Below are positions 1 to 64,000 of a stretch of DNA of 64,000 bases, piece after piece. The notes under the pieces are model-generated. The model was not told where the DNA came from and did not search any database. It worked only from the letters and a program-made list of their open reading frames with translations. The number at the start of each line of letters is the position of its first letter. Position 1 is the stretch's first letter. This DNA comes from Kiloniellales bacterium (GTDB taxonomy: Bacteria > Pseudomonadota > Alphaproteobacteria > Kiloniellales > JAKSDN01): contig JASJEC010000005.1 of assembly GCA_030064845.1 (NCBI GenBank), positions 61,451-125,450 on the forward strand, written 5' to 3'. A program made the position numbers and the translations under genes.

Positions 1-11
1 CCGGGGGCGGC

Positions 12-440
12 ATGACCGGCGCGCTCGACAGCATGATCCGGCTGCACCGCTGGATGCTCGACGAGAAACGGCGCAGCCTCGCCGACCTGCAGGTCTTCGC
101 CGAGAAGCTGAAGGACGACATGACCCAGCTGGACCGGGACCTGGAGCGAGAGAGCGACGCCCTGGAGGACGAGGGCACGGTCGCCCTGGCCTATCCGACC
201 TTTGTCGCCGTGGCCCTGGAACGGCGCCAGAAGCTCAGCGACTCCATCGCTAACCTCGAAACCGAGATCGAGGCGGCCCGCGAGGAGGTCGCCGAAGCTT
301 TCCGCGAACTCAAGCGGTTCGAGGCAGCAAGAGACTCCCAGCAGGCCCAGGCCAAGGCCGAACGGGCGCGGCGTGAGCGCATCAACCAGGACGAGCTGGC
401 GGTCGGGCTCTATCGGCGCAGCCGCAGCAAGAGCGCCTAG
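12..440 (+). CDS. fliJ: Flagellar export protein FliJ (alphaproteobacterial type)
   Basis: 142-aa charged coiled-coil ORF (LHRWMLDEKRRSLADLQ...EIEAAREEVAEAFRELKRFE) of the FliJ type, in a flagellar region; TAG stop at 438-440. Confidence 0.6.
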   Translation: MTGALDSMIRLHRWMLDEKRRSLADLQVFAEKLKDDMTQLDRDLERESDALEDEGTVALAYPTFVAVALERRQKLSDSIANLETEIEAAREEVAEAFRELKRFEAARDSQQAQAKAERARRERINQDELAVGLYRRSRSKSA

Positions 441-446
441 CCGGCT

Positions 447-578
447 GTTGAGTGCTTCGCCGGCACCATCACCCTTCGACAGGGTCAGGGTGAGGGCGAA
501 GCATTTCAGAAACATACCCTCATCCTGAGCTTGTCGAAGGATGACCGTGGTCGAGCGCTCAGGAGTTTCTCAGCACCC
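447..578. repeat. Palindromic intergenic repeat, family C, copy 1 of 2 (boundaries approximate)
   Basis: Core gccggcaccatcacccttcgaca.g.tcagggtgagg ... accctcatcc ... cttgtcgaaggatgaccgtg is shared with 34828-34960. The two arms are complementary (long imperfect hairpin). Lies between convergent fliJ and the 581-2305 gene. Confidence 0.7.
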
Positions 579-580
579 TG

Positions 581-2305
581 CTAGATCACCAGGTTCGGGC
601 CGCGCTCGGCCGGATGGCTGCCGGCGGGTTCGATCGCGGCCCAGTCCTCGGCGGTCTGGAAACCTATTCGGCCCTTCGCGCCGGTGATGGCGTTGGCTTC
701 CTGGAAGATCGCCGCGATATCGCTGCGCAGCCGGCTGCCGAGGAGGCGTCTGCTGCGCAGAATGAGGTCGAAGCGCTCGCCCGTCACCAGGCCGTCGAGC
801 TGCAGCTCGCCCAGGCGCGAGAGCGCAAGTTCCACGACGAAACGTGTCGCGCGCGGCCCGGAATCGTCGCCGGGCCGCGCCGGCTTGCGGCGCAGGTAGA
901 AGTGGACCGGCATCACCGCGCCCTCGTGAACGAGCGGAAGGGCGAGCAGGCGCCAGTCGCCGCCCGGCGTTTCCGCCTGGCGGCTCATCTGGTTGAACTC
1001 CTGGCCGAGGCGGGTCACGAGCTCGGCGCGGCCGAGACGCTCCAGGCGCTCCAGGGCGCCGCTGCCCAGCCAGGCCGGCAGCGACCCGCCGCTGAGCGCG
1101 CTCATCAGGAACAGCAGGCCCGAGCCCAGCCGGGGTCCCGTGCGCGGCACGAGCTCCGCCGGGCCGGCGTTGCTCGGCGGCCCGGCTGCGGGCCCGGCCT
1201 CCTCCGTGGCCAGGACCTGCAAGGCCTCGACCAGGGCCGGCCAGCCCCGGTTCGCCGGTTCGGCGGCCGCGGGCCTCGGCCCCGCCGCGGGCAGCTGGAG
1301 CGCGAGGCCTACCCGGTCGCCGGCCGCCAGGCCGGCCTGGGGCGCCAGGAGCAGCTTGCCGAGGGGGGTGGCGACGACGACGCGGCCGTCTCTGGTGGTG
1401 GCGGTGACCCGGCCGTCCACCATCGGCTGCAGGAGCGGACGTGTGCCCGCGACGATGCTCTCGGGCGGTGTGGCGACGGTCCGCTGCGGGGCGGGCGCGG
1501 CGGACGGCCCCGGGGGCGGGGGTGCGGCCGAAGCCCCGGCCGGCGCGGCCTGTGGGCCGCGCGGGGCCGTGATAGCTTGGGTCGGGGCCGCTTGGGCCGG
1601 GGCCGCTGGCGTGGGTCGCACCGGGACAGGCGCGCCGCTGCGCTCCAGCGCCGGCACCGGCTGCTTGATGACCGGCGCGTCGGCTGCCGGCGGGTTCGCG
1701 GGGAGGCCTCCAGGCGCCGCGGCGGGCCGGCCGGCAGCACCGATCGGCGGCGGGGTTTCGGACAGAAGAGAAAGGACGCGGACGGCGATCCGGGCGCCCG
1801 GCCGCAGCTCCGGCATGCCCGGCCGATTAGCGGCCTCGCCCGGGGCGGGCCCGGCGAGCACGGTCGCGGTGATTGCCGGCTGCCGCCCGACCGTGTCCTG
1901 CGGGCCGGCGGCCGGGACCCGGAGCTCCGTGGCCGCGCCGCCGCGGTCGCCCGCCGCCGGCCGGGACGGGGGCGGCTGGACCGAGGGCGGCGTCGGCGGT
2001 CGGTCGCCCTCCGCGGGTTGCGGCAGGATGACCAGGGCGCCGCCGGATCCGCTCGGGAGCTGGACCAGGACGGTCCGCAGGGCGGCCGGGGCGTTGCGGG
2101 CGGCGACCTCGAGATCGCCGAGCGCCGTCGCGATGACGATCGTCCCCCCGGCGCCGCGCCCGGCGACCAGGCCGCGCAGCAGGCTACCGGCGGGAAGCTC
2201 CGCCAGCGCCTCGGGGGCCGAGACCAGGGTTCCCTTGACCGCAGGCTCCGGCGTCGCCGGGGCGCCGGCGGGGGGGCGCGGCGGCGCGGGCGGGACCCCG
2301 CTCAC
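581..2305 (-). CDS. Pro/Ala-rich flagellar-cluster protein with FliK-like C-terminal region (function unproven)
   Basis: 574-aa ORF. Its GTG start overlaps the flhG stop (GTGA at 2302-2305). C-terminus TRFVVELALSRLGELQLDGLVTGERFDLILRS resembles the hook-length-control C-terminal pattern; the rest is low-complexity P/A-rich. Confidence 0.55.
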   Translation of the reverse strand: MSGVPPAPPRPPAGAPATPEPAVKGTLVSAPEALAELPAGSLLRGLVAGRGAGGTIVIATALGDLEVAARNAPAALRTVLVQLPSGSGGALVILPQPAEGDRPPTPPSVQPPPSRPAAGDRGGAATELRVPAAGPQDTVGRQPAITATVLAGPAPGEAANRPGMPELRPGARIAVRVLSLLSETPPPIGAAGRPAAAPGGLPANPPAADAPVIKQPVPALERSGAPVPVRPTPAAPAQAAPTQAITAPRGPQAAPAGASAAPPPPGPSAAPAPQRTVATPPESIVAGTRPLLQPMVDGRVTATTRDGRVVVATPLGKLLLAPQAGLAAGDRVGLALQLPAAGPRPAAAEPANRGWPALVEALQVLATEEAGPAAGPPSNAGPAELVPRTGPRLGSGLLFLMSALSGGSLPAWLGSGALERLERLGRAELVTRLGQEFNQMSRQAETPGGDWRLLALPLVHEGAVMPVHFYLRRKPARPGDDSGPRATRFVVELALSRLGELQLDGLVTGERFDLILRSRRLLGSRLRSDIAAIFQEANAITGAKGRIGFQTAEDWAAIEPAGSHPAERGPNLVI

Positions 2306-3102
2306 CGCTCCCTCAGCAGTCCCTGGGCGAGCTTCTCCACGTCCTGGGCCGCCTGGCAGGAGGGGAAGCGGGTCAGGATCGGCGTCTGGCTGCGGATCGA
2401 GTCTTTCACCTTGCTATCGCGGCGGATGATGCCGCCCAGCGGCGGCCGCGACTTGAGGAAGGACTCGCAGGCCTTTACCAGGGTCTCGTAGGTCGCGCGC
2501 CCGGCGCTCTCGCTGTCCGCCAGGTTGACCACCACGCGGATATCGGCGTCCGGGCGCTGCTGCAGGAGCAGCTTGATGAAGGCATAGGCGTCGGTGAGAG
2601 AGGTCGGCTCGTCGGTGAGGACGACCAGGCAACGCCCGCTCCGGGCAGCCAGATGGCGCACGGTGCGGTCGACGCCGGCGCCGAGGTCGAGCACCACGTC
2701 CTGATAGTCTGCCGCCAGGGTCTCCAGGTCGTCGCCGAGCGCGACCAGGCGGGCCGGCGCGAGGCTGGCCAGGGAGCCGGACCCGGAGCGCCCGGCAATG
2801 ATGTCGAAGCCACCGTCGGCGAAGGTCGTCACCGCCCGCTTCAGGCCGTAGTGCGCGACGAGGACGCCGCCCAGGTCCCGCTCGGGCGCCAGGCCCAGCT
2901 GGATATCGACGTTCGCGAGACCGAGGTCGCCGTCGAAAAGCAGCGCCCTGCGTCCCGCCTTCGCGAAGGCCTGGCTTAGAGAAATGGCGAGCCAGGTCTT
3001 GCCGACGCCGCCCTTGCCGGAGGCGATGGCGATGAACTTGCTGCAGCATGGAGGCGCTTCGCGCAGCGGGAGAGGTGGCTCCGCGCCGATGGCCTGTGTC
3101 AT
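2302..3102 (-). CDS. flhG: MinD/ParA-type flagellar number regulator FlhG/FleN
   Basis: Deviant Walker A IASGKGGVGKTW. ATG at 3102 overlaps the flhF stop (ATGA); the longer 348-aa track ORF has an Arg-rich non-homologous N-extension. Confidence 0.8.
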   Translation of the reverse strand: MTQAIGAEPPLPLREAPPCCSKFIAIASGKGGVGKTWLAISLSQAFAKAGRRALLFDGDLGLANVDIQLGLAPERDLGGVLVAHYGLKRAVTTFADGGFDIIAGRSGSGSLASLAPARLVALGDDLETLAADYQDVVLDLGAGVDRTVRHLAARSGRCLVVLTDEPTSLTDAYAFIKLLLQQRPDADIRVVVNLADSESAGRATYETLVKACESFLKSRPPLGGIIRRDSKVKDSIRSQTPILTRFPSCQAAQDVEKLAQGLLRER

Positions 3103-4085
3103 GGATCGGTCCCTGTCGCTGGAAGGGTTGCGGGTCTGGGCGGCCGAACGCCGGAGAGCAGGAGGCGGGCCAGGGAAACGGGGTTCACGGCGGTCAAGCC
3201 GCCGCCGATCGTGGGCGAGATGCCGACGCCGCAGAGCACGAGACCGCCGGCGTCCGCGGCGCTCAGGATGCCGCCGAGACGCCGCGTCGTGTCCAGCTTG
3301 GTGGCGATCAGGCTGCGGGCGCCCCAGGCGGCGAAGATCTCGGCCCACTCGGCCGCCTCCAGCACGTCGCCGCCGGCGCCCATGACCAGGACCACGTGCG
3401 CCGAGACGGCCTCGGCGGCCTCGGCCAGCGCGGCGCCCGCCCGGTCGTCGAGCGGATTGCAGCCGGGCGTGTCGATCACCACGAGGCCCTCGAGCGGACC
3501 GGGCGTCACCAGGGCCGCCAGCTGCTCGACCGTCTCGGCCTTCCTGAGCGGCGCCTCCAGCGCCTCGGCGAAGGCTACGATCTGCGACAGCCCGCCCGCC
3601 TTGTCGGCATCCATGGTGACCAGGCGGACGGTCTCGCCGATCTCCTGGCGGAACCGCGCGCAGAGCTTGGCGGCGGTCGCCGTCTTGCCGGCGCCCGGCG
3701 GTCCGATCAGCATGACCGGCCGGCCGTCGGCGCCGTCCGGCGGCGTGGCGAAGCGGAAGACGGCGTCGATCGCTCCGCCCAGGGCCATCGAGCCCTCCGG
3801 CGCCGGCAGCTCCCCGGCCGCCGCCAGAAGGCGGTCGGCCAGGCCCAGGGGCACCCGGTGATGCTCCAGCGCGTCGGCCAGACGATCGAGCGAATCGAGA
3901 GGCTCCGGCGCGGCGCCCTGCTCCAGCGCCGAGAAGGCCTCGTCTTCCAGCGCCGCGGTGATCTTGACCTTGCCGGTGACGGAATCGTTTTGGGTCGAGA
4001 GGATCACCGCGTCATCGCCGAGCTGGGCGCGGACCATGGCCATGGCCTCGGGAACGCTGGACGCTATGAAACTCTTAAGGCGCAT
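3099..4085 (-). CDS. flhF: SRP-type GTPase FlhF
   Basis: GTPase motifs LIGPPGAGKTATAAKL, IDTPG and TKLD; located between flhA and flhG. Confidence 0.85.
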   Translation of the reverse strand: MRLKSFIASSVPEAMAMVRAQLGDDAVILSTQNDSVTGKVKITAALEDEAFSALEQGAAPEPLDSLDRLADALEHHRVPLGLADRLLAAAGELPAPEGSMALGGAIDAVFRFATPPDGADGRPVMLIGPPGAGKTATAAKLCARFRQEIGETVRLVTMDADKAGGLSQIVAFAEALEAPLRKAETVEQLAALVTPGPLEGLVVIDTPGCNPLDDRAGAALAEAAEAVSAHVVLVMGAGGDVLEAAEWAEIFAAWGARSLIATKLDTTRRLGGILSAADAGGLVLCGVGISPTIGGGLTAVNPVSLARLLLSGVRPPRPATLPATGTDP

Positions 4086-4095
4086 CTCTCGCTGC

Positions 4096-6210
4096 TCAAA
4101 TCTGGCCCAAGGTCTTGATCTTCACCTTGGCGTGTATCTCGTTCTGGGACAGAACCGCGGTCTCTGGTCGGAAGCGCTCGACGATCGAGCGCACGTAGTG
4201 GCGGATGCCCGGCGAGCAGAGCAGGGCCGGGCTCTCGCCCGACGCGGCGTGCTGCGCGAAGGCCTGCCGGACCTCGACGATGAAGTCCTGCAGTTGGGAC
4301 GGGGCCAGGGATAGACGGCGATCCTCGCCTTCGCCCACCAGGGAGTCGGCGAAGGCCTGCTCCCATCGGGCTGACAGGGCGACCAGGGGAATGTAGCCAT
4401 CGGGGTTGAGCAGGCCATGGGAGATCTGGCGGGCCAGGCGGGCGCGCACGTGCTCGGTGATCGCGCCGATGTTGCGCGTGAAGCTGCAGGCCTCGGAGAT
4501 GCCCTCCAGGATGGTCGAGAGGTCGCGGATCGAGATCCGCTCCGACAACAGGTTCTGCAGGACCCGCTGGACGCCGCCCAGGGCGATCTGGTTGGGGATC
4601 ATGTCGGCGATCAGCTTCTGCTGATCGGAGCCGAGCTCGTCGAGCAGCTTCTGGGTCTCGGCGTAGGACAACAGCTCGGGCATGTTGTCCTTGATGATCT
4701 CGGTCAGGTGCGTGGCGATCACGGTCTGCGGGTCGACCACGGTGTAGCCGCGGAATAGGGCCTCCTCGCGCTGGCCGGCGTCGATCCAGCGCGCCGGCAG
4801 GCCGAAAGTCGGCTCGACGGTCTCCTCGCCGACCAGGCTGATCGGCTCGCCTTTTGGATCCATGACCAGCAGCATGTTGGGGCGCAGGTCGCCGCGGCCG
4901 GCATCGATCTCCTTGATCCGGATGACATAGGTGTTGGCGGCCAGCTGCAGGTTGTCCTGGATCCGCACCGACGGCAGGACGAAGCCCATGTCCTGGGCGA
5001 GCTGCCGGCGCAGGGCCTTGATCTGGTCGGTGATCTTCTGTCCGACCTGGTCGTGGATCAGGCCGAGCAGGCCGTAGCCGAGCTCGAGACGAACGTGGTC
5101 GATCTGCAGCGCGTGGGCGATCGGCTCCTCGGCGGCCTGGGCCTGCGGCGCGCTCGACCGCTCGGCCTCGACCCGGGCCTGCTCCGCCTCCTCCTGGCGC
5201 CTGGTCAGCAGCCAGGCGGAACCGCCCGAGAGCGCGGCCAGCATGATGAAGGGGAGGAACGGGATTCCCGGCAGGAGCGCCAGCGCCGCCATGAGAAAGG
5301 AGGAGAGGCCGAGCGCGCGGGGATAGGCGCCGAGCTGGCCGAACAGGGCCTTGTCGGTCGACCCCGTCGTGGCCGAGCGCGAGACCAGCAGGCCGGCCGC
5401 GGTCGAAACGATGATCGCCGGGATCTGGGTGACCAGCCCGTCGCCGACGGTCAGCACGGTGTAGCTCTCGCCCGCCTCGGAGAGGCTCAGGCCCATCTGC
5501 GCCGTGCCGATGATGATGCCACCGACGATGTTGATGAAGGTGATCAGCAGCCCGGCGATGGCGTCGCCGCGCACGAACTTGGCGGCGCCGTCCATCGCGC
5601 CGTAGAAGTTGCTCTCGTCCTCCAGGTCCCTGCGCCGCTGTCGCGCTTCGTTCTCGTCGATCAGGCCCGCCGAGAGGTCGGCGTCGATCGCCATCTGCTT
5701 GCCCGGCATGGCGTCGAGGCTGAAGCGCGCCGAGACCTCGGCGATACGGCCCGAGCCCTTGGTGATGACGATGAAGTTCACGATCACCAGGATGCCGAAC
5801 ACGATCATCCCGATGACGAAGTTGCCGCTCATGACGAAGTTGCCGAAGGCCTGAATGACCTTGCCGGCGGCGTCTGGACCGCGGTGACCCTCGGCCAGGA
5901 TCAGCCGGGTCGAGGCCAGATTGAGCGACAGGCGCAGCATGGTCGCGATCAGCAGAACCGTGGGAAACGAGCTGAACTCGAGCGGCCGGCTGATGAACAG
6001 CACGGTCATCAGGATCAGTACAGAGAAGGTGATCGAGAGCGCCAGGGAGATGTCGAGCAGCCAGCTCGGCATCGGCAGAATGAGCACGACCAGGATGCAG
6101 ACAACGCCGAGGGCGAGGGCGACGTCGCCCCGGCGCAGCGCCTTCAGGATCTGGCCGAAGCCGTCGCCGGTTCTGCCGCCGAGTTCGTCCTGCGATGCCG
6201 TGTCGGACAT
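4096..6210 (-). CDS. flhA: Flagellar type III export gate protein FlhA
   Basis: 704 aa with an N-terminal polytopic region (GDGLVTQIPAIIVSTAAGLLVSR) and a large cytoplasmic domain, full-length FHIPEP-family pattern. Confidence 0.95.
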   Translation of the reverse strand: MSDTASQDELGGRTGDGFGQILKALRRGDVALALGVVCILVVLILPMPSWLLDISLALSITFSVLILMTVLFISRPLEFSSFPTVLLIATMLRLSLNLASTRLILAEGHRGPDAAGKVIQAFGNFVMSGNFVIGMIVFGILVIVNFIVITKGSGRIAEVSARFSLDAMPGKQMAIDADLSAGLIDENEARQRRRDLEDESNFYGAMDGAAKFVRGDAIAGLLITFINIVGGIIIGTAQMGLSLSEAGESYTVLTVGDGLVTQIPAIIVSTAAGLLVSRSATTGSTDKALFGQLGAYPRALGLSSFLMAALALLPGIPFLPFIMLAALSGGSAWLLTRRQEEAEQARVEAERSSAPQAQAAEEPIAHALQIDHVRLELGYGLLGLIHDQVGQKITDQIKALRRQLAQDMGFVLPSVRIQDNLQLAANTYVIRIKEIDAGRGDLRPNMLLVMDPKGEPISLVGEETVEPTFGLPARWIDAGQREEALFRGYTVVDPQTVIATHLTEIIKDNMPELLSYAETQKLLDELGSDQQKLIADMIPNQIALGGVQRVLQNLLSERISIRDLSTILEGISEACSFTRNIGAITEHVRARLARQISHGLLNPDGYIPLVALSARWEQAFADSLVGEGEDRRLSLAPSQLQDFIVEVRQAFAQHAASGESPALLCSPGIRHYVRSIVERFRPETAVLSQNEIHAKVKIKTLGQI

Positions 6211-6249
6211 GGCTGGGGGCTATCTCCCGCGCTGCTCTCGCCCGGCGCC

Positions 6250-7641
6250 TCAGGCCGGCGCCCGCTCGCTCTCGCCGGGTGCGGGCACGCGTATGCCGTC
6301 CTGGCTGTAGAGCTTGAGCTTGTTGCGCAGCGTGCGGATCGAGATGCCGAGGATGTTGGCGGCGTGGGTCCGGTTGCCGAGGCAGTGCTCCAGCGTGTCG
6401 AGGATCAGGTCCCGCTCGACGTCGGCCACGGTCCGACCGACCAGCCCGCGCATGGTCGCGGCCTCCCCGTCGGCCGCGCCGTCGCCGCCCGCCTTCGGGC
6501 GCTCGCCCGCGGCGGCCCGGTCGCCGGCCTCGGCCGCCAGCGCGCCGCCGGTCAGGACGATGGCGCCGGCCGTGACCCGGCCGTCCTCGGCCAGAAGGAC
6601 CGCCCGGTGCATGGTGTTCTCGAGCTCGCGGACGTTGCCGCGCCAGCTGTGTGCCTGGAGCGCCACAAGGGCTTCAACCTCCAGGGACGGCTTGGCGACG
6701 CCGTTGGCCTCGGCGTACTTGGCTAGGAAATGCTCGGCCAGGACCTCCAGGTCGCGCGGCCGCTTGCGCAGAGGCAGCAGCGCGATGTTGACCACATTGA
6801 GCCGGAAGAAGAGGTCCTCGCGGAAACGGCCCTGGCGCACTTCCTCAACGAGGTCACGGTTCGAGGTGGCGACCAGGCGGATGTCGACCTTGATCGGCTG
6901 GGTGCCGCCGACCCGGTCGATTTCCATCTCCTGGATGGCGCGCAGCATCTTGGCCTGCAGCCGCGGATCCATCTCCGAGATCTCGTCGAGCAGCAGCGTG
7001 CCGCCATGAGCCTCCTCGAACTTGCCGATCCGCCGGGCGACGGCGCCGGTGAAGGCGCCCTTCTCGTGCCCGAACAGTTCCGACTCGAGCAGATTGTCGG
7101 GGATCGCCGCGCAGTTGACCGAGATGAAAGGCTTGTTGGCGCGCTTGGAGCGGCTGTGGATGTAGCGCGCCATGACCTCCTTGCCGGTTCCCGACTCCCC
7201 GGTGATCAGCACGCTCGCGCTGGCCGGCGCGATCTGCTCGGCGAGCTTCAGGATGCCGCCCATGGCGGGGTCGCGGGTGATGAAGGCGTTGGTCTCCTCG
7301 ACCACCGCCGCCAGCACCGCCGCGATCAGCTCGGGGTCAGGCGGCAGCGGCAGGTATTCCTTGGCGCCGGCGCGGATCGCGGTGACCGCGCGGTCGGTAT
7401 CGTTGCCGATGCCGCAGGCGACGACCGGGATGGAGATGCGCTCGGATTCCAGACGGGTGATCAGCTCCCCGACATCGAGCACGACATCGGCGAAGACCAG
7501 ATCGGCGCCCTGGCCGGAACGCAGCGCCGCGAGCGCGGCGCCCACGTCGGAGACGTGGGCGACCTTGGCGCCGCGGTCCAGCGCGATCTTGCCGGCGGCG
7601 GCGATGTGCCCTTCCAGGGTTCCAACGATGAGAAGCCGCAT
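6250..7641 (-). CDS. flbD: Sigma-54-dependent flagellar activator FlbD
   Basis: Receiver-like N-terminus MRLLIVGTLEGH..., AAA+ core GESGTGKE / ELFGHEKGAFTGA, and C-terminal HTH NILGISIRTLRNKLK. Closely resembles Caulobacter FlbD as I recall it. Confidence 0.9.
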   Translation of the reverse strand: MRLLIVGTLEGHIAAAGKIALDRGAKVAHVSDVGAALAALRSGQGADLVFADVVLDVGELITRLESERISIPVVACGIGNDTDRAVTAIRAGAKEYLPLPPDPELIAAVLAAVVEETNAFITRDPAMGGILKLAEQIAPASASVLITGESGTGKEVMARYIHSRSKRANKPFISVNCAAIPDNLLESELFGHEKGAFTGAVARRIGKFEEAHGGTLLLDEISEMDPRLQAKMLRAIQEMEIDRVGGTQPIKVDIRLVATSNRDLVEEVRQGRFREDLFFRLNVVNIALLPLRKRPRDLEVLAEHFLAKYAEANGVAKPSLEVEALVALQAHSWRGNVRELENTMHRAVLLAEDGRVTAGAIVLTGGALAAEAGDRAAAGERPKAGGDGAADGEAATMRGLVGRTVADVERDLILDTLEHCLGNRTHAANILGISIRTLRNKLKLYSQDGIRVPAPGESERAPA

Positions 7642-7666
7642 CGAACGTCTCCAACTCAGCTCGGGT

Positions 7667-8521
7667 TCAATCGAAGTACTTCAGCCGCGCGGCGGGCGGC
7701 AGCAGGGTGTTCAGGGCGATCTCCAGCCGGCGCGGGTTCTCCTGCCGGCTGATCGAGGCCGCGCCCAGGGCGTAGATCCGGTTGGCCTCGGCCTCGACCT
7801 GGGAGTTGCGCTCCAGCTTGTTGGCCAGCGGATTGAAGACCATGTTGGCCAGCACCGCGCCGTAGAAGGTGGTCAGGAGCGCGACCGCCATGGCCGGACC
7901 GATTGTCGAGGGGTCTTCCAGGCTGCCCAGCATCTGCACCAGCCCGACCAGGGTGCCGATCAGGCCCATGGCCGGCGCCACCTCGCCGGCGCGGCGCAGC
8001 ACGCCGGCCGCGCGCCAGTGTCGCTCCGCGGTCTGTTCCGCCTCGATGGCGAGGATCCGCTCGATCTCCTCGGCCGGCAGGCCGTCGATCACCAGGGAGA
8101 GCGCCCGTTTCAGGAACAGACCGGGGGGCATGCCGGCCAGGCGGCTCTGCAGCGACATCAGCCCCTTGCCCCGGGCGTTCTCGGCCATTTCGATGACCAG
8201 CAGGGCAGCCCGCTCGGGCCGCTCGGCGTGATAGACAAGCGCGCGCAGCATGACCAGCTGGGCCCTCATCACCTCTTCGAAGGTGAAGGAGATGGTGGTG
8301 ACCATGAAGGTCCCGCCGATCACGATCAGCAGCCCCGGCAGATTGAGGAAGTTGCCGATCGCGCCGCCGAGATAGATCGCCAGGCCGATCAGGGCGAAGC
8401 TGCCGAGCGCCCCCAGCAGCGTCGCGAAGTCGACCGCCGGGCGCACCGATACCGTGCGCCCGCGCGGAGCGGGGCGCCGGCGGACGGCGTTGCGGGCTCT
8501 GGTGCTGCCTACGTTGGCCAT
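7667..8521 (-). CDS. motA: Flagellar stator protein MotA (MotA/TolQ/ExbB family)
   Basis: C-terminal channel motif PAMGLIGTLVGLVQMLGSL...TTFYGAVLANMVFNPLANKL. Start uncertain (ATG 8521 or GTG 8447). No motB adjacent. Confidence 0.8.
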   Translation of the reverse strand: MANVGSTRARNAVRRRPAPRGRTVSVRPAVDFATLLGALGSFALIGLAIYLGGAIGNFLNLPGLLIVIGGTFMVTTISFTFEEVMRAQLVMLRALVYHAERPERAALLVIEMAENARGKGLMSLQSRLAGMPPGLFLKRALSLVIDGLPAEEIERILAIEAEQTAERHWRAAGVLRRAGEVAPAMGLIGTLVGLVQMLGSLEDPSTIGPAMAVALLTTFYGAVLANMVFNPLANKLERNSQVEAEANRIYALGAASISRQENPRRLEIALNTLLPPAARLKYFD

Positions 8522-8564
8522 GCTTCCTGCGCCGAGTCCTTCCGACTGGCTGTCCCGCGGCCGA

Positions 8565-8921
8565 TCAGCTGCGGTCGACCTTGATGATCTCCGTCATGGT
8601 GACGCCGAGGCGGTCTTCCACCACGACCACCTCGCCGCGGGCGACCAGCCGGTTGTTGACGTAGATGTCGATCGCCTCGCCGACCTTGCGGTCCAGCTCG
8701 ACCACGGCGCCGCGGCCGAGCTTGAGCAGCTGGCTAACCTGCATCGTGGCTCGTCCGAGCACGGCAGAGACCTGGACCGGAATGTCGTAGACGGCTTCCA
8801 GCTCCTTGGCGTTGTTGGGCGGCTGCTGCTGGAAGTCCGCCGGATCTACGAACTCCTCGGGTAGTTCGCCCGAGCTCTCGCCGTCCAGTTCCGACAGTTC
8901 CAGATTCTCGTCTTCGCTCAT
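8565..8921 (-). CDS. fliN: Flagellar motor switch protein FliN
   Basis: Acidic N-terminus followed by a SpoA-type domain VQVSAVLGRATMQVSQLLKLGRGAVVELDRKVGEAIDIYVNNRLVARGEVVVV. Confidence 0.9.
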   Translation of the reverse strand: MSEDENLELSELDGESSGELPEEFVDPADFQQQPPNNAKELEAVYDIPVQVSAVLGRATMQVSQLLKLGRGAVVELDRKVGEAIDIYVNNRLVARGEVVVVEDRLGVTMTEIIKVDRS

Positions 8922-8950
8922 CTTCGGGCTCCCGTTTGGCTGCGTCCGGA

Positions 8951-9745
8951 TCAGCCGGTTGTTAGAGGTTCTGCGATCCCCGGCTCCGGTGTTTCAGGGT
9001 CTGCGGCCGGCCTGCTGCCGGCCTCGAGGTCCGGGCCGGCGTCACCGCCCGCGCCGGTCTCCCGGTCGGGGGCATCGGCGGCTGCGGCTGGTTCGCCGCC
9101 GTGCCCGGTGTGGAGCGCCCGGTCGAGCACCTCATCGATCTCGGCCCAGAGCTCCTGGCTATCGTGTTCGGCGCCGCCGTCGGCCCACTCGACCCGGGCG
9201 TCGGCCGGCCCGAGACCGGCTTCACTGAGCAGCACGATGCGGCCCTCGAAGCCGCAGCCGGCGGCAATGCCGTCGAGCCGCGCCTTGAGCGCGTCGAGCT
9301 GGGCGTCCGGGACCCGGACCACCACGCGGGGCTCGTCCTCCAGGCTGGCCAAGCAGTGCTCGACCAGGCCCTCGATCTCCGCGAGGCCGCCCTGCGCCGC
9401 CATGCTGGGAAACAGCTTCCTGACCACCGACACGGCGACCCGGATCGCCCGTTCCTCGCGCTGCCGGGCGCTCTGCGCGGCGTCCTCGCCGAGCCGGGAA
9501 AGCTGCTGCTCGATCGCGGAGAGCGCCGCGGCGGCGCTCTGTTCGGCGCCGGCCAGCGCCTCGGCCCGGCCGGCCGCTTCGCCCGCGGCGTAGCCCTTGC
9601 GTTCCGCCTCGGCCAGTTCCTCGACGCCGAAGCTCGGCGCCGCCTCGGCTTCCGCCGCGCGCTCGGCCTCGCGGGCCAGCGCGCGCTCGTCGAAGCTGGT
9701 CTGGAACAGGAACTTTTCCGGTCGCGCCATCTCACACTCCGACAT
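8951..9745 (-). CDS. fliH: FliH-like flagellar assembly protein
   Basis: Position between fliG and fliN. Has a Glu/Ala-rich coiled N-half and a C-half RVVVRVPDAQLDALKARL...ARVEWADGGAEHD. Second ATG at 9730 has the better GGAG Shine-Dalgarno. Confidence 0.55.
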   Translation of the reverse strand: MSECEMARPEKFLFQTSFDERALAREAERAAEAEAAPSFGVEELAEAERKGYAAGEAAGRAEALAGAEQSAAAALSAIEQQLSRLGEDAAQSARQREERAIRVAVSVVRKLFPSMAAQGGLAEIEGLVEHCLASLEDEPRVVVRVPDAQLDALKARLDGIAAGCGFEGRIVLLSEAGLGPADARVEWADGGAEHDSQELWAEIDEVLDRALHTGHGGEPAAAADAPDRETGAGGDAGPDLEAGSRPAADPETPEPGIAEPLTTG

Positions 9746-9749
9746 CGGT

Positions 9750-10766
9750 TCAGAACACCAGCTCGTCTTCTTCGCTGCCGTCCGACAGGATGATCTCGTT
9801 GCGCGCGGCGAGGTCCTTGGCGACCTGAACCAGGTGCATTTGGGCCTCGTCGACGTCGCGCAGACGCACCGGCCCCATGGCCTGCATGTCCTCCTGCATG
9901 ATCTTCGCCGCGCGTTCCGACATGTTCGAGAAGAAGAGATCGCGCAGCGTTTCCGAGGCGCCCTTGAGCGCGATCGCGAGCTTGTCGTTCTCGGCGGCGC
10001 GCATCAGGGTCTGGACGCCGGAGGGGTCGAGCTGGCTGAGATCCTCGAAGGTGAACATCAGCGCCTTGATCTTCTCCGCCGACTCTTTGTTGCGCTCCTC
10101 CAGCGAGTTCAGGAACTTGCTCTCGGTCGCCCGGTCGAGGTTGTTGAAGATGTCCGCCATCATCTCGTGGGCGTCGCGCCTGCTGGTCCGCGCCAGGTTC
10201 GACATGAACTCCGTGCGCAGGGTGCGCTCGACGTCGTCGAGCACCTCTCTCTGCACCGCGTCCATGCGCAGCATCCGCATGATGACTTCGAGAGCGAAGG
10301 GCTCCGGCAGGTTGCCGAGGACGCGCGCGGCGTGCTCCGGCTTGATCTTGGAGAGGACCACGGAGACCGTCTGGGGGTATTCGTTCTTGAGGTAGTTCGC
10401 CAGGACCGTCTCGTTGACGTTGCCCAGCTTGTCCCACATGGTGCGGCCGGCCGGGCCGCGGATCTCCTCCATGATGGCGTTTACCTTGTCCTTCTCCATG
10501 ACCTTGAGGAGAAGGCGCTCGGTGCTCTCGTAGTTGCCGACCACCGAGCCCGTGCTGGAGATCCGCTCGGTGAACTCGATGAAGAGCCGCTCGATCAGCT
10601 GGGAGCTGACGTTGCCCAAGTTGGCCATCTGCTGGGAGAGTTCCTTGATCTCCTCGTCGTCCATCATGGTGAAGAGCCGGGCGGCGTTCTCCTCGCCGAC
10701 CGACATCACTAGGAGCGCGGCTTTCTCCGGCCCGGACAGGGAATTGAAGTCCTCTCTCACCCGCAT
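9750..10766 (-). CDS. fliG: Flagellar motor switch protein FliG
   Basis: 338 aa; [28 protein letters not shown] and [13 protein letters not shown] motifs. Confidence 0.95.
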
Positions 10767-10776
10767 CCCGTGCTCC

Positions 10777-12543
10777 TCAATGCTCTGTGTGGAGCCAGGA
10801 CCGGACGATGGCGACGCACTCCTCCGGATGCTTCTCGACGATCTCGCCGATCTTCTTGATCGAGGACATGCGCACGCGGCCCTCGACCTTGACCATGTCG
10901 ATCATGCTCTCGCCTTCGCCGTCCTCGCCGCCGCCGGCGAGCTGGGCAAGGCCTTGGCCGGCGCCGCCCAGCGCCGCGGCGGCCGCGCCGCCCGGCGGCA
11001 GGGCTGCCGCCTCGGGTCCGGTCAGGGCCGCCTGGCCGCTGAGTCGGTCGGTGATCTGGCCCGGTGCCGGCGCGCCGCCGCCGATCGTGCCGTCGAGCAG
11101 GCGGGTGATGACGGGCCGGACGATCAGCAGGAGGATCAGGACCCCGACGACGCCGAGCACGAGGACCTCGGCGATCCGCGCCAGCTCGACCGTACCGAAT
11201 CCGAACAGGCCGGTCTCGCCGTCGCTGCCCAGGGTCTCGTCCAGTTGGGCGAAGCGCAGGTTCGCCACCTCGAGTGAGTCGCCGCGGGCCTCGTCGATCC
11301 CGGCGGCCGAGCTGACCAGCGCCGCGATCTGCTCGAGCTCCGCCTCGCTGCGCGGCTGGTAGGTGGTCTCGCCGTCGGCGGTCGTGGAGACCACGCCGTT
11401 GACCAGCACCGCGACCGAGAGCTTGCGGACCAGGCCGGCTTCGCGCACCCGGTTCTTCACGGTACGGCTGATCTCGTAGTTGACCGTCTCCTCGACCCGC
11501 GCCGAGTTGCTCTTGTTGGTCGCGCCGGCGTCGTCCGCGGGGAGGCCGGCATCGGGCAAGTTGTTGCCGACCGTGACCGGCGGACGGCCCTCGCTGTCTT
11601 CGGCGGCGGAACTCTCCTCGACGGTTTGGGTCGAGCGGACAACCTGGCCGTCGGGATCGTAGATCTCGGCGTTCTCGGTGATCCGGTCGAAGTCCATTTC
11701 GGCCGAGACCTCGGCTCGGACGTTGCCCGGACCGACGGTCCGCTCGAGCAGGTCCTCGATCGTCCGCGCCATGCGGGTCTCGTAGCGGATGCGCATCTCT
11801 TCCGCGGTGCTGGCGGCGCCCTCGAGGCTGCCTTCCGGGACGCCGCGGGCGAGCAGGGTCCCCTTGTTGTCGACGATGGAGACCATGCTGGGCTCGAGCC
11901 CCGGAACCGCCGAGGCGACCAGGTTCTGGATCGCCTGCACCTGGTCGCGTTCCAGCCGGCGTCCGCCGCGCATGGTCAGGACGATCGAAGCGCTCGGGTC
12001 CTGGCGGTCACGGCTGAACAGCTCGCGGCGTGGCAGGACCAGGTGGACCCGGGCCGACCGGACCTGGTTGATCGAGCGAATGGTGCGGGCCAGCTCGCCT
12101 TCCAGCGCGCGCAGGTGGTTGATGTTCTGAACAAAGTTGGTGGTGCCCAGGCCCTCGGACCGGTCGAAGATCTCGTAGCCCATCGAGCCGCCGCTCGGCA
12201 GGCCCTCCTCGGCCATGGCGAAACGGATGCTGCCGACCTTGTCGGTCGGCACGAAGATCTGGGTGCCGTCGTTGCTCAGGCGATAGGACTGGTTGAGCTG
12301 CTCCAGGCGCGCGATGATCTGGGCCGAATCCTGGCTGCTCAGATCGGCGTAGAGCAGGGACATGTCGGGACTGGACAGGCGCGACGTCAGGAAGATGAAG
12401 AATGCCAGCGTGCCTGCGGCGACCACCGCCATGGCCGCGAGGCGCGTCGGCCCCAGGTTCTTCAAGGTTTCGATCAGTGCGTTCAACGCCGCGGCCCAGC
12501 TCTTGACGAGTTTCAGAGTGGCGCGCCGCCCGAAGGGCGCCAA
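10777..12543 (-). CDS. fliF: Flagellar MS-ring protein FliF
   Basis: 588 aa of the YscJ/FliF family ([20 protein letters not shown]..., C-terminal TM segment plus FliG-binding tail). TTG start at 12543 has an AGAGG SD; alternative TTG at 12486. Confidence 0.95.
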
Positions 12544-12731
12544 CCGCCTCTGATCATTAAATTAGTCTATTCGTCTTCAGTAAAAGCGCGGTTAAGGCGG
12601 GGAAATAATTGCCTAGCAGTTCTATTCTAATTTGTGTTGAAGCGCCCTGGAATCGCAAACCCCCGCGCCAGGGGCTGGCACGGGGGTGCTCGTCAGGGGC
12701 GTCGCACCGGCGGCGCGGTGGGGCGGCGGGC

Positions 12732-13061
12732 TCAGGAGCCGCTGTTGGGCGGGGCCTCGCCGAGGACGGTCTCGCCGTTGGGGGAGGTGCGCCGGTACTG
12801 CTGCAACCGGGTCGTGCGGAGTCCGCGCATGCCGTGACGGTCGATGAGGCGTTGCCAGGACAGGAACTCCTCGACCGAAAGGCGGTAGCGCTCGCAGGCC
12901 TCCTCCAAGGTGATCAGACCCGCGCGCACAGCGGCGACCACTTCGGCCTTGCGCCGAATGACCCACCGCTCCGTGTTCGGAGGCGGCAGATCATCGATGG
13001 ACAACGGCTTACCTGCCGGTCCGATGACTGTGTTGGGCCTACCTGGGCTCTCCGACGCCAT
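12732..13061 (-). CDS. sciP: DUF1153 / SciP-family small helix-turn-helix protein (CtrA-associated regulator type)
   Basis: 109 aa. Core RWVIRRKAEVVAAVRAGLITLEEACERYRLSVEEFLSWQRLIDRHGMRGLRTTRLQQYR matches the SciP/DUF1153 family as I recall it. Flanked by AT-rich spacers. Confidence 0.7.
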   Translation of the reverse strand: MASESPGRPNTVIGPAGKPLSIDDLPPPNTERWVIRRKAEVVAAVRAGLITLEEACERYRLSVEEFLSWQRLIDRHGMRGLRTTRLQQYRRTSPNGETVLGEAPPNSGS

Positions 13062-13138
13062 AAACTAGCCTCCAACCTGGGCTTTAGTTGTTCGGCTACA
13101 GTACTGGTGCCGTCTTTACAAATCGCTAAATCGGGGAG

Positions 13139-13153
13139 TTAAACAAGGTTTAA
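13139..13153. promoter_or_regulatory. Perfect CtrA-type box TTAA-N7-TTAA upstream of sciP-like gene
   Basis: ttaaacaaggtttaa, 78-92 bp upstream of the ATG at 13061. A TTAACCGC half-site lies at 13171-13178. Confidence 0.5.
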
Positions 13154-13256
13154 AAGTAGTAATAATTCCGTTAACCGCATTTATTCAAAATACCCACGCC
13201 GAAATCGACAGAATAGTCTTTTTCAGCGTGGGTACCTGAAAAGTAATTGATTTGTC

Positions 13257-14519
13257 TTATCGAATTACTGACGTGATTTCTTCCAGTAATTCGTCGGCCG
13301 TGGTGATCACCCGCGTATTGGCCGAGAAGGCGCGCTGGGCGACGATCAGGTTGGTAAATTCTTCGGCGAGATCGACGTTGGAGTTCTCCAGGGCCGCCGA
13401 GGCCACGACGCCGGCGCCGCCGGTGTTGGCCTGCTGCAGCAGCACGTTGCCCGAGGAGAGGGTCTCGATGAAGGCGTTGCCGTCTCGGGCCGAGAGTCCG
13501 TTCGGATTGCCGAAGCGGGCCAGCGGCAGCTGGTAGATGGCCAGGGTGCGGCCGTTGTCGAACAGCGCCGAAACGATGCCGTCCTCGTCGATGATGACGT
13601 CTGTGAATGAGCCGAACGGCAGGCCGTCCTGATCCAGGAAGGAGACGACGAAGGGGCCCGAGAACTGGGTGACGCCGTCGGTTAGCCCGACCGTGCCGAG
13701 ATTGGCCGCGATCGAGCTAGGGTTGGCCGTGGTCGCGGTCCAGGTGATGTCGATCGCCGGGAAGGTGATCACGGCGGGCGTGCCGTTGCCGTCGAAGCTG
13801 ATCGATCGGGCCGCGGCGGCCACGGTGCCGCTGGCGGCGCCGGTCGAGGACAGGGTGGGGTTCTGGACCGTGATGTCCCATTCCGGCGTGGCGGAGTCGT
13901 AGACGAAGTCGATCTGCAGGTCGTGGGCGGTGCCCAGAGAGTCGAGGATCTGCACGGTGGCGCTGTGGGTTTCGCCGTTGACGGCGGTCGCCGGCAGATT
14001 GATGCCGAGGTCGATGTTCCCGGTGGCCGTCGCGATGCCCGCCAGGTTGGCGACGTTTACGGTCTGCACGCTGGACAGCACCGTGGGGTTGGCGGGCAGG
14101 GCGCCGGAGGAGGAGAGTGGCCAGCCCTGCAGGAAATAGCCCGCGTCGTTCACCAGGTTGCCACTGGAGTCGGTGCGGAAGGAGCCGGCCCGGGTGTAGA
14201 GATACTCGTCCCCGGGCCCTGGCGCCGCGGCCTCGTTCACCACGAAGAGCCCGTTGCCCGAGATCGCGATATCCGTCGAGGATGTCGTGGTCTGGAGAAT
14301 GCCCTGGGAATCGATGGACTGGATCGGCTGAGAGCGCACGCCGCCCGGCGAGTGGCTGTTGGCCGTCGCGGGCGTCGTCACCAGCGTCGAGAAGCTGGCA
14401 TTGAGGCCCTTGTAGCCGACCGTGTTCACGTTGGCGATGTTGTCGGAAATCATGCCGATTGCCTGGCTCTGCGCCGACAATCCGGCCACGCTGGCAAAGA
14501 GTGCACCACCGATACTCAT
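13257..14519 (-). CDS. flgE: Flagellar hook protein FlgE
   Basis: N-terminus ALFASVAGLSAQSQAIGMISDNIANVNTVGYK and C-terminus NSNVDLAEEFTNLIVAQRAFSANTRVI, the conserved rod/hook termini. Confidence 0.9.
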   Translation of the reverse strand: MSIGGALFASVAGLSAQSQAIGMISDNIANVNTVGYKGLNASFSTLVTTPATANSHSPGGVRSQPIQSIDSQGILQTTTSSTDIAISGNGLFVVNEAAAPGPGDEYLYTRAGSFRTDSSGNLVNDAGYFLQGWPLSSSGALPANPTVLSSVQTVNVANLAGIATATGNIDLGINLPATAVNGETHSATVQILDSLGTAHDLQIDFVYDSATPEWDITVQNPTLSSTGAASGTVAAAARSISFDGNGTPAVITFPAIDITWTATTANPSSIAANLGTVGLTDGVTQFSGPFVVSFLDQDGLPFGSFTDVIIDEDGIVSALFDNGRTLAIYQLPLARFGNPNGLSARDGNAFIETLSSGNVLLQQANTGGAGVVASAALENSNVDLAEEFTNLIVAQRAFSANTRVITTADELLEEITSVIR

Positions 14520-14616
14520 CTCTTTTCTCCCTTAGCGACTAGGCGATGGACCGCGATCCATCGGTTAGGGCTTCCTGCCCCGGAAAAATCTTGGCCCGCA
14601 CGGGGGGGGCGGCAGA

Positions 14617-15285
14617 CTAGGCGCCGCCGCCCGCCGGCGCGCGGACCGACAGGATCTGGCTCAGCGAGACCTGGAGGCTGCCGACCGAGAGGATGACCTC
14701 GCCGTTGACCAGCTCGATGCCGCTCACCTTGCCGACCGAACCCTGTGTCAGCGCCACGGGGTCGCCCTGGCCGTCGAGGGCCTGCACGCTGAAGCTGTAG
14801 CTGCCGTCGGGCAGCTGGTTGCCCTGGTCATCCTTGCCGTCCCAGACGATCTCCTGGGGCCCGGTGCCCGAAGGACCCTTGAGGCTCGCCACCGGTTGGC
14901 CCAGCGAGTCCAGGACAAGGACCGTGACCGCGCTGGCCGCCCCGGATAGGTCGTAGGCGAGGGTCGCGCCGCCGTCGACGAGGTCGAGGCCGGTGCCCTC
15001 GACCGTGACCGTCTTGCCGATGTAGTCGAGGGCGCCGGTCAGCTGGTTGCCGCCCTGGGCGGCGATCAACTGGTCGAGCTTGGTGTTCGTGTTGATCGCC
15101 TGCTCCACGTTGGCGAACTGCACCAGCTGGTCCGTGAACTGATTGGTGTCGAGCGGTTCGAGCGGGTCCTGGTTCTGCAGCTGCGTGGTCAGCAGCGTCA
15201 GGAAGTTGTCGAAGGTCTCCGTCAGATTGGTGGTGCTGCTTCCCGGCGGCTGCAGCTCGAGAAGGGGAACGCCGTTGATTTCCAT
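14617..15285 (-). CDS. flgD: Flagellar hook capping/assembly protein FlgD
   Basis: FLTLLTTQLQNQDPLEPLDTNQFTDQLVQFANVEQ motif followed by a FlgD Ig-like C-terminal half. Confidence 0.9.
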   Translation of the reverse strand: MEINGVPLLELQPPGSSTTNLTETFDNFLTLLTTQLQNQDPLEPLDTNQFTDQLVQFANVEQAINTNTKLDQLIAAQGGNQLTGALDYIGKTVTVEGTGLDLVDGGATLAYDLSGAASAVTVLVLDSLGQPVASLKGPSGTGPQEIVWDGKDDQGNQLPDGSYSFSVQALDGQGDPVALTQGSVGKVSGIELVNGEVILSVGSLQVSLSQILSVRAPAGGGA

Positions 15286-15316
15286 GAACTCAGCTCCTTT
15301 CTTCCGGAGGCCCGCG

Positions 15317-16726
15317 TCAGACCGTCAAGTCGATCAGGCCGCGATGGCTGCCCGTCCCGGGCTTGGCGCCAGGGTCGTCATCCAGGTCTGCCGTTCCCTC
15401 GGCGCCGTTGCGGGACGCCCCGTCGACGTCGCGGGACTGGTGTTTGTCATGAGCCGACTGGTCGCGCAGATCGAAGGTGAAGCTGCCCGCGTCGGTCTTG
15501 AGGCCGGCCTCTTGGAGCGCTCTTTCGAGCACGCGCGCATCCCGCTGCAGAAGATCGAGAGCCTCGCCACGCTCGGCCAGGATCGCCGCGCGCAGGCGGC
15601 CGTCCTCGGCGAACTCAAGCTGGACGTCGATCCGTCCCAGTTCCGCCGGGTGCAGGCGCAGGGAGATCCGGTCCTGGCCGGCCTGCACCGCCTTTTGGAT
15701 ACGGACCGCCAGGATTTCGCTCTGCGGGCTCGCGCCCGCGGTGCGGCCGGGCGTGCTCTCCGGCGCCGCGCCGGTGCTAGCCGCGTCGCCCGTCGGCAAG
15801 GCGCCCTGGAGCCCCGGGGTGCCGAGCGGCGCCGGAGCGGGCTCCGCTGCCGGAGCGCTGATCGGAGTGGTGGTTGGCGGCGGCGCCGTCGCGCCGGTCG
15901 CCGCCTTGGCGGTCTCCGGCGTCTGGGCCGGGTTGCCGGCCCGGCTCTCCGCCACCGTTACGCTTGGGCGAACCTGCTCGTCAGCCGCTAATGACGGCTG
16001 CGGTCCGGGTCCGCTCCGGGCGGATCGCTCGCGGGAATCCTCGGCGAAGGACTGGTTTCCGGACGGGTCTGCCGGTGCTGCGGCACCGCTCGCGGACGCG
16101 GCGGCCCTCGCCGTCTCGCCGGCGTTCTGCGCCGCCTTGATCGTCGCCTCGAGGCCCTGCGCAGCCTCGCCCGACGGCGCCGGGCCGGCCGGGCGGGCGG
16201 TTTCGACGCCATCCGCCGGCAGCGCCTGCGCGCCCTCGCCAGCGATCCCAGGCGCCGAAACGCCAGGCGCCGGCCCGGCCGCGTCGGTCGCCAGGGGCTT
16301 GAAGATGTCGAGCGTCTCGGACGCCGGCGGCGCTTCCGGCCTGCTCTCGACCATGACGCCGGGGTTGCGCGGACCGGTCGGTGTCAGGCCTTCGGTCTGG
16401 AGCGACCCGATCCCTGGCGGCAGGGGCGGCGGTGCGGCGGGGGGCGGCGCGGCATCCACTGCCGGCAGGACGGCCGCCTCGGCCTCGCCCGGCGTGACGC
16501 CAACGGCGTTGAGCGCAGGCCTGTCGACGGCCCCGGCGAGCAATGCTGCGAAGGCGCCCCGGACGCCCTGGACGTCTTGGACGCCCTGAACGCCCCCGAC
16601 GCCCTGGCCGAGGGGGGCGGCCTGGCCCTCGCCGGGCCGGCCCGTTCCGCCTTGTCCTATGATCCCGAATACATCCATCGCCGGACTGGTGTCGTTCTCC
16701 GCAGTGTTCCGGGTATCCGGAAGCAA
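15317..16726 (-). CDS. fliK: Flagellar hook-length control protein FliK
   Basis: Pro/Ala-rich with a C-terminal domain RISLRLHPAELGRIDVQLEFAEDGRLRAAILAERGEALDLLQRDARVLERALQEAGL. The track start is a TTG inside the predicted promoter; ATG at 16678 is more likely. Confidence 0.8.
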   Translation of the reverse strand: MLPDTRNTAENDTSPAMDVFGIIGQGGTGRPGEGQAAPLGQGVGGVQGVQDVQGVRGAFAALLAGAVDRPALNAVGVTPGEAEAAVLPAVDAAPPPAAPPPLPPGIGSLQTEGLTPTGPRNPGVMVESRPEAPPASETLDIFKPLATDAAGPAPGVSAPGIAGEGAQALPADGVETARPAGPAPSGEAAQGLEATIKAAQNAGETARAAASASGAAAPADPSGNQSFAEDSRERSARSGPGPQPSLAADEQVRPSVTVAESRAGNPAQTPETAKAATGATAPPPTTTPISAPAAEPAPAPLGTPGLQGALPTGDAASTGAAPESTPGRTAGASPQSEILAVRIQKAVQAGQDRISLRLHPAELGRIDVQLEFAEDGRLRAAILAERGEALDLLQRDARVLERALQEAGLKTDAGSFTFDLRDQSAHDKHQSRDVDGASRNGAEGTADLDDDPGAKPGTGSHRGLIDLTV

Positions 16727-16737
16727 GTCGCGGGCCA
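16722..16737 (-). promoter_or_regulatory. Sigma-54 (-24/-12) promoter candidate for fliK-flgD-flgE
   Basis: The minus strand reads TGGCCCG-cgac-TTGCT against the consensus TGGCACG-N4-TTGCW (GG and GC correctly spaced). It lies 45-60 nt upstream of ATG 16678, and the FlbD activator is encoded in the window. Confidence 0.55.
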
Positions 16738-16843
16738 GTCCGCCGACGAGGGCTTAGCCTCTGATTTTCATGGGAGAATTTCTGGCCGTCCCGGCGGCGA
16801 CGCCGGACTGCGGGGCAGGCCGGCCGCGCCAGGTCGGTACAAG

Positions 16844-16859
16844 CTGCCGGGTCCGGCAG
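16844..16859. promoter_or_regulatory. Perfect inverted repeat CTGCCGG-gt-CCGGCAG (candidate enhancer/UAS or terminator stem)
   Basis: Located 107-122 bp upstream of the -24 element and 14 nt after the stop of the HprK-like gene; function inferred only. Confidence 0.3.
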
Positions 16860-16872
16860 TTCCTGCCGCCGG

Positions 16873-18036
16873 TCAGGCGACGGAGCGGGGCCCCGCCGAG
16901 ACGGCACGCCCGACGCCGCCCTGGCGGTCCGGGTCCGGGGTGCCGTCGAGCAGGTCGCGGATCGCCCGGGGCGGCGTTTCCGCCACATAGGATTCGGGCA
17001 TCAGCACCCGCCAGGTCGCACAGCGGTGCAGCGCGTCGCCCAGGATTGCCGTGCAGGCCCGGCGCCAGGAGTCGATGACTTCGGCGCGCCGGCCGGTCTC
17101 CGCCCGGTGGGCGCGATAGGCGGCAAGCAGCTCCTCGATCTGCTGCTCCGCCAGGGCGGTCAGGCTCTCGGCCATGGCGGCCCTGTCCGCCTCCCGGGTC
17201 TCGGTGGCGCTCTTGTTCCAGGCGCGGCGCTCGAGCAGCAGCAGCTGATCGACCGGACGGCCGCTGCGGACCGGCTGCTGGCCGAGCAGGGTCTCGGGCC
17301 TCGCTTCGAGGTGAACGCGCGTCTCCAGGTCCCGCAAGGTCGCCGGGTCGAGGCCCGCCTCGCCGCCGCGCAGGTGCGCGAGGCCACCGACCAGGGACGC
17401 CGCCGGTTCCGGCAGGTCCTGGGCCAGGTCGGGGAAAGCCTCGATGGTCCGGTAGGAGAGGTGGAGACGCTTGCCGAGGCCCTGGACCAAGCCGCCGCGG
17501 TCGAGCGCGGCCCAGTCGTCGCCGATGAAGCGCGCGCCCTCGGCCAGCAGGCCCAACAGCAGGTTGGTCTTGCCCGACCGGCGCGAGCCCGGGACCAAAA
17601 TCGTGGCGCCCCGGCGCTCGGCGGCGGCGGCGGGCAAGAGAGCCTTGCCCCGGCAAAGCAGGCGGAGCTGAATGAGCTGCAGCAGCAGGCGATCAAACGC
17701 CGGAGGGTCGAAGTCGGGGTCGCAGGTGGCGCGCCAGCACTCGCCTGAGAGCGAGGCGAAGTCCAGGCGCAGGCAGCGGTCCTGGCCGTCGTGGAGGAAG
17801 ACGCCGCGTCGGTCGCTGGCCACCGAGGCTCCGTGGCGGTCGCTCGACTCCGGGTCGGCGCGATCCTCGGTCAGGGCGATCCGGATGTCGGCGTGGCCGT
17901 CGCGCGACGGGGCCACCGCCAAGGGGGCGTACTCCGCCGCGAGATAGTCGACGATCGCGCTCGGCGGTCCGTCCAGCACGACGACCGTCTCGTCGAGGAA
18001 GCTCACCTGCCAGGTCTTCGCCGCGTCTCTCGCCAT
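16873..18036 (-). CDS. HPr-kinase-C-terminal-like P-loop protein (putative Ser kinase), flagellar-operon associated
   Basis: 387 aa. Motif LPAAAAERRGATILVPGSRRSGKTNLLLGLLAEGARFIGDDWAAL (Walker A GxxxxGKT plus a downstream xDD). GGAGA SD present; starts 19 nt after the flaF stop. Confidence 0.6.
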   Translation of the reverse strand: MARDAAKTWQVSFLDETVVVLDGPPSAIVDYLAAEYAPLAVAPSRDGHADIRIALTEDRADPESSDRHGASVASDRRGVFLHDGQDRCLRLDFASLSGECWRATCDPDFDPPAFDRLLLQLIQLRLLCRGKALLPAAAAERRGATILVPGSRRSGKTNLLLGLLAEGARFIGDDWAALDRGGLVQGLGKRLHLSYRTIEAFPDLAQDLPEPAASLVGGLAHLRGGEAGLDPATLRDLETRVHLEARPETLLGQQPVRSGRPVDQLLLLERRAWNKSATETREADRAAMAESLTALAEQQIEELLAAYRAHRAETGRRAEVIDSWRRACTAILGDALHRCATWRVLMPESYVAETPPRAIRDLLDGTPDPDRQGGVGRAVSAGPRSVA

Positions 18037-18055
18037 GGACTTCTCCCCGTTTCGC

Positions 18056-18529
18056 TCAGATCGTGATCCCGCCGCCCGACGAGCCGGTCGGATCGCTGGT
18101 GCCGGACTTTTCGCCGGCGCCCTCGGCGCTCGCCGGCTCGTCCTGGGCGCCCTGCTCGCCTTCCGGCGTGGTCAGCAGGCCGGCGGCGATCTGCCGATTC
18201 ACGTTGATCAGCACGTCGAGCAGGTGCGGCTTGGCCTCGGCCAGGACGGCGACCGTGCGCCTGTCGACGAAGTTGCAGAGGTTCAGCATGTTGACCCGGA
18301 TCTCCTGGGGGACCGGGCACTCCGGCGCGCTCAACTCGGCCTGAAAGATGGTCCAGAGGCGCCAGTTGAGGCGGGCCGCCTCGCGCAGGCCCTTGCGGTC
18401 GTCCGGGTTCTGCTGGGCCTCGGACAGGCGCCGCGCGGCTTCCAGCAGGGCGCGCCCCTCGGTCTCCCGCGGCGCGCCGCCGGCCTTGTGAAAACGGTTA
18501 TAGCTGTGCAGTGCAGTGTCATTGGACAT
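18056..18529 (-). CDS. flaF: Flagellin synthesis regulator FlaF
   Basis: 157 aa; REAARLNWRLWTIFQAEL...NLCNFVDRRT pattern of FlaF; overlaps flbT by 11 nt. Confidence 0.85.
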   Translation of the reverse strand: MSNDTALHSYNRFHKAGGAPRETEGRALLEAARRLSEAQQNPDDRKGLREAARLNWRLWTIFQAELSAPECPVPQEIRVNMLNLCNFVDRRTVAVLAEAKPHLLDVLINVNRQIAAGLLTTPEGEQGAQDEPASAEGAGEKSGTSDPTGSSGGGITI

Positions 18530-18908
18530 GTGACAGGACCTCGGACTCGTGGTCCAAGAGGCGGCTGCATTGCTTCAGGGCGCTGTAGAGCTGGTGGTCC
18601 TCGACCAGCGCCAGGATCTCGGCGCCGATCGTCTGGCCGCTGGGCGCCGCTTCCAGGTAGTCCTTGAGGAGGCGGCGGAAGTCGCCGATGTGGGCGGTCG
18701 CCTTCTCTGGAAAGAGGTAGGCGCACTGCAGGGCCAGGTACACGCGCGCCGCCGGTGTCGTGGCGCTTTCCTGGGTCAGAATGTCCTTCTGGCGCAGGAT
18801 GTGGGCCTGGTTCTCGAACAGCAGGCTGGTTCCCTCGCCGTCGTTGCGGATCACCGCACCGTTGACGATCAGCTTCTCACCTTTGCCGACGGTCAGTTTC
18901 AGGGGCAT
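18519..18908 (-). CDS. flbT: Flagellin translation repressor FlbT
   Basis: 129 aa; MPLKLTVGKGEKLIVNGAVIRNDGEGTSLLFENQAHILRQKDIL is the typical FlbT N-terminus. Confidence 0.85.
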   Translation of the reverse strand: MPLKLTVGKGEKLIVNGAVIRNDGEGTSLLFENQAHILRQKDILTQESATTPAARVYLALQCAYLFPEKATAHIGDFRRLLKDYLEAAPSGQTIGAEILALVEDHQLYSALKQCSRLLDHESEVLSHVQ

Positions 18909-18962
18909 GGCGTTCGTCGCCTCTGTGGATTTCTTCCTGCAATTAGCCTAAGCCCGACATGA

Positions 18963-18977
18963 TTAAACTATGGTTAA
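18963..18977. promoter_or_regulatory. Perfect CtrA-type box TTAA-N7-TTAA upstream of flbT
   Basis: ttaaactatggttaa, 55-69 bp upstream of the flbT ATG (18908), in a 445-bp AT-rich divergent spacer. Confidence 0.5.
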
Positions 18978-19229
18978 TTAAGACTAAACAAAAAATACGC
19001 ATACGTAGTCTTCTGATCATAACGAATTAGACAGGTGATCGCGGGCGGTGCCCGGAAGCGCACGACCGCTGTTTGTATCAGAATCTCTATTTAGCAATGA
19101 GATAAGCATCGGGATCCCTGATTGCGCTATCGGAAATTGAAGTAGCCGGACGTGCAGGCCCGTCCCGCGTTGAAGTCACCAAGACCCGATGCATGGCGTT
19201 GACTAAGTAATGGTGAGACAAAAAGACTA

Positions 19230-19244
19230 TTAAGTATCAATTAA
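19230..19244. promoter_or_regulatory. Perfect CtrA-type box TTAA-N7-TTAA upstream of the nucleotide-sugar operon
   Basis: ttaagtatcaattaa, 110-124 bp upstream of ATG 19354. Confidence 0.45.
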
Positions 19245-19353
19245 GCAAAAATGTGTAGACCGCCTTAAGGATTCCCTCCAACGCGTCCTCTGTGGCGCGA
19301 CGGGTCTTGCCGCGCCGGTTCGGGTCGAGGGCCGGCCGTTTCGAAGGATTGCG

Positions 19354-20586
19354 ATGCCTCGTTCGCTTCGCCAGGACGGCTCCGAGTTCCCGATCCGGCC
19401 GGACGACGCCGAGGTCCCCGAGGTCCTCGAGAGCCCCGAAACCGGCGCCGCCGCGCAAGCGCCGGCAGAGAGCGGCAGCGGGCTGCCTGATTTTCGCTTC
19501 GAGGTCTGCGTCGACGACATCGCCCCCTTCACGGTCAGGTCCGATTGGCCGATCCGGGACGTGGTGCGGCAGATCGACACCGGCGGCGAGGGCCTCGCCC
19601 TGGTCGTCGACCGCCGGGGCCAGCTTCTGAACACGGTAACCGACGGCGACATCCGCCGGGCTCTTCTGGCCGGCCTGGATCTGGACCAGCCGGCCGAGCG
19701 CCTGCTGCACCCCGACCTGGCGCGGCGCCACCAGCAGCCGATCACGGCGCCCCGCGGGACGGTCGCCGTCACGCTGCTGCGCATCATGAGCAAGTACCTG
19801 ATCCGTCACGTTCCCCTGGTCGAGCCCGACGGCCGGGTCACGGGCCTGGCGCTGCTCAGCCGCTTCGTCCGGCAGCAGGACCTGCCGCTGCGCGCGGTGA
19901 TCATGGCGGGCGGCCTGGGAACGCGCCTGCGCCCGCTGACGGCGGCGACGCCGAAGCCCATGCTGCCGGTAGGCAACCGCCCGCTGCTGGAACGCACCAT
20001 CGAGCAGCTGGGCCAGGCCGGGATCCGCAGCATCAACATCACGACCCACTTCCAGGCCGACAAGATCCGCCAGCATTTCGGCGACGGCAGCTCCTTCGGC
20101 GCCGCGGTGCACTACCACCACGAGGCCGAGCCGCTCGGCACGGCGGGCGCCCTGCGCCAGCTCCAGACCGATGGCGACCAGCCGCTGCTGGTGATCAACG
20201 GCGACATCCTGACCCGGGTCAACTACCGGGCCCTGCTCGAATATCACCTGGAGCACGGCGCCGACATGACGCTCTGTGTGCGCCGCTACGCGATGAAGGT
20301 GCCCTACGGCGTGGTCGAGTGCGACGGGCCGGCGGTGACCGCGCTGCGCGAGAAGCCCGAGCTCAGCTTCTTCTTCAACGCGGGCATCTACCTGATCGAG
20401 CCGTCGGTTTGCCGCGAGATCCCAGGCGGGCGGCGCTTCGACATGACCGACCTGATCGACCGTCTGATCGAGCGCGGCCGCCGCGTCGTCTGCTTCCCGA
20501 TCCACGAGTACTGGCTCGATATCGGCCAGCTCGAGGACTACGAGCGGGTCCAGCAGGACGTCGAGAGCGGCAAGGTCGATGACTAG
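19354..20586 (+). CDS. CBS-domain sugar-phosphate nucleotidyltransferase (PtmE-like)
   Basis: N-terminal CBS pair region (...VTDGDIRRALL..., ...IRHVPLVEPDGRVTGL) followed by VIMAGGLGTRLRPLTAATPKPMLPV and LGTAGAL nucleotidyltransferase motifs. AAGGA SD present. Confidence 0.8.
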   Translation: MPRSLRQDGSEFPIRPDDAEVPEVLESPETGAAAQAPAESGSGLPDFRFEVCVDDIAPFTVRSDWPIRDVVRQIDTGGEGLALVVDRRGQLLNTVTDGDIRRALLAGLDLDQPAERLLHPDLARRHQQPITAPRGTVAVTLLRIMSKYLIRHVPLVEPDGRVTGLALLSRFVRQQDLPLRAVIMAGGLGTRLRPLTAATPKPMLPVGNRPLLERTIEQLGQAGIRSINITTHFQADKIRQHFGDGSSFGAAVHYHHEAEPLGTAGALRQLQTDGDQPLLVINGDILTRVNYRALLEYHLEHGADMTLCVRRYAMKVPYGVVECDGPAVTALREKPELSFFFNAGIYLIEPSVCREIPGGRRFDMTDLIDRLIERGRRVVCFPIHEYWLDIGQLEDYERVQQDVESGKVDD

Positions 20587-20598
20587 GTGGCACCGGGC

Positions 20599-22113
20599 AT
20601 GATCAGAACGCGCCGCCGGCCGCCGACGGCGGGACCCGGCGGAGAAATGCCGGCCGTCCCCGACCCCGCCAACCGTCTGCGGCCCGGCCGCGCCGGGCAG
20701 AGGCCGGTCGTCTGCGTTCAGGGCCTGGGCTTCGTCGGCGCCGCCGTGGCCCTGGCGGTGGCGCGGGCGCGCGACGCCGAGGGCCGGCCGCGGTTCGACG
20801 TCGTCGGCGTCGACCTGGAGACGCCCCGCGGCCGGGCGGCGATCGAGAGCCTCAACCAGGGCCGCTTTCCCTTCGCCACCGAGGACCGCGCCCTCGAGGC
20901 GGCGGCCCGGCAGTCCCGTAACGACGGCAATCTCGTCGCGACCAGCGATCCGGCGGCCTACGCGAGCGCCGCGGTGGTCCTGGTCGACATCGATCTGGAT
21001 CTCGCGATTGACACGGAGGCGGCGGGCGGTCCGGCGGCCCGGCTCGAGCTGGCGCGGTTCCGCGAGGCGATCGCCACGCTCGGCCGGACCATCGCGTCCG
21101 GCACCCTGGTGATCGTCGAGACCACCGTGCCGCCCGGTACCTGCAGCCGGGTGGTGGCGCCGGCGCTGGCCGAGGGCCTGGCCGCGCGGGGCCTGCCCGC
21201 GGACGGGTTCCTCTTGGCCCACGCCTATGAAAGGGTCATGCCCGGCGCCGGCTACCTCGACTCGATCGTCAACTACTGGCGGGTCTACGCCGGGCACACC
21301 GAGGCGGCGGCCGAGGCCTGCGCCGCCTTCCTGGGCCAGGTCGTCAACGTCGCGGACTATCCGCTCAAGCGCCTGTCCTCCACCACGGCGTCCGAGACCG
21401 CGAAGGTGCTGGAGAACAGCTACCGCGCGGTCAACATCGCCTTCATGGACGAGTGGGGCCGCTTCGCGGAGGCGGTCGGGCTCGACCTCTTCGAGGTGAT
21501 CGACGCGGTCCGGCAGCGGCCGACCCACGCCAACCTGCGGCAGCCGGGCTTCGGCGTCGGCGGCTACTGCCTGCCGAAGGATCCCCTGCTGGCGCTGGCC
21601 GCCGCGCGTGAGATCTTCCGGCGCGAGGACCTGGACTTCCCCTTCTGCCGGCAGGCCGTCGCGGTCAACCGGGCCATGCCCCTGGCGAGCCTCGACGCGG
21701 TCGAGGCGCTCCTGGGCGGGAGTTTGGCGGAGAGGCGGCTGCTCCTGCTCGGCGTCAGCTACCGGCCCGAGGTTGCCGATACCCGCAACGCGCCGGCGGC
21801 GGCCTTCGTTATGGAGGCCAGGCGCCGCGGCGCGAGTGTGGCGGTGCACGATCCCCTGGTGCGCCATTGGCCCGAGCTCGATATCGCCATTCCCGAGGCC
21901 CTGCCGGACCCGGCGGGCTGCGACGCCGTGGTCGTCGCGGTCGGCCACGACGCTTACCGGGCGCTGGATTTTCCGCACTGGCTCGGCGCAGCCCGGCCGA
22001 AGATCCTCGACGCCGACAGTGTTCTCGACCGGGAGCAGAGAGATGGCCTCGCCAGGCTCGGCTGCCCGGTCGCCGCCATTGGCAGGGGAGGGACCTCGCC
22101 TTGCGCGTCCTGA
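20599..22113 (+). CDS. Nucleotide-sugar dehydrogenase (UDP-glucose/GDP-mannose dehydrogenase family)
   Basis: Rossmann motif VQGLGFVGAAVALAVA and catalytic GFGVGGYCLPKDP. Start ambiguous (20587 GTG, 20599 ATG, 20647 ATG). Confidence 0.8.
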   Translation: MIRTRRRPPTAGPGGEMPAVPDPANRLRPGRAGQRPVVCVQGLGFVGAAVALAVARARDAEGRPRFDVVGVDLETPRGRAAIESLNQGRFPFATEDRALEAAARQSRNDGNLVATSDPAAYASAAVVLVDIDLDLAIDTEAAGGPAARLELARFREAIATLGRTIASGTLVIVETTVPPGTCSRVVAPALAEGLAARGLPADGFLLAHAYERVMPGAGYLDSIVNYWRVYAGHTEAAAEACAAFLGQVVNVADYPLKRLSSTTASETAKVLENSYRAVNIAFMDEWGRFAEAVGLDLFEVIDAVRQRPTHANLRQPGFGVGGYCLPKDPLLALAAAREIFRREDLDFPFCRQAVAVNRAMPLASLDAVEALLGGSLAERRLLLLGVSYRPEVADTRNAPAAAFVMEARRRGASVAVHDPLVRHWPELDIAIPEALPDPAGCDAVVVAVGHDAYRALDFPHWLGAARPKILDADSVLDREQRDGLARLGCPVAAIGRGGTSPCAS

Positions 22114-23090
22114 TCACCGGCGGCGCCGGCTTCATCGGCCTGCATCTGGCGCGGCGCCTCCTGGCCGATGGTGCCCAGGTCGACCTGGTCGACGACTTCT
22201 CGCGCGGCCGGCGCGACGGCGAGCTCGCCGCCCTCGGCGACGATCGCCGCCTCGTCTGCGTGGAGCGGGACCTGATCCGGCCGGAGGCCTTCGCCGGACT
22301 GGACCGCCGTTACGACCAGATCTTCCATCTGGCCGCGATCGTCGGTGTCGCCAACGTGGAGCGCCGGCCCTTCGCCGTGCTGCGCGACAACGCCGAGATG
22401 CTGCTTCGGGTGCTCGACTTCGCCGCCGGCCAGGCAGCTCTCGAGCGTCTGGTCTTCCTCTCGACCAGCGAGGTCCACGCCGGCTCGCTGGAGCACTTGG
22501 ACCTGGCCGTCCCGACACCCGAGGCGGCGCCGGTCGCGCTGCCCGACCTGGCCCGGCCGCGCAGCAGCTACCTCCTGTCCAAGCTCTACGGCGAGGCGCT
22601 CTGCCTCCACGCCGGGCTGCCGGTCACCATCGCCCGCCCCTACAACATCTACGGTCCGCGCATGGGGCTGGCGCACGTGATCCCCGAGCTGATGCAGCGC
22701 GCCGCCGAGGCGCCCGAGGGCGGCCGGCTCGAGGTCTTTTCGGCGGCGCACTGCCGCGCCTTCTGCTTCGTCGAGGACGCGGTCGAGATGCTGCTGCGCC
22801 TGGCCCGGGCGCCCGGGACCCTGGGCGGGGTCTACAACCTGGGCAACGGCGGCGAGATGATCGCCATGGGCGCCCTGGCCCGGCTGGTCCTCGAGACCCT
22901 GGGCCGCGAACTCGAGGTGGTCGCCGGCGCGACGACGCCCGGCTCGCCGGCGCGGCGCTGCCCCGACATGACGAAGACCCTGGCCGCCACCGGCTACCAG
23001 CCGCGAGTCGACCTGCGCCAGGGGCTGGCGCGGACCTGGAACTGGTACGAGCGGCACTGCTTCGCCGCGCCCCTGGAGCAGCCGGCGTGA
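22101..23090 (+). CDS. NAD-dependent nucleotide-sugar epimerase/dehydratase (extended SDR)
   Basis: TTG start at 22101 with GGAGGG SD. VLITGGAGFIGLHLARRL and YLLSK (YxxxK). The upstream part of the 407-aa track ORF is Arg-rich overlap with the previous gene. Confidence 0.8.
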   Translation: MRVLITGGAGFIGLHLARRLLADGAQVDLVDDFSRGRRDGELAALGDDRRLVCVERDLIRPEAFAGLDRRYDQIFHLAAIVGVANVERRPFAVLRDNAEMLLRVLDFAAGQAALERLVFLSTSEVHAGSLEHLDLAVPTPEAAPVALPDLARPRSSYLLSKLYGEALCLHAGLPVTIARPYNIYGPRMGLAHVIPELMQRAAEAPEGGRLEVFSAAHCRAFCFVEDAVEMLLRLARAPGTLGGVYNLGNGGEMIAMGALARLVLETLGRELEVVAGATTPGSPARRCPDMTKTLAATGYQPRVDLRQGLARTWNWYERHCFAAPLEQPA

Positions 23091-24283
23091 CCGCGCCCGC
23101 CGCCGCGCGGCCGGAGACCGCCCCCGCCGAGGAGATCCCGCTCTGCGTGCCGGCGCTCGCCGAGGCCGACCGGGCCCGGGTCGCGGCCTGCCTGGAGAGC
23201 GGCTGGGTGTCGACCGCCGGTCCCGAGGTCGGGCGGTTCGAGGCCGCTTTCGCGGAATGCCTGGGGGCGCGCCACGCGCTGGCCACGGTCACCGGCACGG
23301 CGGCCCTGCACCTGGCCCTGCTCGCCGCCGGCGTCAGGCCGGACGACGAGGTGATCCTGCCGAGCTTCACCTTCATCGCGCCGGCCAACGCGGTGCGCTA
23401 CGCCGGCGCCTGGCCGCTCTTCGTCGACAGCGACCCGGCGACCTGGCAGATGGACGTCGGCCTGGTGGCCGGGTTCCTCGAGAACCAGTGCGAGCCGGCG
23501 CCCGGCGGCCTGCGCAACCGGTTGAGCGGGCGCCGGATCGGCGCGCTGCTGCCGGTCCACGTTCTGGGCCACCCGATCGACATGGACCCGCTCTCGACGC
23601 TGGCCGCACGCTACGGTCTGCCGGTGATCGAGGACGCGACCGAGAGCCTGGGTGCTTGCTACAAGGGCCGCCCGGTCGGCGGGGACGGCCGCGCCGCCTG
23701 CTTCAGCTTCAACGGCAACAAGATCATGACCACCGGCGGCGGCGGCATGCTGGTGACTGACGACGCCGAGCTCGCCCAGCGGGCGCGCTACCTGGCGACC
23801 ACGGCCAGGGACGATCCGGGCGAAGGGATCCACGGCGCAGTCGGCTTCAACTACCGCCTGACCGCGCTGCAGGCGGCCCTTGGCCTCACCCAGCTTGAGC
23901 GCCTGGCGGACTTCGTCACCGCCAAGCGGCGGATCGCCGCCGCCTACCGCGACGGCCTTTCCGGGCTTCCGGGGCTCGAGTTCATGCCGGAGGCGGACTG
24001 GGCGCGCTCGGTCTTCTGGCTGGCCAGCATCCGGCTCGACCCGGCCGCGGCGCCGCTCGACCGCCGGGCTCTGGCCGACCATCTGGCGCGGGCCGGGATC
24101 GCCTCGCGGCCGTTTTGGCAGCCGCTCCATCTGAGCCCGGCGCACGCGACCGCCGCCTGCCTCGGCGGCGAGGTCGCGGCGCGCCTGCACCGTGAGGTGC
24201 TCTCGCTGCCCTGCTCCTGCGGCCTGACCGCCGCTCAGCAGGACCGGGTCATCGCCGCGGTCCGCCATGCTTTCCGGCGCTGA
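23087..24283 (+). CDS. DegT/DnrJ/EryC1-type PLP sugar aminotransferase
   Basis: GTG start overlapping the upstream TGA (GTGA). IPLCVPAL..., FIAPANAV, SFNGNKIMTTGGGGM (PLP lysine). The first ~490 aa of the 891-aa track ORF are out-of-phase overlap. Confidence 0.8.
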   Translation: MTAPAAARPETAPAEEIPLCVPALAEADRARVAACLESGWVSTAGPEVGRFEAAFAECLGARHALATVTGTAALHLALLAAGVRPDDEVILPSFTFIAPANAVRYAGAWPLFVDSDPATWQMDVGLVAGFLENQCEPAPGGLRNRLSGRRIGALLPVHVLGHPIDMDPLSTLAARYGLPVIEDATESLGACYKGRPVGGDGRAACFSFNGNKIMTTGGGGMLVTDDAELAQRARYLATTARDDPGEGIHGAVGFNYRLTALQAALGLTQLERLADFVTAKRRIAAAYRDGLSGLPGLEFMPEADWARSVFWLASIRLDPAAAPLDRRALADHLARAGIASRPFWQPLHLSPAHATAACLGGEVAARLHREVLSLPCSCGLTAAQQDRVIAAVRHAFRR

Positions 24284-24436
24284 GTTCCGCTCGGTCCCCG
24301 CTGCGCCCAGATTTCTGCGCGGCGACGAGGGCGGGGTCGCCGTCCGGATGGCTGCAGGAATGACGGCGCTCATGGGCATGGCCTGGCGATTGACACTGGC
24401 CACGTCTATGCCGAGGAGAACTGGCTCCAGGATGTT

Positions 24437-24520
24437 CCGCTCTACATAATAGGTTTAGAGCAGATTCACCGGGTTGATGGACCGCCCGTGGCGATTCCAT
24501 CAAACCTGGATCTGCTCTAG
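24437..24520. repeat. Twin-hairpin element locus 1: truncated B unit end + 11-bp spacer + full A unit
   Basis: A unit 24456-24520: tagagcagattcaccgggttgatggaccgcccgtggcgattccatcaaacctggatctgctctag. It is preceded by spacer cataataggtt and by gatgttccgctcta (B 3' end only). Confidence 0.8.
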
Positions 24521-25311
24521 GGCTTTCGCGCTCTGAGGTGCGTCGGTCTGAGTTCGCCCCGATCGAGGACGACGATCATCTTTTTCCACACATCGACCTG
24601 TCGATCCAAGAACTGCTTGCCGACGGTGGATTCGAGATTCGCGTGCAAGGCACCGGTGAGGTTCTCCAGCTCACGGCGCGCCTCTTGCCTGTACCAGGCG
24701 TTGCGGTCGGTCACCTCGATGTCGTCGAAACCCGCCGCTTCCAACGCCGCCTGGTAGACGGCCGCGGAGGCGAGGCCGAAGTCCAGACCTTCGGCGGAGA
24801 CGTAGGCCTGCATGTCGGGCGAAGGCGCACCCGAGTAGCCGGCCAGCCAATCGCTCGCAGCAAACAAACCTCCGGGTTTCAGGCACCGGAAGATGTCCTC
24901 AGCAAGGGCATGCTTGTCGGCGATATGAATGATCGAGTCCTTGCTGAACACCATATCGAGGCTGGCGTCCTCGACGGGGAGTGGCCCGGGCTCGACACGG
25001 CGGAACCGGATCACGTCCGACAAACCGGATCGCGCCGCCAGCTTATCGCAGGCCTCGATCAAGTTGCTCTCGATGTCGATACCGATGATTCCCGCAACAC
25101 CGTAGCGGCTGGCGATATGTACCGTCGCGCCACCGATGCCGCAGCCGATATCGAGCACGGATAGAGCGGTCAGATCCAGGCCGTCGAGAATGCGGTCCAC
25201 TTCATCGGTGCCACCCGGCGACAGGAAACCCGCACCCCAAACCGCTTCCAGCACGGCGATCAGGTCGTCGTCATACTCCAGCTCCGGTTCGGTCTCATCG
25301 GGTGTAGTCAT
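24517..25311 (-). CDS. Class I SAM-dependent methyltransferase
   Basis: Motif I VLDIGCGIGG, then CLKPGGLF. ATG at 25311. The TAG stop (24517-24519) lies inside the repeat terminus. More A/T-ending codons than the flagellar genes. Confidence 0.8.
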   Translation of the reverse strand: MTTPDETEPELEYDDDLIAVLEAVWGAGFLSPGGTDEVDRILDGLDLTALSVLDIGCGIGGATVHIASRYGVAGIIGIDIESNLIEACDKLAARSGLSDVIRFRRVEPGPLPVEDASLDMVFSKDSIIHIADKHALAEDIFRCLKPGGLFAASDWLAGYSGAPSPDMQAYVSAEGLDFGLASAAVYQAALEAAGFDDIEVTDRNAWYRQEARRELENLTGALHANLESTVGKQFLDRQVDVWKKMIVVLDRGELRPTHLRARKP

Positions 25312-25447
25312 GAAGGCTCTCCATCTTCTTGCTTCCTGCGCTAACCTCGCCGTGCCCGATAGCGCTGCTGTGTCCGCTCGTGCCCCCGTCTCCTGACCCA
25401 CGAGCCGCTGACGGCGGCGCTCCGCCGGCACGATCCGGCGGCCACGC

Positions 25448-25762
25448 TCAGAAGTATTCGGGCCTGACCACCTGGACGTCGGACACCGTGACGATGCCGA
25501 TCTGCCTGGAAACCAGGTCGAACAGCGGCTTCAGGACGGCGTCGACGTTCTCCTCGTCGAGGATGCAGAAGATCATCACCAGGGCGCCGGCGCGCCCGAC
25601 GACTCCGTCCCGGTGCCAGGCGCCGTCCTGCCCCCGTCCGGCGAGAACCGGCAGCACGGTGTAGCCGCCTACTCCCGTGCCATCGAGCAGATCGATCACG
25701 CGCTTCATCAAGGGCGCCTCGATCATGATGTCGATCCGTTTCTTCGGGTAGGTTTTCATCAC
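25448..25762 (-). CDS. sbtB: P-II-like signalling protein, SbtB type
   Basis: 104 aa; KRIDIMIEAPLMKRVIDLLDGTGVGGYTVLPVLAGRG pattern of PII-like proteins; directly downstream of the sbtA-family permease. Confidence 0.65.
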   Translation of the reverse strand: MMKTYPKKRIDIMIEAPLMKRVIDLLDGTGVGGYTVLPVLAGRGQDGAWHRDGVVGRAGALVMIFCILDEENVDAVLKPLFDLVSRQIGIVTVSDVQVVRPEYF

Positions 25763-25769
25763 GGGCTCC

Positions 25770-26762
25770 TCAATGAAGTGCCGACGCGAACGTGAGGTAG
25801 AGGGGGATGCCGACGATCAGATTGAACGGGAAGGTTACGCCGAGCGAGAGCGGCAGATAGATCGACGGCCTGGCCTCCGGCAGGGCCAGCCTGAGCGCCG
25901 CGGGCACGGCGATGTAGGAGGCGCTGGCGGCCAGCGTGATCATCAGGGCCGTCCCGCCGACCGAGAGGCCCGAGGCCATGGCGGCGAGGGCGCCGAACGC
26001 GCCGCCGACCAGGGGCATGTAGAGGCCGAAGATCACGACTCCCGGGGTGAGCTGCCCGCGGCCCTCCCGCAGCCCCCGGCCGGCGACGATGCCCATGTCG
26101 AGCAGGAAGATGCAGAGCACGCCGGCGAAGGGGTCGACGATCAAGGGCGCGATCGTCTCCAGGCCTTCGGCGCCGGTGATCCCGCCAATGATGAAGGCGC
26201 CGACCAGGACGACGATCGAGCCGTTCAGCACGACCTCGCGCATCAAGCCGGCCTGAGTCCCGCTGCGGCTGGTCCGGGACAACCAGAGGGCGACCATGAT
26301 CGCGGGCGTTTCCATCGCAGCGGCGACCGCCACCATGTAGCCCTCGAAGGGTATCCCGCTGCGTTCCAGGGCCTGGGTCGCGGCGAGAAAGGTGACGATC
26401 GAGATCGAGCCGTAGTGGGCCGCGACGGCGGCGGCGTCGACCCGCGAAAGCTTGGTGGTCAGAACCAGCAGGCGGAAGGCGACAAGGGGGAGCAGGGCGC
26501 TCAGCAGGGCGCCGCTGGCCAGCGCCAGCACCATGGTCACGTCGAGGCCCTGCTGGGCGACCACCGCGCCGCCCTTGAAGCCGATCCCGAGCATCAGATA
26601 GAGCGAGAGGCCCTTGGCGATAGCCTCAGGCACGCTCAGATCGGACTTTGCCAGGGACGCGGCGAGACCGAGCGCGAAGAACAGGATCATCGGCGACAAG
26701 AGGTTCGCTGCCGCCAAATCGAATGCGGATTCCAAGCAAGGCCTCCTGCGTTGCTTCGACAC
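25770..26762 (-). CDS. sbtA: SbtA-family (DUF897) sodium-dependent bicarbonate-type permease
   Basis: About 10-TM ORF; LSPMILFFALGLAASLAKSDLSVPEAIAKGLSLYLMLGIGFKGG matches the Sbt_1 family N-terminus. Start may be 26690. Confidence 0.7.
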   Translation of the reverse strand: MSKQRRRPCLESAFDLAAANLLSPMILFFALGLAASLAKSDLSVPEAIAKGLSLYLMLGIGFKGGAVVAQQGLDVTMVLALASGALLSALLPLVAFRLLVLTTKLSRVDAAAVAAHYGSISIVTFLAATQALERSGIPFEGYMVAVAAAMETPAIMVALWLSRTSRSGTQAGLMREVVLNGSIVVLVGAFIIGGITGAEGLETIAPLIVDPFAGVLCIFLLDMGIVAGRGLREGRGQLTPGVVIFGLYMPLVGGAFGALAAMASGLSVGGTALMITLAASASYIAVPAALRLALPEARPSIYLPLSLGVTFPFNLIVGIPLYLTFASALH

Positions 26763-27206
26763 CGTGACAATTGCCGATGAGGGGTCGGCCCTCCAGCCCT
26801 TTGTTGAGCGTCTGCCGATCGATGTCCGTGATGTCCAGCGGCGAGACTCCGACGATTTGCGGAACAGTCAAGGGCACGCGTAGCCGGGAAAGCTGTCGGC
26901 AGCGCGGCCAGGGCACGAGCGCGCCCACGGTGGAGCGGTGCATGCCGACGCCCGCAACCGAGGCCGACGAGACAAAAGGCGGCCGGCTGGCTGGATTGGA
27001 TGGCTCGGGATCTTCCCGGGCGCCGACCGGAAACCTGGCCGAGAAAAACGCTGATCGGGAAATTCTATCGACCCCGAGTGCCCTCTCGATTGGCTCGACG
27101 GTCATCTGTAGCCACGTCGGTGGCGTAGGGGGAGAGCGCTGTCGCTACATGGCGTCGCGCCGACTCAATCCGACCGTTGCGATCAACCGAAGACGGGAGC
27201 CGTGCC

Positions 27207-28454
27207 GTGACCGACCGCGTCGATAGTCCATCGAGTGCCCTGGATACCATCCGAAAGCTGCTGTCCGGCGAAGCCGCGGGCGGCGTCCTGCTGATCGGCG
27301 CGACGCTAGCCGCCTTGGTCTTCTCGAACACCTCTCTCAACGGGCTCTACAGCGCTCTGCTGGACACCATGATTTCGGTGAACGTATCGGAATTCGGCAT
27401 CGAGAAGCCCCTTCTGCTCTGGATCAACGATGGGTTGATGGCGGTTTTCTTCCTGCTCGTCGGCCTCGAGTTGAAGCGAGAGGTTCTGGAGGGTGAACTC
27501 TCCGACCCGCAGCGCGCCACCTTGCCCCTCGTCGCCGCGCTCGGCGGCATCGCCATACCCGCCTTGATCTATGCCGGCCTGAACTACGAGGACCCGGCGG
27601 CTCTGCAGGGATGGGCGATCCCGGCGGCAACGGACATCGCCTTCGCGCTGGGCATCCTTGCGCTGCTCGGCAGCCGGGTGCCCGTGGCGCTCAAGGTTTT
27701 CCTCCTCGCCGTCGCGATCATCGACGATCTGGCGGCGATCATTATCATCGCGCTGTTCTACACGGATAATCTCTCGACCACCTCGCTCGCCATATCGGCG
27801 CTCGGCATCGTGGCCCTGGTGGCCTTGAACCGCAGCGGCGTACTTCGCTTGGCGCCCTACATCCTCGTCGGCGCCTTCGTCTGGGTCTTCCTCCTGAAAT
27901 CGGGCGTGCACGCGACCTTGGCCGGCGTGGTGACCGCGCTCTTCGTTCCGCATGCCCGACCCTCGGGAAGCAAGGAAACGGTCCTCCTTGCCGCGGAACA
28001 CGGGCTGAAGCCCTGGGTGATGCTTGGGATCATGCCGCTGTTCGCCTTCGCCAACGCCGGTGTCAATCTCGTTTCGCTCCCGCCGTCCAGCCTGTTCGGA
28101 CCGGTCTCCCTCGGCATCGCCCTCGGCCTGTTCATCGGCAAGCAGGTGGGCATCCTGGGCTTTGTCTGGATCGCCGTCCGTAGCGGGCTGGCCAACCTGC
28201 CGCGGGGCGTTAGCTGGCAGCAGCTGCACGGCGCCGCCCTGCTGGCCGGCATCGGGTTCACCATGAGCCTCTTCATCGGGACGCTCGCCTTCGAAGACCC
28301 GGAGTATGCGGCAGCGGTGCGTGTCGGCGTGCTGTCCGGCTCCATCCTGTCCGGTCTTGCCGGCTTCTTGATCCTGCGCCGCTCCCTGGCCGGCGCCGGA
28401 GAGAGGAATGCCGGCAGGGCGCGCGCCGAAGTGGCGGACGCGACGGCGACCTGA
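27207..28454 (+). CDS. nhaA: Na+/H+ antiporter NhaA
   Basis: PAATDIAFALGILALLG and AIIDDLAAIIIIALFYT (DD motif). GTG 27207 with GGGAG SD preferred over the track TTG 27177. Confidence 0.9.
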   Translation: MTDRVDSPSSALDTIRKLLSGEAAGGVLLIGATLAALVFSNTSLNGLYSALLDTMISVNVSEFGIEKPLLLWINDGLMAVFFLLVGLELKREVLEGELSDPQRATLPLVAALGGIAIPALIYAGLNYEDPAALQGWAIPAATDIAFALGILALLGSRVPVALKVFLLAVAIIDDLAAIIIIALFYTDNLSTTSLAISALGIVALVALNRSGVLRLAPYILVGAFVWVFLLKSGVHATLAGVVTALFVPHARPSGSKETVLLAAEHGLKPWVMLGIMPLFAFANAGVNLVSLPPSSLFGPVSLGIALGLFIGKQVGILGFVWIAVRSGLANLPRGVSWQQLHGAALLAGIGFTMSLFIGTLAFEDPEYAAAVRVGVLSGSILSGLAGFLILRRSLAGAGERNAGRARAEVADATAT

Positions 28455-28634
28455 GGAACCGTTTCGCGCTTCCTCAGGGCGTTAGAGGACGCTGACCGGG
28501 TTCGACGGAGAGCTCTTGCGACCCCTTCGAACCCGGGCCCGCCCGGGGCGCCGCGGCGCTATCGAAGAGACTTGCCGACAGAGCCCGGCGCGCCGCCGTC
28601 CCACGGCTTACCCTCAAGGCAGGCCGTCCGACGC

Positions 28635-29525
28635 TCACCCTGAGCGCAGCGCCTTCGGCGTCTCCCCGGTCGCCTCCTTGATCCGGCGGTTCATGTGGGA
28701 CTGGCTGGAGAAGCCGCTGCGGTAGGCGATTTCGGCCAGGGTTAGGTCGCTGCGACGGATCAGCTCGATCGCCCGCTCGGTGCGCCGCCGCATAAGGTAT
28801 TGCGCCGGCGCCTCGCCCACCTCGGCCTTGAAGATCCGCGCGAAGTGAAAGGGGCTCATGTCGAGCAGGGCGGAGAGGTCGCTCAGCCGGATCGTCTCCG
28901 AGAGCCGCTCGTCGATCGTCTTCAGCACGGGCCGAAGGTCGTCGCGGCTGACCCGATCGTGGAGCTCCCGGAGGCGGGCGGAGATGTCGCGCACCGTGCG
29001 CAGGACACCGACGCCGATCAGATAGGCCCGGCTGTCCATCTCCATCGGCCCCGGCGGGTCGCCGCGGTCGCTGGCCCGCTTGACGTAGGTCTCTACGTCG
29101 CGGGCCCAGTCTCGGTCGCGCAGGCCAAAAAAATCGGCCGGCTCGGCCACCGCGCTCAGGCCGGCCTCGTCGGCGATCTCGCACAGCAGGCTCTGGCGGA
29201 AGTAGAGCTCGGCGTACTCGACGGCGCCGTTCGACCCGTAGACGCCCCGGCTCATGGGGCGCTCCAGCGAGAGGTCGCCGCGCTGGGCGATGCCCCCGTC
29301 GCCGGGCGCATCCAGCCGCCGCACCGGCGGCCCGCCCAGATAGTAGGTCAGCACGTAGTGGTCGACAGCCGGCGGGGGCCGGTCCTCGGCGAGGATCCGG
29401 CGATAGCGGGCGACCGGCATGTTCCAGCGCCCGTCGAAGCCGCAGAGGTCGGGGCGCTTGGCTCCGCTCTGGTGCCGGAACCGCGCCGTGAGCTGCGGTT
29501 CCTGTTCGAAGGCGTGCGCTCCCAT
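28635..29525 (-). CDS. AraC-family transcriptional regulator
   Basis: C-terminal double HTH LSALLDMSPFHFARIFKAEVGEAPAQYLMRRRTERAIELIRRSDLTLAEIAYRSGFSSQSHMNRRIKEATG; ATG at 29525. Confidence 0.85.
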   Translation of the reverse strand: MGAHAFEQEPQLTARFRHQSGAKRPDLCGFDGRWNMPVARYRRILAEDRPPPAVDHYVLTYYLGGPPVRRLDAPGDGGIAQRGDLSLERPMSRGVYGSNGAVEYAELYFRQSLLCEIADEAGLSAVAEPADFFGLRDRDWARDVETYVKRASDRGDPPGPMEMDSRAYLIGVGVLRTVRDISARLRELHDRVSRDDLRPVLKTIDERLSETIRLSDLSALLDMSPFHFARIFKAEVGEAPAQYLMRRRTERAIELIRRSDLTLAEIAYRSGFSSQSHMNRRIKEATGETPKALRSG

Positions 29526-29653
29526 GACCTTCCTCGCAAGCGGGCGGCAGCAAGCCGGGACAAAACCGGCCGCAAGCCGGTGCAAGATCGCCCGGCCGGG
29601 CCGACCCACATCCCGGTCGTCCGAGTAACGGCCGCCCCCCACCACGGTCAAGC

Positions 29654-30361
29654 ATGGAGGAGAACCGCCCAATGACCAAGCCCGAGCTTCTTTCCCCGAC
29701 CAACTGCCAGCTGATCTTCATCGACCAGCAGCCGCAGATGGCTTTCGGCGTGCAGTCAATAGACCGCCAGACCCTGAAGAACAACGTGGTCGCCCTGGCC
29801 AAGTCCGCCAAGATCTTCGAAATCCCGACCATCATCACCACGGTCGAGACCGACAGCTTCTCCGGCCACACCTTCCCCGAGCTGCTCGAGGTCTTCCCGG
29901 ATCATCCGCTGCTCGAGCGCACCTCCATGAACTCCTGGGATGACCAGAAGGTGCGGGACGCCCTGGCCGAGAACGGCCAGAAGAAGGTCGTGGTCTCCGG
30001 CCTTTGGACCGAGGTCTGCAACAACTCCTTCGCCTTCTCCGCCATGGCCGAGGGCGGCTACGAGATCTACATGGTCGCCGACGCCTCGGGCGGCACCACC
30101 CAGGAAGCCCACGACTACGCCATGCAGCGCATGATTCAGGCCGGCGTGGTGCCGGTGACCTGGCAGCAGGTCCTGCTCGAGTGGCAGCGCGACTGGGCCA
30201 AGCGCGACACCTACGACGCCGTGATGGATCTGGTGCGGGAGCACTCCGGTGCCTACGGCATGGGCGTCGACTACGCCTACACCATGGTCCACAAGGCGCC
30301 GGAGCGTGCCAGGCACGGCGACCGCATCGATCCCGTGGCCGCGCCGATCGCCGCCGAGTAG
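29654..30361 (+). CDS. Isochorismatase-family cysteine hydrolase
   Basis: QLIFIDQQ..., KKVVVSGLWTEVCNNSFAFSA (catalytic Cys). Divergent from AraC. ATG 29672 has the better SD. Confidence 0.75.
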   Translation: MEENRPMTKPELLSPTNCQLIFIDQQPQMAFGVQSIDRQTLKNNVVALAKSAKIFEIPTIITTVETDSFSGHTFPELLEVFPDHPLLERTSMNSWDDQKVRDALAENGQKKVVVSGLWTEVCNNSFAFSAMAEGGYEIYMVADASGGTTQEAHDYAMQRMIQAGVVPVTWQQVLLEWQRDWAKRDTYDAVMDLVREHSGAYGMGVDYAYTMVHKAPERARHGDRIDPVAAPIAAE

Positions 30362-30427
30362 TTGCCTTAACGCGCCCGGCCGCCCCCTGCGGGACGCGCC
30401 GGGCGCTTCTCACCTGGAGATCGAGGG

Positions 30428-32380
30428 ATGACCTTTCCCCGACGCCGCGTCGTCCAGGGGCTCGCCGCCACTTCCGGCCTCGCGGCCCTGTCGCCCAAGC
30501 TAGTATGGAGCCAGCTCTTGTCCGAAGCCCCCGACCTGATCCTCAAGCGAGGACGCATAACGACCCTCGACCCGCGCTATCCGGAGGTCCAGGCTCTCGC
30601 GATCAAGGACGGCCTGATCACGGCGACCGGCAGCGACGGGGAGGTCATGAGCCTCGCCGGCGGTGCGACCGCGGTGATCGACTTAGCCGGCCGGCGGGTG
30701 ATCCCAGGCCTCAACGACAGCCACACCCACCTGATCCGCGGCGGGCTGAACTACAACATGGAGCTGCGCTGGGAGAACGTGCCTTCGGTCGCCGACGCGC
30801 TCCGGATGCTGAAGGACCAGGCCGCGCGCACCCCGGCGCCCCAGTGGGTCAGGGTGGTCGGCGGCTGGTCGGAGTTCCAGTTCGCCGAGCGCCGCATGCC
30901 GACCCTGGACGAGATCAACGCGGTATCGCCCGATACGCCGGTCTTCATCCTGCACCTCTACGGCCGGGCGCTGCTCAACCAGGCGGCGCTCCAGGCGCTC
31001 GGCTTCGACCAGAACACGCCGAACCCGCCGGGCGGCGAGATCCAGCGTGATGCCCAGGGACGCCCGACCGGCCTGCTGATTGCCAAGCCCTCCGCCCTGA
31101 TCCTCTATTCGACCCTGGCGCGCGGCCCCACCCTGCCGCTGGACGACCAGATCAACTCGACCCGGCACTACATGCGGGAGATGAACCGCCTGGGCATCAC
31201 CTCGGTGATCGACGCCGGCGGCGGCGGCCAGAACTTCCCGGAGGACTACGACGTCATCCAGCGGCTGCACGACGACGGCCAGCTGACCGTGCGGGTCGCC
31301 TACAATCTCTTCGCCCAGAAGGCCGGCAGCGAGCTCTCCGACTACGAGCGCTGGGTCGCCATGACCGAGCCGGGCGCGGGATCGGCCATGCTGCGCATGA
31401 ACGGCGCCGGCGAGAACCTGACCTGGTCGGCGGCCGACTTCGAGAATTTCCTGGAGCCGCGCCCGGATCTGGCGCCAACCATGGAGAGCGAGCTGGAGCC
31501 GATCGTCGAGCTGCTGGCGACCAACAAGTGGCCGTTCCGGATCCACGCCACCTACGACGAGTCGATCGACCGCTTCCTCTCGGTGTTCGAGCGGGTCAAC
31601 GGCCGCCAGCCCTTCGAGACCCGCTTCATCATCGACCACGCCGAGACAATCAGCCCGCGCAACATCGAGCGCATCAAGGCGCTGGGCGGCGGCATCGCGA
31701 TCCAGCACCGCATGGCCTTCCAGGGCGAGTACTTCGTCGAGCGCTATGGGGCCGAGGCGGCCCAGCTGACGCCGCCGGTCCGCCGCATGCTCGAGTTCGG
31801 CGTGCCGGTCGGCGCCGGCACCGACGCGACTCGCGTGGCGAGCTACGACCCCTGGGTCGGGCTTTACTGGATGACCACCGGCAAGACCCTGGGCGGCATG
31901 CCGCTCTACGGCGAGTCCAACGTGCTGACGCGCGAGGAGGCGCTCGGCCTCTGGACCGAGGGATCGGCCTGGTTCTCGGGCGAGGCCGACGTCAAGGGCA
32001 CCCTGGCGCCCGGCCGCTACGCCGACCTCGCGGTGCTCTCGGCCGACTATATGGCCGTGCCGCCGGAGGAGATCCGCCGGATCAACAGCGTCATGACCCT
32101 GGTCGGCGGCAAGGTCGTCTACGGCGAGGACGAGTTTGCCGACCTGGCGCCGCCGCTGCCGCCCGCCTCGCCGTCCTGGTCGCCGGTCAACACCGAGGCC
32201 AGCCCGGGCCAGCGCGCGGAGGCCCAGGCGCCCCAGTACGCAAGGGCCTGCCACGAGGGCTGCGGCAATCACTGCGGCGTCCACGGCCACGACCACGGCA
32301 TCGCCTGGGCGACGCCCCTGCCGGTTTCGGACGCCAAGAGCTTCTGGGGCGCGCTGGGCTGCTCCTGCTTCGCGGTGTAG
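30428..32380 (+). CDS. Tat-exported amidohydrolase (Amidohydro_3-like) with Cys/His-rich C-terminal tail
   Basis: Signal MTFPRRRVVQGLAATSGLAAL. Metal motif GLNDSHTHLIRGG. Tail ARACHEGCGNHCGVHGHDHG...GALGCSCFAV. Confidence 0.75.
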   Translation: MTFPRRRVVQGLAATSGLAALSPKLVWSQLLSEAPDLILKRGRITTLDPRYPEVQALAIKDGLITATGSDGEVMSLAGGATAVIDLAGRRVIPGLNDSHTHLIRGGLNYNMELRWENVPSVADALRMLKDQAARTPAPQWVRVVGGWSEFQFAERRMPTLDEINAVSPDTPVFILHLYGRALLNQAALQALGFDQNTPNPPGGEIQRDAQGRPTGLLIAKPSALILYSTLARGPTLPLDDQINSTRHYMREMNRLGITSVIDAGGGGQNFPEDYDVIQRLHDDGQLTVRVAYNLFAQKAGSELSDYERWVAMTEPGAGSAMLRMNGAGENLTWSAADFENFLEPRPDLAPTMESELEPIVELLATNKWPFRIHATYDESIDRFLSVFERVNGRQPFETRFIIDHAETISPRNIERIKALGGGIAIQHRMAFQGEYFVERYGAEAAQLTPPVRRMLEFGVPVGAGTDATRVASYDPWVGLYWMTTGKTLGGMPLYGESNVLTREEALGLWTEGSAWFSGEADVKGTLAPGRYADLAVLSADYMAVPPEEIRRINSVMTLVGGKVVYGEDEFADLAPPLPPASPSWSPVNTEASPGQRAEAQAPQYARACHEGCGNHCGVHGHDHGIAWATPLPVSDAKSFWGALGCSCFAV

Positions 32381-32384
32381 AGCC

Positions 32385-33230
32385 ATGATGACCTCGCGCG
32401 GCCGCGCCCTCAGCGCGGCCATCGCCATACTCTGCTGGCTCGCCGCGCCCGCCATGGCCGAGCCCCTCACCTTCGATGGCAGGGTCGAGGCCTACAAGAG
32501 GGCCGAGCTGTCGAGCCGGCTGAACGGGGTCGTCGCCGAGATCCTCTTCTCGGGCGGCGAGCGCGTCACCGCCGGGACGCCGATGATCCGGCTCGACGCC
32601 GAGGATCTCGAGCTCGCGGTCGCGGCGGCCGAGGCCGAGGTGTCCCGCGCCGAGGCGGCCCACTTCCTGGCGCGGCGCGAGGCGGAGCGGGTGCGGGCGC
32701 TCGAGACCCGAGGCGTCGCCACCGAGGCGCGCGCCGACCAGACCGAGGCGGGCCTGAAGCAGACGGCGGCGGAGCTCGAGGCGGCGCGCGTCGCGTTGAA
32801 ACGCACCCAACTCGACCTGCGCCACGCGACGATCAGGGCGCCGGTCGACGGCTTCGCCGGCCGCCCCCTGACGGCGCTCGGCGCCTTCGTCGAGGCCGAG
32901 GCCGGCCCGCCTCTGGGCGAGATCATCCAGATCGACCCGGCGCTGATCGCCTACCGGGTGCCCTACGCGGTCCGCCTGGAGACCCTGGAGAGAACCGGCG
33001 CCGAGACGATCGAGGCGCTGTTCCAGAACATAAAGCTGACGGTCCTGCTGCCCGGCGGACGGGTTTACCCCCACGACGCCAAGCCGGACTTCGCCTCGGC
33101 CAGCATCGACGAAAGGGACGGCAGCCTGACCGTCTGGACCAGCGTTCCCAACCCGAACGCCATCCTGCGCCCGGGCATGGCGGTCACGGTGCTCTCCGAT
33201 ATCGCGGCGCCCAAGGACGCCTCGCAATGA
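32385..33230 (+). CDS. Efflux periplasmic adaptor (HlyD/MFP family)
   Basis: Signal peptide, biotinyl-lipoyl-like SRLNGVVAEILFSGGERVTAGTPMIRLD, coiled-coil and IRAPVDGF motif; ATG 32385. Confidence 0.75.
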   Translation: MMTSRGRALSAAIAILCWLAAPAMAEPLTFDGRVEAYKRAELSSRLNGVVAEILFSGGERVTAGTPMIRLDAEDLELAVAAAEAEVSRAEAAHFLARREAERVRALETRGVATEARADQTEAGLKQTAAELEAARVALKRTQLDLRHATIRAPVDGFAGRPLTALGAFVEAEAGPPLGEIIQIDPALIAYRVPYAVRLETLERTGAETIEALFQNIKLTVLLPGGRVYPHDAKPDFASASIDERDGSLTVWTSVPNPNAILRPGMAVTVLSDIAAPKDASQ

Positions 33231-34819
33231 GCGCGCCGGGGGCGGCGGCGGCCGAATCGCCCTCGGCGATGGCGCCCTTCCGGCACCGCGCCTTCGCCCT
33301 GCTGTGGGTCGCCACGGTCGCATCGAACGTCGGGACCTGGATGCACGATGTCGGCGCCGGCTGGCTGATGACCGAGCTGTCGCCCTCGCCGCTGATCGTG
33401 GCCGCCGTGCAGGCGGCGACCACCCTGCCGATCTTCCTCTTCGCGCTGCTCGCCGGGGCGGTCGCGGACATCGTCGACCGGCGCCGCCTGCTGATCTGGG
33501 TGAACGCCGGGATGGCGGCGGCGGCGGCCCTGCTGACTGCCCTGGTGGCGCTCGAGCTGGTCACGCCGCTCCTGCTGCTCGCCTTCACCTTCCTGCTCGG
33601 CACCGGCGCGGCCTTCATGGCGCCGGCCTGGCAGGCCATAGTGCCCAGCCTGGTGCCGCGCGGCGAGCTGACGGCGGCGATCTCGCTGAACTCCATGGGC
33701 ATCAACGTCAGCCGGGCGATCGGGCCGGCGCTGGCCGGCTTCCTGATCGTCGGGGCGGGCCTGGCCGCGCCCTTCCTGGTCAACGCGCTCTCCTTCCTCG
33801 GCATCATCGCGGCGCTCTGGTGGTGGCGGCCCGCACCGAACACGACAAGCGGATTGCCCGCCGAGCAGGTTTTCGCGGCGATCCGCGGCGGCCTGCGCTA
33901 TGCGCTGAACAGCCCGCCGCTCAAGGCGACGCTGCTGCGCGCCGCGGCCTTCTTCGTCTTTGCGAGCGCCTTCTGGGCCATGCTGCCGCTGATCGCCCGG
34001 ACGGTCCTGGCCGGCGGCCCGACCCTCTACGGCACGCTGCTGGCGGCAGTCGGCGCGGGCGCGGTCGGCGGCGCCTTCCTGCTGCCTGCGGTCAAGGGGC
34101 GCCTGGGGCCGGACCGGACGGTGTCGGCGGGGACGCTCGGCACCGCCGGCGTCCTGATCATCCTCGCGGTCCTGCCGGACCCGGTCGTCGCGGTCTTCGC
34201 CGCCGCGCTGGCGGGGCTCTCCTGGATCGCCGTCCTGTCGAGCCTGAACGTCTCGGCGCAGACGGCGCTGCCCGACTGGGTCCGAGCCCGCGGCCTCTCG
34301 ATTTTCCTCACCGTCTTCTTCGGCAGCATGTCCGCGGGCAGCCTGCTCTGGGGCCAGGTGGCCGCGATCTGGGGAATCCCGGTGGCGCTGCTCGCCGCCG
34401 CCGCCGGCGCCGTGGCGCTGATTCCGCTCACCTGGCGGGCCCGCCTCGGGCAGGGGGAGAAGCTCGACCATGCGCCCTCGATGCACTGGCCCGAACCTGT
34501 GCTGGCGGGGGAGGGGCCGGCCGACGGCCCGGTCATGATCCAGATCGAGTACCGCGTCGGAGAAGTGCACGAGGCGGCCTTCCGCGATCTCATGTCGGAG
34601 CTGGCCCGAAGCCGGCGGCGGGGCGGCGGCTTCCGCTGGAGCCTGATGCAGGACGCCGCCGAGCCCGAGCGCTTCGTGGAGACCTGGTGGGAGCCCTCTT
34701 GGCTCGATCACAAGCGGCACCACACACGGGTGACGGAAGAGGACCGGGCGCTCCAGGAGCGCATTGGTGAACTGCTGAAGCCGGACCACAAGCCGATCGT
34801 CGGCCACTTCGTGACCTGA
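33227..34819 (+). CDS. MFS transporter (MFS_3/EntS-like) with C-terminal ~100-aa soluble extension
   Basis: 12-TM pattern FRHRAFALLWVATVASNVGTWM.... ATGA overlap with the MFP gene. C-terminal VMIQIEYRV...FVETWWEPSWLDHKRHHTRVTEED looks like an ABM/dimeric alpha-beta barrel. Confidence 0.75.
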   Translation: MSAPGAAAAESPSAMAPFRHRAFALLWVATVASNVGTWMHDVGAGWLMTELSPSPLIVAAVQAATTLPIFLFALLAGAVADIVDRRRLLIWVNAGMAAAAALLTALVALELVTPLLLLAFTFLLGTGAAFMAPAWQAIVPSLVPRGELTAAISLNSMGINVSRAIGPALAGFLIVGAGLAAPFLVNALSFLGIIAALWWWRPAPNTTSGLPAEQVFAAIRGGLRYALNSPPLKATLLRAAAFFVFASAFWAMLPLIARTVLAGGPTLYGTLLAAVGAGAVGGAFLLPAVKGRLGPDRTVSAGTLGTAGVLIILAVLPDPVVAVFAAALAGLSWIAVLSSLNVSAQTALPDWVRARGLSIFLTVFFGSMSAGSLLWGQVAAIWGIPVALLAAAAGAVALIPLTWRARLGQGEKLDHAPSMHWPEPVLAGEGPADGPVMIQIEYRVGEVHEAAFRDLMSELARSRRRGGGFRWSLMQDAAEPERFVETWWEPSWLDHKRHHTRVTEEDRALQERIGELLKPDHKPIVGHFVT

Positions 34820-34827
34820 CCTGACTG

Positions 34828-34960
34828 TGTGCTGAAAAAGTGCTCAGCCGGCACCATCACCCTTCGACAAGCTCAGGGTGAGGGGTGAATTTTTTCAAGC
34901 ACTGACCCTCATCCGCGCGCAGCGCCGGGCTTCGCCCCTTGTCGAAGGATGACCGTGATC
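34828..34960. repeat. Palindromic intergenic repeat, family C, copy 2 of 2 (boundaries approximate)
   Basis: Shares both arms with 447-578. The right arm carries a ~24-nt insertion. Lies between convergent MFS and GT2 genes. Confidence 0.7.
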
Positions 34961-35018
34961 AAAGGCCCCAGGCCTTCCAAAAAGCCTGCCGGACCGGTCG
35001 ACGGAAGAGAAAAGCGGG

Positions 35019-35762
35019 TCAGGCGGTGCGCCAGTAGCCCGAGAGCAGCCGCTCCTTGCGGCCCTCGGCGTCGCCCTCGCTTAGGACCGCCTTGCCGATG
35101 CCCGAGATGTTGCTCTGGTGCATGCGGTAGTTGAACAGCGGCTCGGGGACGTAGTGGCCGATCCAGCCGCGGTCGGCGATCTTTGTCCACTTGTGGTGCT
35201 TGGTGTGGACCCTGATCGACTCGTCGAAGGGCGCGGCCTGGTGCAGCGCGCGGCTCAGGGTCAGGGCGCACTCGGGTATGTAGCTGTGGGTCTTGAGCAG
35301 CGCGCGCGACCAGTCCGCCGACTTGCCCCGCCCGATCACCGCGCCGGCCTCGTCCACCAGGTGGGAGTCGGAATAGGCGAAGCCGACCGCGGGGTTCTCG
35401 CGCCGCGCGGCCAGGAGGCGTTCCTTCAGGCGCGCGATCGCATCGACCGGCAGGAAATCGTCGGCGTCCAGGATCATCGCGAGCGGCGTGACCAGGCGTT
35501 CCACCGCCAGGTTCAGGCTGGCCAGCTTGCCGAGGTTCTGTTCGTTGCGCAGGAAGTCGCGCTGGGCGAAGCGCCGGCCGCAGGTCGAGAGGAAGTCCAC
35601 CACGACGGTGCGCGAGTCGTCGGTGCTGCCGTCGTCGACAATGATCAGGCCGTGCGGCGGCTCGCTCTGCTTGGCCAGGCTCTCGAGGCCCTGGCCCAGA
35701 AAGCGGCCGTAGTTGTAGTTGCAGATGATGACCGAAACCGCGTTGTCCGGATCGCCGGGCAT
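35019..35762 (-). CDS. Family 2 glycosyltransferase
   Basis: VSVIICNYNYGRFL, IIVDDGSTDDS and ILDADD motifs. Confidence 0.8.
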   Translation of the reverse strand: MPGDPDNAVSVIICNYNYGRFLGQGLESLAKQSEPPHGLIIVDDGSTDDSRTVVVDFLSTCGRRFAQRDFLRNEQNLGKLASLNLAVERLVTPLAMILDADDFLPVDAIARLKERLLAARRENPAVGFAYSDSHLVDEAGAVIGRGKSADWSRALLKTHSYIPECALTLSRALHQAAPFDESIRVHTKHHKWTKIADRGWIGHYVPEPLFNYRMHQSNISGIGKAVLSEGDAEGRKERLLSGYWRTA

Positions 35763-35839
35763 CTGAGGACTTTCCCTGAGCCGTCGCAGGCAGGCGGAGG
35801 CTAGTCGGGAATGCTTTATGCCTTGTTAAGAAATGGACC

Positions 35840-36529
35840 TCAGGGCCTGCAGGCGCCCTTGGAGCCCTGGCCGCAGGTCATGCCGTCGGTCCACACCGTG
35901 CCCCAGAGGTCGGCGCCGGCGAGGTCCGCGCCGGTCAGGTCGGCGCCCATCAGCACCGCCCCGGTCAGGTCGGCCTCGCGCAGGTCCGCGCCGCGCAGGT
36001 CGCTGCGCACCAGCTTGGCGGCGATCAGCCGGGCCCGGCTGAGATCGACCTGGCGGAGATCGGCCCCGTTCAGGACCGTTTCGACCAGGTTCGCGCCGTC
36101 GAGGCGGGCGCCTGACAGGGTCGCGCCGCTTAGGTCGGCGCGGTTCAGATAGGCGCCGCGGCTCAGGTCCGCCCCGGTCAGATTGGCCAGGCGCAGGCTG
36201 ACCCGGCTGAGGTCGGCGCCCTGCAGGTCGCAGCGGGTCAGGTCGGCGCCGTGGAAGTTCACCTTGCGCAGCACGGCGCGGGCCAGGGTCGCGTCGGCCA
36301 GGCGCCCTCCGCTCAGGTCGGTCTCCAGCAGGTAGGCGCCGGTCAGGTCGGCACCGGCGAGGTTGGCGCCCCTGAGGTCGCTGCGCGCAAGGTTCACGCC
36401 GGCCTTGTCGCATCCGCTCCAGTCGACCCCCGGTCCCGGCGGGTCGCTGCAGCCGGCGGTCGCCGGCGGCGGGAGCGCCGCGGCGGTCAGGGCCGCGGTC
36501 AGGAAGAGCGCGAGGTGTCTCGGTTTCAT
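35840..36529 (-). CDS. Secreted pentapeptide-repeat protein
   Basis: Signal peptide MKPRHLALFLTAALTAAALPPPATAGC (possible weak lipobox), then about 35 A(D/N)LxG-type pentapeptide repeats, and a Cys-containing C-terminus. Confidence 0.8.
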   Translation of the reverse strand: MKPRHLALFLTAALTAAALPPPATAGCSDPPGPGVDWSGCDKAGVNLARSDLRGANLAGADLTGAYLLETDLSGGRLADATLARAVLRKVNFHGADLTRCDLQGADLSRVSLRLANLTGADLSRGAYLNRADLSGATLSGARLDGANLVETVLNGADLRQVDLSRARLIAAKLVRSDLRGADLREADLTGAVLMGADLTGADLAGADLWGTVWTDGMTCGQGSKGACRP

Positions 36530-36625
36530 GGCTGCCTCCCTTGGGCGGGGGCCGGGGCGCCACTGCGTCCCGACATGGCCGCCGGGATCCTTTAATTTTC
36601 AGATTGTACCCTATTTATAACTGTT

Positions 36626-36970
36626 GTGGGCGCCGCCGTTCCAAGGGGCCGCAAGGGGGATCCTGGGTTGAATCAGCTGATCAAGAAGCTCTGGGGGGGC
36701 GAGGTTCCCCTGGGCGAGGCCTTTTGGAGCTATGCGGTTTCCTACGGCCTGCTGCTCAACGTGGTTACCAGCTTCTGCTTCACGCTGCTGCTGATCAGGG
36801 AGGCGCCCCTGGTCTGGCTGATCGTCTCCTTCTGCGCCCCGCTGCCCTACAACATCCTGGCCGTGGTCGCCGTTTGGCGGAGCGCCGACCGCTATGCCGG
36901 CGCGCGCCACCGGGCCGAACTTGCGCGGGTCGGCACGGTCTTCTGGATGCTGTTCCTGACCGCCGCCTGA
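36626..36970 (+). CDS. Small membrane protein of unknown function
   Basis: Three predicted hydrophobic helices; LIKKLWGGEVPLGEAFW...VWRSADRYAG. In-frame TTG 36668 has a GGGGA SD. An AT-rich promoter-like stretch lies at 36590-36620. Confidence 0.5.
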   Translation: MGAAVPRGRKGDPGLNQLIKKLWGGEVPLGEAFWSYAVSYGLLLNVVTSFCFTLLLIREAPLVWLIVSFCAPLPYNILAVVAVWRSADRYAGARHRAELARVGTVFWMLFLTAA

Positions 36971-37166
36971 ACTTCTTTCTTGCCCGGCTCGCGCCCAGAG
37001 CCTGGAAGACGGCGGGAGGCCGCCGCTATCCAATTGCCAGCCGCCGGAACTGGAGCTAGGCTCGATTCCAACATTCAGAAAAAGGGTTCGCCGCGGGAGA
37101 AACGCTGCCCCGCCGCCCGGTGCGCGGCCGGTGGAGGCAAGAACCTGAGAACAGGGAGTAACAACT

Positions 37167-38762
37167 GTGAAACGACCGAAACTGACCGGATTCCTATTTG
37201 GCCTCGTGGCCGTGATCGGCCTGGCCTTGGCCCAGCCGGCCGGCGCCAAGGGCGGCGGCACCATGGTGATGCTGGTGCAGCCGGAACCGCCGAGTCTGGC
37301 CTCTTATCTTTCGACTTCGGGCCCGATCGGCATGGTGACCTCCAAGGTCTTCGACGGCCTGCTGGAGTACGACCTCGACCTGCAGCCGCAGCCCGGCTTG
37401 GCCGAGTCCTGGACCCTGTCCGACGACGGCCTGACCCTGACCTTCAAGCTCAGGCAGGGCGTGGTGTTCCATGACGGCAAGCCGCTGACCGCCGAGGACG
37501 TGAGGTTCTCGATCGAGGACGCCGCCAAGGTGACCCACCCGCGCGGCCCCAACACCTTCAAGTCGGTCACCGCGATCGAGACGCCGGACGACCATACGGT
37601 CGTGCTTAAGCTCGAGAAGCCGGCGCCCTACATGATCATGGCCTTTTCCAGCTATGAGACGCCGATCCTGCCGAAGCACATCTACGGCACGGGCGACCTC
37701 AGGGCCCACCCGAACGCCAACAAGCCGATCGGCTCTGGCCCCTTCAAGTTCGTCGAGTGGCGCAAGGGCACCTTGATCCGTCTCGACAAGAACGAGAACT
37801 ACTGGAAGGAAGGCCAGCCCTATCTGGACCGGATCGTCGCCCGCTTCATCCCGGACGCCTCGACCCGGACCGCCGCCCTCGAGAAGGGCGAGGCCCACTT
37901 CGCGGCCATGGGCGCGGTGCCCTTCAACGACGCCAAGAAGCTGGCGGCAAACGCGGATCTGATGGTTACGACCAAGGGCCACGAGATGATCTCGCCGGTG
38001 GCGGAGATCCTGCTCAACACCCGTCGCGCGCCGCTCAACGACGCCAACGTGCGGCGGGCCATCGCCTATGCCATCGACCGGCAGTTTCTGATCGACAACA
38101 TCTGGTTCGGCTACGGCAAGCCCGCGACCGGCCCGATGAGCTCCAACTTCGAGCCCGGCGGGCTCTACACCAGCGACGTCAAGACCTACCAGGTCGAGAA
38201 CGGCGTCGAGATCGCCAACAAGATCCTCGACGAGGCCGGCTACAAGAAGGGCGCCGACGGCTTCCGCTTCGAGCTGATGCACGACAGCCTGCCCTATGGC
38301 CAGGAGTGGACCCGCCTCGGCGAGTACATCGCCCAGGCGCTCGGCAAGATCGGCATCAAGGTGACGATCCGGCAGGAGGACGTCGCCCGCTGGCTCAAGC
38401 GGACCTACACCGACAACGACTTCGATACGACGGGCAACTACCTCTACAACCTGTCGGATCCGGTGGTCGGCGTGCACCGCGCGGTGGTCTCCGAAGCGAT
38501 CGTCAAGGGCCGGGTCTTCTCCAACGGCTCCGGCTGGTCGGACCCCAGGGTCGACGACCTCCTGGCCAAGGCGACGGTCGAGGCCGATCCCAAGAAGCGC
38601 AGCGGGTTCTACGCCGAGGCGCTGAAGATTGTTGCCGAAGAGCAGCCGATCGTCTGGACCCACGAGATGAACTTCCCGACGGTGATCAACAATAAGTTCA
38701 AGGACGTCATCGTCAGCCCGCTCGGGGTCTACTCGAACTTCGACCGGGTTCACACCGAATAA
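37167..38762 (+). CDS. ABC transporter substrate-binding protein, peptide/nickel family 5
   Basis: GTG start with AGGGAG SD, signal peptide, and a full-length DppA/OppA-like pattern (LVEYDLDLQPQPGLAESW...). Confidence 0.85.
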   Translation: MKRPKLTGFLFGLVAVIGLALAQPAGAKGGGTMVMLVQPEPPSLASYLSTSGPIGMVTSKVFDGLLEYDLDLQPQPGLAESWTLSDDGLTLTFKLRQGVVFHDGKPLTAEDVRFSIEDAAKVTHPRGPNTFKSVTAIETPDDHTVVLKLEKPAPYMIMAFSSYETPILPKHIYGTGDLRAHPNANKPIGSGPFKFVEWRKGTLIRLDKNENYWKEGQPYLDRIVARFIPDASTRTAALEKGEAHFAAMGAVPFNDAKKLAANADLMVTTKGHEMISPVAEILLNTRRAPLNDANVRRAIAYAIDRQFLIDNIWFGYGKPATGPMSSNFEPGGLYTSDVKTYQVENGVEIANKILDEAGYKKGADGFRFELMHDSLPYGQEWTRLGEYIAQALGKIGIKVTIRQEDVARWLKRTYTDNDFDTTGNYLYNLSDPVVGVHRAVVSEAIVKGRVFSNGSGWSDPRVDDLLAKATVEADPKKRSGFYAEALKIVAEEQPIVWTHEMNFPTVINNKFKDVIVSPLGVYSNFDRVHTE

Positions 38763-38857
38763 GAAGAAGGCTAGGCGAATGAAGCGCTTGGCGGCGGCCT
38801 TCAGCGGGCCGCCGCCAATGCCTTTCGCCTCCCGTTCCTCCTAAGCCGCGGCGGACC

Positions 38858-39844
38858 ATGCAAGGCAGCAGGCTTCTCCGGTACATCGCCAGGCGCATCT
38901 TTCAGGCCGTCCCGGTCATCATCGGGGTGGTGATCCTCTGTTTCCTGATGCTGCAGCTCGCGCCGGGCGACCTGGCGACCGTGCTGGCCGGGGAGTCCGG
39001 CGGCGCCTCCGAGGAATACATCGCCGAGCTGCGCAAGCGCTTCGGCCTCGACCAGCCGCTGCTGGTGCAGCTCTGGCTCTACATCAAGAGCGTCGCGGTC
39101 TTCGACCTGGGCTTTTCCTTCCGCCACGGCATGGACGTCACCGACCTGCTGCTGGAGCGGCTCTGGCCGACTCTGATCCTCATGGGCGCGACGCTCTTCA
39201 TGTCTCTGGGGTTCGGCGTGCTGGCCGGACTCTTCGCGGCGCTCTGGGTGCGCACCTGGCGCGACCACGTCATTTCCGTCGCGGCCATCATCGCCTATGC
39301 GACGCCGCTCTTCTGGGTCGGTCTGATGCTGATCCTGGTGTTCTCGATCTGGCTCGACTGGTTCCCCACCTCGGGCATGGAGGACGTGGTCCAGTTCTAC
39401 GAGGGTTGGGACCGGGTGGTCGATATCGCCCACCATCTCGTGCTGCCCTCGATCACCCTTTCGCTCTTCTATCTCGCGCTCTATGCCCGCTTGATGCGCG
39501 CGACCATGCTCGAGCAGCGCGGCCTGGACTATGTCACGACGGCCCGGGCCAAGGGCCTGACCGAGCGGCAGATCACCTTTCGTCACGTGCTGCGCAATGC
39601 CCTGCTGCCGGTCGTCACCGTCGCCGGCGTCCAGACGGGCGGCCTGCTCGGCGGCTCGGTCGTGGTCGAGAGCGTTTTCGCCTGGCCGGGACTGGGCCAG
39701 CTCGCCTTCGACGCCCTCTTCTCGCGCGACTACAACCTGCTGCTCGGGATCTTCTTCCTCTCGGCCTGCCTTGTGGTCTTCGTCAATCTCGTGGTCGACA
39801 TCATCTACGTCTTCCTCGACCCGCGGATCCGGATCGAGTCATGA
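38858..39844 (+). CDS. ABC transporter permease (DppB-like)
   Basis: 328 aa; LRYIARRIFQAVPVIIGVVILCFLML and the EAA-loop region LDYVTTARAKGL. Confidence 0.85.
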   Translation: MQGSRLLRYIARRIFQAVPVIIGVVILCFLMLQLAPGDLATVLAGESGGASEEYIAELRKRFGLDQPLLVQLWLYIKSVAVFDLGFSFRHGMDVTDLLLERLWPTLILMGATLFMSLGFGVLAGLFAALWVRTWRDHVISVAAIIAYATPLFWVGLMLILVFSIWLDWFPTSGMEDVVQFYEGWDRVVDIAHHLVLPSITLSLFYLALYARLMRATMLEQRGLDYVTTARAKGLTERQITFRHVLRNALLPVVTVAGVQTGGLLGGSVVVESVFAWPGLGQLAFDALFSRDYNLLLGIFFLSACLVVFVNLVVDIIYVFLDPRIRIES

Positions 39845-40668
39845 AGACCTTCTGGCAGCGCTTCCTGACCAACCCGCGGGTCCTGCTCGGCCTGATCTGG
39901 CTCGGTTTCGTCACCCTGATCGCCATCCTGGCGCCGCTGATCTCGCCGGAAGATCCTTTCTCCATCGTCGGTCAGCCTTTCCTGCCGCCCTTCGGCGAAT
40001 ACCTTTTCGGTACCGACTCCCTGGGCCGTTCCATGCTGGCCGGCCTGGTCCACGGCTCGCGCACCTCGCTCCTGATCGCCATCATCGCGACCTTGAGCGC
40101 GGTCGTCGTCGGCGCCCTGGTCGGCGCGCTGGCCGGCTACTACGGCAAGCTGGTCGACGACGGCCTGATGCGCATGACCGAGTTCTTCCAGACCATTCCT
40201 TCCTTCATCTTCGCCATTGTGCTGGTCGCCATCCTGACCCCTTCGGCAGCCAGCCTGATCATCGCCATCGCCGTGGTGTCCTGGCCGCCGATCGCCCGCG
40301 TCGTGCGCGGCGAGGTGCTCTCCGTGAAGTCGCGCGAGTTCGTGCAGGCCGCCGTGGTCGCCGGCCAGAACGATAGCGGCATCCTCTTCAAGCAGGTCAT
40401 TCCCAACACGCTCTCGCCGCTGATCGTGACCGGCTCGCTGCTGGTCGCGACCGCGATCCTCACCGAGTCCGCGCTCGCCTTCCTCGGCCTCGGCGCGCCC
40501 AATCTGATGAGCTGGGGCTTCATGGTCGGGGCCGGACGCTCCTTCCTGCGCGACGCCTGGTGGCTGGTGACCATTCCCGGCGTGGCGATCCTGATCACGG
40601 TGCTCTGCATCAACCTGGTGGGAGAGGGCCTCAACGACGCCCTGAACCCGAGGCTGCGCGACCTATGA
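39841..40668 (+). CDS. ABC transporter permease (DppC-like)
   Basis: ATGA overlap with the upstream permease; GTDSLGRSMLAGLVHGSRTSL and REFVQAAVVAGQ motifs. Confidence 0.85.
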   Translation: MKTFWQRFLTNPRVLLGLIWLGFVTLIAILAPLISPEDPFSIVGQPFLPPFGEYLFGTDSLGRSMLAGLVHGSRTSLLIAIIATLSAVVVGALVGALAGYYGKLVDDGLMRMTEFFQTIPSFIFAIVLVAILTPSAASLIIAIAVVSWPPIARVVRGEVLSVKSREFVQAAVVAGQNDSGILFKQVIPNTLSPLIVTGSLLVATAILTESALAFLGLGAPNLMSWGFMVGAGRSFLRDAWWLVTIPGVAILITVLCINLVGEGLNDALNPRLRDL

Positions 40669-42281
40669 CCGGCTCCGTCATCTCGATCGACGACCTCACG
40701 GTCGCGCTGCCGAGCTGGTCCGACCGGCCCCACGCAGTCGAGCAGGTCTCGCTCCAGATCCGGCCGAACGAGATCCTCTGCGTCGTCGGCGAGTCCGGCT
40801 CGGGCAAGTCGGTCATGTCCAAGGCGATCCTGCGCCTCCTGCCCGAGCCCCACGTCCGTGTGACCGGCGGGAAGATCATCTTCGAAAACCGCAATCTGCT
40901 CGATCTCGGCGACGAGGAGATGCGCGACCTGCGCGGCGGCCGCATCTCCATGATCTTCCAGGAGCCAATGACCGCGCTCAATCCGCTGATGCAGGTCGGC
41001 CGGCAGATCGACGAGATCTTCGAGGTGCACACGGAGCTCAAGCCCGCCGAGCGCCGCGAACGGGTGATCGCGCTGTTCGATGACGTTCGCCTGCCCGAAC
41101 CGGCGCGGCTCCTCAACAGCTATCCCCACGAGCTTTCCGGCGGCCAGCGCCAGCGGGTCATGATCGCCATGGCCTTGGCTCTCGAACCCGCACTCATCAT
41201 CGCCGACGAGCCGACCACGGCGCTCGACGTCACCACCCAGGCGCAGATCCTTTCCTTGATGAAGCGCCTGCAGCGCGAGCACGGCACCTCGATCCTCTTC
41301 ATCACCCACGACTTCGGCGTGGTCGCCGAGATCGCCGACCGGGTTGCCGTCATGCGCCACGGCAAGCTGGTCGAGGAGGGGACGGCGGAACAGGTCCTGA
41401 GCCACCCCCAGGCCGACTACACCAAGGCCTTGATTGCCGCGGTGCCGAGCCTGGTCCCGCGCGACCAGGACGGTGTCGAGGAAGAGGACAAACCTGTCCT
41501 CGTCGTGCGCAACTTGGAAAAGACCTATGGGGGCCGCACTGGGCTCTTCGGTCAGCGCGGGCGGACGGTGCGCGCTGTGGCCGACGTCAGCCTGGAGGTG
41601 GAGAGTGGCGCGTCCCTAGCGGTTGTGGGCGAGTCCGGCTCCGGCAAGTCTACCCTGGCGCGCTGCATCATCGGCCTGGAGACGCCGGAGAGCGGCGAGA
41701 TCCTGCTCAACGGGGCCAATATCGCGCGCCTTTCCCGCACGGCTTTGCGGCCATACCGCAAGGTCGTGCAGATGGTCTTCCAGGACCCCTTCGCCTCGCT
41801 CAACCCGCGCCACAAAGTGGGCGATATCATTGCCCTGGGTCCGACGATCCAGGGCACGCCGAAAGAGAAGGCGTGGGAAGACGCCCGCGAGCTTCTGCGC
41901 CGGGTCGGCCTGGAGCCTGCGGCCGCCGACCGCTATCCCCATGAGTTCTCCGGCGGCCAGCGCCAGCGCATCGGCATCGCCCGGGCGCTCGCCATCCGGC
42001 CCCGGCTGATCATCGCCGACGAGCCGGTCTCGGCGCTCGACGTCTCGGTGCAGAAGCAGGTGCTCGACCTGCTCGACGAGCTGCGTCGGGAGCTGTCGCT
42101 CTCCATGCTCTTCATCACCCATGACCTGCGCGTCGCGGCCCACGTCTGCGAGCAAATCGTGGTCATGCGCAGCGGCGAACTGGTGGAACGGGGCACCACC
42201 GCCGAGATCTTCGCCAATCCCCAGCACGACTACACCAGGGCGCTGCTCGACTCGGTGCCCGGCAAAGCCTGGCGGCACTGA
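40665..42281 (+). CDS. Fused double ATPase of peptide-type ABC transporter (DppD-DppF fusion)
   Basis: Two Walker A sites (GESGSGKS twice), two LSGGQRQR signatures; ATGA overlap with the permease. Confidence 0.9.
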
Positions 42282-42317
42282 CAGTACTCTTCTAGGGGAG
42301 AGGGTAAAAATGCGTTG

Positions 42318-43733
42318 TCAGCCCTCGTTCCAGACCGAGACAGGCGGTTTCCGGTCCCAGAAGCGCAGCTCTCGCTCGAGGGTCCGGGCGGCGCGCAGAA
42401 GCAGCGCTTCCTCGAAGGGACGCCCGATCAGCTGGATGCCGATGGGAAGGCCGTTGGAACAGGAACCGGCCGGCAGCGTGATGGCGGGAAAGCCGAGCAG
42501 GTTGACCGGCCGAGAGCAATGGCCCGAGGCGATCACGAAATCCGAGAAGCCCGGATTGCCGCTCAGGTCCGACTCCGCGATGGTCGGCAGCCGGTACGGC
42601 CACATCGGCGTCAGAATGAGATCGACCTCGCGGAAGACGCCTTCCAGGGTTTGGCGCGCGAAACGGCGGCGAAACTCCAGGGCGCGCAGATAGGCCTCGG
42701 CCGGGATGAAGAGACCGGCCATCAAGCGGCCCAGGGTTTGCGGCCCGTAGTCCTGTGCCCGGTCCTTCAGCCAGCCGCCGTGCACGGCCGCGCCCTCGAC
42801 GGCGATGACGGTCGTTGCGACGCGGTTGGCGCGCGCGACCTCCGCTACGGTCACGCCTTTTTCGCGGGCGCCCAGCACCGACAAAGCCTTTCGCGCGACT
42901 TCGAAAGTCGCGGCGACGTCCCGGTCGATCGGGCGGAGGAAGTAGTTTTCCGGAACGCCGAGGCGCAGGCCCTCGATTCCTTCCTCGATCTCCAGGAGGT
43001 AGTCCGGGATCTCGACCCTGGCGGAGGCCGGATCTTGGGGGTCGTGGCCGGCGATGGCCTGAAGCACGATCGCGCAGTCGCGCACGGTCCGGGTCAAGGG
43101 CCCAACGGTATCGAGGCTGTGGGACAGCGGGATCACGCCGGAGCGGCCGAGCAGGCCGGAAGTGGGCTTGAGACCGACCAGCCCGCAGGCGGCGGCCGGC
43201 AGACGCACCGAGCCGCCGGTGTCCGAGCCCAGGGCCGCGGGCAGCAGGCCGGCGGCGACCGAGGCGGCCGAGCCGCTGGAGGAGCCGCCGGTGACGTAAT
43301 CGGGGTTCCAGGGATTGCGGACATGGCCCGTGATCTCGTTGTGCCCAGTGGTGCCGAGGCCGAACTCGACCGTGTTCAGCCGGCCGCAATCGATCGCGCC
43401 GGCCTGGTCGAGCCGCCGGCAGACCTGGGCGGTGTCCCGCGCCCGCACGCCCTCGAGAAGACGGGAGCCCGCTTCGATAGTCCACCCCTCGCGAAGGTAG
43501 AGATCCTTGTGGGCCAGTGGGATGCCGGACAGGGGAGGGCTTGCCGCGCCTCCTCCTGTTTCCCGCCGGGCGGCGGCCGCCAGAGCGTGGTCCGGTTCGG
43601 TGCGCGCCAGGGCGTTCAGCCGCCGGCCTAGGCCTTCCAGCCCCTCGATCGTCCTTGCCGTCAGGTCCGACGCGGTCAGGGCGCCGGCCCGCAGGCCCGC
43701 CGCCTGTTCCTCGATCGTCAGGCCGAGGGTCAC
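42318..43733 (-). CDS. Amidase-signature family amidase
   Basis: GGSSSGSAASVAAG signature and upstream KD...; GTG start overlapping the stop of the 66-aa ORF (GTGA). Confidence 0.85.
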   Translation of the reverse strand: MTLGLTIEEQAAGLRAGALTASDLTARTIEGLEGLGRRLNALARTEPDHALAAAARRETGGGAASPPLSGIPLAHKDLYLREGWTIEAGSRLLEGVRARDTAQVCRRLDQAGAIDCGRLNTVEFGLGTTGHNEITGHVRNPWNPDYVTGGSSSGSAASVAAGLLPAALGSDTGGSVRLPAAACGLVGLKPTSGLLGRSGVIPLSHSLDTVGPLTRTVRDCAIVLQAIAGHDPQDPASARVEIPDYLLEIEEGIEGLRLGVPENYFLRPIDRDVAATFEVARKALSVLGAREKGVTVAEVARANRVATTVIAVEGAAVHGGWLKDRAQDYGPQTLGRLMAGLFIPAEAYLRALEFRRRFARQTLEGVFREVDLILTPMWPYRLPTIAESDLSGNPGFSDFVIASGHCSRPVNLLGFPAITLPAGSCSNGLPIGIQLIGRPFEEALLLRAARTLERELRFWDRKPPVSVWNEG

Positions 43734-43930
43734 GGCGTCTTCTGCTCCCGCAGGCGAGACGTGAGGATCAGAGGGAACTCCTCCGGAGCGAGCGGATCTT
43801 CCGGGCTGAAGTCAACGCCCTCGAGCGCTTCCGTCATTCGTCGCGCGGCCCGCTTGGCGTCGGCGATCTTCTTGCGCGACACGCTCTGGGCCGCGAGTAG
43901 CTCTTCCCAGTCCTTGGCGCTCATGGCCAA
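43730..43930 (-). CDS. Small protein translationally coupled to the amidase (possible GatC/AtzG-like partner; speculative)
   Basis: 66 aa, AGGAG SD 7 nt upstream, strong G/C third-position bias, stop overlaps the amidase start. Confidence 0.5.
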   Translation of the reverse strand: MAMSAKDWEELLAAQSVSRKKIADAKRAARRMTEALEGVDFSPEDPLAPEEFPLILTSRLREQKTP

Positions 43931-44010
43931 CTCCTGCCCGATTCCTGGACTTCGAGCCTAAGCCGTAGCGGAGGAACGCGGAAGCGGAAAGCCGGTCGCC
44001 GCCGTCGCGC

Positions 44011-44145
44011 TTAGCCGTTCGACCACTTGACCTGGAACTCGATCTCCTCTTCCCCGTTGCCCAGCTCGTGCTCGACGGTGAATTCGGCGCGGACGGGGAG
44101 GTAGATCCGCTCTAGAATGTGCCGTTCGAAGGGGAGAGCGGTCAT
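44011..44145 (-). CDS. Unlisted 44-codon ORF (hypothetical)
   Basis: MTALPFERHILERIYLPVRAEFTVEHELGNGEEEIEFQVKWSNG; 38 of 44 codons end in G/C; no SD. Its ATG (44145-44143) interlocks with the ATG of the divergent methyltransferase (44144). Confidence 0.3.
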   Translation of the reverse strand: MTALPFERHILERIYLPVRAEFTVEHELGNGEEEIEFQVKWSNG

Positions 44146-44977
44146 GGCGAAGGAAGCGATTGTCGCCGCGCACTACGAGGCCGAAGGCCTGGTCGCGGCG
44201 ATCCGCGAGGGTCTGGAGCGCAGCGGCAAAGCGCCGAAAGCGGCGACCATCGAGGATCTCGCGCCGGTCGACGAGTTCCATATCGGCGGGCGCCAGGCTT
44301 CCGAGGACTTCCTCGGCCAGCTCGGCCTGAGCGCGGAAGATCACGTGCTCGACGTGGGGTCGGGCCTCGGCGGTCCGGCGCGCTACACCGCCCAGCGCTG
44401 GGGGGCGCGGGTGACCGGGATCGACCTGACGGCGGCCTTCGTCGAGACCGGTCGGGTCCTGACCGGCTGGGTCGGCCTCGACGAGCGGGTCGCGCTGCAC
44501 CAGGGCAGCGCGCTGACGACGGGCTTCGAGGACGCGGCTTTCGACGCGGCCTACATGCTGCATGTCGGCATGAACATCGCCGACAAGGAGGCGCTCTTCG
44601 CCGAGGTCGCGCGGGTCACCCGGCCGGGCGGGCTGTTCGGCGTCTACGACGTCATGGCCACGAGTGACGAGCCGCTCAGCTACCCCGTGCCCTGGGCCGC
44701 GACGCCGGAGACCAGCGCCCTGGCCGGTCCCGAGACCTACCGGCAGGCCCTGGCCGGGGCCGGCTTCGCCATCGTCGCGGAACGGGAGCGCCGCGGCTTC
44801 GCGCTCGACTTCTTCGCCACCTTGAGAAAGAAGACCGAGGCCGCCGGCGGACCGCCGCCGCTCGGCCTCCATCTGGTCATGGGCGAGAGCGCGCCGGTCA
44901 AGATCCGCAACATGGTCGAGAACATAACGGCCGGCCGCATCACGCCGGTCGAGATGATCGCGCGGAAAACCGGCTAG
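44144..44977 (+). CDS. Class I SAM-dependent methyltransferase
   Basis: Motif I VLDVGSGLGGPA, then VTRPGGLF. GGGGAG SD before ATG 44144. The TAG stop is part of the repeat terminus. Confidence 0.8.
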   Translation: MAKEAIVAAHYEAEGLVAAIREGLERSGKAPKAATIEDLAPVDEFHIGGRQASEDFLGQLGLSAEDHVLDVGSGLGGPARYTAQRWGARVTGIDLTAAFVETGRVLTGWVGLDERVALHQGSALTTGFEDAAFDAAYMLHVGMNIADKEALFAEVARVTRPGGLFGVYDVMATSDEPLSYPVPWAATPETSALAGPETYRQALAGAGFAIVAERERRGFALDFFATLRKKTEAAGGPPPLGLHLVMGESAPVKIRNMVENITAGRITPVEMIARKTG

Positions 44978-45116
44978 AGCAGATCCGGGTTTGACTGAAT
45001 CGCCGGAGGCGATCCATCAAACCCGGTGAATCTGCTCTAAACCTATGTCGTAGAGCGGATTCACATGTTTAGTTAGCAACCACGAAGTGGTTCCATCTAA
45101 ACATGATCCGCTCTAG
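44974..45116. repeat. Twin-hairpin element locus 2 (A unit 44974-45039, 11-bp spacer, B unit 45051-45116; inverted relative to locus 3)
   Basis: ctagagcagatccgggtttgactgaatcgccggaggcgatccatcaaacccggtgaatctgctcta / aacctatgtcg / tagagcggattcacatgtttagttagcaaccacgaagtggttccatctaaacatgatccgctctag. Confidence 0.85.
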
Positions 45117-45266
45117 CGCCGGTTCCGAACCTGCCGCAAGGCTCTGGAAAGCCTGCAAGCCAATGATTATATGAGCTAAAACGGGATCGGCGCCGATCAA
45201 GAAGCGCCGACCGGCAGGGTTTCTTCGCGTCTGTAATCGCAACCGGACCGAAAGGAAAGTCGGCCC

Positions 45267-45941
45267 ATGGACTCCAGCGCGAAGGACCTCAACAGCCACT
45301 ACAGGCCCCGCTCGGCGAGCGACCGCATCGCCTACGGTTTCGTCAAGCTGCTCCGCTTCTTCGCCGATCTCTTCTTCGCCAAGCGCTATGGCCACCGGGC
45401 CGTCGTCCTGGAGACGGTCGCGGCGGTTCCCGGCATGGTCGGCGGACTGCTCCAGCACCTGAGCTGCCTCAGGCACATCCGCGAGGACCGGGGCTGGATC
45501 CGCACCCTGCTGGACGAGGCCGAGAACGAGCGCATGCACCTCATGACCTTCGTCGAGATCGCCAAGCCGAGCCTCTTCGAGCGCGTCCTGGTCATGCTGA
45601 CCCAGGCGGTGTTCTACAATCTCTACTTCTTCCTCTACCTCTTCTCGCCGAAGACCGCGCACCGCATCGTCGGTTACTTCGAGGAGGAGGCCGTGATCAG
45701 CTACACCCAGTACCTCGAGGAGATCGACGCCGGCCGCCACGAGAACGTCGCGGCGCCGCAGATCGCGATCGACTATTGGGGGCTGGCGCGCGACGCCAGG
45801 CTGCGCGACGTGGTCATCGCAGTGCGGGCAGACGAGGCCGGGCACCGCGACGCCAACCACGGCTTCGCCGACACGCTGGCGGGGCGCGGCGGCGCCGAGG
45901 TGGTGCCGATCGAGGCCGGCCGCGACAAGGCGGCCGCTTAA
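45267..45941 (+). CDS. aox: Alternative (cyanide-insensitive) ubiquinol oxidase AOX
   Basis: Di-iron motifs [27 protein letters not shown] and [12 protein letters not shown]. Confidence 0.9.
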
Positions 45942-45997
45942 CAGGTTAGGGCGCGTTCGCCGGGTCGATCCGAGCGGCCCGGCGACGCCGCGCTGCT

Positions 45998-46855
45998 TCA
46001 AGCGTTATGGCCGTTGAAGGGCCCGATCTTGCGGGTGCGATGCTCGACCTGGAAGACGTTGCTGTAGAGGTGGGCGATCCACTGCTTGCCCTCGGTGGTC
46101 AGGTTCAGGAGGTGCAGCGCGGTCTGGATGTAGGGCTCGACCTTGTTCCAAAAGAACTCGGGATAGGCGTCGGCCAGATCGCTCGGCGTCTCGTACCCGA
46201 GCGCGTCGTTGACGCCGATTTCGGCGAACTCGTGGAACAGGGCATTGTTCTTGCGGTGATAGAAGGGGTCGGCCAGCTGGCCGATCAGGTCGGCCGCCCT
46301 CACCAGACCGGCCTCGGTATCGGTCTCCTGGTGGTCTTCGTCGTCGGGGATCGGGAAGCGGGTCAACTCGATGGCGCGGGCGATCCGTTCCGCGTCGAGG
46401 AACGGTGAGGGGCCGAGTCGTTCGCGCATGTAGATCTTGCCCCGCTCGATGTGATAGGGGCCCAGGAAGGCGTCGGAGGCGCCGCGCGGCGGAGTCACCC
46501 GGCCGCCGTTTTCGTCGATTACGAGGCTGTCGTCCCGATCCTCGCGGCACACCCCGCGGACATAGCCGATGTCGTGGGCGAGCGTCGCGAAGGTGAAGTG
46601 CAGCCAGTCTTCCGGCGTGACGCGGGTGACCAGCAGGTGTCCGCGCAGAATGTCCTGCCCGACCAGCGTGACCATCATGGTGTGCTCGACGTTGTGGTAG
46701 AGCGCGTCGCTATTGCCGATCCGTTCCAGCACGAGGTGCGCTGCGCCGCCCAGGATGGCGGCATACTCCGGCTTCTGGTCCCTGAAATACTGCAGGTAGG
46801 TGTCGCGCAGCACGTCACCGAGCGCGTCCGACGATAGCATCACAGGATTGATCAT
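45998..46855 (-). CDS. HD-domain metal-dependent phosphohydrolase (unknown substrate)
   Basis: YHNVEHTMMV ... LATLAHDIGYVRG ... RAADLIGQLADP. Confidence 0.7.
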   Translation of the reverse strand: MINPVMLSSDALGDVLRDTYLQYFRDQKPEYAAILGGAAHLVLERIGNSDALYHNVEHTMMVTLVGQDILRGHLLVTRVTPEDWLHFTFATLAHDIGYVRGVCREDRDDSLVIDENGGRVTPPRGASDAFLGPYHIERGKIYMRERLGPSPFLDAERIARAIELTRFPIPDDEDHQETDTEAGLVRAADLIGQLADPFYHRKNNALFHEFAEIGVNDALGYETPSDLADAYPEFFWNKVEPYIQTALHLLNLTTEGKQWIAHLYSNVFQVEHRTRKIGPFNGHNA

Positions 46856-47003
46856 GGCCTTGCCGTCCTTTCAAGCGGCGGTGGTTCAAGACACCGGGTT
46901 CGGCCAGTCCTGCTGTTGGCGCTGCTAGAAGAGTAACGCCAGTCCGTTCGTCCCACCTAGATGAATCTTGCCCCGGTGCCCGACTCTCGATCGGCTGCGA
47001 GGC

Positions 47004-47909
47004 TTAAAGGCGCGCCTGAACCTCGGCGCTCCGCAGGTGCTCGACCAGGTGGTCGACCACGGCCCGGACGCGTGCCGAGGTCTGGCCCGCCTCCTTGTGC
47101 ACGACGTGAATTGGCAGCGGCGCCGGAGCGTAGGCGTCGAGCAGGGTCTTCAGCGTGCCGCGCGCGCGCTGATCGGCGATCATGTAGGACAGGACCCGCG
47201 TGATGCCGCGCCCCGCCTCGGCGGCGAGGATGGCCGCGTCGGCCGAGTTCACCAGGAGGCGCGACCCGGTGCGCACCGCCCGGCCCTGGCCCTCCTGCTG
47301 GAAGCTCCAGCCGCCGCCCGTCGCGAGATGCATGAAATCGATCGTCTCGTGATCGCCGAGATCCTCCGGTGCCTCGGGCCTTCCCCGCGCCGCCAGATAG
47401 GCCGGCGACGCGCAGAGCACCGGGCGCACTTGGCCGACGCGGACCGCCGAGAGCCCGGAGTCGGGGAGTTCCGCGATCCTGATCGCCACGTCGACGCCCT
47501 CGTTCATCAGGTGGACGACCCGGTCCAGGTAGAGCGTGGTGATCGAGAGCGCCGGATGGCGGTCGAGGAGGTCGAGCAGGATGGGCATCAGAATGTCGCG
47601 GCCGAACAGAAGGGAGGCGGTCACCGTGACGCGGCCGCTGGGCGCGTCGTGGATCCCGGCGGCCTGGCGGTCCGCGTCCGCGACCTCGGCCAGGATTCGC
47701 CGGCAGTCCGCGAGGTAGCGCCGACCCGCCTCGGTCAGTCCGACCGTGCGCGTGGTTCGGAACAGCAGGCGCGCGCCGAGCCGCGCCTCGAGCGCCGACA
47801 CCGCGCGGGTGACCGAAGGAGCGGACATGCCGAGCCGGCGCGCCGCCGGCGCGAAGCCGTTCTCTTCCGCGACCGCGACGAAGGCGGCCATGGTCTGAAA
47901 CCGGTCCAT
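47004..47909 (-). CDS. LysR-family transcriptional regulator
   Basis: N-terminal HTH MDRFQTMAAFVAVAEENGFAPAARRLGMSAPSVTRAVSALEARLG plus a substrate-binding domain. Confidence 0.9.
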   Translation of the reverse strand: MDRFQTMAAFVAVAEENGFAPAARRLGMSAPSVTRAVSALEARLGARLLFRTTRTVGLTEAGRRYLADCRRILAEVADADRQAAGIHDAPSGRVTVTASLLFGRDILMPILLDLLDRHPALSITTLYLDRVVHLMNEGVDVAIRIAELPDSGLSAVRVGQVRPVLCASPAYLAARGRPEAPEDLGDHETIDFMHLATGGGWSFQQEGQGRAVRTGSRLLVNSADAAILAAEAGRGITRVLSYMIADQRARGTLKTLLDAYAPAPLPIHVVHKEAGQTSARVRAVVDHLVEHLRSAEVQARL

Positions 47910-47912
47910 GGA

Positions 47913-47933
47913 TTATTGCCCAAATTGGAATAA
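47913..47933. promoter_or_regulatory. LTTR-type dyad TTATT-N11-AATAA in the LysR/VOC divergent spacer
   Basis: ttattgcccaaattggaataa, immediately upstream of the LysR start; fits the T-N11-A rule. Confidence 0.4.
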
Positions 47934-48055
47934 TTAATTGCCAACTATGCCTATTCCTATTCTTTGTGGAAAGGGCCATGTCTCTTCTCGTAACGCGAAC
48001 GAACCGCCGCGGCGGCCCGCACGCCGGCCGCGCAGAACCGGAGAGGAGCTGAGTT

Positions 48056-48466
48056 ATGTCGAGCGAACCCCTTACCCGAGGCGCCCACCACATCGGCCTC
48101 ACCGTGCCCGATCTGCCTGCGACCCGCGGGTTCTTCATCGAGACCCTCGGGTTCTCCCAGGTCGGCGAAGTCGCGGATTACCCCGCTGTCTTTCTGACCG
48201 ACGGCACGACGATGGTCACCCTGTGGCAGGCGGAGAATCCGCAGACGGCGGTGCCCTTTGACCGCAAGAACGTGATCGGTCTGCACCATTTCGCCCTAAA
48301 AGTCGGGGACGGCGGCGCGCTCGACGCGCTGCACGGAAAGCTGGCGGATACCGCGGACGTCACCGTCGAGTTCGCGCCGGAGTCCCTGGGCGGTGGGGCG
48401 ACCCGCCACATGATGTGCACGATCCCCGGCGGCATCCGCATGGAGTTCATCGCCCCCGCCGGCTGA
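48056..48466 (+). CDS. VOC/glyoxalase-family protein
   Basis: 136 aa; AHHIGLTVPDL ... GLHHFALKV ... paired beta-alpha-beta-beta-beta pattern. Confidence 0.75.
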   Translation: MSSEPLTRGAHHIGLTVPDLPATRGFFIETLGFSQVGEVADYPAVFLTDGTTMVTLWQAENPQTAVPFDRKNVIGLHHFALKVGDGGALDALHGKLADTADVTVEFAPESLGGGATRHMMCTIPGGIRMEFIAPAG

Positions 48467-48495
48467 GGCGGGATGACTTGGAACTGGAGAGCGTC

Positions 48496-50586
48496 ATGGC
48501 GAGCGACGGAGCATCCCCCTTCCACCCCGGAGAGCGGCAGGTCCAGGAACGGCTCGGAGTCCGTGACAAGATCGAGGACTTCGCCCGGCGCGTGGTGCGC
48601 GACCACATGCCCGACCAGCACCGCGACTTCTATGGCGAGCTGCCCTTCCTAATGCTCGGCACGGTCGACCGCCAGGGCAGGCCCTGGGCCTCGCTGGTCG
48701 CCGGCGGGCCGGGCTTCGTCTCGACGCCCGACGCGCGGACCCTGGCCGTTGCCGCGGCGCCCCTGTCCGGCGATCCGCTGCAGGAGACGCTGCAGCCCGG
48801 CGCCGACGTCGGAGTTCTCGGCATCCAGCTCGAGACGCGGCGCAGGAACCGGATCACCGGCAAGATCGCCTCGGTCGGGCCGGAGGGCTTCGAGATCGCC
48901 GTCGGTCAGGCCTTCGGGAACTGCCCGCAGTACATCCAGACCCGCGCGGTCTCGATGCGGCCAGATCGCGCGAGCGGCGCGGCGCCACCGCCTCCCGTTC
49001 GGTCGGACCGCTTCGACGAGCGCACCCGCGCCCTGATCGAAGCGGCCGATACGCTGTTCATCGCCACGGCTTACGCGGAAGACCCTGACACGCCGACCCA
49101 GGGGGCCGATGTCTCGCACCGCGGCGGCAAGCCGGGCTTCGTGCGCATCGAGGACGACCGCGGCTTCGAGTTTCCCGATTTCTCGGGCAACAACCATTTC
49201 AACACGGTCGGCAACATCCTGCTCAACCCGAAGGCCGGCTTCCTTTTCCTCGATTTCGAGACCGGCGACTACGTCACCATGAGCGGTTCGGCGGAGATCG
49301 TCTGGGAAGGCGACGAGGTCAAGGCCTTCACCGGCGCCGAGCGCCTGATCCGCTTCCGCGCCGAGACCGTGATCCGGGTCGAGGGCGGCCTGCCGCTCCG
49401 CTTCGACTTCGACAGCTATTCGCCCATGCTGGCCCATACGGGAAGTTGGGCGCGGGCCGCCGAGGCCATCGCGGCCGAGCGGGAGCGCAACCAGTACCTC
49501 GCCTATGACGTTGTCGACATCAGGCAGGAGAGCCAGGCGATCAAGTCCTTCACCCTGCGCCGGGCCGACGGCAAGGCCCCGGCCGGCTACGAGCCGGGCC
49601 AGTACCTGCCGATCCGCGTCCAGCTTCCGGGCACGGACTCGCCCGCGCTGCGCACCTACACCGTGTCCCAGGCGCCCGACGGCGAGACCTATCGCCTCTC
49701 GGTGAAGCGCGAGGGGGGCGACGCGCTGGTCTCCCAGTTTCTGCACGACCGGGTCGAGACCGGCTTCCGTCTCGAAGCCATGGCGCCGCGCGGCCACTTC
49801 GTGCTGGACCGAGCGAGCGAACGCCCCGTGGTGCTGATTTCCGGCGGGGTGGGGATAACGCCGATGATGGCCATGGTGGAATCGATCGTGCAGGAGGCGG
49901 CGCGCACCCGGAACCGACGCCCGACCTACTTCGTACACGGCGCGCGGAACGGCGGGCTCCTGGCTTTCGGCGCGCGTCTTCGGATGCTCGCCGAGGAGAA
50001 CGATTTCCTCACGACCCACATCCGTTTCAGCGACCCCGGCCCCGGCGACCGCCTCGGCGAGAGCCACGACAGCGAGGGACGGGTCGACGTCGGCCTGCTG
50101 AAATCGCTGCTGCCGCTGGACGACTACGACTTCTACCTCTGCGGCCCGGCGGCCTTCATGCAGGCGCTCTACGACGGCCTGGTCGGCCTGGGGATTCGGG
50201 ATGAGCGGATCCACTACGAGTCCTTCGGCCCTGCCACGGTCTTGAAGCACGACCCCGAGCCGGCGCGGCCGCCGGCCACGGGGAAGACGGTCGACGGACC
50301 CGTGGCCGTGCGTTTCGCCGAGTCCGAGTCCGAGGCCGAATGGTCGCCGGAAAAGGGAACGCTGCTGGAACTGGCCGAGCAGGCGGGGCTGGCACCGGCC
50401 TTCTCCTGCCGGAGCGGAGTCTGCGGCACCTGCGCGACCCGCATGCTCTGCGGCGCGGTCGACTACCTCGAGGAACCGAGCGGGCCGAGAGCCGACGACG
50501 AGGTGCTGATCTGCTGCGCGACGCCGCGGCCCGGCGCCGGCGCCGCCTCCTGCGGCGAGGACCAGGGAGTCGTGCTCGCTCTCTAG
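48496..50586 (+). CDS. Three-domain oxidoreductase: PNPOx-like FMN domain + FNR-like FAD/NAD(P) domain + 2Fe-2S ferredoxin
   Basis: N-terminus FHPGERQVQERLG... and GGKPGFVRI. RTYTVS and VLISGGVGITPMMAM. C-terminus CRSGVCGTCATRMLCG. ATG 48496. The TAG stop is part of the repeat terminus. Confidence 0.8.
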   Translation: MASDGASPFHPGERQVQERLGVRDKIEDFARRVVRDHMPDQHRDFYGELPFLMLGTVDRQGRPWASLVAGGPGFVSTPDARTLAVAAAPLSGDPLQETLQPGADVGVLGIQLETRRRNRITGKIASVGPEGFEIAVGQAFGNCPQYIQTRAVSMRPDRASGAAPPPPVRSDRFDERTRALIEAADTLFIATAYAEDPDTPTQGADVSHRGGKPGFVRIEDDRGFEFPDFSGNNHFNTVGNILLNPKAGFLFLDFETGDYVTMSGSAEIVWEGDEVKAFTGAERLIRFRAETVIRVEGGLPLRFDFDSYSPMLAHTGSWARAAEAIAAERERNQYLAYDVVDIRQESQAIKSFTLRRADGKAPAGYEPGQYLPIRVQLPGTDSPALRTYTVSQAPDGETYRLSVKREGGDALVSQFLHDRVETGFRLEAMAPRGHFVLDRASERPVVLISGGVGITPMMAMVESIVQEAARTRNRRPTYFVHGARNGGLLAFGARLRMLAEENDFLTTHIRFSDPGPGDRLGESHDSEGRVDVGLLKSLLPLDDYDFYLCGPAAFMQALYDGLVGLGIRDERIHYESFGPATVLKHDPEPARPPATGKTVDGPVAVRFAESESEAEWSPEKGTLLELAEQAGLAPAFSCRSGVCGTCATRMLCGAVDYLEEPSGPRADDEVLICCATPRPGAGAASCGEDQGVVLAL

Positions 50587-50725
50587 AGCGGATCATGTCT
50601 TGACGGAAATGCTTCGCGATTTCGGCAAGAACATGTGAATCCGCTCGATATCAATTTGTTAGAGCAGATTCACCGGATTTGTCGGGTCGCCTTCGGCGAT
50701 TCCGTCAAACTTGGATCTGCTCTAG
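50583..50725. repeat. Twin-hairpin element locus 3 (B unit 50583-50648, 11-bp spacer, A unit 50660-50725)
   Basis: ctagagcggatcatgtcttgacggaaatgcttcgcgatttcggcaagaacatgtgaatccgctcga / tatcaatttgt / tagagcagattcaccggatttgtcgggtcgccttcggcgattccgtcaaacttggatctgctctag. Confidence 0.85.
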
Positions 50726-50819
50726 CCTCGGGGCGGGTCCGGTGATTCCCGCGTTGCGGCGGTAGGGCGGCATCGGCTAGGACTTGCGCTGCCTGTTCAT
50801 CGCCCCTGGATGGCGCAGT

Positions 50820-51407
50820 ATGAACCTGGAGCTCCCGACCGAACGCCTGCTGCTGCGGCCCCTCGCGGAGTCCGACCTGGACGTGGCCCTCGCAGTGCTC
50901 ACCGATCCCGAGGTCATGCGCTACGTGGTTGAACCCTTCGCGCGGGAGCGGGTGGTCGCCGAGATGCAGGTCGCGGTCCGCCGCGGCGGGGGCGGGTGCA
51001 TCGGCATCTGGTGCGTCACCCGCCGCGAGACCGGCGAGAAGCTGGGCACCGCCGTCCTCCTGCCGCTGCCGATCGAGGAGGAGGACACCAACTGGGACCT
51101 GGTCGGCGGACTCGACATCCCGGACGGCGAGATCGAGGTCGGCTACCTGCTGAAGAAGTCCGCCTGGGGGCGGGGCTACGCCACGGAGACGGCGCGGCGC
51201 CTGCTGCGCTTCGCCTTCGAGGACACGCCCCTCGAGGAGGTGGTCGCGGTGACCGATCCGGACAACCATGCCTCCCAGCGGGTGCTGCGTAAGAGCGGCA
51301 TGATCGACGAGGGCCTGCGCCGCGCCTATGCCGGCGAGACTTCCGGCTTTCGCGCGCGGCGCGGCGACTGGCTCGACTGGCGCCGCCGTGAGCTCGGAGA
51401 GCCATGA
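50820..51407 (+). CDS. GNAT N-acetyltransferase (RimJ/RimL-like)
   Basis: TERLLLRPLAESDLD ... YLLKKSAWGRGYATETARRLLRFAFE; ATG 50820. Confidence 0.8.
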   Translation: MNLELPTERLLLRPLAESDLDVALAVLTDPEVMRYVVEPFARERVVAEMQVAVRRGGGGCIGIWCVTRRETGEKLGTAVLLPLPIEEEDTNWDLVGGLDIPDGEIEVGYLLKKSAWGRGYATETARRLLRFAFEDTPLEEVVAVTDPDNHASQRVLRKSGMIDEGLRRAYAGETSGFRARRGDWLDWRRRELGEP

Positions 51408-51671
51408 GCCGGGAGCAACTGCCGCGGTGGGAACACCTCGGACCTGCCCGACTGGCCAGGCCATTTCCTACTCGCCGATAGCCGCTTCGTCGAGGAGCCG
51501 CCCTGGGAGAACGAGTTCATCGCCTTGCCGGTCAAGGCCGAGCGGGATGACCGGAGCAACGAAGCGCTGATATGCCAGGAGGGTGATTGCTCGGCCTGCG
51601 GCGCCAGTATCCGGAGCTGGTCGAAGCGCGCCGAGTGCCCGGTCTGTGGCGAGACCGTGGGCTGTACCTGA
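51404..51671 (+). CDS. Small zinc-ribbon ORF with unresolved start (needs TGA read-through, a +1 shift, or a non-canonical start)
   Basis: The frame open over 51408-51671 encodes ...SDLPDWPGHFLLADSRFVEEPPWENEFIALPVKAERDDRSNEALICQEGDCSACGASIRSWSKRAECPVCGETVGCT with strongly G/C-ending codons. The first canonical in-frame start is TTG 51525. Confidence 0.4.
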
Positions 51672-51677
51672 AACAGC

Positions 51678-53075
51678 TCAACCATCGTCGTTGCTGGCAT
51701 AGAGCGTGCTCTCAACTCCGAAATAGCCGTCCCAGGCGAACCAGTAGCTCACGTGGCCGGGGACCCGCGCCAGGCGGGTGCCGCCGGGTCCAACCAGTGC
51801 CTCCTCCTCGATGCTCCAGGTGCCTTCCGGGCTCTCCAGACGGTCCGCCGCGTCGCCCTCGGCGAAGCTGATGCTGCCGCGCTCGTAGGCGCGCACGGTG
51901 CGGGTCTCGGCGTCGCCGACAAGGACGATGTTGCGCTCGCCGATCCGGTCGTTGATGACCGCCTGCTCGCGGAAAGCTTCGACCGGCCAAGCCCGGGCGA
52001 CGCCGACGTCACGGACGCCGAAGACGTAGTCCTTGCGCACCAGCCGCTCCTCGTCGCGCACGATCGCCGGGAACATGAGGTCGGGGCTGGCGAAGTAGTC
52101 CCGGTAGACGACGCCGGGGCCGTAGTCGCGGCTGAAGCCGGTCTCCAGGGAGAGGACCCGGGTTCGGGGATGGCGCTGCCGCCACTTGGCCCAGGAGGTA
52201 ATCGCCATGGGACGCACCTTCAGGGCGATCCCGCTGTCGGCCAGGGGCCCGGTGACCGGCTCGCCGGTGAACTGGTTCCACAGGCTGTCGGTCTCGCGGT
52301 CGAACATCAGCTTGTTCGAGCGGTAGAGAAAGCCGGAGGAGCCGAAGACGAAGGGCTCCGCCCGGCCGGGGACCTGGGTCTCGAACAGGATCCCGGCGCC
52401 GCAGAGCGTGCAGTAGGCGAGGGCGACCGGGACGCCGCCGATCACCTCGTTGAACATCTCGTGCCAGCCCATGATTCGCAGGGGGTAGGCGCGGGCGTCG
52501 CCGTTGATCTCGACGCCGAAGACGAGGTCGTCGTCCAGCAGGTAGCCGGCCTCGTCAGCGGCGAGGAGCGGCGGATTGTCGAGCGACGGGATGCCGTCGA
52601 CCGCGACGCCGCCCCAGGTGATCTCCTCCAGCCGGATCCTCATGTTCTCGGGGCGCCCGCGCTCCTCGCCGAGGAAGCGCAGGAAGCGCGGGTCGATCCG
52701 CTCGAAGATGCCGAGCTTCAATGCGCGGTAGCTCGGGTGGGGCATCACTTCGGGATGTGCTTCCTGCCACAGCATGGCCTCGTGCCAGCTCGCGATCTCC
52801 TCGCCGGTGAGCGCTTCCAGCGCCTCGAGCAGGGCCGGGTCGTTCCGCGTATAGCGGGTGGCCAGGATGAGCGACGGCACGATGTCGCGTTTGCCGCGCG
52901 CGACCAGCGCGTCCAGCGCCTGGTCGCGATCGGCAGAACGGCCGAAGACGGCCCGCTCGGCGAGCGCGCCGACCTCCGCATCGCTCGGGGACGGCGCTTC
53001 CGCCTGCGCCGCCGTTGCAGCGATGCCGAAACAGAGGATCGCCGCGGACAGCCGACTCGTAACTCTACCGCTCAT
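51678..53075 (-). CDS. DUF3179-family periplasmic protein
   Basis: Signal peptide; ARAYPLRIMGWHEMFNEVIGGVPVALAYCTLCGAGILF...GSSGFLYRSNKLMFDRETDSLWNQ matches the DUF3179 pattern. Confidence 0.75.
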   Translation of the reverse strand: MSGRVTSRLSAAILCFGIAATAAQAEAPSPSDAEVGALAERAVFGRSADRDQALDALVARGKRDIVPSLILATRYTRNDPALLEALEALTGEEIASWHEAMLWQEAHPEVMPHPSYRALKLGIFERIDPRFLRFLGEERGRPENMRIRLEEITWGGVAVDGIPSLDNPPLLAADEAGYLLDDDLVFGVEINGDARAYPLRIMGWHEMFNEVIGGVPVALAYCTLCGAGILFETQVPGRAEPFVFGSSGFLYRSNKLMFDRETDSLWNQFTGEPVTGPLADSGIALKVRPMAITSWAKWRQRHPRTRVLSLETGFSRDYGPGVVYRDYFASPDLMFPAIVRDEERLVRKDYVFGVRDVGVARAWPVEAFREQAVINDRIGERNIVLVGDAETRTVRAYERGSISFAEGDAADRLESPEGTWSIEEEALVGPGGTRLARVPGHVSYWFAWDGYFGVESTLYASNDDG

Positions 53076-53290
53076 GTGGGCCTCCCATCGTCATGAGCTT
53101 GGCATATGGCGAGCCAGACGGCCGAACCGAGGCCGCTTCACCGGCTTGTGTGCGGATTTGAAGGCCGCGCGCGCGACTTCGCCGGTTTGCCGGGAAACGA
53201 GAATGTCGCAGCCACGGAGACCGCCACGCTGCTATACTCCCGCGCTTCGGGGCCGGTCGGCCGCGGTGAAAGAAGATTGAGGAGGCAGGT

Positions 53291-54886
53291 ATGGACAAGC
53301 TCAGGCAACTGGAACGCGCGCTGGCGGAGAACCGCATCAGCCGCCGCGATTTCCTGGCGCAGGCGACCGCTCTGGCGGGCGGCGCGGCGCTTTCCACCGC
53401 GCTGATCAGCGGCGAGGCGCTCGCGGCCACGCCCAAGCGGGGCGGCACGGTCAAGATCGGCTGTTCGGGCGCGAACACCTCGGACAGCTGGGACGGCGGG
53501 ACCCACTCAGACATCTTCATGCAGATGGCCGCCCACGGTATGGTCTTCGACTGCCTGACCGAGGTCCGGGCCGACGGCTCTCTGGCCGGGGAGCTGGCCG
53601 AGAGCTGGGATGCCTCGGACGACGCGACGATCTGGACTTTCAAGCTTAAGAAGGGCGTCGAATTCCACAACGGCAAGTCCTTCGGCGCGGACGACGTCAT
53701 CGAGTCGCTGCAACACCACGTCAGCGAGACCTCGAAGTCCGCGGCCAAGCCGATCGTCGCCGCGATCCAGGACATGAAGAAGGACGACGACCACACGGTC
53801 ACCTTCACGCTGAAGAACGGCAACGCCGACTTCCCCTATCTGCTGAGCGACTACCACATCCTGATCTACCCGGCGGGGATGATGGACGAGGCGATTCGCA
53901 AGGGGATCGGAACCGGCGGCTACGTCAGCGAGAACTTCGAGCCGGGCGTGCGCCTGGGCGCCCGCCGCAACGACAACTATCACAAGGCGGACAGCTGCTA
54001 CTTCGATTCCGTGGAGATGCTGGCGATCAACGATCCCAACGCCCGGCAGACCGCCCTGGTGACCGGGCAGGTGCACGTCATCAATCGGGTCGATCTCAAG
54101 ACGGCCCACCTCCTGGAGCGCAACCGAGACGTCGAGATCTTCGAGGTGACGGGCAACCAGCACTTCTCCTATCCGATGCACACCAACAAGGCGCCGTTCG
54201 ACAACAACCACGTGCGCCAGGCGCTGAAGTACGCCTTCGACCGGGAGCAGCTGGTAAAGAAGATCCTGCGCGGCCGCGGCATTCCCGGCAACGACCACCC
54301 GATCGGGCCGGCGAACCAGTACTGGCACAAGGACCTGGAGCAGCGCAGCTACGATCCCGACAAGGCCAAGTTCCATCTGCAGAAGGCCGGGCTCGACTCC
54401 CTGACAATCGACGTATCGGCCTCGGAGGCGGCCTTCGGCGGCGCGGTCGACGCGACGGTGCTCTACAAGGAGACCGCGGCCATGTGCAGCATCAACATCA
54501 ACGTGATCCGCGAGCCCGAGGACGGCTACTGGTCCAACGTCTGGCTCAAGAAGCCCTATGTCGCCTGCTTCTGGTCGGGCCGAGCGACCGAGGACTGGAT
54601 GTTCTCGACCGCCTACGAATCCGGCGTGCCCTGGAACGACTCCTTCTGGCAGCACGAGCGCTTCAACAAGCTCCTGGTAGAGGCGCGGGGAACGCTGGAC
54701 GAGAGCAGGCGCCGCGCGCTCTATCACGAAATGCAGGTGATCGTGCGCGACGAGGGCGGGGTCGCCATCCCGATGTTCGCCAACTGGGTCGACGCCAACT
54801 CCAAGAAGCTGGCGCACCGCGCGGAACTGGGCAACCTCTGGCAGCTCGACGGCGCGCGGCTGGCCGAGCGCTGGTGGTTCGCCTGA
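53291..54886 (+). CDS. Orphan Tat-signal ABC substrate-binding protein, family 5
   Basis: ISRRDFLAQATALAGGAAL twin-arginine signal and a full-length family-5 SBP pattern; no permease or ATPase adjacent. Confidence 0.8.
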   Translation: MDKLRQLERALAENRISRRDFLAQATALAGGAALSTALISGEALAATPKRGGTVKIGCSGANTSDSWDGGTHSDIFMQMAAHGMVFDCLTEVRADGSLAGELAESWDASDDATIWTFKLKKGVEFHNGKSFGADDVIESLQHHVSETSKSAAKPIVAAIQDMKKDDDHTVTFTLKNGNADFPYLLSDYHILIYPAGMMDEAIRKGIGTGGYVSENFEPGVRLGARRNDNYHKADSCYFDSVEMLAINDPNARQTALVTGQVHVINRVDLKTAHLLERNRDVEIFEVTGNQHFSYPMHTNKAPFDNNHVRQALKYAFDREQLVKKILRGRGIPGNDHPIGPANQYWHKDLEQRSYDPDKAKFHLQKAGLDSLTIDVSASEAAFGGAVDATVLYKETAAMCSININVIREPEDGYWSNVWLKKPYVACFWSGRATEDWMFSTAYESGVPWNDSFWQHERFNKLLVEARGTLDESRRRALYHEMQVIVRDEGGVAIPMFANWVDANSKKLAHRAELGNLWQLDGARLAERWWFA

Positions 54887-54935
54887 GGCCTGCGGGGCTC
54901 GGGGCAGCCGACGGCACCTCGAGCCCCTTTCGAGT

Positions 54936-54975
54936 AGAGCGGGACGGCCACGGGAACGGGCGTCCCACTCTTTTT
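54936..54975 (+). terminator. Intrinsic terminator candidate after the SBP gene
   Basis: agagcgggacg - loop - cgtcccactct (11-bp stem, 1 mismatch) followed by TTTTT. A second GC hairpin lies at 54894-54927. Confidence 0.5.
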
Positions 54976-55061
54976 CCTAGAAAACTCTACGCCGCCATTG
55001 CAGTCCCCTGCTAATATCCGGAGTCGCGCGTCTGCGCGTAGAGAGGGGATTAGTGTTACGG

Positions 55062-55076
55062 TTAAGCGAAAATTAA
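55062..55076. promoter_or_regulatory. Perfect CtrA-type box TTAA-N7-TTAA upstream of SDR operon
   Basis: ttaagcgaaaattaa, 86-100 bp upstream of ATG 55162. Confidence 0.4.
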
Positions 55077-55161
55077 CGGGGCCGAGGCAATCTCGGGCTC
55101 GTTCTCTTGGTCCTCTCTTGACCCGCCGGCGCATCCTTTGCCAGGGAAGCCCCGCAATCCC

Positions 55162-55998
55162 ATGACAGACTTCGCTCAACGTTTCGAAGGTGCCGCCTTG
55201 ATCACAGGCGCGTCGAGCGGCATCGGCGCCGCCCTGGCGCGCTCCTTGGCGTCCCGCGGTATGGATCTCGTGCTCGTTGCGCGGCGCGAAAGCCGCCTTC
55301 AGGCGCTGGCGGAGGAGGTGAGCCGGACGCACAGCGTCAGGACGCATCTCGTCGTTCAGGACCTGTTCGACCCCGAGGCGCCCCGCGCGATCCGCGCTTC
55401 CGCCGAGGGAGCAGGGCTGCAGGTCGGCCTGCTGGTGAACAACGCCGGGTTCACCACCTACGGCGCCTTCCACGAAGCCGAGCACGACAGCCAGGGGCGC
55501 ATCATCGGCCTGCACTGCGGCGTTCCGGTCGCGCTGACCGAGGCCTTCCTGCCGGGCATGGTCGCGCGCCGACGCGGCGGCGTCATCTTCGTCGCCAGCA
55601 TGGCCGGCTTTCAGCCGACGCCCTACATGGCGACCTACGGTGCGAGCAAGGCCTTCCTGCTTAGCCTGTCCGAAGCGCTGTGGGCCGAGCTGCGGCCCCA
55701 GGGGATCGACGTCCTCGCGCTCTGTCCCGGCTATGTCGCGACGGAGTTCCACGACCTGGCGGGTACCCAGGATCTGCCCAGCCCCCAGGCCCTGTCGGCG
55801 GAGGCGATCGCGGAACGGGCCCTGCAAGCCCTGGGCCGCCACCCCTCGCTGGTTCCGGGCCTGCTCAATGCCCTGGTCGCGGGCAGCGTGCGGTTCCTGC
55901 CGCGGCGATGGGTCGCGGCCATGGCTGCCCGCAGCCTGGCGCCGAAGCCGGCCCCTGCGCTCACCGAAGCGGCCGACACGGAAGGAAGCACGCTATGA
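55162..55998 (+). CDS. Short-chain dehydrogenase/reductase
   Basis: ALITGASSGIGAALAR, NNAG and YGASK (YxxxK). Confidence 0.85.
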   Translation: MTDFAQRFEGAALITGASSGIGAALARSLASRGMDLVLVARRESRLQALAEEVSRTHSVRTHLVVQDLFDPEAPRAIRASAEGAGLQVGLLVNNAGFTTYGAFHEAEHDSQGRIIGLHCGVPVALTEAFLPGMVARRRGGVIFVASMAGFQPTPYMATYGASKAFLLSLSEALWAELRPQGIDVLALCPGYVATEFHDLAGTQDLPSPQALSAEAIAERALQALGRHPSLVPGLLNALVAGSVRFLPRRWVAAMAARSLAPKPAPALTEAADTEGSTL

Positions 55999-56657
55999 CG
56001 GCGGACCGTCCGGACCACTCCGCGCGCCCGGACCCCTTCGCCCGGGACGTCGCGCGCATGCTGATCGTCTTCTTCGCCGTCCTGCTGATCGATCTCCTGG
56101 TGCTGTCCTTCTTCACCGGCAAGCTGCGCTTCTGGTTCCCGGTCTGGCTCGATCCGGCCTGGGCGGAGAACCCCCGCTCCTGGGTGATCTACTCCCAGTC
56201 CTACATGGCGGGCATCGCCTTCATTCCCTTCCTGGTCTTCATCCTCGACCGCGATTTTCTGGCCGGCCGGCGGGCCGCCCTGAGAGCCACGGTGTGGACC
56301 GTCTCGCTGGGTACCCTCGGGTTCATCGGCTGGTGGAAGGGCGGCCTGATGGTCGCCCACGGCAAGGAGTTCGAGGCGGTCGGCTGGATCGCCATGACGG
56401 TGCTGCTCTTCGCGCTGGTGCGCGTCGCCGAGGTGCTGCCCGCCCGCATTGCCCGGCTCGGCCGGCGCGAGTTGTTGCGCGGCCTGGTTTTCGGGATTTC
56501 CTGCTTCTTCCTGTTCATGGCCGTGCTCGACCCGCTCATGCAGATCGTGGTCCAGGGCATGGCGTGGAGCAGCGGCCTGATCATCGAGATCGGCTTCTTC
56601 GTACCCGCGGGCATTGGCCTCTTGCTGCTGTCCCAGCGGCTGAGAATGGCGGCTTGA
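55995..56657 (+). CDS. Polytopic membrane protein of unknown function
   Basis: 220 aa, about 6 hydrophobic segments; ATGA overlap with the SDR stop; followed 4 nt later by the MDR gene. Confidence 0.6.
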   Translation: MTADRPDHSARPDPFARDVARMLIVFFAVLLIDLLVLSFFTGKLRFWFPVWLDPAWAENPRSWVIYSQSYMAGIAFIPFLVFILDRDFLAGRRAALRATVWTVSLGTLGFIGWWKGGLMVAHGKEFEAVGWIAMTVLLFALVRVAEVLPARIARLGRRELLRGLVFGISCFFLFMAVLDPLMQIVVQGMAWSSGLIIEIGFFVPAGIGLLLLSQRLRMAA

Positions 56658-56661
56658 CCCC

Positions 56662-57882
56662 GTGAAGGCGCTGACCTTTCAGTTCAGTTACGCGCGCCTC
56701 GCGGCCGCCAAGCTGCTCGGCCGGATCTCGCCGCGCGGCCACTTGAGCGAGTTCGGGCCGCTCGCCTACCGCGACGTGCCCGATCCGGGGCTGTTCGGCG
56801 ACGACTGGGTGATCGTCGAGACCAGCTACTGCGGCATCTGCGGTTCCGACCTGAAGCAGGTCTTCCTAGAAGGCGCCATGGACAATCCCCTGACCTCGTT
56901 CATCTCCTTTCCCCATGTCATGGGGCACGAGGTGGCCGGCCGGGTGGTCGAGACCGGACGAGCGGTCCGCAACGTCAGGAAGGGCGACCGGGTCATCTGC
57001 TATCCCTGGCTGACCTGCGCGGTGCGCAACCTTGAACTGTGCGACGCCTGCGAGCGCCAGGAGTTCACCTTCTGCGAGAGCTTCGCCAGTCCGGAACTCG
57101 GCAAAGGCATGCACTACGGGACATCGAGCAGGGTTTCGGGCGGCTTCGCGCCCTACCTGCCGGCCCACGAGTCGATGTGCTTCGTGATCCCGGACGGCGT
57201 CGATTGCAGCAGCGCGGCCCTGGCCGACCCCTTTGCCGTGGCCTTCCACGCGCTGATGAAGTCGCCGCCGCGACGAGGCGAGACCGTGGTCGTGTTCGGC
57301 TGCGGCGCGCTGGGGCTGTTCCTGATCCACATTTGCCGGCAACTGTTTCCCGACGTAAGGATCATCGCCGTCGATCTGCACGCCTACCTGGGGCCGATCG
57401 TCGAGCGCCTGGGTGCGGATCACTTCACGACCGCCTCCGGCGCGGCGCTGACCGAACTGATCGGGGAGTGGACCAAGTCGAGGGTCCATCGTCCGACCTG
57501 GGGGGCGCCCTGGCTGCTCGGCGGCGTCGACCACGTCTACGATACGGTGGGCTCGGCCAGGACCCTGGAAACCAACCTCCGCCTGGTCCGCGCCGGCGGC
57601 ACCATCGTCATGGTCGGTACCGGCACCCCGGCCCGCTTCGAGTGGACACCGCTCTGCTTCAAGGAAGTGCACCTGATCGGCTCGAGCGGCTACGGCATCG
57701 AGCGCTTCGAGGGCGCCGAGGAGCATGTGTTCCCGCTCTACCTGCGCCTCCTGCAGAGGGGACGGATTGATCCCGGGCCCCTGATCTCCCACACCTTCCC
57801 GCTCCAGCACTACAAGGACGCCTTCCTGACCGCGCGCGACAAGTCGGCCAACAACTCCATGAAGGTGCTGTTCTCTTTCTAG
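56662..57882 (+). CDS. Zinc-type medium-chain dehydrogenase/reductase
   Basis: CGICGSDL, GHEVAGRV and GCGALGLFLI Rossmann motif; GTG start. Confidence 0.8.
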   Translation: MKALTFQFSYARLAAAKLLGRISPRGHLSEFGPLAYRDVPDPGLFGDDWVIVETSYCGICGSDLKQVFLEGAMDNPLTSFISFPHVMGHEVAGRVVETGRAVRNVRKGDRVICYPWLTCAVRNLELCDACERQEFTFCESFASPELGKGMHYGTSSRVSGGFAPYLPAHESMCFVIPDGVDCSSAALADPFAVAFHALMKSPPRRGETVVVFGCGALGLFLIHICRQLFPDVRIIAVDLHAYLGPIVERLGADHFTTASGAALTELIGEWTKSRVHRPTWGAPWLLGGVDHVYDTVGSARTLETNLRLVRAGGTIVMVGTGTPARFEWTPLCFKEVHLIGSSGYGIERFEGAEEHVFPLYLRLLQRGRIDPGPLISHTFPLQHYKDAFLTARDKSANNSMKVLFSF

Positions 57883-58065
57883 ATCCGGTCGCGCGCCGCC
57901 CGGTGCCATGGCGTAGAGTCGGCTCGACGCCCCTATTCTGGCCCGGCGCGAAGACGCCAGGCCGGACAATCCGCTGCATAGTATTTGCGCTCCCGGTGGC
58001 ATTTCGCACCGCGAGCCCGCTTGACGTGCGCTCCTCTGAGCTGAATTCTAGTATAGGGAGCAGCA

Positions 58066-61000
58066 ATGGCAGAGCGTGGCGATATTCGGCAGTGGCTCGA
58101 TCTGCTGGAACTTGGCCGATATGCGCAGGCATTCGAAGCCAACGACGTCGATCTGCGCGCGGTTGCCTACCTCAGCGACGATGACCTGAAGGAACTCGGC
58201 GTTTCCCTGGGCCACCGGCGGGTGATCCTCGCGGCGATCGCGAAGCTGCCGAAGGAAGAGGTGACGGCGCCGCCTGCGGAGCCGCTATCCCGGGCGCCGC
58301 GCGAACGGCCGCAAGAGGCGGACGCGGAAAGGCGGCAACTCACGGTCCTGTTCTGCGACCTGGTGGGTTCCACGGAGCTGTCGAGGCGCTTCGACCCGGA
58401 GGACATGAGAGAGGTCCTTCGAGTCTACCAGAACGCCGTGACCAGTGCCGTGGTGCGCTACGAAGGCTATGTGGCCCGGTTCCTCGGGGATGGCGTGCTG
58501 GCATACTTCGGCTGGCCTCGGGCCTACGAGGATCAGGCGGAGCGGGCGGTCCGCGGCGGGCTCGACGCGGTCGCCGCGGTCCACGAGATTGTCGTCGGTG
58601 AAGGCGAGACACTGAAGGCGAGGGTCGGCATCGCGACGGGGCAGGTGGTGGTCGGCGACCTGATCGGCGATATCGCCTCCGACGAGCAGACGGTCGTCGG
58701 GCAAACCCCCAACCTGGCCGCCCGGCTCCAGGGCGTGGCCGAGTCGGGGCAGGTGGTGATCAGCGCCTCGACGCGCGACCTCCTGGGCACGGTCTTCGAG
58801 CTGGACGATCTGGGACCGCACAGCCTGAAGGGCTTTCCCGACCCGGTTCCGGCTTGGCGCGTGACCGGTGAGCGTGCCGCCGAGAGCCGCTTCGAGGCGA
58901 CCTACGGCGACGTCCAGACACGACTTGTCGGCCGTGAGCACGAGCTCGGCCTGCTGCGTGAACGCTGGGAGCTCGCCAAGAGCGGCGAAGGGCAGGTGGT
59001 CCTGCTCTCAGGCGAGGCGGGGATCGGCAAGTCGCGCTTGCTGCAGGATTTCAAGCGGCGCGTCGGCGAGGGGCCGTTGGTCAACCTCTACTACCAGTGC
59101 TCGCCCCACCACACGAACAGCGCGTTTCACCCGGTGATACAGCGGCTGCGCCGCGCCGCCGCCATCACGCGCGAGGACGCCGCCGCCGCCCAGTTGAACA
59201 AGCTGGAAGACCTGCTGTCCAAAACCGCGCGGGACGTGGCCGCCGTGATGCCGCTCTTCGCCGCGCTCCTGTCGATCCCGGCCGAGGATCGTTTCGGGCC
59301 GCTCGATCTCACGCCGCAGCAGTTCCGGCACCGCGTCATCGAGGCGATGATCGAACAGATCGGGGCCCTTTCCAGGGCCAGGCCTGTCCTCTTCGTCATG
59401 GAGGACGCGCACTGGGTCGATCCCTCGATGAGCGACTACGTCGCGGAGATCATGCCTCGGATCGTCGACCAGCCGGTCTTCATGCTGATCACCTACCGCC
59501 CGGAGTTTGCGCCGTCCTGGGCCGCCCAGTCGCACCATACCCGGGTGACGCTCAACAAGCTGGGCCGCAAGCAGGCGGCGGAGATCGCCCACGCTGTCGG
59601 CGGCCGCAAGCTGGTGGACGCGATCATCGAGCGCATCGTGGTGCGGGCCGACGGCGTGCCGCTCTACGTCGAGGAACTGACGAAGTCGGTCGTCGAGAGC
59701 TATCTCAGCAAGGACGACCGGGCCGCCGAGGCCGCTATTCCCGCGTCGCTGCAGTCTTCCCTGGTGGCCCGGCTCGACCGCCTGGACGACGCCAAGGAGA
59801 TCGCGCAGGTCGGCGCGGTGATCGGGCGGGAGTTCTCCCACCTTCTGCTGGCCGCCCTCCTGAACAGGAGCGAGGAGGACCTCGAGGCAGCGCTAGAGCG
59901 CCTGGTCGCCTCGGGCCTGGTGTTCAGGCGCGGGATCCCGCCGGGGGCGATCTACACCTTCAAGCACGCGCTGGTGCAGGACGCCGCCTACGATACCATC
60001 CTGATCAGCCGCCGCCGGAAGCTCCACGCCTTGATCGTGGAGATCCTCGAGTCGCGTATCGACAGCCCCCTTTCGGAGCGGATCGATCTGCTGGCGCACC
60101 ACGCCTATCAGGGCCAGGTCTGGGACAAGGCCCTTCTCTACCTGGAGCTTGCCGGCAACAGGGCGATGGACCGCGCCGCCGTGCGGGAAGCCGTCGCGCT
60201 CTACGAACAGGCGCTTTTGGCCGGCGCTCATCTGCCTCAGACCCGCGAGGCCCTGGCCAAAGGCATCGACCTGCGCTTCCAGCTGCGCAACGCGCTCTGG
60301 TCGATCGGCGCCTTCGAGCGGATCCTGCCCCATCTGCGCGACGCCGAGCAGATGGCGGGCAAGCTCAACGGCCCGCGCCGGATCGGCTGGGCCTCGGTCT
60401 ACCGGAGCGCCAGCCTCTGGCAGTTGGGCCGCATGGCCGACGCGCGCACCGCTGCGGAGCGGGCGCTGGCGATCAACGAGGGCCCGAACGACCTCTCGCT
60501 CCAGATCGGCGCCACCTTCTACCTGGCCTGCGCAACGGTGACCTCGGGCGACTGCCGGCGCGCCGAGGCCCTGTTCCAGAGCGTGGTCGATCCACTTGTG
60601 GGCGACCTCAGCCGTGATCGCTGCGGCTTGCCGTTCGTCCCGGCCGTGGTCGCGCGCTCCTGGCTGGTCTGGGCCCTGGCCGAGCGCGGCGAGTTCGAGG
60701 AGGGGCTGGCGCACGCAGACGTCGCGCTGGCAATCGCAGAGGAGGTCGGGCATCCCTTCAACCTGGCGCACATCTACTACGACCTCGGCTACCTCTATGC
60801 CGTGAGGGGCGACTTCGACCGGGCCGTCGCCACGCTCGAGCAGGCCAGCGCCATCATCCGCGAATGGAACCTCAGCTATCTCTCGCCCTTCATCACCGGC
60901 TTTCTCGGGCACGCCTGCGCGCTCGCCGGCAATACCGAGCGGGGCATTGCCCTACTCGAGCAGGCGCTCAGCGAGTACGAGTCGATCGGCATGGGGCTGT

Positions 61001-61392
61001 TCCGCTCGCTGGTCGGCATCCAGCTCGGCGAGGCGCTGCTGCTCGACGGTCGGGCGGAGGCGGCCGCCAAGGCGACCGAGCGGGGCCTGGCCCTGGCCCG
61101 CCGGCGCTCCGAGCTGGGCCACCAGACCTACGGGCTCCGGGTGCTGGGCGAGGTCGCGCTGCATCCGGACATTGCGGAACCGGACGCGGCCAGAGAGCAT
61201 TTCGAGACGGCCCTGGGCGTTGCCGAGCTGAGCGGCATGCGGCCGCTGGTCGCGCACTGCCACAGCGGGCTGGCGCGGCTGCATGGCCAAGCCGGGCGCG
61301 CCGGAGAGTCCACCGAGCATGCCACTCAGGCCGATGCGATCTACACGGAGCTGGACATGCGCGCCTGGCCTCTCCGGGCTGCCGGCGAGTAG
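58066..61392 (+). CDS. SAM-domain / class III nucleotidyl cyclase / STAND (AAA_16-like) ATPase / TPR signalling protein
   Basis: N-terminus IRQWLDLLELGRYAQAFEANDVDLRAVAYLSDDDLKELGVSLGHRRVILAAIAKL (SAM). Cyclase motifs VLFCDLVGST, FLGDGVLAYF and TPNLAARLQ. Walker A LLSGEAGIGKSRL and Walker B VLFVMEDAHWVD. C-terminal TPR-like helices. Confidence 0.8.
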   Translation: MAERGDIRQWLDLLELGRYAQAFEANDVDLRAVAYLSDDDLKELGVSLGHRRVILAAIAKLPKEEVTAPPAEPLSRAPRERPQEADAERRQLTVLFCDLVGSTELSRRFDPEDMREVLRVYQNAVTSAVVRYEGYVARFLGDGVLAYFGWPRAYEDQAERAVRGGLDAVAAVHEIVVGEGETLKARVGIATGQVVVGDLIGDIASDEQTVVGQTPNLAARLQGVAESGQVVISASTRDLLGTVFELDDLGPHSLKGFPDPVPAWRVTGERAAESRFEATYGDVQTRLVGREHELGLLRERWELAKSGEGQVVLLSGEAGIGKSRLLQDFKRRVGEGPLVNLYYQCSPHHTNSAFHPVIQRLRRAAAITREDAAAAQLNKLEDLLSKTARDVAAVMPLFAALLSIPAEDRFGPLDLTPQQFRHRVIEAMIEQIGALSRARPVLFVMEDAHWVDPSMSDYVAEIMPRIVDQPVFMLITYRPEFAPSWAAQSHHTRVTLNKLGRKQAAEIAHAVGGRKLVDAIIERIVVRADGVPLYVEELTKSVVESYLSKDDRAAEAAIPASLQSSLVARLDRLDDAKEIAQVGAVIGREFSHLLLAALLNRSEEDLEAALERLVASGLVFRRGIPPGAIYTFKHALVQDAAYDTILISRRRKLHALIVEILESRIDSPLSERIDLLAHHAYQGQVWDKALLYLELAGNRAMDRAAVREAVALYEQALLAGAHLPQTREALAKGIDLRFQLRNALWSIGAFERILPHLRDAEQMAGKLNGPRRIGWASVYRSASLWQLGRMADARTAAERALAINEGPNDLSLQIGATFYLACATVTSGDCRRAEALFQSVVDPLVGDLSRDRCGLPFVPAVVARSWLVWALAERGEFEEGLAHADVALAIAEEVGHPFNLAHIYYDLGYLYAVRGDFDRAVATLEQASAIIREWNLSYLSPFITGFLGHACALAGNTERGIALLEQALSEYESIGMGLFRSLVGIQLGEALLLDGRAEAAAKATERGLALARRRSELGHQTYGLRVLGEVALHPDIAEPDAAREHFETALGVAELSGMRPLVAHCHSGLARLHGQAGRAGESTEHATQADAIYTELDMRAWPLRAAGE

Positions 61393-61408
61393 CCCGTAAC
61401 GTCCCCTG

Positions 61409-62593
61409 CTAGACGGGTGCAGCCTCGTGGAAGGGCTTCTCGATCAGGCTGCGGTTCAGCTCGAGGCCGCGCAGCACCTCGACCATGCGTTCGGCGGCGC
61501 GGCCGTCGCCGTAGGGGTTGCTCAGCTGCTGCAGGCCGTCGCGGAAGTCCGGGTCGGTCGCCCGCGCGATGCCAGCCGCGATGTCGGCCGCCGTATCGCC
61601 GACATGGATCACGTTCTCCGGCGCGAAGCGGCCGTCCTGGCGGGAACCGATGTTGACCACGGGCAGGCGGAACGAGGCGGCTTCGATGATGCCGCTGGAG
61701 GAGTTGCCGACCATGGCCGCCGCCTGTGCCATCATGCTGAAGTAGGCCTGGCTGCCGAAGTGGGCGACCCGGTAGGCGCGTGGCCGCGCTTCGACGAAGG
61801 CCTCGATCATGGCCATCACCCGCCGGCCCTCGGTATCGGCGTTGGGGGCGGTGAAGACGAGAGGACGGCCGGCCTTGTCGAGCGCCTGCAGCAGGGCCGT
61901 CACGTGGGCTTCGGTGTCGTGATAGGCGCGGGTGACCGGATGAAAGGTGACCAGCAGCGGCGGGTCGTCGGGTGTCAGGGCGAGGCCGAAGCGTTGGTTG
62001 AGCGCGTCCAGGGAGAGGGGTTCGAGCGTGGCCAGGTTGTCCAGGTTGAGCGAGCCGGTCACGTGGATGCGGTTCGGCGGCTCGCCCATCTGCCGGATGC
62101 GGGCGGCGTAGACTTCGATCTCGGGGAAATGCAGGCTCGCGAGCTTGGTCATGGAGTGGCGCAGGGAATCGTCGATCGCGCCGCCGGTCAGGGCGCCGCC
62201 GGCGATGTGCGCCACCGGGATCAGGAAGGGCTGGGCCGCGACCGCGGCGGCGTGCATCTCGAAGCGGTCGCCGAGCACGACCAGGATGTCCGGCCGCAGC
62301 GTCTCCAGGGCCTGGGCGAAGCCGATCGTGCCGAGGCCCATGGCGCGGGCCAGGGTGCCGGGCCGGTCGCCGGCGAGGCAGCAGTCGACCTCGGCCGCCG
62401 GCTGGAACCCGTCGGCCAGGATCTCGGCACGGGTGTCGCCGAACTCCGGCGCCAGGTGCATCCCCGCGACGATTAGCTGCAGCGTCAGGTCGGGCGCCGT
62501 CTCGAGGCGCCGGAGCAGCGGCCGGTAGATCCCGTAGTCGGAGCGGGCGACGGTGACGACGGCGATCTTCCGGGCGGGCGGGGCGGCGGTCAT
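61409..62593 (-). CDS. neuC: Hydrolysing UDP/GDP-HexNAc 2-epimerase, NeuC/LegG type
   Basis: KIAVVTVARSDYGIYRPLL..., VLGDRFE and HIAGG motifs; ATGA overlap with the neuB-like gene. Confidence 0.8.
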   Translation of the reverse strand: MTAAPPARKIAVVTVARSDYGIYRPLLRRLETAPDLTLQLIVAGMHLAPEFGDTRAEILADGFQPAAEVDCCLAGDRPGTLARAMGLGTIGFAQALETLRPDILVVLGDRFEMHAAAVAAQPFLIPVAHIAGGALTGGAIDDSLRHSMTKLASLHFPEIEVYAARIRQMGEPPNRIHVTGSLNLDNLATLEPLSLDALNQRFGLALTPDDPPLLVTFHPVTRAYHDTEAHVTALLQALDKAGRPLVFTAPNADTEGRRVMAMIEAFVEARPRAYRVAHFGSQAYFSMMAQAAAMVGNSSSGIIEAASFRLPVVNIGSRQDGRFAPENVIHVGDTAADIAAGIARATDPDFRDGLQQLSNPYGDGRAAERMVEVLRGLELNRSLIEKPFHEAAPV

Positions 62594-63636
62594 GCCAGAT
62601 CCGTCCAGAGCAGCATGGATCCGGCCGGCAAGTCGCGCGCCGCGCGGCGGCCCGCGACCTCCTCCAGGGCGTAGGGCTCTATGCCGCCGGCGGGGCGCAG
62701 GGCGACGATGTTGGCGGCCTCGATGCCCTGGCCCGCCGAAACCGGCTCGCGCAGGAAGAGGCTGCGCCGCGCCACCGCCGCGGTGTCGGCCTCGGCCGGC
62801 CGCGGCGCCTTCACCCCGTCGCCGAGGGCGGCCTCGACCCGCCGGATGCCGGCGACCAGGGCCGCCAGCTCTTGGGGATCGAGCGAGGCCTGGTGGTCCG
62901 GGCCGGCGAGAGCCTTGTCGAGCGTGAAGTGCTTCTCGATCACGGCGGCGCCCAGCGCGACCGCGGCAAGGGCGATGTCGATTCCCGTCGAGTGGTCGGA
63001 GAAACCGACTGGCAGGCCGAAGGCTTCGCGCATGGTCGCCATGGCGCGCAGGTTGCAGTCCGCCGGTTCGGCCGGGTAGCTCGAGACGCAGTGCAGTAGC
63101 GCCAGAGCGGGGCAGCCCGCCCCGCGGAGGGTCTCGACCGCGCGCGACACCTCGGCAAGATCGGCCATGCCGGTCGAGAGAATGACCGGCCGGCCCCGCC
63201 GGCCGATCTCCGCGAGGAGCGGCAGATTGGTGATCTCGCCCGACGGCGCCTTGTAGGCCGGCACGCCGATGTCGCTGAGCAGTTCAACACTGGGCTGGTC
63301 GAACGGCGTCGACAGGAACGCGATGCCCGCCGCCGCGCAGCGGTCGGCGAGCGCGTGGAACTCGGACGGCGCCAGTTCCAGCCGGCGGATCATGTCGAGC
63401 TGGCTTTCCTCCACGCCGGTGGTGCGTTGCTGGTAGGCGGCTTTCGGCGCGCCGGCCGAGATCACGGCCTCGGCGCGGAAGGTCTGGAACTTGATCGCGT
63501 CGGCGCCGGCCTCGGCCGCGATATCGACCATTGCGGCGGCCCGCTCGGGGTCGCCGTCGTGGTTGACCCCGGCCTCGGCGATGACGAAGCAGCGGCCTTC
63601 GCCGATCACCTGCGGACCGATCGAAAAGGAAGTCAT
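62590..63636 (-). CDS. neuB: Nonulosonic acid synthase, NeuB/LegI/PseI type
   Basis: FVIAEAGVNHDGD...AIKFQTF, the SDHS region GFSDHSTG, and a C-terminal SAF domain. ATG 63636 with AGGAG SD. Confidence 0.85.
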   Translation of the reverse strand: MTSFSIGPQVIGEGRCFVIAEAGVNHDGDPERAAAMVDIAAEAGADAIKFQTFRAEAVISAGAPKAAYQQRTTGVEESQLDMIRRLELAPSEFHALADRCAAAGIAFLSTPFDQPSVELLSDIGVPAYKAPSGEITNLPLLAEIGRRGRPVILSTGMADLAEVSRAVETLRGAGCPALALLHCVSSYPAEPADCNLRAMATMREAFGLPVGFSDHSTGIDIALAAVALGAAVIEKHFTLDKALAGPDHQASLDPQELAALVAGIRRVEAALGDGVKAPRPAEADTAAVARRSLFLREPVSAGQGIEAANIVALRPAGGIEPYALEEVAGRRAARDLPAGSMLLWTDLA

Positions 63637-63708
63637 GCCGGCGCTGCTCCTGGCGCTGTCGCCTGGGTCCATCGGCGCCCGGCCACCGTGGTCTCGGGCC
63701 CGCGCCAG

Positions 63709-64000
63709 CTAAGCCCCGCGCGTCTTAACACTTCGTGAACCATGTCGGCCGGAGGTGCCGGCCTCGGAAAGCAGACGGCGGTAGCCCTCCTCGAGGGCGC
63801 GGGCGAAACCCGCGACGTCGGCCACCGGCGAGGCGGCCAGCTCGCCGCGCAGCGACGTGCGCAGCCCGGCGAGCGCGTCAGGGTTGGCCACCAGATCGGC
63901 GGCGATTTCGCCCAGGTGCCCGGCGTCCCGGGCGACCCAGGCGTCACGGCCGGCGTGGTGCAGGAGGCTGGCGCCGAGGCGCGTGGCGTGCCGGTCTCCC
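63709..64000 (-). CDS. C-terminal fragment of OGT/SPINDLY-like (GT41-type) glycosyltransferase, FlmG-like candidate (5' end outside window)
   Basis: The frame is open to the window edge: GDRHATRLGASLLHHAGRDAWVARD...LVANPDALAGLRTSLRGELAASPVADVAGFARALEEGYRRLL, the typical C-terminal tail of bacterial TPR-GT41 proteins. Confidence 0.55.
   Translation of the reverse strand, partial: GDRHATRLGASLLHHAGRDAWVARDAGHLGEIAADLVANPDALAGLRTSLRGELAASPVADVAGFARALEEGYRRLLSEAGTSGRHGSRSVKTRGA

Follow-up and report, generated by a model that had tools for sequence, protein, structure and literature searches.

Within the 64-kb stretch of DNA analysed here (the window), which comes from an uncultured Kiloniellales bacterium present in several metagenome assemblies, three genes end on TAG codons that are at the same time the edges of repeated sequences, and the locus raises the question of what these repeats are and how their boundaries came to coincide with stop codons. 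A preliminary description of the window took each repeat for a unit of 62-66 bp, derived from IS5-family elements and inserted at CTAG with duplication of 4 bp, and offered mobile terminator modules as the alternative. Here we show that the window holds three repeat clusters of one shared design, each of which starts precisely at the TAG that ends a gene (Table 1).

The repeated entity proved to be larger than the single unit first proposed. It is a doublet of ~143 bp, composed of two ~60-nt hairpins in inverted orientation with a 15-nt AT-rich spacer between them; spacer sequences are common to copies within one genome, which identifies the doublet, spacer included, as the entity that is repeated. 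Each unit reads TA/GAGCRGATTCAC, followed by ~40 nt of self-complementary sequence and GATCYGCTC/TA (slashes mark the edges of the core, which measures 60-61 nt). Two unit types are distinguished, type A (GAGCAG...CTGCTC) and type B (GAGCGG...CCGCTC), and the termini of the doublet read TA/GAGCRGATC...GATCYGCTC/TA. A covariance model of the family detects exactly five units in the window (57-75 bits, E <= 4e-14) and no sixth unit below E = 0.25, and the terminal 12-mer of the repeat occurs 14 times in the window versus 1.1 expected. The preliminary description had read all unit boundaries as CTAG, TTAG, GTAG or CTAA; nine of the ten are indeed YTAR, the exception being GCTCGA at 50644-50649. 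Its statement that CTAG is rare was borne out, as the window contains 34 such sites compared to the 184 expected from mononucleotide composition or the 91 expected from a Markov model. The host genome has a G+C content of 69%, and CTAG is among its rarest tetranucleotides.

Table 1. Positions of the repeat features of the window and of the genes that end on them (position 1 is the first letter of the window; scores are those of the covariance model).
Feature	Position	Strand	Score	Remarks
Locus 1, unit A	24455..24520	+	58 bits, E 2e-14	
Locus 1, core of unit A	24458-24517			GAGCAGATTCAC...GATCTGCTC; TA flanks
Locus 1, right boundary of unit A	24517-24520			CTAG; contains the MTase1 TAG stop (minus strand)
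Locus 1, spacer	24443-24457			TACATAATAGGTTTA
Locus 1, unit B	24433-24444	-		Terminal remnant only, TAGAGCGGAACA; partner decayed
Locus 1, spacer and remnant of unit B	24433..24457			Full unit not detected by the covariance model
Locus 2, doublet	44974..45116			Outer flanks CTA...TAG
Locus 2, unit A (reverse-complemented)	44974-45040 (core 44977-45037)	-	63 bits	
Locus 2, spacer	45038-45052			TAAACCTATGTCGTA
Locus 2, unit B (forward)	45050-45116 (core 45053-45113)	+	75 bits	
Locus 3, doublet (subtype 2)	50583..50725			Outer flanks CTA...TAG
Locus 3, unit B (reverse-complemented)	50583-50649 (core 50586-50646)	-	65 bits	
Locus 3, spacer	50647-50661			GATATCAATTTGTTA
Locus 3, unit A (forward)	50659-50725 (core 50662-50722)	+	57 bits	
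Possible decayed A-type unit	45942..45997			Fills the 56-nt AOX-HD gap; weak similarity, tentative
Methyltransferase 1 (MTase1), phosphoethanolamine N-methyltransferase-like	ORF 24517..25431, feature 24517..25311	-		
MTase1 stop	24519..24517	-		TAG; gene ends ...AAG CCC TAG
Methyltransferase 2 (MTase2)	44144..44977	+		277 aa; real start 44144
MTase2 stop	44975-44977	+		TAG; gene ends ...ACC GGC TAG; TA plus first G of the repeat
PNPOx-FNR-ferredoxin (Fer2) fusion gene	48478..50586	+		
PNPOx-FNR-Fer2 stop	50584-50586	+		TAG; gene ends ...GCT CTC TAG; repeat boundary

All three stop codons in the window consist of TA plus the first G of the repeat core (TA/GAGC...), and the preliminary description had placed each of them correctly as the TAG within a terminal CTAG. 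It was likewise right that the two methyltransferases, which are 28% identical, are only distantly related and are both followed by the same arrangement, namely a reverse-complemented unit A, a spacer and unit B. Its remark that most other genes of the window end in TGA applies only roughly (~29 of 53 crude gene calls). The positions of the three stops existed before the repeats, as had been supposed, since orthologues without the repeat terminate at that very codon, using TGA, TAA or TAG. Most MTase1 relatives end in ...RARKP, MTase2 relatives end in ...IARK plus 0-2 residues, and all PNPOx-FNR-ferredoxin orthologues end in ...VVL[ADE]L. A metagenome scan for relatives of the latter yielded 69 distant sequences without the repeat, with TGA in 32, TAA in 30 and TAG in 7; these are mostly 40-50% identical and are informative only on the ancestral position of the stop.

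The repeats of the window belong to a family that is widely distributed among marine Alphaproteobacteria. Using the pattern GAGCRGATTCAC-N(30-50)-GATCYGCTC on one genome per species, with the flanks left free on purpose, the family was found at at least 120 loci, mainly of Kiloniellales, Rhodospirillales and Thalassobaculaceae. Hosts among the matches listed were Kiloniellales/Kiloniellaceae, Rhodospirillales, Thalassobaculaceae, Acetobacteraceae, Reyranellales, Azospirillaceae and Geminicoccaceae MAGs, and the cultured hosts among them were Pelagibius litoralis, Denitrobaculum tricleocarpae and Aquibaculum sediminis. Pattern matches in Acidobacteria, Nocardia, Agrococcus and others lay inside genes, without TA flanks or hairpins, and were excluded as chance matches. 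Among the 137 units in the matches listed, TA was found on the right of 110 and on the left of 77, the right flank reading TAG in 72 and TAA in 27. Doublets follow the order reverse-complemented unit, spacer, forward unit, and are ~135-147 bp long; the AT-rich spacer measures 15 nt in 42 of the 62 doublets (14-16 nt in the family), and one A-type unit is paired with one G-type unit (GAGCAG with GAGCGG) in 53 of the 62.

The flanks of these 62 doublets carry a clear signature. TA adjoins 106 of the 124 outer ends (85%) and is preceded by a pyrimidine in 98 of those 106 (92%), the triplets being CTA (76), TTA (22), ATA (4) and GTA (4). On the spacer side, the dinucleotide beside the core is TA in 93 of 124 cases. 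G precedes TA in ~40% of inner but only ~4% of outer flanks, and the inner left flank of units is frequently GTAG. The YTAR/CTAG signature noted in the window is therefore a property of the whole family, as measured on copies found without fixing their flanks (YTA in 98 of 124 outer flanks). The accompanying proposal of a 4-bp YTAR duplication does not agree with these data: the base inside the TA is constant (TA/G...C/TA) with either outer flank, CTA/TTA or TAG/TAA, so any duplication comprises TA at most. Neighbouring elements have exactly one TA in common, as seen in the tandem doublets of one locus (L094) and in three pairs of plus- and minus-strand units separated by a 2-nt gap.

The association with gene ends also extends across the family. 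When coding-like ORFs (long, with an excess of GC3) that read toward an outer end and stop between -300 and +70 nt from it were collected, 31 of the 83 convergent ORF ends fell at offset 0, that is, on the boundary TAG, while any other offset received at most two, and the frame control gave 32, 3 and 1 stops in frames 0, 1 and 2, respectively. The enrichment at stop codons that the preliminary description had put forward for checking thus takes the form of a sharp spike. That the coincidence in the window arose by chance or from ORF calling, as just three cases in high-G+C DNA rich in spurious long ORFs might suggest, is for practical purposes already refuted by this spike and the frame control, and with hundreds of homologues of all three genes ending at the same residue its probability is negligible.

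Of the 62 doublets, 26 (42%) have an outer end that coincides precisely with the TAG of a coding-like ORF, and at two loci (L027 and L131) two convergent genes have their stops on both outer TAGs; more than half of the doublets make no contact with a gene end. Either unit type may face the gene, and the arrangement therefore has no polarity. In the same loci, 239 unoccupied CTAG sites are intergenic, 68 fall within coding sequence and 47 coincide with stops, based on crude GC3-based gene calls that provide an approximate background, and the share of stops expected from the non-disruptive sites, 47/(47+239), is a similarly crude 16%. Given a share of 42% in doublets versus ~16% available, target availability alone may fall short of explaining the enrichment; selection against promoter-side insertions could account for the difference.

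Comparison of orthologous sites indicates that copies appear, are replaced and decay. At locus 2, two loci of a ~90% identical lineage (L012 and L013) have kept both the A-spacer-B arrangement and the TAG stop, while one of a 93% lineage (L011) has lost unit A and the spacer, retains a decayed unit B and uses TAA. The doublet that occupies locus 3 in L134 and in the mosaic strain L003 belongs to the other subtype. Identity between the orthologous doublets of the window and L134 is 73%, whereas for each of them it reaches 86-87% with non-orthologous copies of another subtype or locus, which argues that the occupant of this site was replaced or inserted independently. Two further orthologues have no repeat and end in TGA (L135, 73% amino acid identity) or TAA (L136). 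L003 combines the window allele at locus 2 with the L134-type allele at locus 3 (L003 15677-15818 versus window 50583-50725), which points to recombination between lineages in this population.

Locus 1 presents a series of states. In L218 (83% amino acid identity) the gene ends CCC TAG GGT with no repeat, representing an unoccupied C-TA-G stop, with flanks too diverged to align with the window; the matching codon is TGA in L219 and, with repeat remnants after it, TAA in L217. In the closest relative (L216, 2150-2185), a TAA-to-CAA mutation has removed the MTase1 stop, and the ORF is extended by 8 codons to the TAG of a remnant unit boundary, which thus acts as a back-up stop. At a fourth site, the covariance model detected an intact subtype-2 doublet between convergent AOX and HD-domain genes in L013 (2988-3129) and L134 (151-292), its outer TAG being the stop of the HD gene; the corresponding codon of the window is TGA, and neither the window nor L011 has an intact doublet in this gap. 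Related genomes can thus carry copies at different positions or of different identity, as at the AOX-HD gap and in the subtypes of locus 3. Decay is seen in L011, L216, L217, L134 and unit B of locus 1 in the window, which argues against strong selection on each individual copy. The orthologous sites reached at the three loci and the AOX-HD gap included no clean filled/empty pair, being occupied, decayed or too diverged; insertion, TA duplication and a mobilising enzyme are accordingly what we infer from the copies rather than events read from near-identical flanks.

With a probability of roughly 0.55, we favour the reading that the clusters are copies of a non-coding, non-autonomous, MITE-like doublet that inserts at the TA of YTAR sites and regenerates TAG. 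Copies would integrate at such sites, mostly CTAG, with duplication of TA. The element begins with G on either strand, so that a gene entering either end would meet TA plus G and read TAG. Where the target TA belongs to a TAG or TAA stop already in place, insertion would then regenerate the stop at the same codon at no cost to the gene; insertions within genes or promoters would be purged by selection, and the survivors would be over-represented at stop codons and in intergenic DNA that is convergent or 3' of genes. By analogy, the closest chemistry may be the TA duplication of IS711 at YTAR, or an IS630-like CTAG/TA mechanism; IS630 targets CTAG and duplicates TA. The initial proposal of MITE-like insertion at CTAG is retained here as regards the YTAR flanks and the abutment on stops, and is changed as regards a single unit, a 4-bp duplication and an IS5 parent, for which no candidate was found.

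The last of these points rests on searches for a partner enzyme and among known families. In the ~1.3 Mb of loci, no autonomous element bounded by GAGCRGAT... was present, and IS-sized pairs of the terminal motif were neighbouring doublets only. Five IS5-family elements on alphaproteobacterial plasmids, retrieved with a transposase N-terminus as query, have TA flanks within CTA...TAG or GTA...TAG and a G directly after the TA; in this small sample the terminal inverted repeats (TIRs; GGCTCAGGACTCAT and similar) bear no relation to GAGCRGATTCAC, and these elements were rejected as parents. The degraded IS5/IS110 elements of L217 were set aside on the same grounds (TIR GGCTGTTGAAAAAGTC). Derivation from IS5 therefore found no support, as no IS with matching ends was encountered among these elements. 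Among 855 coding-like ORFs from 120 loci, no transposase or RAYT family recurs near the units, the only recurrent families being generic paralogues; for RAYTs, which are single-copy, this is a weak test. BLAST searches of PLSDB plasmids with the window doublet, an Azospirillaceae doublet and 47 diverse units returned no match, the short conserved cores making this an insensitive test. In the window, Rfam 15 gave zero matches at the gathering score and a permissive scan gave noise only (E > 1, miRNA models), and a full-text literature search for the core strings returned unrelated primers only.

Several other repeats and mobile elements were observed in the window and its relatives. The L217 elements comprise a degraded IS5/IS1182-like element, with a 13-nt perfect TIR (TGTTGAAAAAGTC) and a DUF772 fragment, adjoining an IS110-family transposase (4015-5630 and 5744-6775); the pair lies ~1 kb downstream of the MTase1 orthologue and is unrelated to the hairpin repeats. 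A second palindromic repeat of ~140 bp (CCGGCTGTTGAGTGC...CACCCTTCGACAGGGTCAGGGTGAGGG...CCCTCATCCTGAGCTTGTCGAAGGATGA...GCACCCTG) occupies window positions 437-584, with a further partial copy of its family at ~34830-34990. It has CTAG on both sides, the left one containing the TAG stop of a FliJ-like ORF (12..440, +) and the right one that of ORF 581..2305 (-, GC3 0.90), so two convergent genes end in the flanks of this family as well; its ends resemble IS5/IS1182-type TIRs (GGCTGTTGA). Periodicities of 15 and 30 nt at 35853-36401 (consensus AGGTCGGCGCCGGTC) probably mark a repeat-containing coding region, possibly of pentapeptide type. At Pseudomonas-like PNPOx loci (L184, L185, L192, L201 and L209), REP-like sequences (CCTGTAGGAGCTGCCGAAGGCTGCGATC...) begin a few bases at most from the TAA that ends the orthologous gene; this family is unrelated to the hairpin doublets, though it lies near the same gene end.

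The hairpins themselves bear on what moves or maintains the doublets. The fold of the locus 2 doublet comprises two hairpins (-82 kcal/mol, z -10.9), and in an alignment of 122 units, for which 24 stem pairs are predicted, compensatory double changes occur in 19 of the 24. The covariation reaches the terminal stem, where GAGCAG is paired with CTGCTC, GAGCGG with CCGCTC, GAGCAA with TTGCTC and GATCGG with CCGATC, and stems are still paired in orthologous copies in which the stem sequence has diverged by ~45%. The units also conserve an asymmetric 3-nt bulge (GAT-TCA-C opposite G-ATC), in every case on the side facing the spacer. Every core contains GATTC beside the spacer, and a second GATTC is often present in the upper stem; GATTC is a GANTC site, and GANTC is the methylation motif of CcrM. 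G.U pairs are equally rare on the two strands (72 and 82 of ~3240), which gives no pointer to one transcribed strand. No T-tract follows the hairpins, no terminator-like site overlaps the doublet, and the doublet tails read CTAGCGCC or CTAGCCTC; the hairpins are therefore not canonical intrinsic terminators, and the suggestion of mobile terminator modules fails in that form. The stem covariation is not predicted by a TIR that serves purely to bind a transposase; the arms of such a repeat need not pair, and the covariation instead suggests that a single strand is recognised in its folded form or that the hairpin has a function. Together, the bulge, the covariation and the excess over target availability keep two further readings alive, both of which can coexist with mobility.

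The first, which we consider unlikely though worth weighing, is that hairpin pairs are kept at gene ends for a host function, the TAG being part of a selected module of stop plus hairpin. Such hairpins might act as 3'-end mRNA stabilisers or processing sites, or, in view of the GANTC site for CcrM, as sites of host-factor binding or methylation. Conservation of the core across several alphaproteobacterial orders agrees with this reading, as do the high stability of the fold, the maintenance of pairing despite divergence between orthologues and the surplus of doublets at stops relative to crude availability; Caulobacter CcrM-associated intergenic repeats (CIRs), moreover, are also built of two arms and a linker and likewise have TA termini and a GANTC site that is conserved (PMC2229807). 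A module under selection is harder to reconcile with copies that decay or lose a unit in close relatives while the gene is unchanged, with the use of either unit type or end toward the gene and with the majority of doublets lying away from gene ends. The missing T-tract and the missing Rfam match also weigh against it.

A somewhat smaller probability attaches to the view that the doublets are REP/BIME/REPIN-like and spread, without target duplication, through a RAYT or other HUH/Y1 transposase that recognises hairpins. The TA(G) at the foot of the stem would then be a recognition or cleavage motif comparable to GTAG in REPs, and abutment on stops would reflect a preference for, or tolerance of, sites just past genes. 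Covariation of the whole hairpin including its terminal stem, the conserved asymmetric bulge, and the inverted pairing of two unit types across a fixed spacer, which resembles the Y and Z REPs of BIMEs, all speak for this view; so do the frequent GTAG of the inner left flank, the rarity of G.T pairs on both strands, as expected of a palindrome acting at the DNA level, and the fact that no DDE partner was found in the 120 loci (~1.3 Mb). REPs measure 20-40 nt, have a one-sided GTAG motif and cause no target duplication. The units described here are 60 nt long, about twice that size, and the pyrimidine before the outer TA in 92% of cases, symmetric at both ends, looks like a palindromic YTAR target; adjacent elements that have exactly one TA in common, and the failure of any RAYT-like ORF family to recur near units at the 120 loci (a weak test), also count against REP-like spread.

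More speculatively, and in our estimate improbable, the doublets may, rather than being passive MITEs, be structured DNA that a conserved alphaproteobacterial enzyme or host factor, possibly linked to GANTC/CcrM methylation, recognises as folded hairpins, and they may home preferentially to C-TAG stops and so constitute self-installing modules of stop codon plus 3' hairpin that can be swapped between gene ends.

If confirmed, these findings would establish a repeat family that appears to be undescribed and has a broad taxonomic range (Kiloniellales, Rhodospirillales, Thalassobaculaceae, Acetobacteraceae and others), and a clean example of how TA-in-YTAR specificity and the first base of an element can make insertions at stop codons neutral. 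The repeat would have shaped stop-codon usage, with TAG in genes whose orthologues use TGA or TAA, and its unit boundaries would be able to serve as back-up stops (as in L216). For annotation, the repeat is worth masking, as it can mislead the assignment of stop codons and 3'-UTRs. The covariation and the bulge further make the family a test case for DDE transposases versus hairpin-recognising enzymes as movers.

Among known systems, REP/BIME/REPIN sequences resemble the doublets as extragenic hairpins located after genes, with two types in inverted pairs, defined spacers and compensatory stems. They differ in that the doublets have symmetric YTA...TAR flanks, 60-nt units and no RAYT seen near the units; the conserved 5' GTAG typical of REPs is not a regular feature of the doublets, in which G precedes TA in ~40% of inner and ~4% of outer flanks. 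IS711 of Brucella reportedly duplicates TA at YTAR and prefers the palindromic Bru-RS repeats (PMC2266754, PMC3163539). IS711 and other IS5-family elements share with the doublets the YTAR target signature and TA at both ends, and the plasmid elements described above also have G after the TA, so that TAG is read inward as in the doublets; unlike these, IS711 and the IS5-family elements are autonomous and ~850 bp long, and no link of parent to derivative was found.

The doublets have the broad features of bacterial MITEs, being shorter than 200 bp and non-coding, with terminal inverted repeats and TA termini, and TA termini with TA duplication are typical of such elements (PMC2229807). Correia/NEMIS, ERIC and RUP elements share these features, have transcripts that form long stable stem-loops, and are mostly intergenic and often located just 3' of genes; they duplicate a TA target, with the transposase unproven (PMC2229807). 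Those elements fold end-to-end into one hairpin, whereas each half of a doublet forms its own; the doublets, in contrast, are G+C-rich except for the spacer, prefer YTAR/CTAG to plain TA, and begin with G, both ends reading TAG inward. The closest architecture is that of the CIRs, likened here by description: these alphaproteobacterial, intergenic, non-coding repeats of ~110 bp comprise a linker between two long stem-loop arms, have TA at their termini and conserve a GANTC site (PMC2229807), and are probably related to Bru-RS1/2 of Brucella. CIRs are described as having no TIRs and as carrying GANTC at the terminal loop, and the description makes no mention of stop-codon overlap (PMC2229807), while the doublets measure 135-147 bp, have clear terminal inverted cores and carry GANTC at the bulge at the foot of the stem. 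The doublets thus make up an apparently undescribed family, but one whose kind is already known from Correia, ERIC, CIR and BIME-like repeats; they do not constitute a new type of system.

Follow-up and report, generated by a model that had tools for sequence, protein, structure and literature searches.

The intergenic region downstream of the methyltransferase gene 44144..44977 harbours a composite of two hairpins separated by a short spacer, and it raises the question whether this composite is a mobile repeat, a regulatory structure of its neighbouring genes, or a recombination site. We analyzed it in the context of the surrounding 64,000 nt (here called the window; G+C content 68.9%). An earlier note on this DNA had described three such loci, each built of units and a spacer. 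Reading of the sequence and a covariance model of the unit bear out this layout: the model detects exactly five units in 64 kb, with scores of 58-74 bits and 15 bits for the next best match. These five hairpins of approximately 65 nt form two complete doublets (44974-45116 and 50583-50725) and one truncated copy (24436-24520). The terminus CTAGAGCRGATY, with at most one mismatch, occurs 12 times in the window, while 0.83 occurrences are expected, and this number was reached in none of 100 shuffled windows. At their outer ends the elements, which are non-coding and 116-143 bp in length, carry the inverted repeats CTAGAGCRGATC and GATCYGCTCTAG. A contig of the Kiloniellales MAG GCA_029979995.1 is 99.97% identical to the window.

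In the first doublet (44974-45116), unit A in reverse orientation (44974-45039, minus strand; a hairpin of 65-66 nt, 69.8 bits, DNA folding energy -25.6 kcal/mol) is followed by an AT-rich 11-nt spacer (45040-45050, aacctatgtcg) and by unit B (45051-45116, plus strand; 74.3 bits), which likewise folds as DNA. The inner arm of this unit B, TAGAGCGGATTCAC, carries a 3-nt bulge and a GANTC site, and its outer end is GATCCGCTCTAG. The second doublet (50583-50725) is the same composite in opposite orientation, as revealed by a 145-nt inverted match of 78%. It consists of unit B (50583-50648, minus strand; 57.9 bits), which has several stem mismatches, an 11-nt spacer (50649-50659, tatcaatttgt) and unit A (50660-50725, plus strand; 65.2 bits). 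The third locus matches both full copies and is indeed truncated, as had been proposed, with its boundaries corrected to 24436-24520: it contains a full unit A (24456-24520, plus strand; 69.3 bits) and the spacer, and of unit B only the 9-nt inner-foot remnant TCCGCTCTA (24436-24444) is left, remnant and 11-nt spacer together spanning 24436-24455. Thus, the spacer is 11 nt long at 3/3 loci. In 5/5 units GATTCAC on one arm lies opposite GATC on the other, so that the extra TCA seen previously forms the 3-nt bulge. The missing part of unit B at 24436 was probably lost through a deletion between GCGGA direct repeats, as suggested by the native flank in the relatives L124 and L125, which reads TAAGACGGTGCGGAATCTGG / GGTGCGGAATCTGG.

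Two further fragments deserve mention. At 44104-44115 (plus strand) the terminus search revealed a solo outer terminus of 12 nt, GATCCGCTCTAG, which is absent from the earlier note. Probably an element inserted here at a native CTAG and was lost except for its right-hand junction: upstream of the methyltransferase gene 44144..44977 the relatives have GTGC-TA-GAAT or GTGC-TA-GACT and the window has CCGCTC-TA-GAAT, which at the level of sequence fits such a junction. In addition, a possible decayed A-type unit, TTAGAGGACGCTGACCGGGTTCGA...TCGAACCCGG, is located at 28463-28536 (plus strand) directly downstream of a Na+/H+ antiporter gene. Its membership is weak (repeat match 65%; model score 15.2 bits, E 0.016).

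According to Pfam, the genes flanking the elements have ordinary housekeeping or accessory functions. At 3/5 outer ends in the window the terminal CTAG of the element is also the stop codon of the adjoining gene. The outer CTAG of unit A at 44974-44977 provides the TAG stop (44975-44977) of the methyltransferase gene 44144..44977, and the outer CTAG of unit B in the second doublet provides the TAG stop (50584-50586) of a PNPOx/ferredoxin-reductase fusion gene (48415..50586), the C-terminus of which (...VVLxL) is conserved among 120 homologues. The outer CTA at 24517-24519 of the truncated copy corresponds to the TAG stop of a second methyltransferase gene on the minus strand (24517..25431). 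Further neighbours are an alternative oxidase (AOX) gene (45267..45941), a GNAT acetyltransferase gene and a DegT aminotransferase gene.

To what extent the element occurs outside this genome was addressed with the pattern TAGAGCRGATTCAC-N25-55-GATCYGCTCTA, scanned in one genome per species. In agreement with the expectation that copies exist elsewhere, the unit pattern was found at at least 120 loci, in the same lineage and in distant relatives, all of them Alphaproteobacteria among the matches listed. The latter comprise Kiloniellales, Thalassobaculum, Acetobacteraceae (Siccirubricoccus, Roseomonas, Paracraurococcus) and Aquibaculum, with isolates of Pelagibius litoralis, Denitrobaculum, Thalassobaculum litoreum, Siccirubricoccus, Paracraurococcus and Aquibaculum, and also MAGs labelled Azospirillaceae, Reyranellaceae and Hyphomonadaceae. 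The family is conserved to an unusual degree, with 25 terminal bases common to Kiloniellales, Thalassobaculales, Acetobacteraceae, Azospirillaceae and one Hyphomonadaceae MAG. Many copies are located at contig ends, which is expected for a multi-copy repeat. No copies were detected among 72,556 plasmids by BLAST with three variants of the element, or in viral contigs scanned with the unit pattern. Rfam gave no matches at the gathering threshold and only chance microRNA matches at E up to 10.

The doublet is the normal form of the family: 111 of 119 ascertained units among the matches listed have an inverted partner hairpin across a spacer of 8-15 nt. It comprises two non-identical hairpins of approximately 51-65 nt, placed head to head, which together with the spacer (10-13 nt, mode 11 nt, 32% G+C) make up an element of approximately 116-143 bp. 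Most units among the matches listed are 64 nt long, and a second class measures 51-54 nt. The variant of the Hyphomonadaceae MAG is a doublet of 116 bp with GANTC in the loop. Tandem arrays exist as well, in which neighbouring units share exactly one TA (GCTC-TA-GAGC); this was seen for 11 units among the matches listed.

The fold of the element is supported at several levels. As RNA, the two full elements have folding energies of -74.3 and -68.5 kcal/mol (z -10.7 and -7.6 against shuffles), and single units folded as DNA reach -17 to -26 kcal/mol (z -5.5 to -8.7). When 97 distinct units were aligned, 94.3% of the stem cells were paired, compared to 79.4% after shuffling and to 25-39% in controls with slid partners, and 352 two-sided stem changes were counted where 104 are expected. 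Hence the differences between stems are compensatory, as the earlier note had predicted. The foot pair 7-60, the sole foot position that the search pattern leaves free, is AU in 49 units, GC in 46 and GU in two, without any mismatch. Partner units, which lie outside the pattern selection, have compensatory feet such as TAGATC/GATCTA, TAGACC/GGTCTA and GCAAAT/ATTTGC. Of 104 such partners, at least 63 have the 3-nt bulge on the arm next to the spacer and three have it on the outer arm, the calling of the register being rough. The loops are often of the stable GAAG/TTCG types.

The two long arms facing each other across the spacer had led to the proposal that the whole composite is a nested palindrome, which could fold either as two hairpins or as a single long one. 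The first possibility is upheld by the covariation, the second is not. The feet differ between the two units in 30/31 distinct doublets, and 19 of 620 foot positions are mismatched within units, while pairing across units would give 83 mismatches. From this we conclude that the conserved fold, as read from the aligned sequences, is that of two separate hairpins, each arm matching its own unit. One long hairpin or a four-way junction is the energy minimum for some strands and was rejected because of these cross-unit mismatches. Selection on the fold, also proposed earlier, is thus in line with the covariation, which is equally compatible with a role of folded RNA, of folded single-stranded DNA or of a cruciform.

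The bulge usually creates a GANTC sequence (GATTC or GAATC), the methylation site of CcrM. Partner units that had not been selected by the pattern contain 0.82 GANTC per unit compared to 0.22 in shuffles, mostly at the bulge and in unpaired positions. In all but the 51-54-nt variants the main GANTC belongs to the 3-nt bulge, at a distance of 10 bp from the foot; in 51-nt units GANTC is often found in the terminal loop. A further GANTC, located at a 1-nt bulge (GGCGAtTCC), is present in about half of the 64-nt units.

The ends of the elements and their positions relative to genes bear on the putative target of insertion. TA is present at both element ends. Among the matches listed, the outer tetramers of 185 ends are CTAG (137), CTAA (26), CTAC (8) and CTAT (6), and the base following TA is a purine in 88% of the ends. 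In this Kiloniellales genome CTAG is rare (34 occurrences, 184 expected), and 6/34 are element ends. The elements favour gene 3' ends and are depleted between divergent genes: among the matches listed, 48 lie between convergent, 42 between tandem and 13 between divergent genes, as called by a simple gene caller based on G+C at the third codon position (GC3). At 35 of 138 gene 3' ends facing an element, the TAG of the element is the stop codon, which is an undercount since some partner units were missed; the next commonest distance was found 4 times.

Comparison to relatives revealed gain, loss or replacement of the element at four sites, and this presence/absence and replacement at orthologous positions substantiates the view of the earlier note that a mobile or recombination-active repeat of the REP/REPIN/MITE kind is present. 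At the 24517 site the element is missing in 3/3 relatives (L124-L126; 84-91% amino-acid identity); L125 has TAA in place of the TAG of the window (CCC-TA-A vs CCC-TA-GAGC), and in L124 the frame reads through at CAA. At the 44974 site the orthologous doublet is present in L128 and L129; in L127 (93%), TAA occupies this position and no more than a remnant of 60 nt, perhaps decayed, is present. Relatives L121 and L128 have an extra element between the AOX gene and Npun_R2479, where the window contains 56 nt and no element; the C-terminus of the gene is kept, and the stop codon is TGA without and TAG with the element. In relatives AOX is bracketed by two doublets of the same orientation, and L127 has the same gene order without intact elements. 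Several copies are decaying or truncated. With many dispersed non-coding copies of less than 300 bp, terminal inverted repeats and presence/absence polymorphism, the family shows several of the properties of bacterial MITEs.

Filled sites were compared as well. The stop codon at which the window copy at 50583 is located is also occupied by an element in L121 (88% nucleotide identity). This element is more similar to the other, paralogous copy of the window (unit B 91%, spacer 73%) than to its orthologue (unit B 72%, spacer 45%). The orthologous doublets of the window and L128 are 92.3% identical, compared to 73.3% for the adjacent intergenic DNA and 89.5-94.4% for coding DNA, with changes at 3/11 spacer and 8/132 non-spacer positions, a difference that may reflect constraint at this site or gene conversion. 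L121 and L128 are alike at 600/600 flanking coding bases and their element differs at 8/142 positions; this could result from paralogous conversion or from chimeric assembly of the repeat.

At three junctions without an intact element, TA is found exactly at the position of the element boundary: CCC-TA-A in L125, CGGC-TA-A in L127 and GTGC-TA-GAAT in L127-L129. Together with the element ends, the purine following TA and the TA shared in arrays, these junctions fit insertion at TA with duplication of the dinucleotide. Since a clean pair of filled and empty sites with both junctions alignable was not found among the relatives compared, the duplication is tentative, and in two comparisons the gene at the empty site ends in TGA, which contains no TA. 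A clean empty site for the insertion at 50583 was not found either; the sole close relative is filled there, and in the next one, which is 71% identical, the synteny differs. For IS630-family elements, insertion at TA and preferentially within CTAG was reported (PMC2170065), and IS711 was described to duplicate TA within YTAR (PMC2266754).

Based on these data, we favour, with somewhat more confidence than doubt, the explanation that the doublets belong to a widespread alphaproteobacterial family of non-autonomous mobile repeats, which is mobilised in trans and inserts at TA. A transposase supplied in trans, perhaps of the IS630/Tc1-like or the IS5/IS427-like class, would move the element into a TA in YTAR or CTAG context, with duplication of the TA. 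In a genome with 69% G+C such sites would be largely stop codons (TAA/TAG) and the rare CTAGs. The element starts with G, and TA followed by this G would restore a TAG stop; insertions into stop codons would therefore be tolerated, since the protein would remain unchanged, and being neutral they would pile up at gene 3' ends. For activity, a copy would have to keep its hairpins with their conserved foot of 10 bp and asymmetric bulge of 3 nt, and methylation at GANTC may gate the process. Against this explanation it can be said that transposases recognising terminal inverted repeats need no hairpin in each half, so that this class of enzyme alone leaves the strong covariation unexplained. Hairpin halves with an asymmetric bulge point to a step in which structure is read, either in mobilisation or in tolerance. 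The lack of copies in the plasmid and viral collections searched, unusual for IS-driven elements, also speaks against this explanation, as does the lack of an autonomous element or of a transposase with matching ends in the window and in about 1 Mb of loci.

This search for a mobilising gene covered several possibilities. Pfam assigned none of the window genes to a transposase, an integrase or a Y1 enzyme, no gene family recurs beside the elements, and in about 1 Mb of loci there was no case of two units flanking a long insert. An IS or a RAYT gene with ends matching the element, which the earlier note suggested looking for, did not emerge from the window or from approximately 1 Mb of element-bearing DNA, where the best tblastn match to an approximate E. 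coli RayT query did not exceed E 0.1 in quality. Two candidates close to the L125 site, IS5-like and IS110 genes, were rejected because their ends are unrelated, and so was an IS630 element of a B. anthropi plasmid; the covariance model had no match in the initial 50 kb of a B. anthropi plasmid.

Insertion at TA does not explain why hairpin and bulge are kept, and for this reason two other explanations stay alive. The units could be long equivalents of REPs, read as single-stranded DNA hairpins and copied by a vertically inherited, single-copy HUH (RAYT-like) or structure-specific enzyme, the doublet being the replicating unit as in a REPIN or BIME. E. coli BIMEs are composed of Y and Z REPs, and the family resembles these gammaproteobacterial repeats in its imperfect palindromes, paired in inverted orientation across a short spacer, its two unit types alternating in arrays, its extragenic location at 3' ends and its restriction to chromosomes in the collections searched. 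Further, both evolve as a population within each genome, which is reflected here by copies of one genome being more alike than orthologous copies. The covariation and the conserved asymmetric bulge are expected for enzymes recognising hairpins, and the conservation of the foot across orders suits long vertical persistence. Nevertheless, we regard this origin as unlikely. The units are two to three times longer (51-65 nt) and have the head TAGAGC, while REPs are described as imperfect palindromes of 20-40 nt with a GTAG or CGTC head (PMC3733652). Moreover, the two family units fold separately and not with each other, target duplication agrees better with the TA/CTAG ends and with neighbours sharing exactly one TA, and no convincing RayT match was obtained in the approximately 1 Mb searched, RAYTs being reported as rare in Alphaproteobacteria (PMC5581495). 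The other explanation is that the element serves the host, as a 3'-end RNA protector or terminator or as a CcrM/GANTC regulatory site in DNA, and is selected at each locus, with mobility being secondary. This would account for the positions at gene 3' ends, the depletion between divergent genes, the enrichment of unpaired GANTC, the stable loops and the slower change of the orthologous element compared to neighbouring non-coding DNA. However, the position bias is equally explained by the availability of TA at stop codons, close relatives lack the element at the same sites, and several copies decay. The idea that the units act as terminators was not supported by a sequence scan, since the elements contain no T-run and the hairpins are followed by G+C-rich sequence; a promoter consensus was not found either, and with no Rfam family at hand we consider a primary host function rather improbable. 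An IHF site in the spacer was rejected as well, because ATCAA is present in some spacers only and few fit the full consensus.

A third comparison concerns integron attC sites, which are active as folded single strands; their foot is conserved, extrahelical bases make them asymmetric, and the apical stem varies. The anatomy of the family units is similar, both kinds of site directly follow stop codons, and the pair of co-oriented doublets around AOX in relatives could be viewed as bracketing a gene cassette for a site-specific recombinase. We consider this very improbable: the window copies contain no RYYYAAC/GTTRRRY core (R-box) and the window no integrase, the units form inverted pairs and not co-oriented cassette arrays, and the gene order in L127 is the same without intact elements.

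With insertion at TA by a small, most likely parasitic mobile element as the preferred explanation, the family is probably a bacterial miniature mobile repeat of the CIR type, a likening made by description. In the summary of Chen & Shapiro (2003) given in PMC2229807, the CIR of Caulobacter and Brucella are CcrM-associated intergenic repeats of approximately 110 bp with two inverted-repeat arms, a linker, 5'-TA-3' termini and a conserved exposed GANTC, and their mechanism of mobility is unknown. By this description the two families have in common the alphaproteobacterial hosts, the intergenic location, the two arms with linker, the TA termini and an unpaired GANTC. The short variants of our family, with 116 bp, are also similar to CIR in size and agree well with this description. 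Differences are the length of the window copies, 143 bp, and the position of the main GANTC of our family, which is in the 3-nt bulge and not in a terminal loop, except in the 51-54-nt variants. By description CIR is the closest family, and we see membership as a lead.

It is tempting to speculate that the twin hairpins are the substrate of a novel structure-specific mobilisation system, which would read foot and bulge and would be conserved across alphaproteobacterial orders. In such a system the GANTC in the bulge would couple copying to the CcrM methylation state and thereby to passage of the replication fork, while regeneration of stop codons, and perhaps a role at 3' ends, would allow persistence. 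Although this is a doubtful proposal at present, it would, if true, provide the mechanism that CIR-type repeats are missing. The family unites features that are otherwise found apart, namely the TA/CTAG ends of IS630-type MITEs, the hairpin pairs of REPINs and the CcrM sites of CIR. Should the family prove to be linked to CIR, covariance model and target-site pattern would give a concrete handle on a repeat mobility that has been unexplained since 2003. Small structured repeats are also of practical importance: metagenome assemblies break at them, they create stop codons or shift their position, they give rise to rearrangements, and the ends of mRNAs can be changed by them.

We found no published record of the family in Kiloniellales and the allied orders sampled, nor of stop-codon/TA targeting, twin-hairpin covariation or bulge-borne GANTC, and a full-text literature search with the terminal motif returned only unrelated primers. 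Among repeats of other host phyla, Correia/NEMIS of Neisseria and RUP of S. pneumoniae are similar in being non-coding, 100-160 bp long, TA-flanked, stably folded and located beside genes, and RUP is linked to an IS630 element targeting TA. They differ from the twin hairpins described here by forming a single stem-loop from end to end. Membership in Correia/NEMIS, which are marked by a terminal repeat of 26 bp and by pairing from end to end, was rejected, since the family units pair within themselves. The Correia terminal repeat TATAGTGGATTAAC and the inner arm TAGAGCGGATTCAC agree at 11/14 positions, a post hoc comparison which we mention as a curiosity.

Tandem arrays of alternating twin-hairpin units were found in two of the alphaproteobacterial loci from other genomes, with five units in L057 (4389-4724) and three in L045 (3566-3764). 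Adjoining units in these arrays have exactly one TA in common, and the manner of arraying resembles that of BIMEs. In a third locus, L083, the unit at 3860-3937 is 78 nt long, and the extra length is due to a 14-nt insertion in the apical stem, which indicates that length changes are tolerated at the apex. The outer ends of the element read CTAG, a tetranucleotide which is strongly depleted across the whole window: base composition predicts 184 occurrences, but there are 34, and six of these are element ends.

In the relatives represented by L121 and L128, the alternative oxidase gene (AOX) is flanked on both sides by doublets in the same orientation (L121 152-292; L128 2987-3128 and 2004-2145). 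Although the flanking coding bases of the two loci are identical (600/600), their doublets differ at 8 of 142 element positions. These differences could have arisen by conversion between paralogous copies, or they could reflect a chimeric assembly of the repeat. Where the spacer between AOX and Npun_R2479 lacks the element (window 45942-45997; L127 2380-2426), the sequence GGGTCGATCCGAGCGGCCCGG is conserved. Its core, GATCCGAGCGG, resembles two element termini fused to each other, and could be either a footprint of the element or a coincidence.

Downstream of a methyltransferase gene without the element, the relative L125 harbours an IS-rich patch (3515-5130) in which an IS110 transposase occurs together with a DUF772/IS5-like fragment. 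The patch is bounded by an inverted repeat of 13 nt without mismatches, TGTTGAAAAAGTC, which bears no relation to the ends of the twin-hairpin element.

The left quarter of the window is occupied by a flagellar gene cluster (3099-18574; FlhA, FliG, FliF, FlgE, FlgD, FliK, FlaF, MotA and a sigma-54 activator), within which no twin-hairpin element was found. Family D1 of the repeat finder, comprising direct repeats with a 15-nt period at 35840-36598, is nothing more than the coding sequence of a pentapeptide-repeat protein. A second repeat family, unrelated to the twin-hairpin element and including CACCATCACCCTTCGACA..GGGTGAGGG and CCCTCATCC..GTCGAAGGATGA, is present in two copies (window 451-549 and 34839-34989). 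Both are intergenic, and the hairpins that they form are very long, with folding energies as RNA of -81 and -72 kcal/mol.
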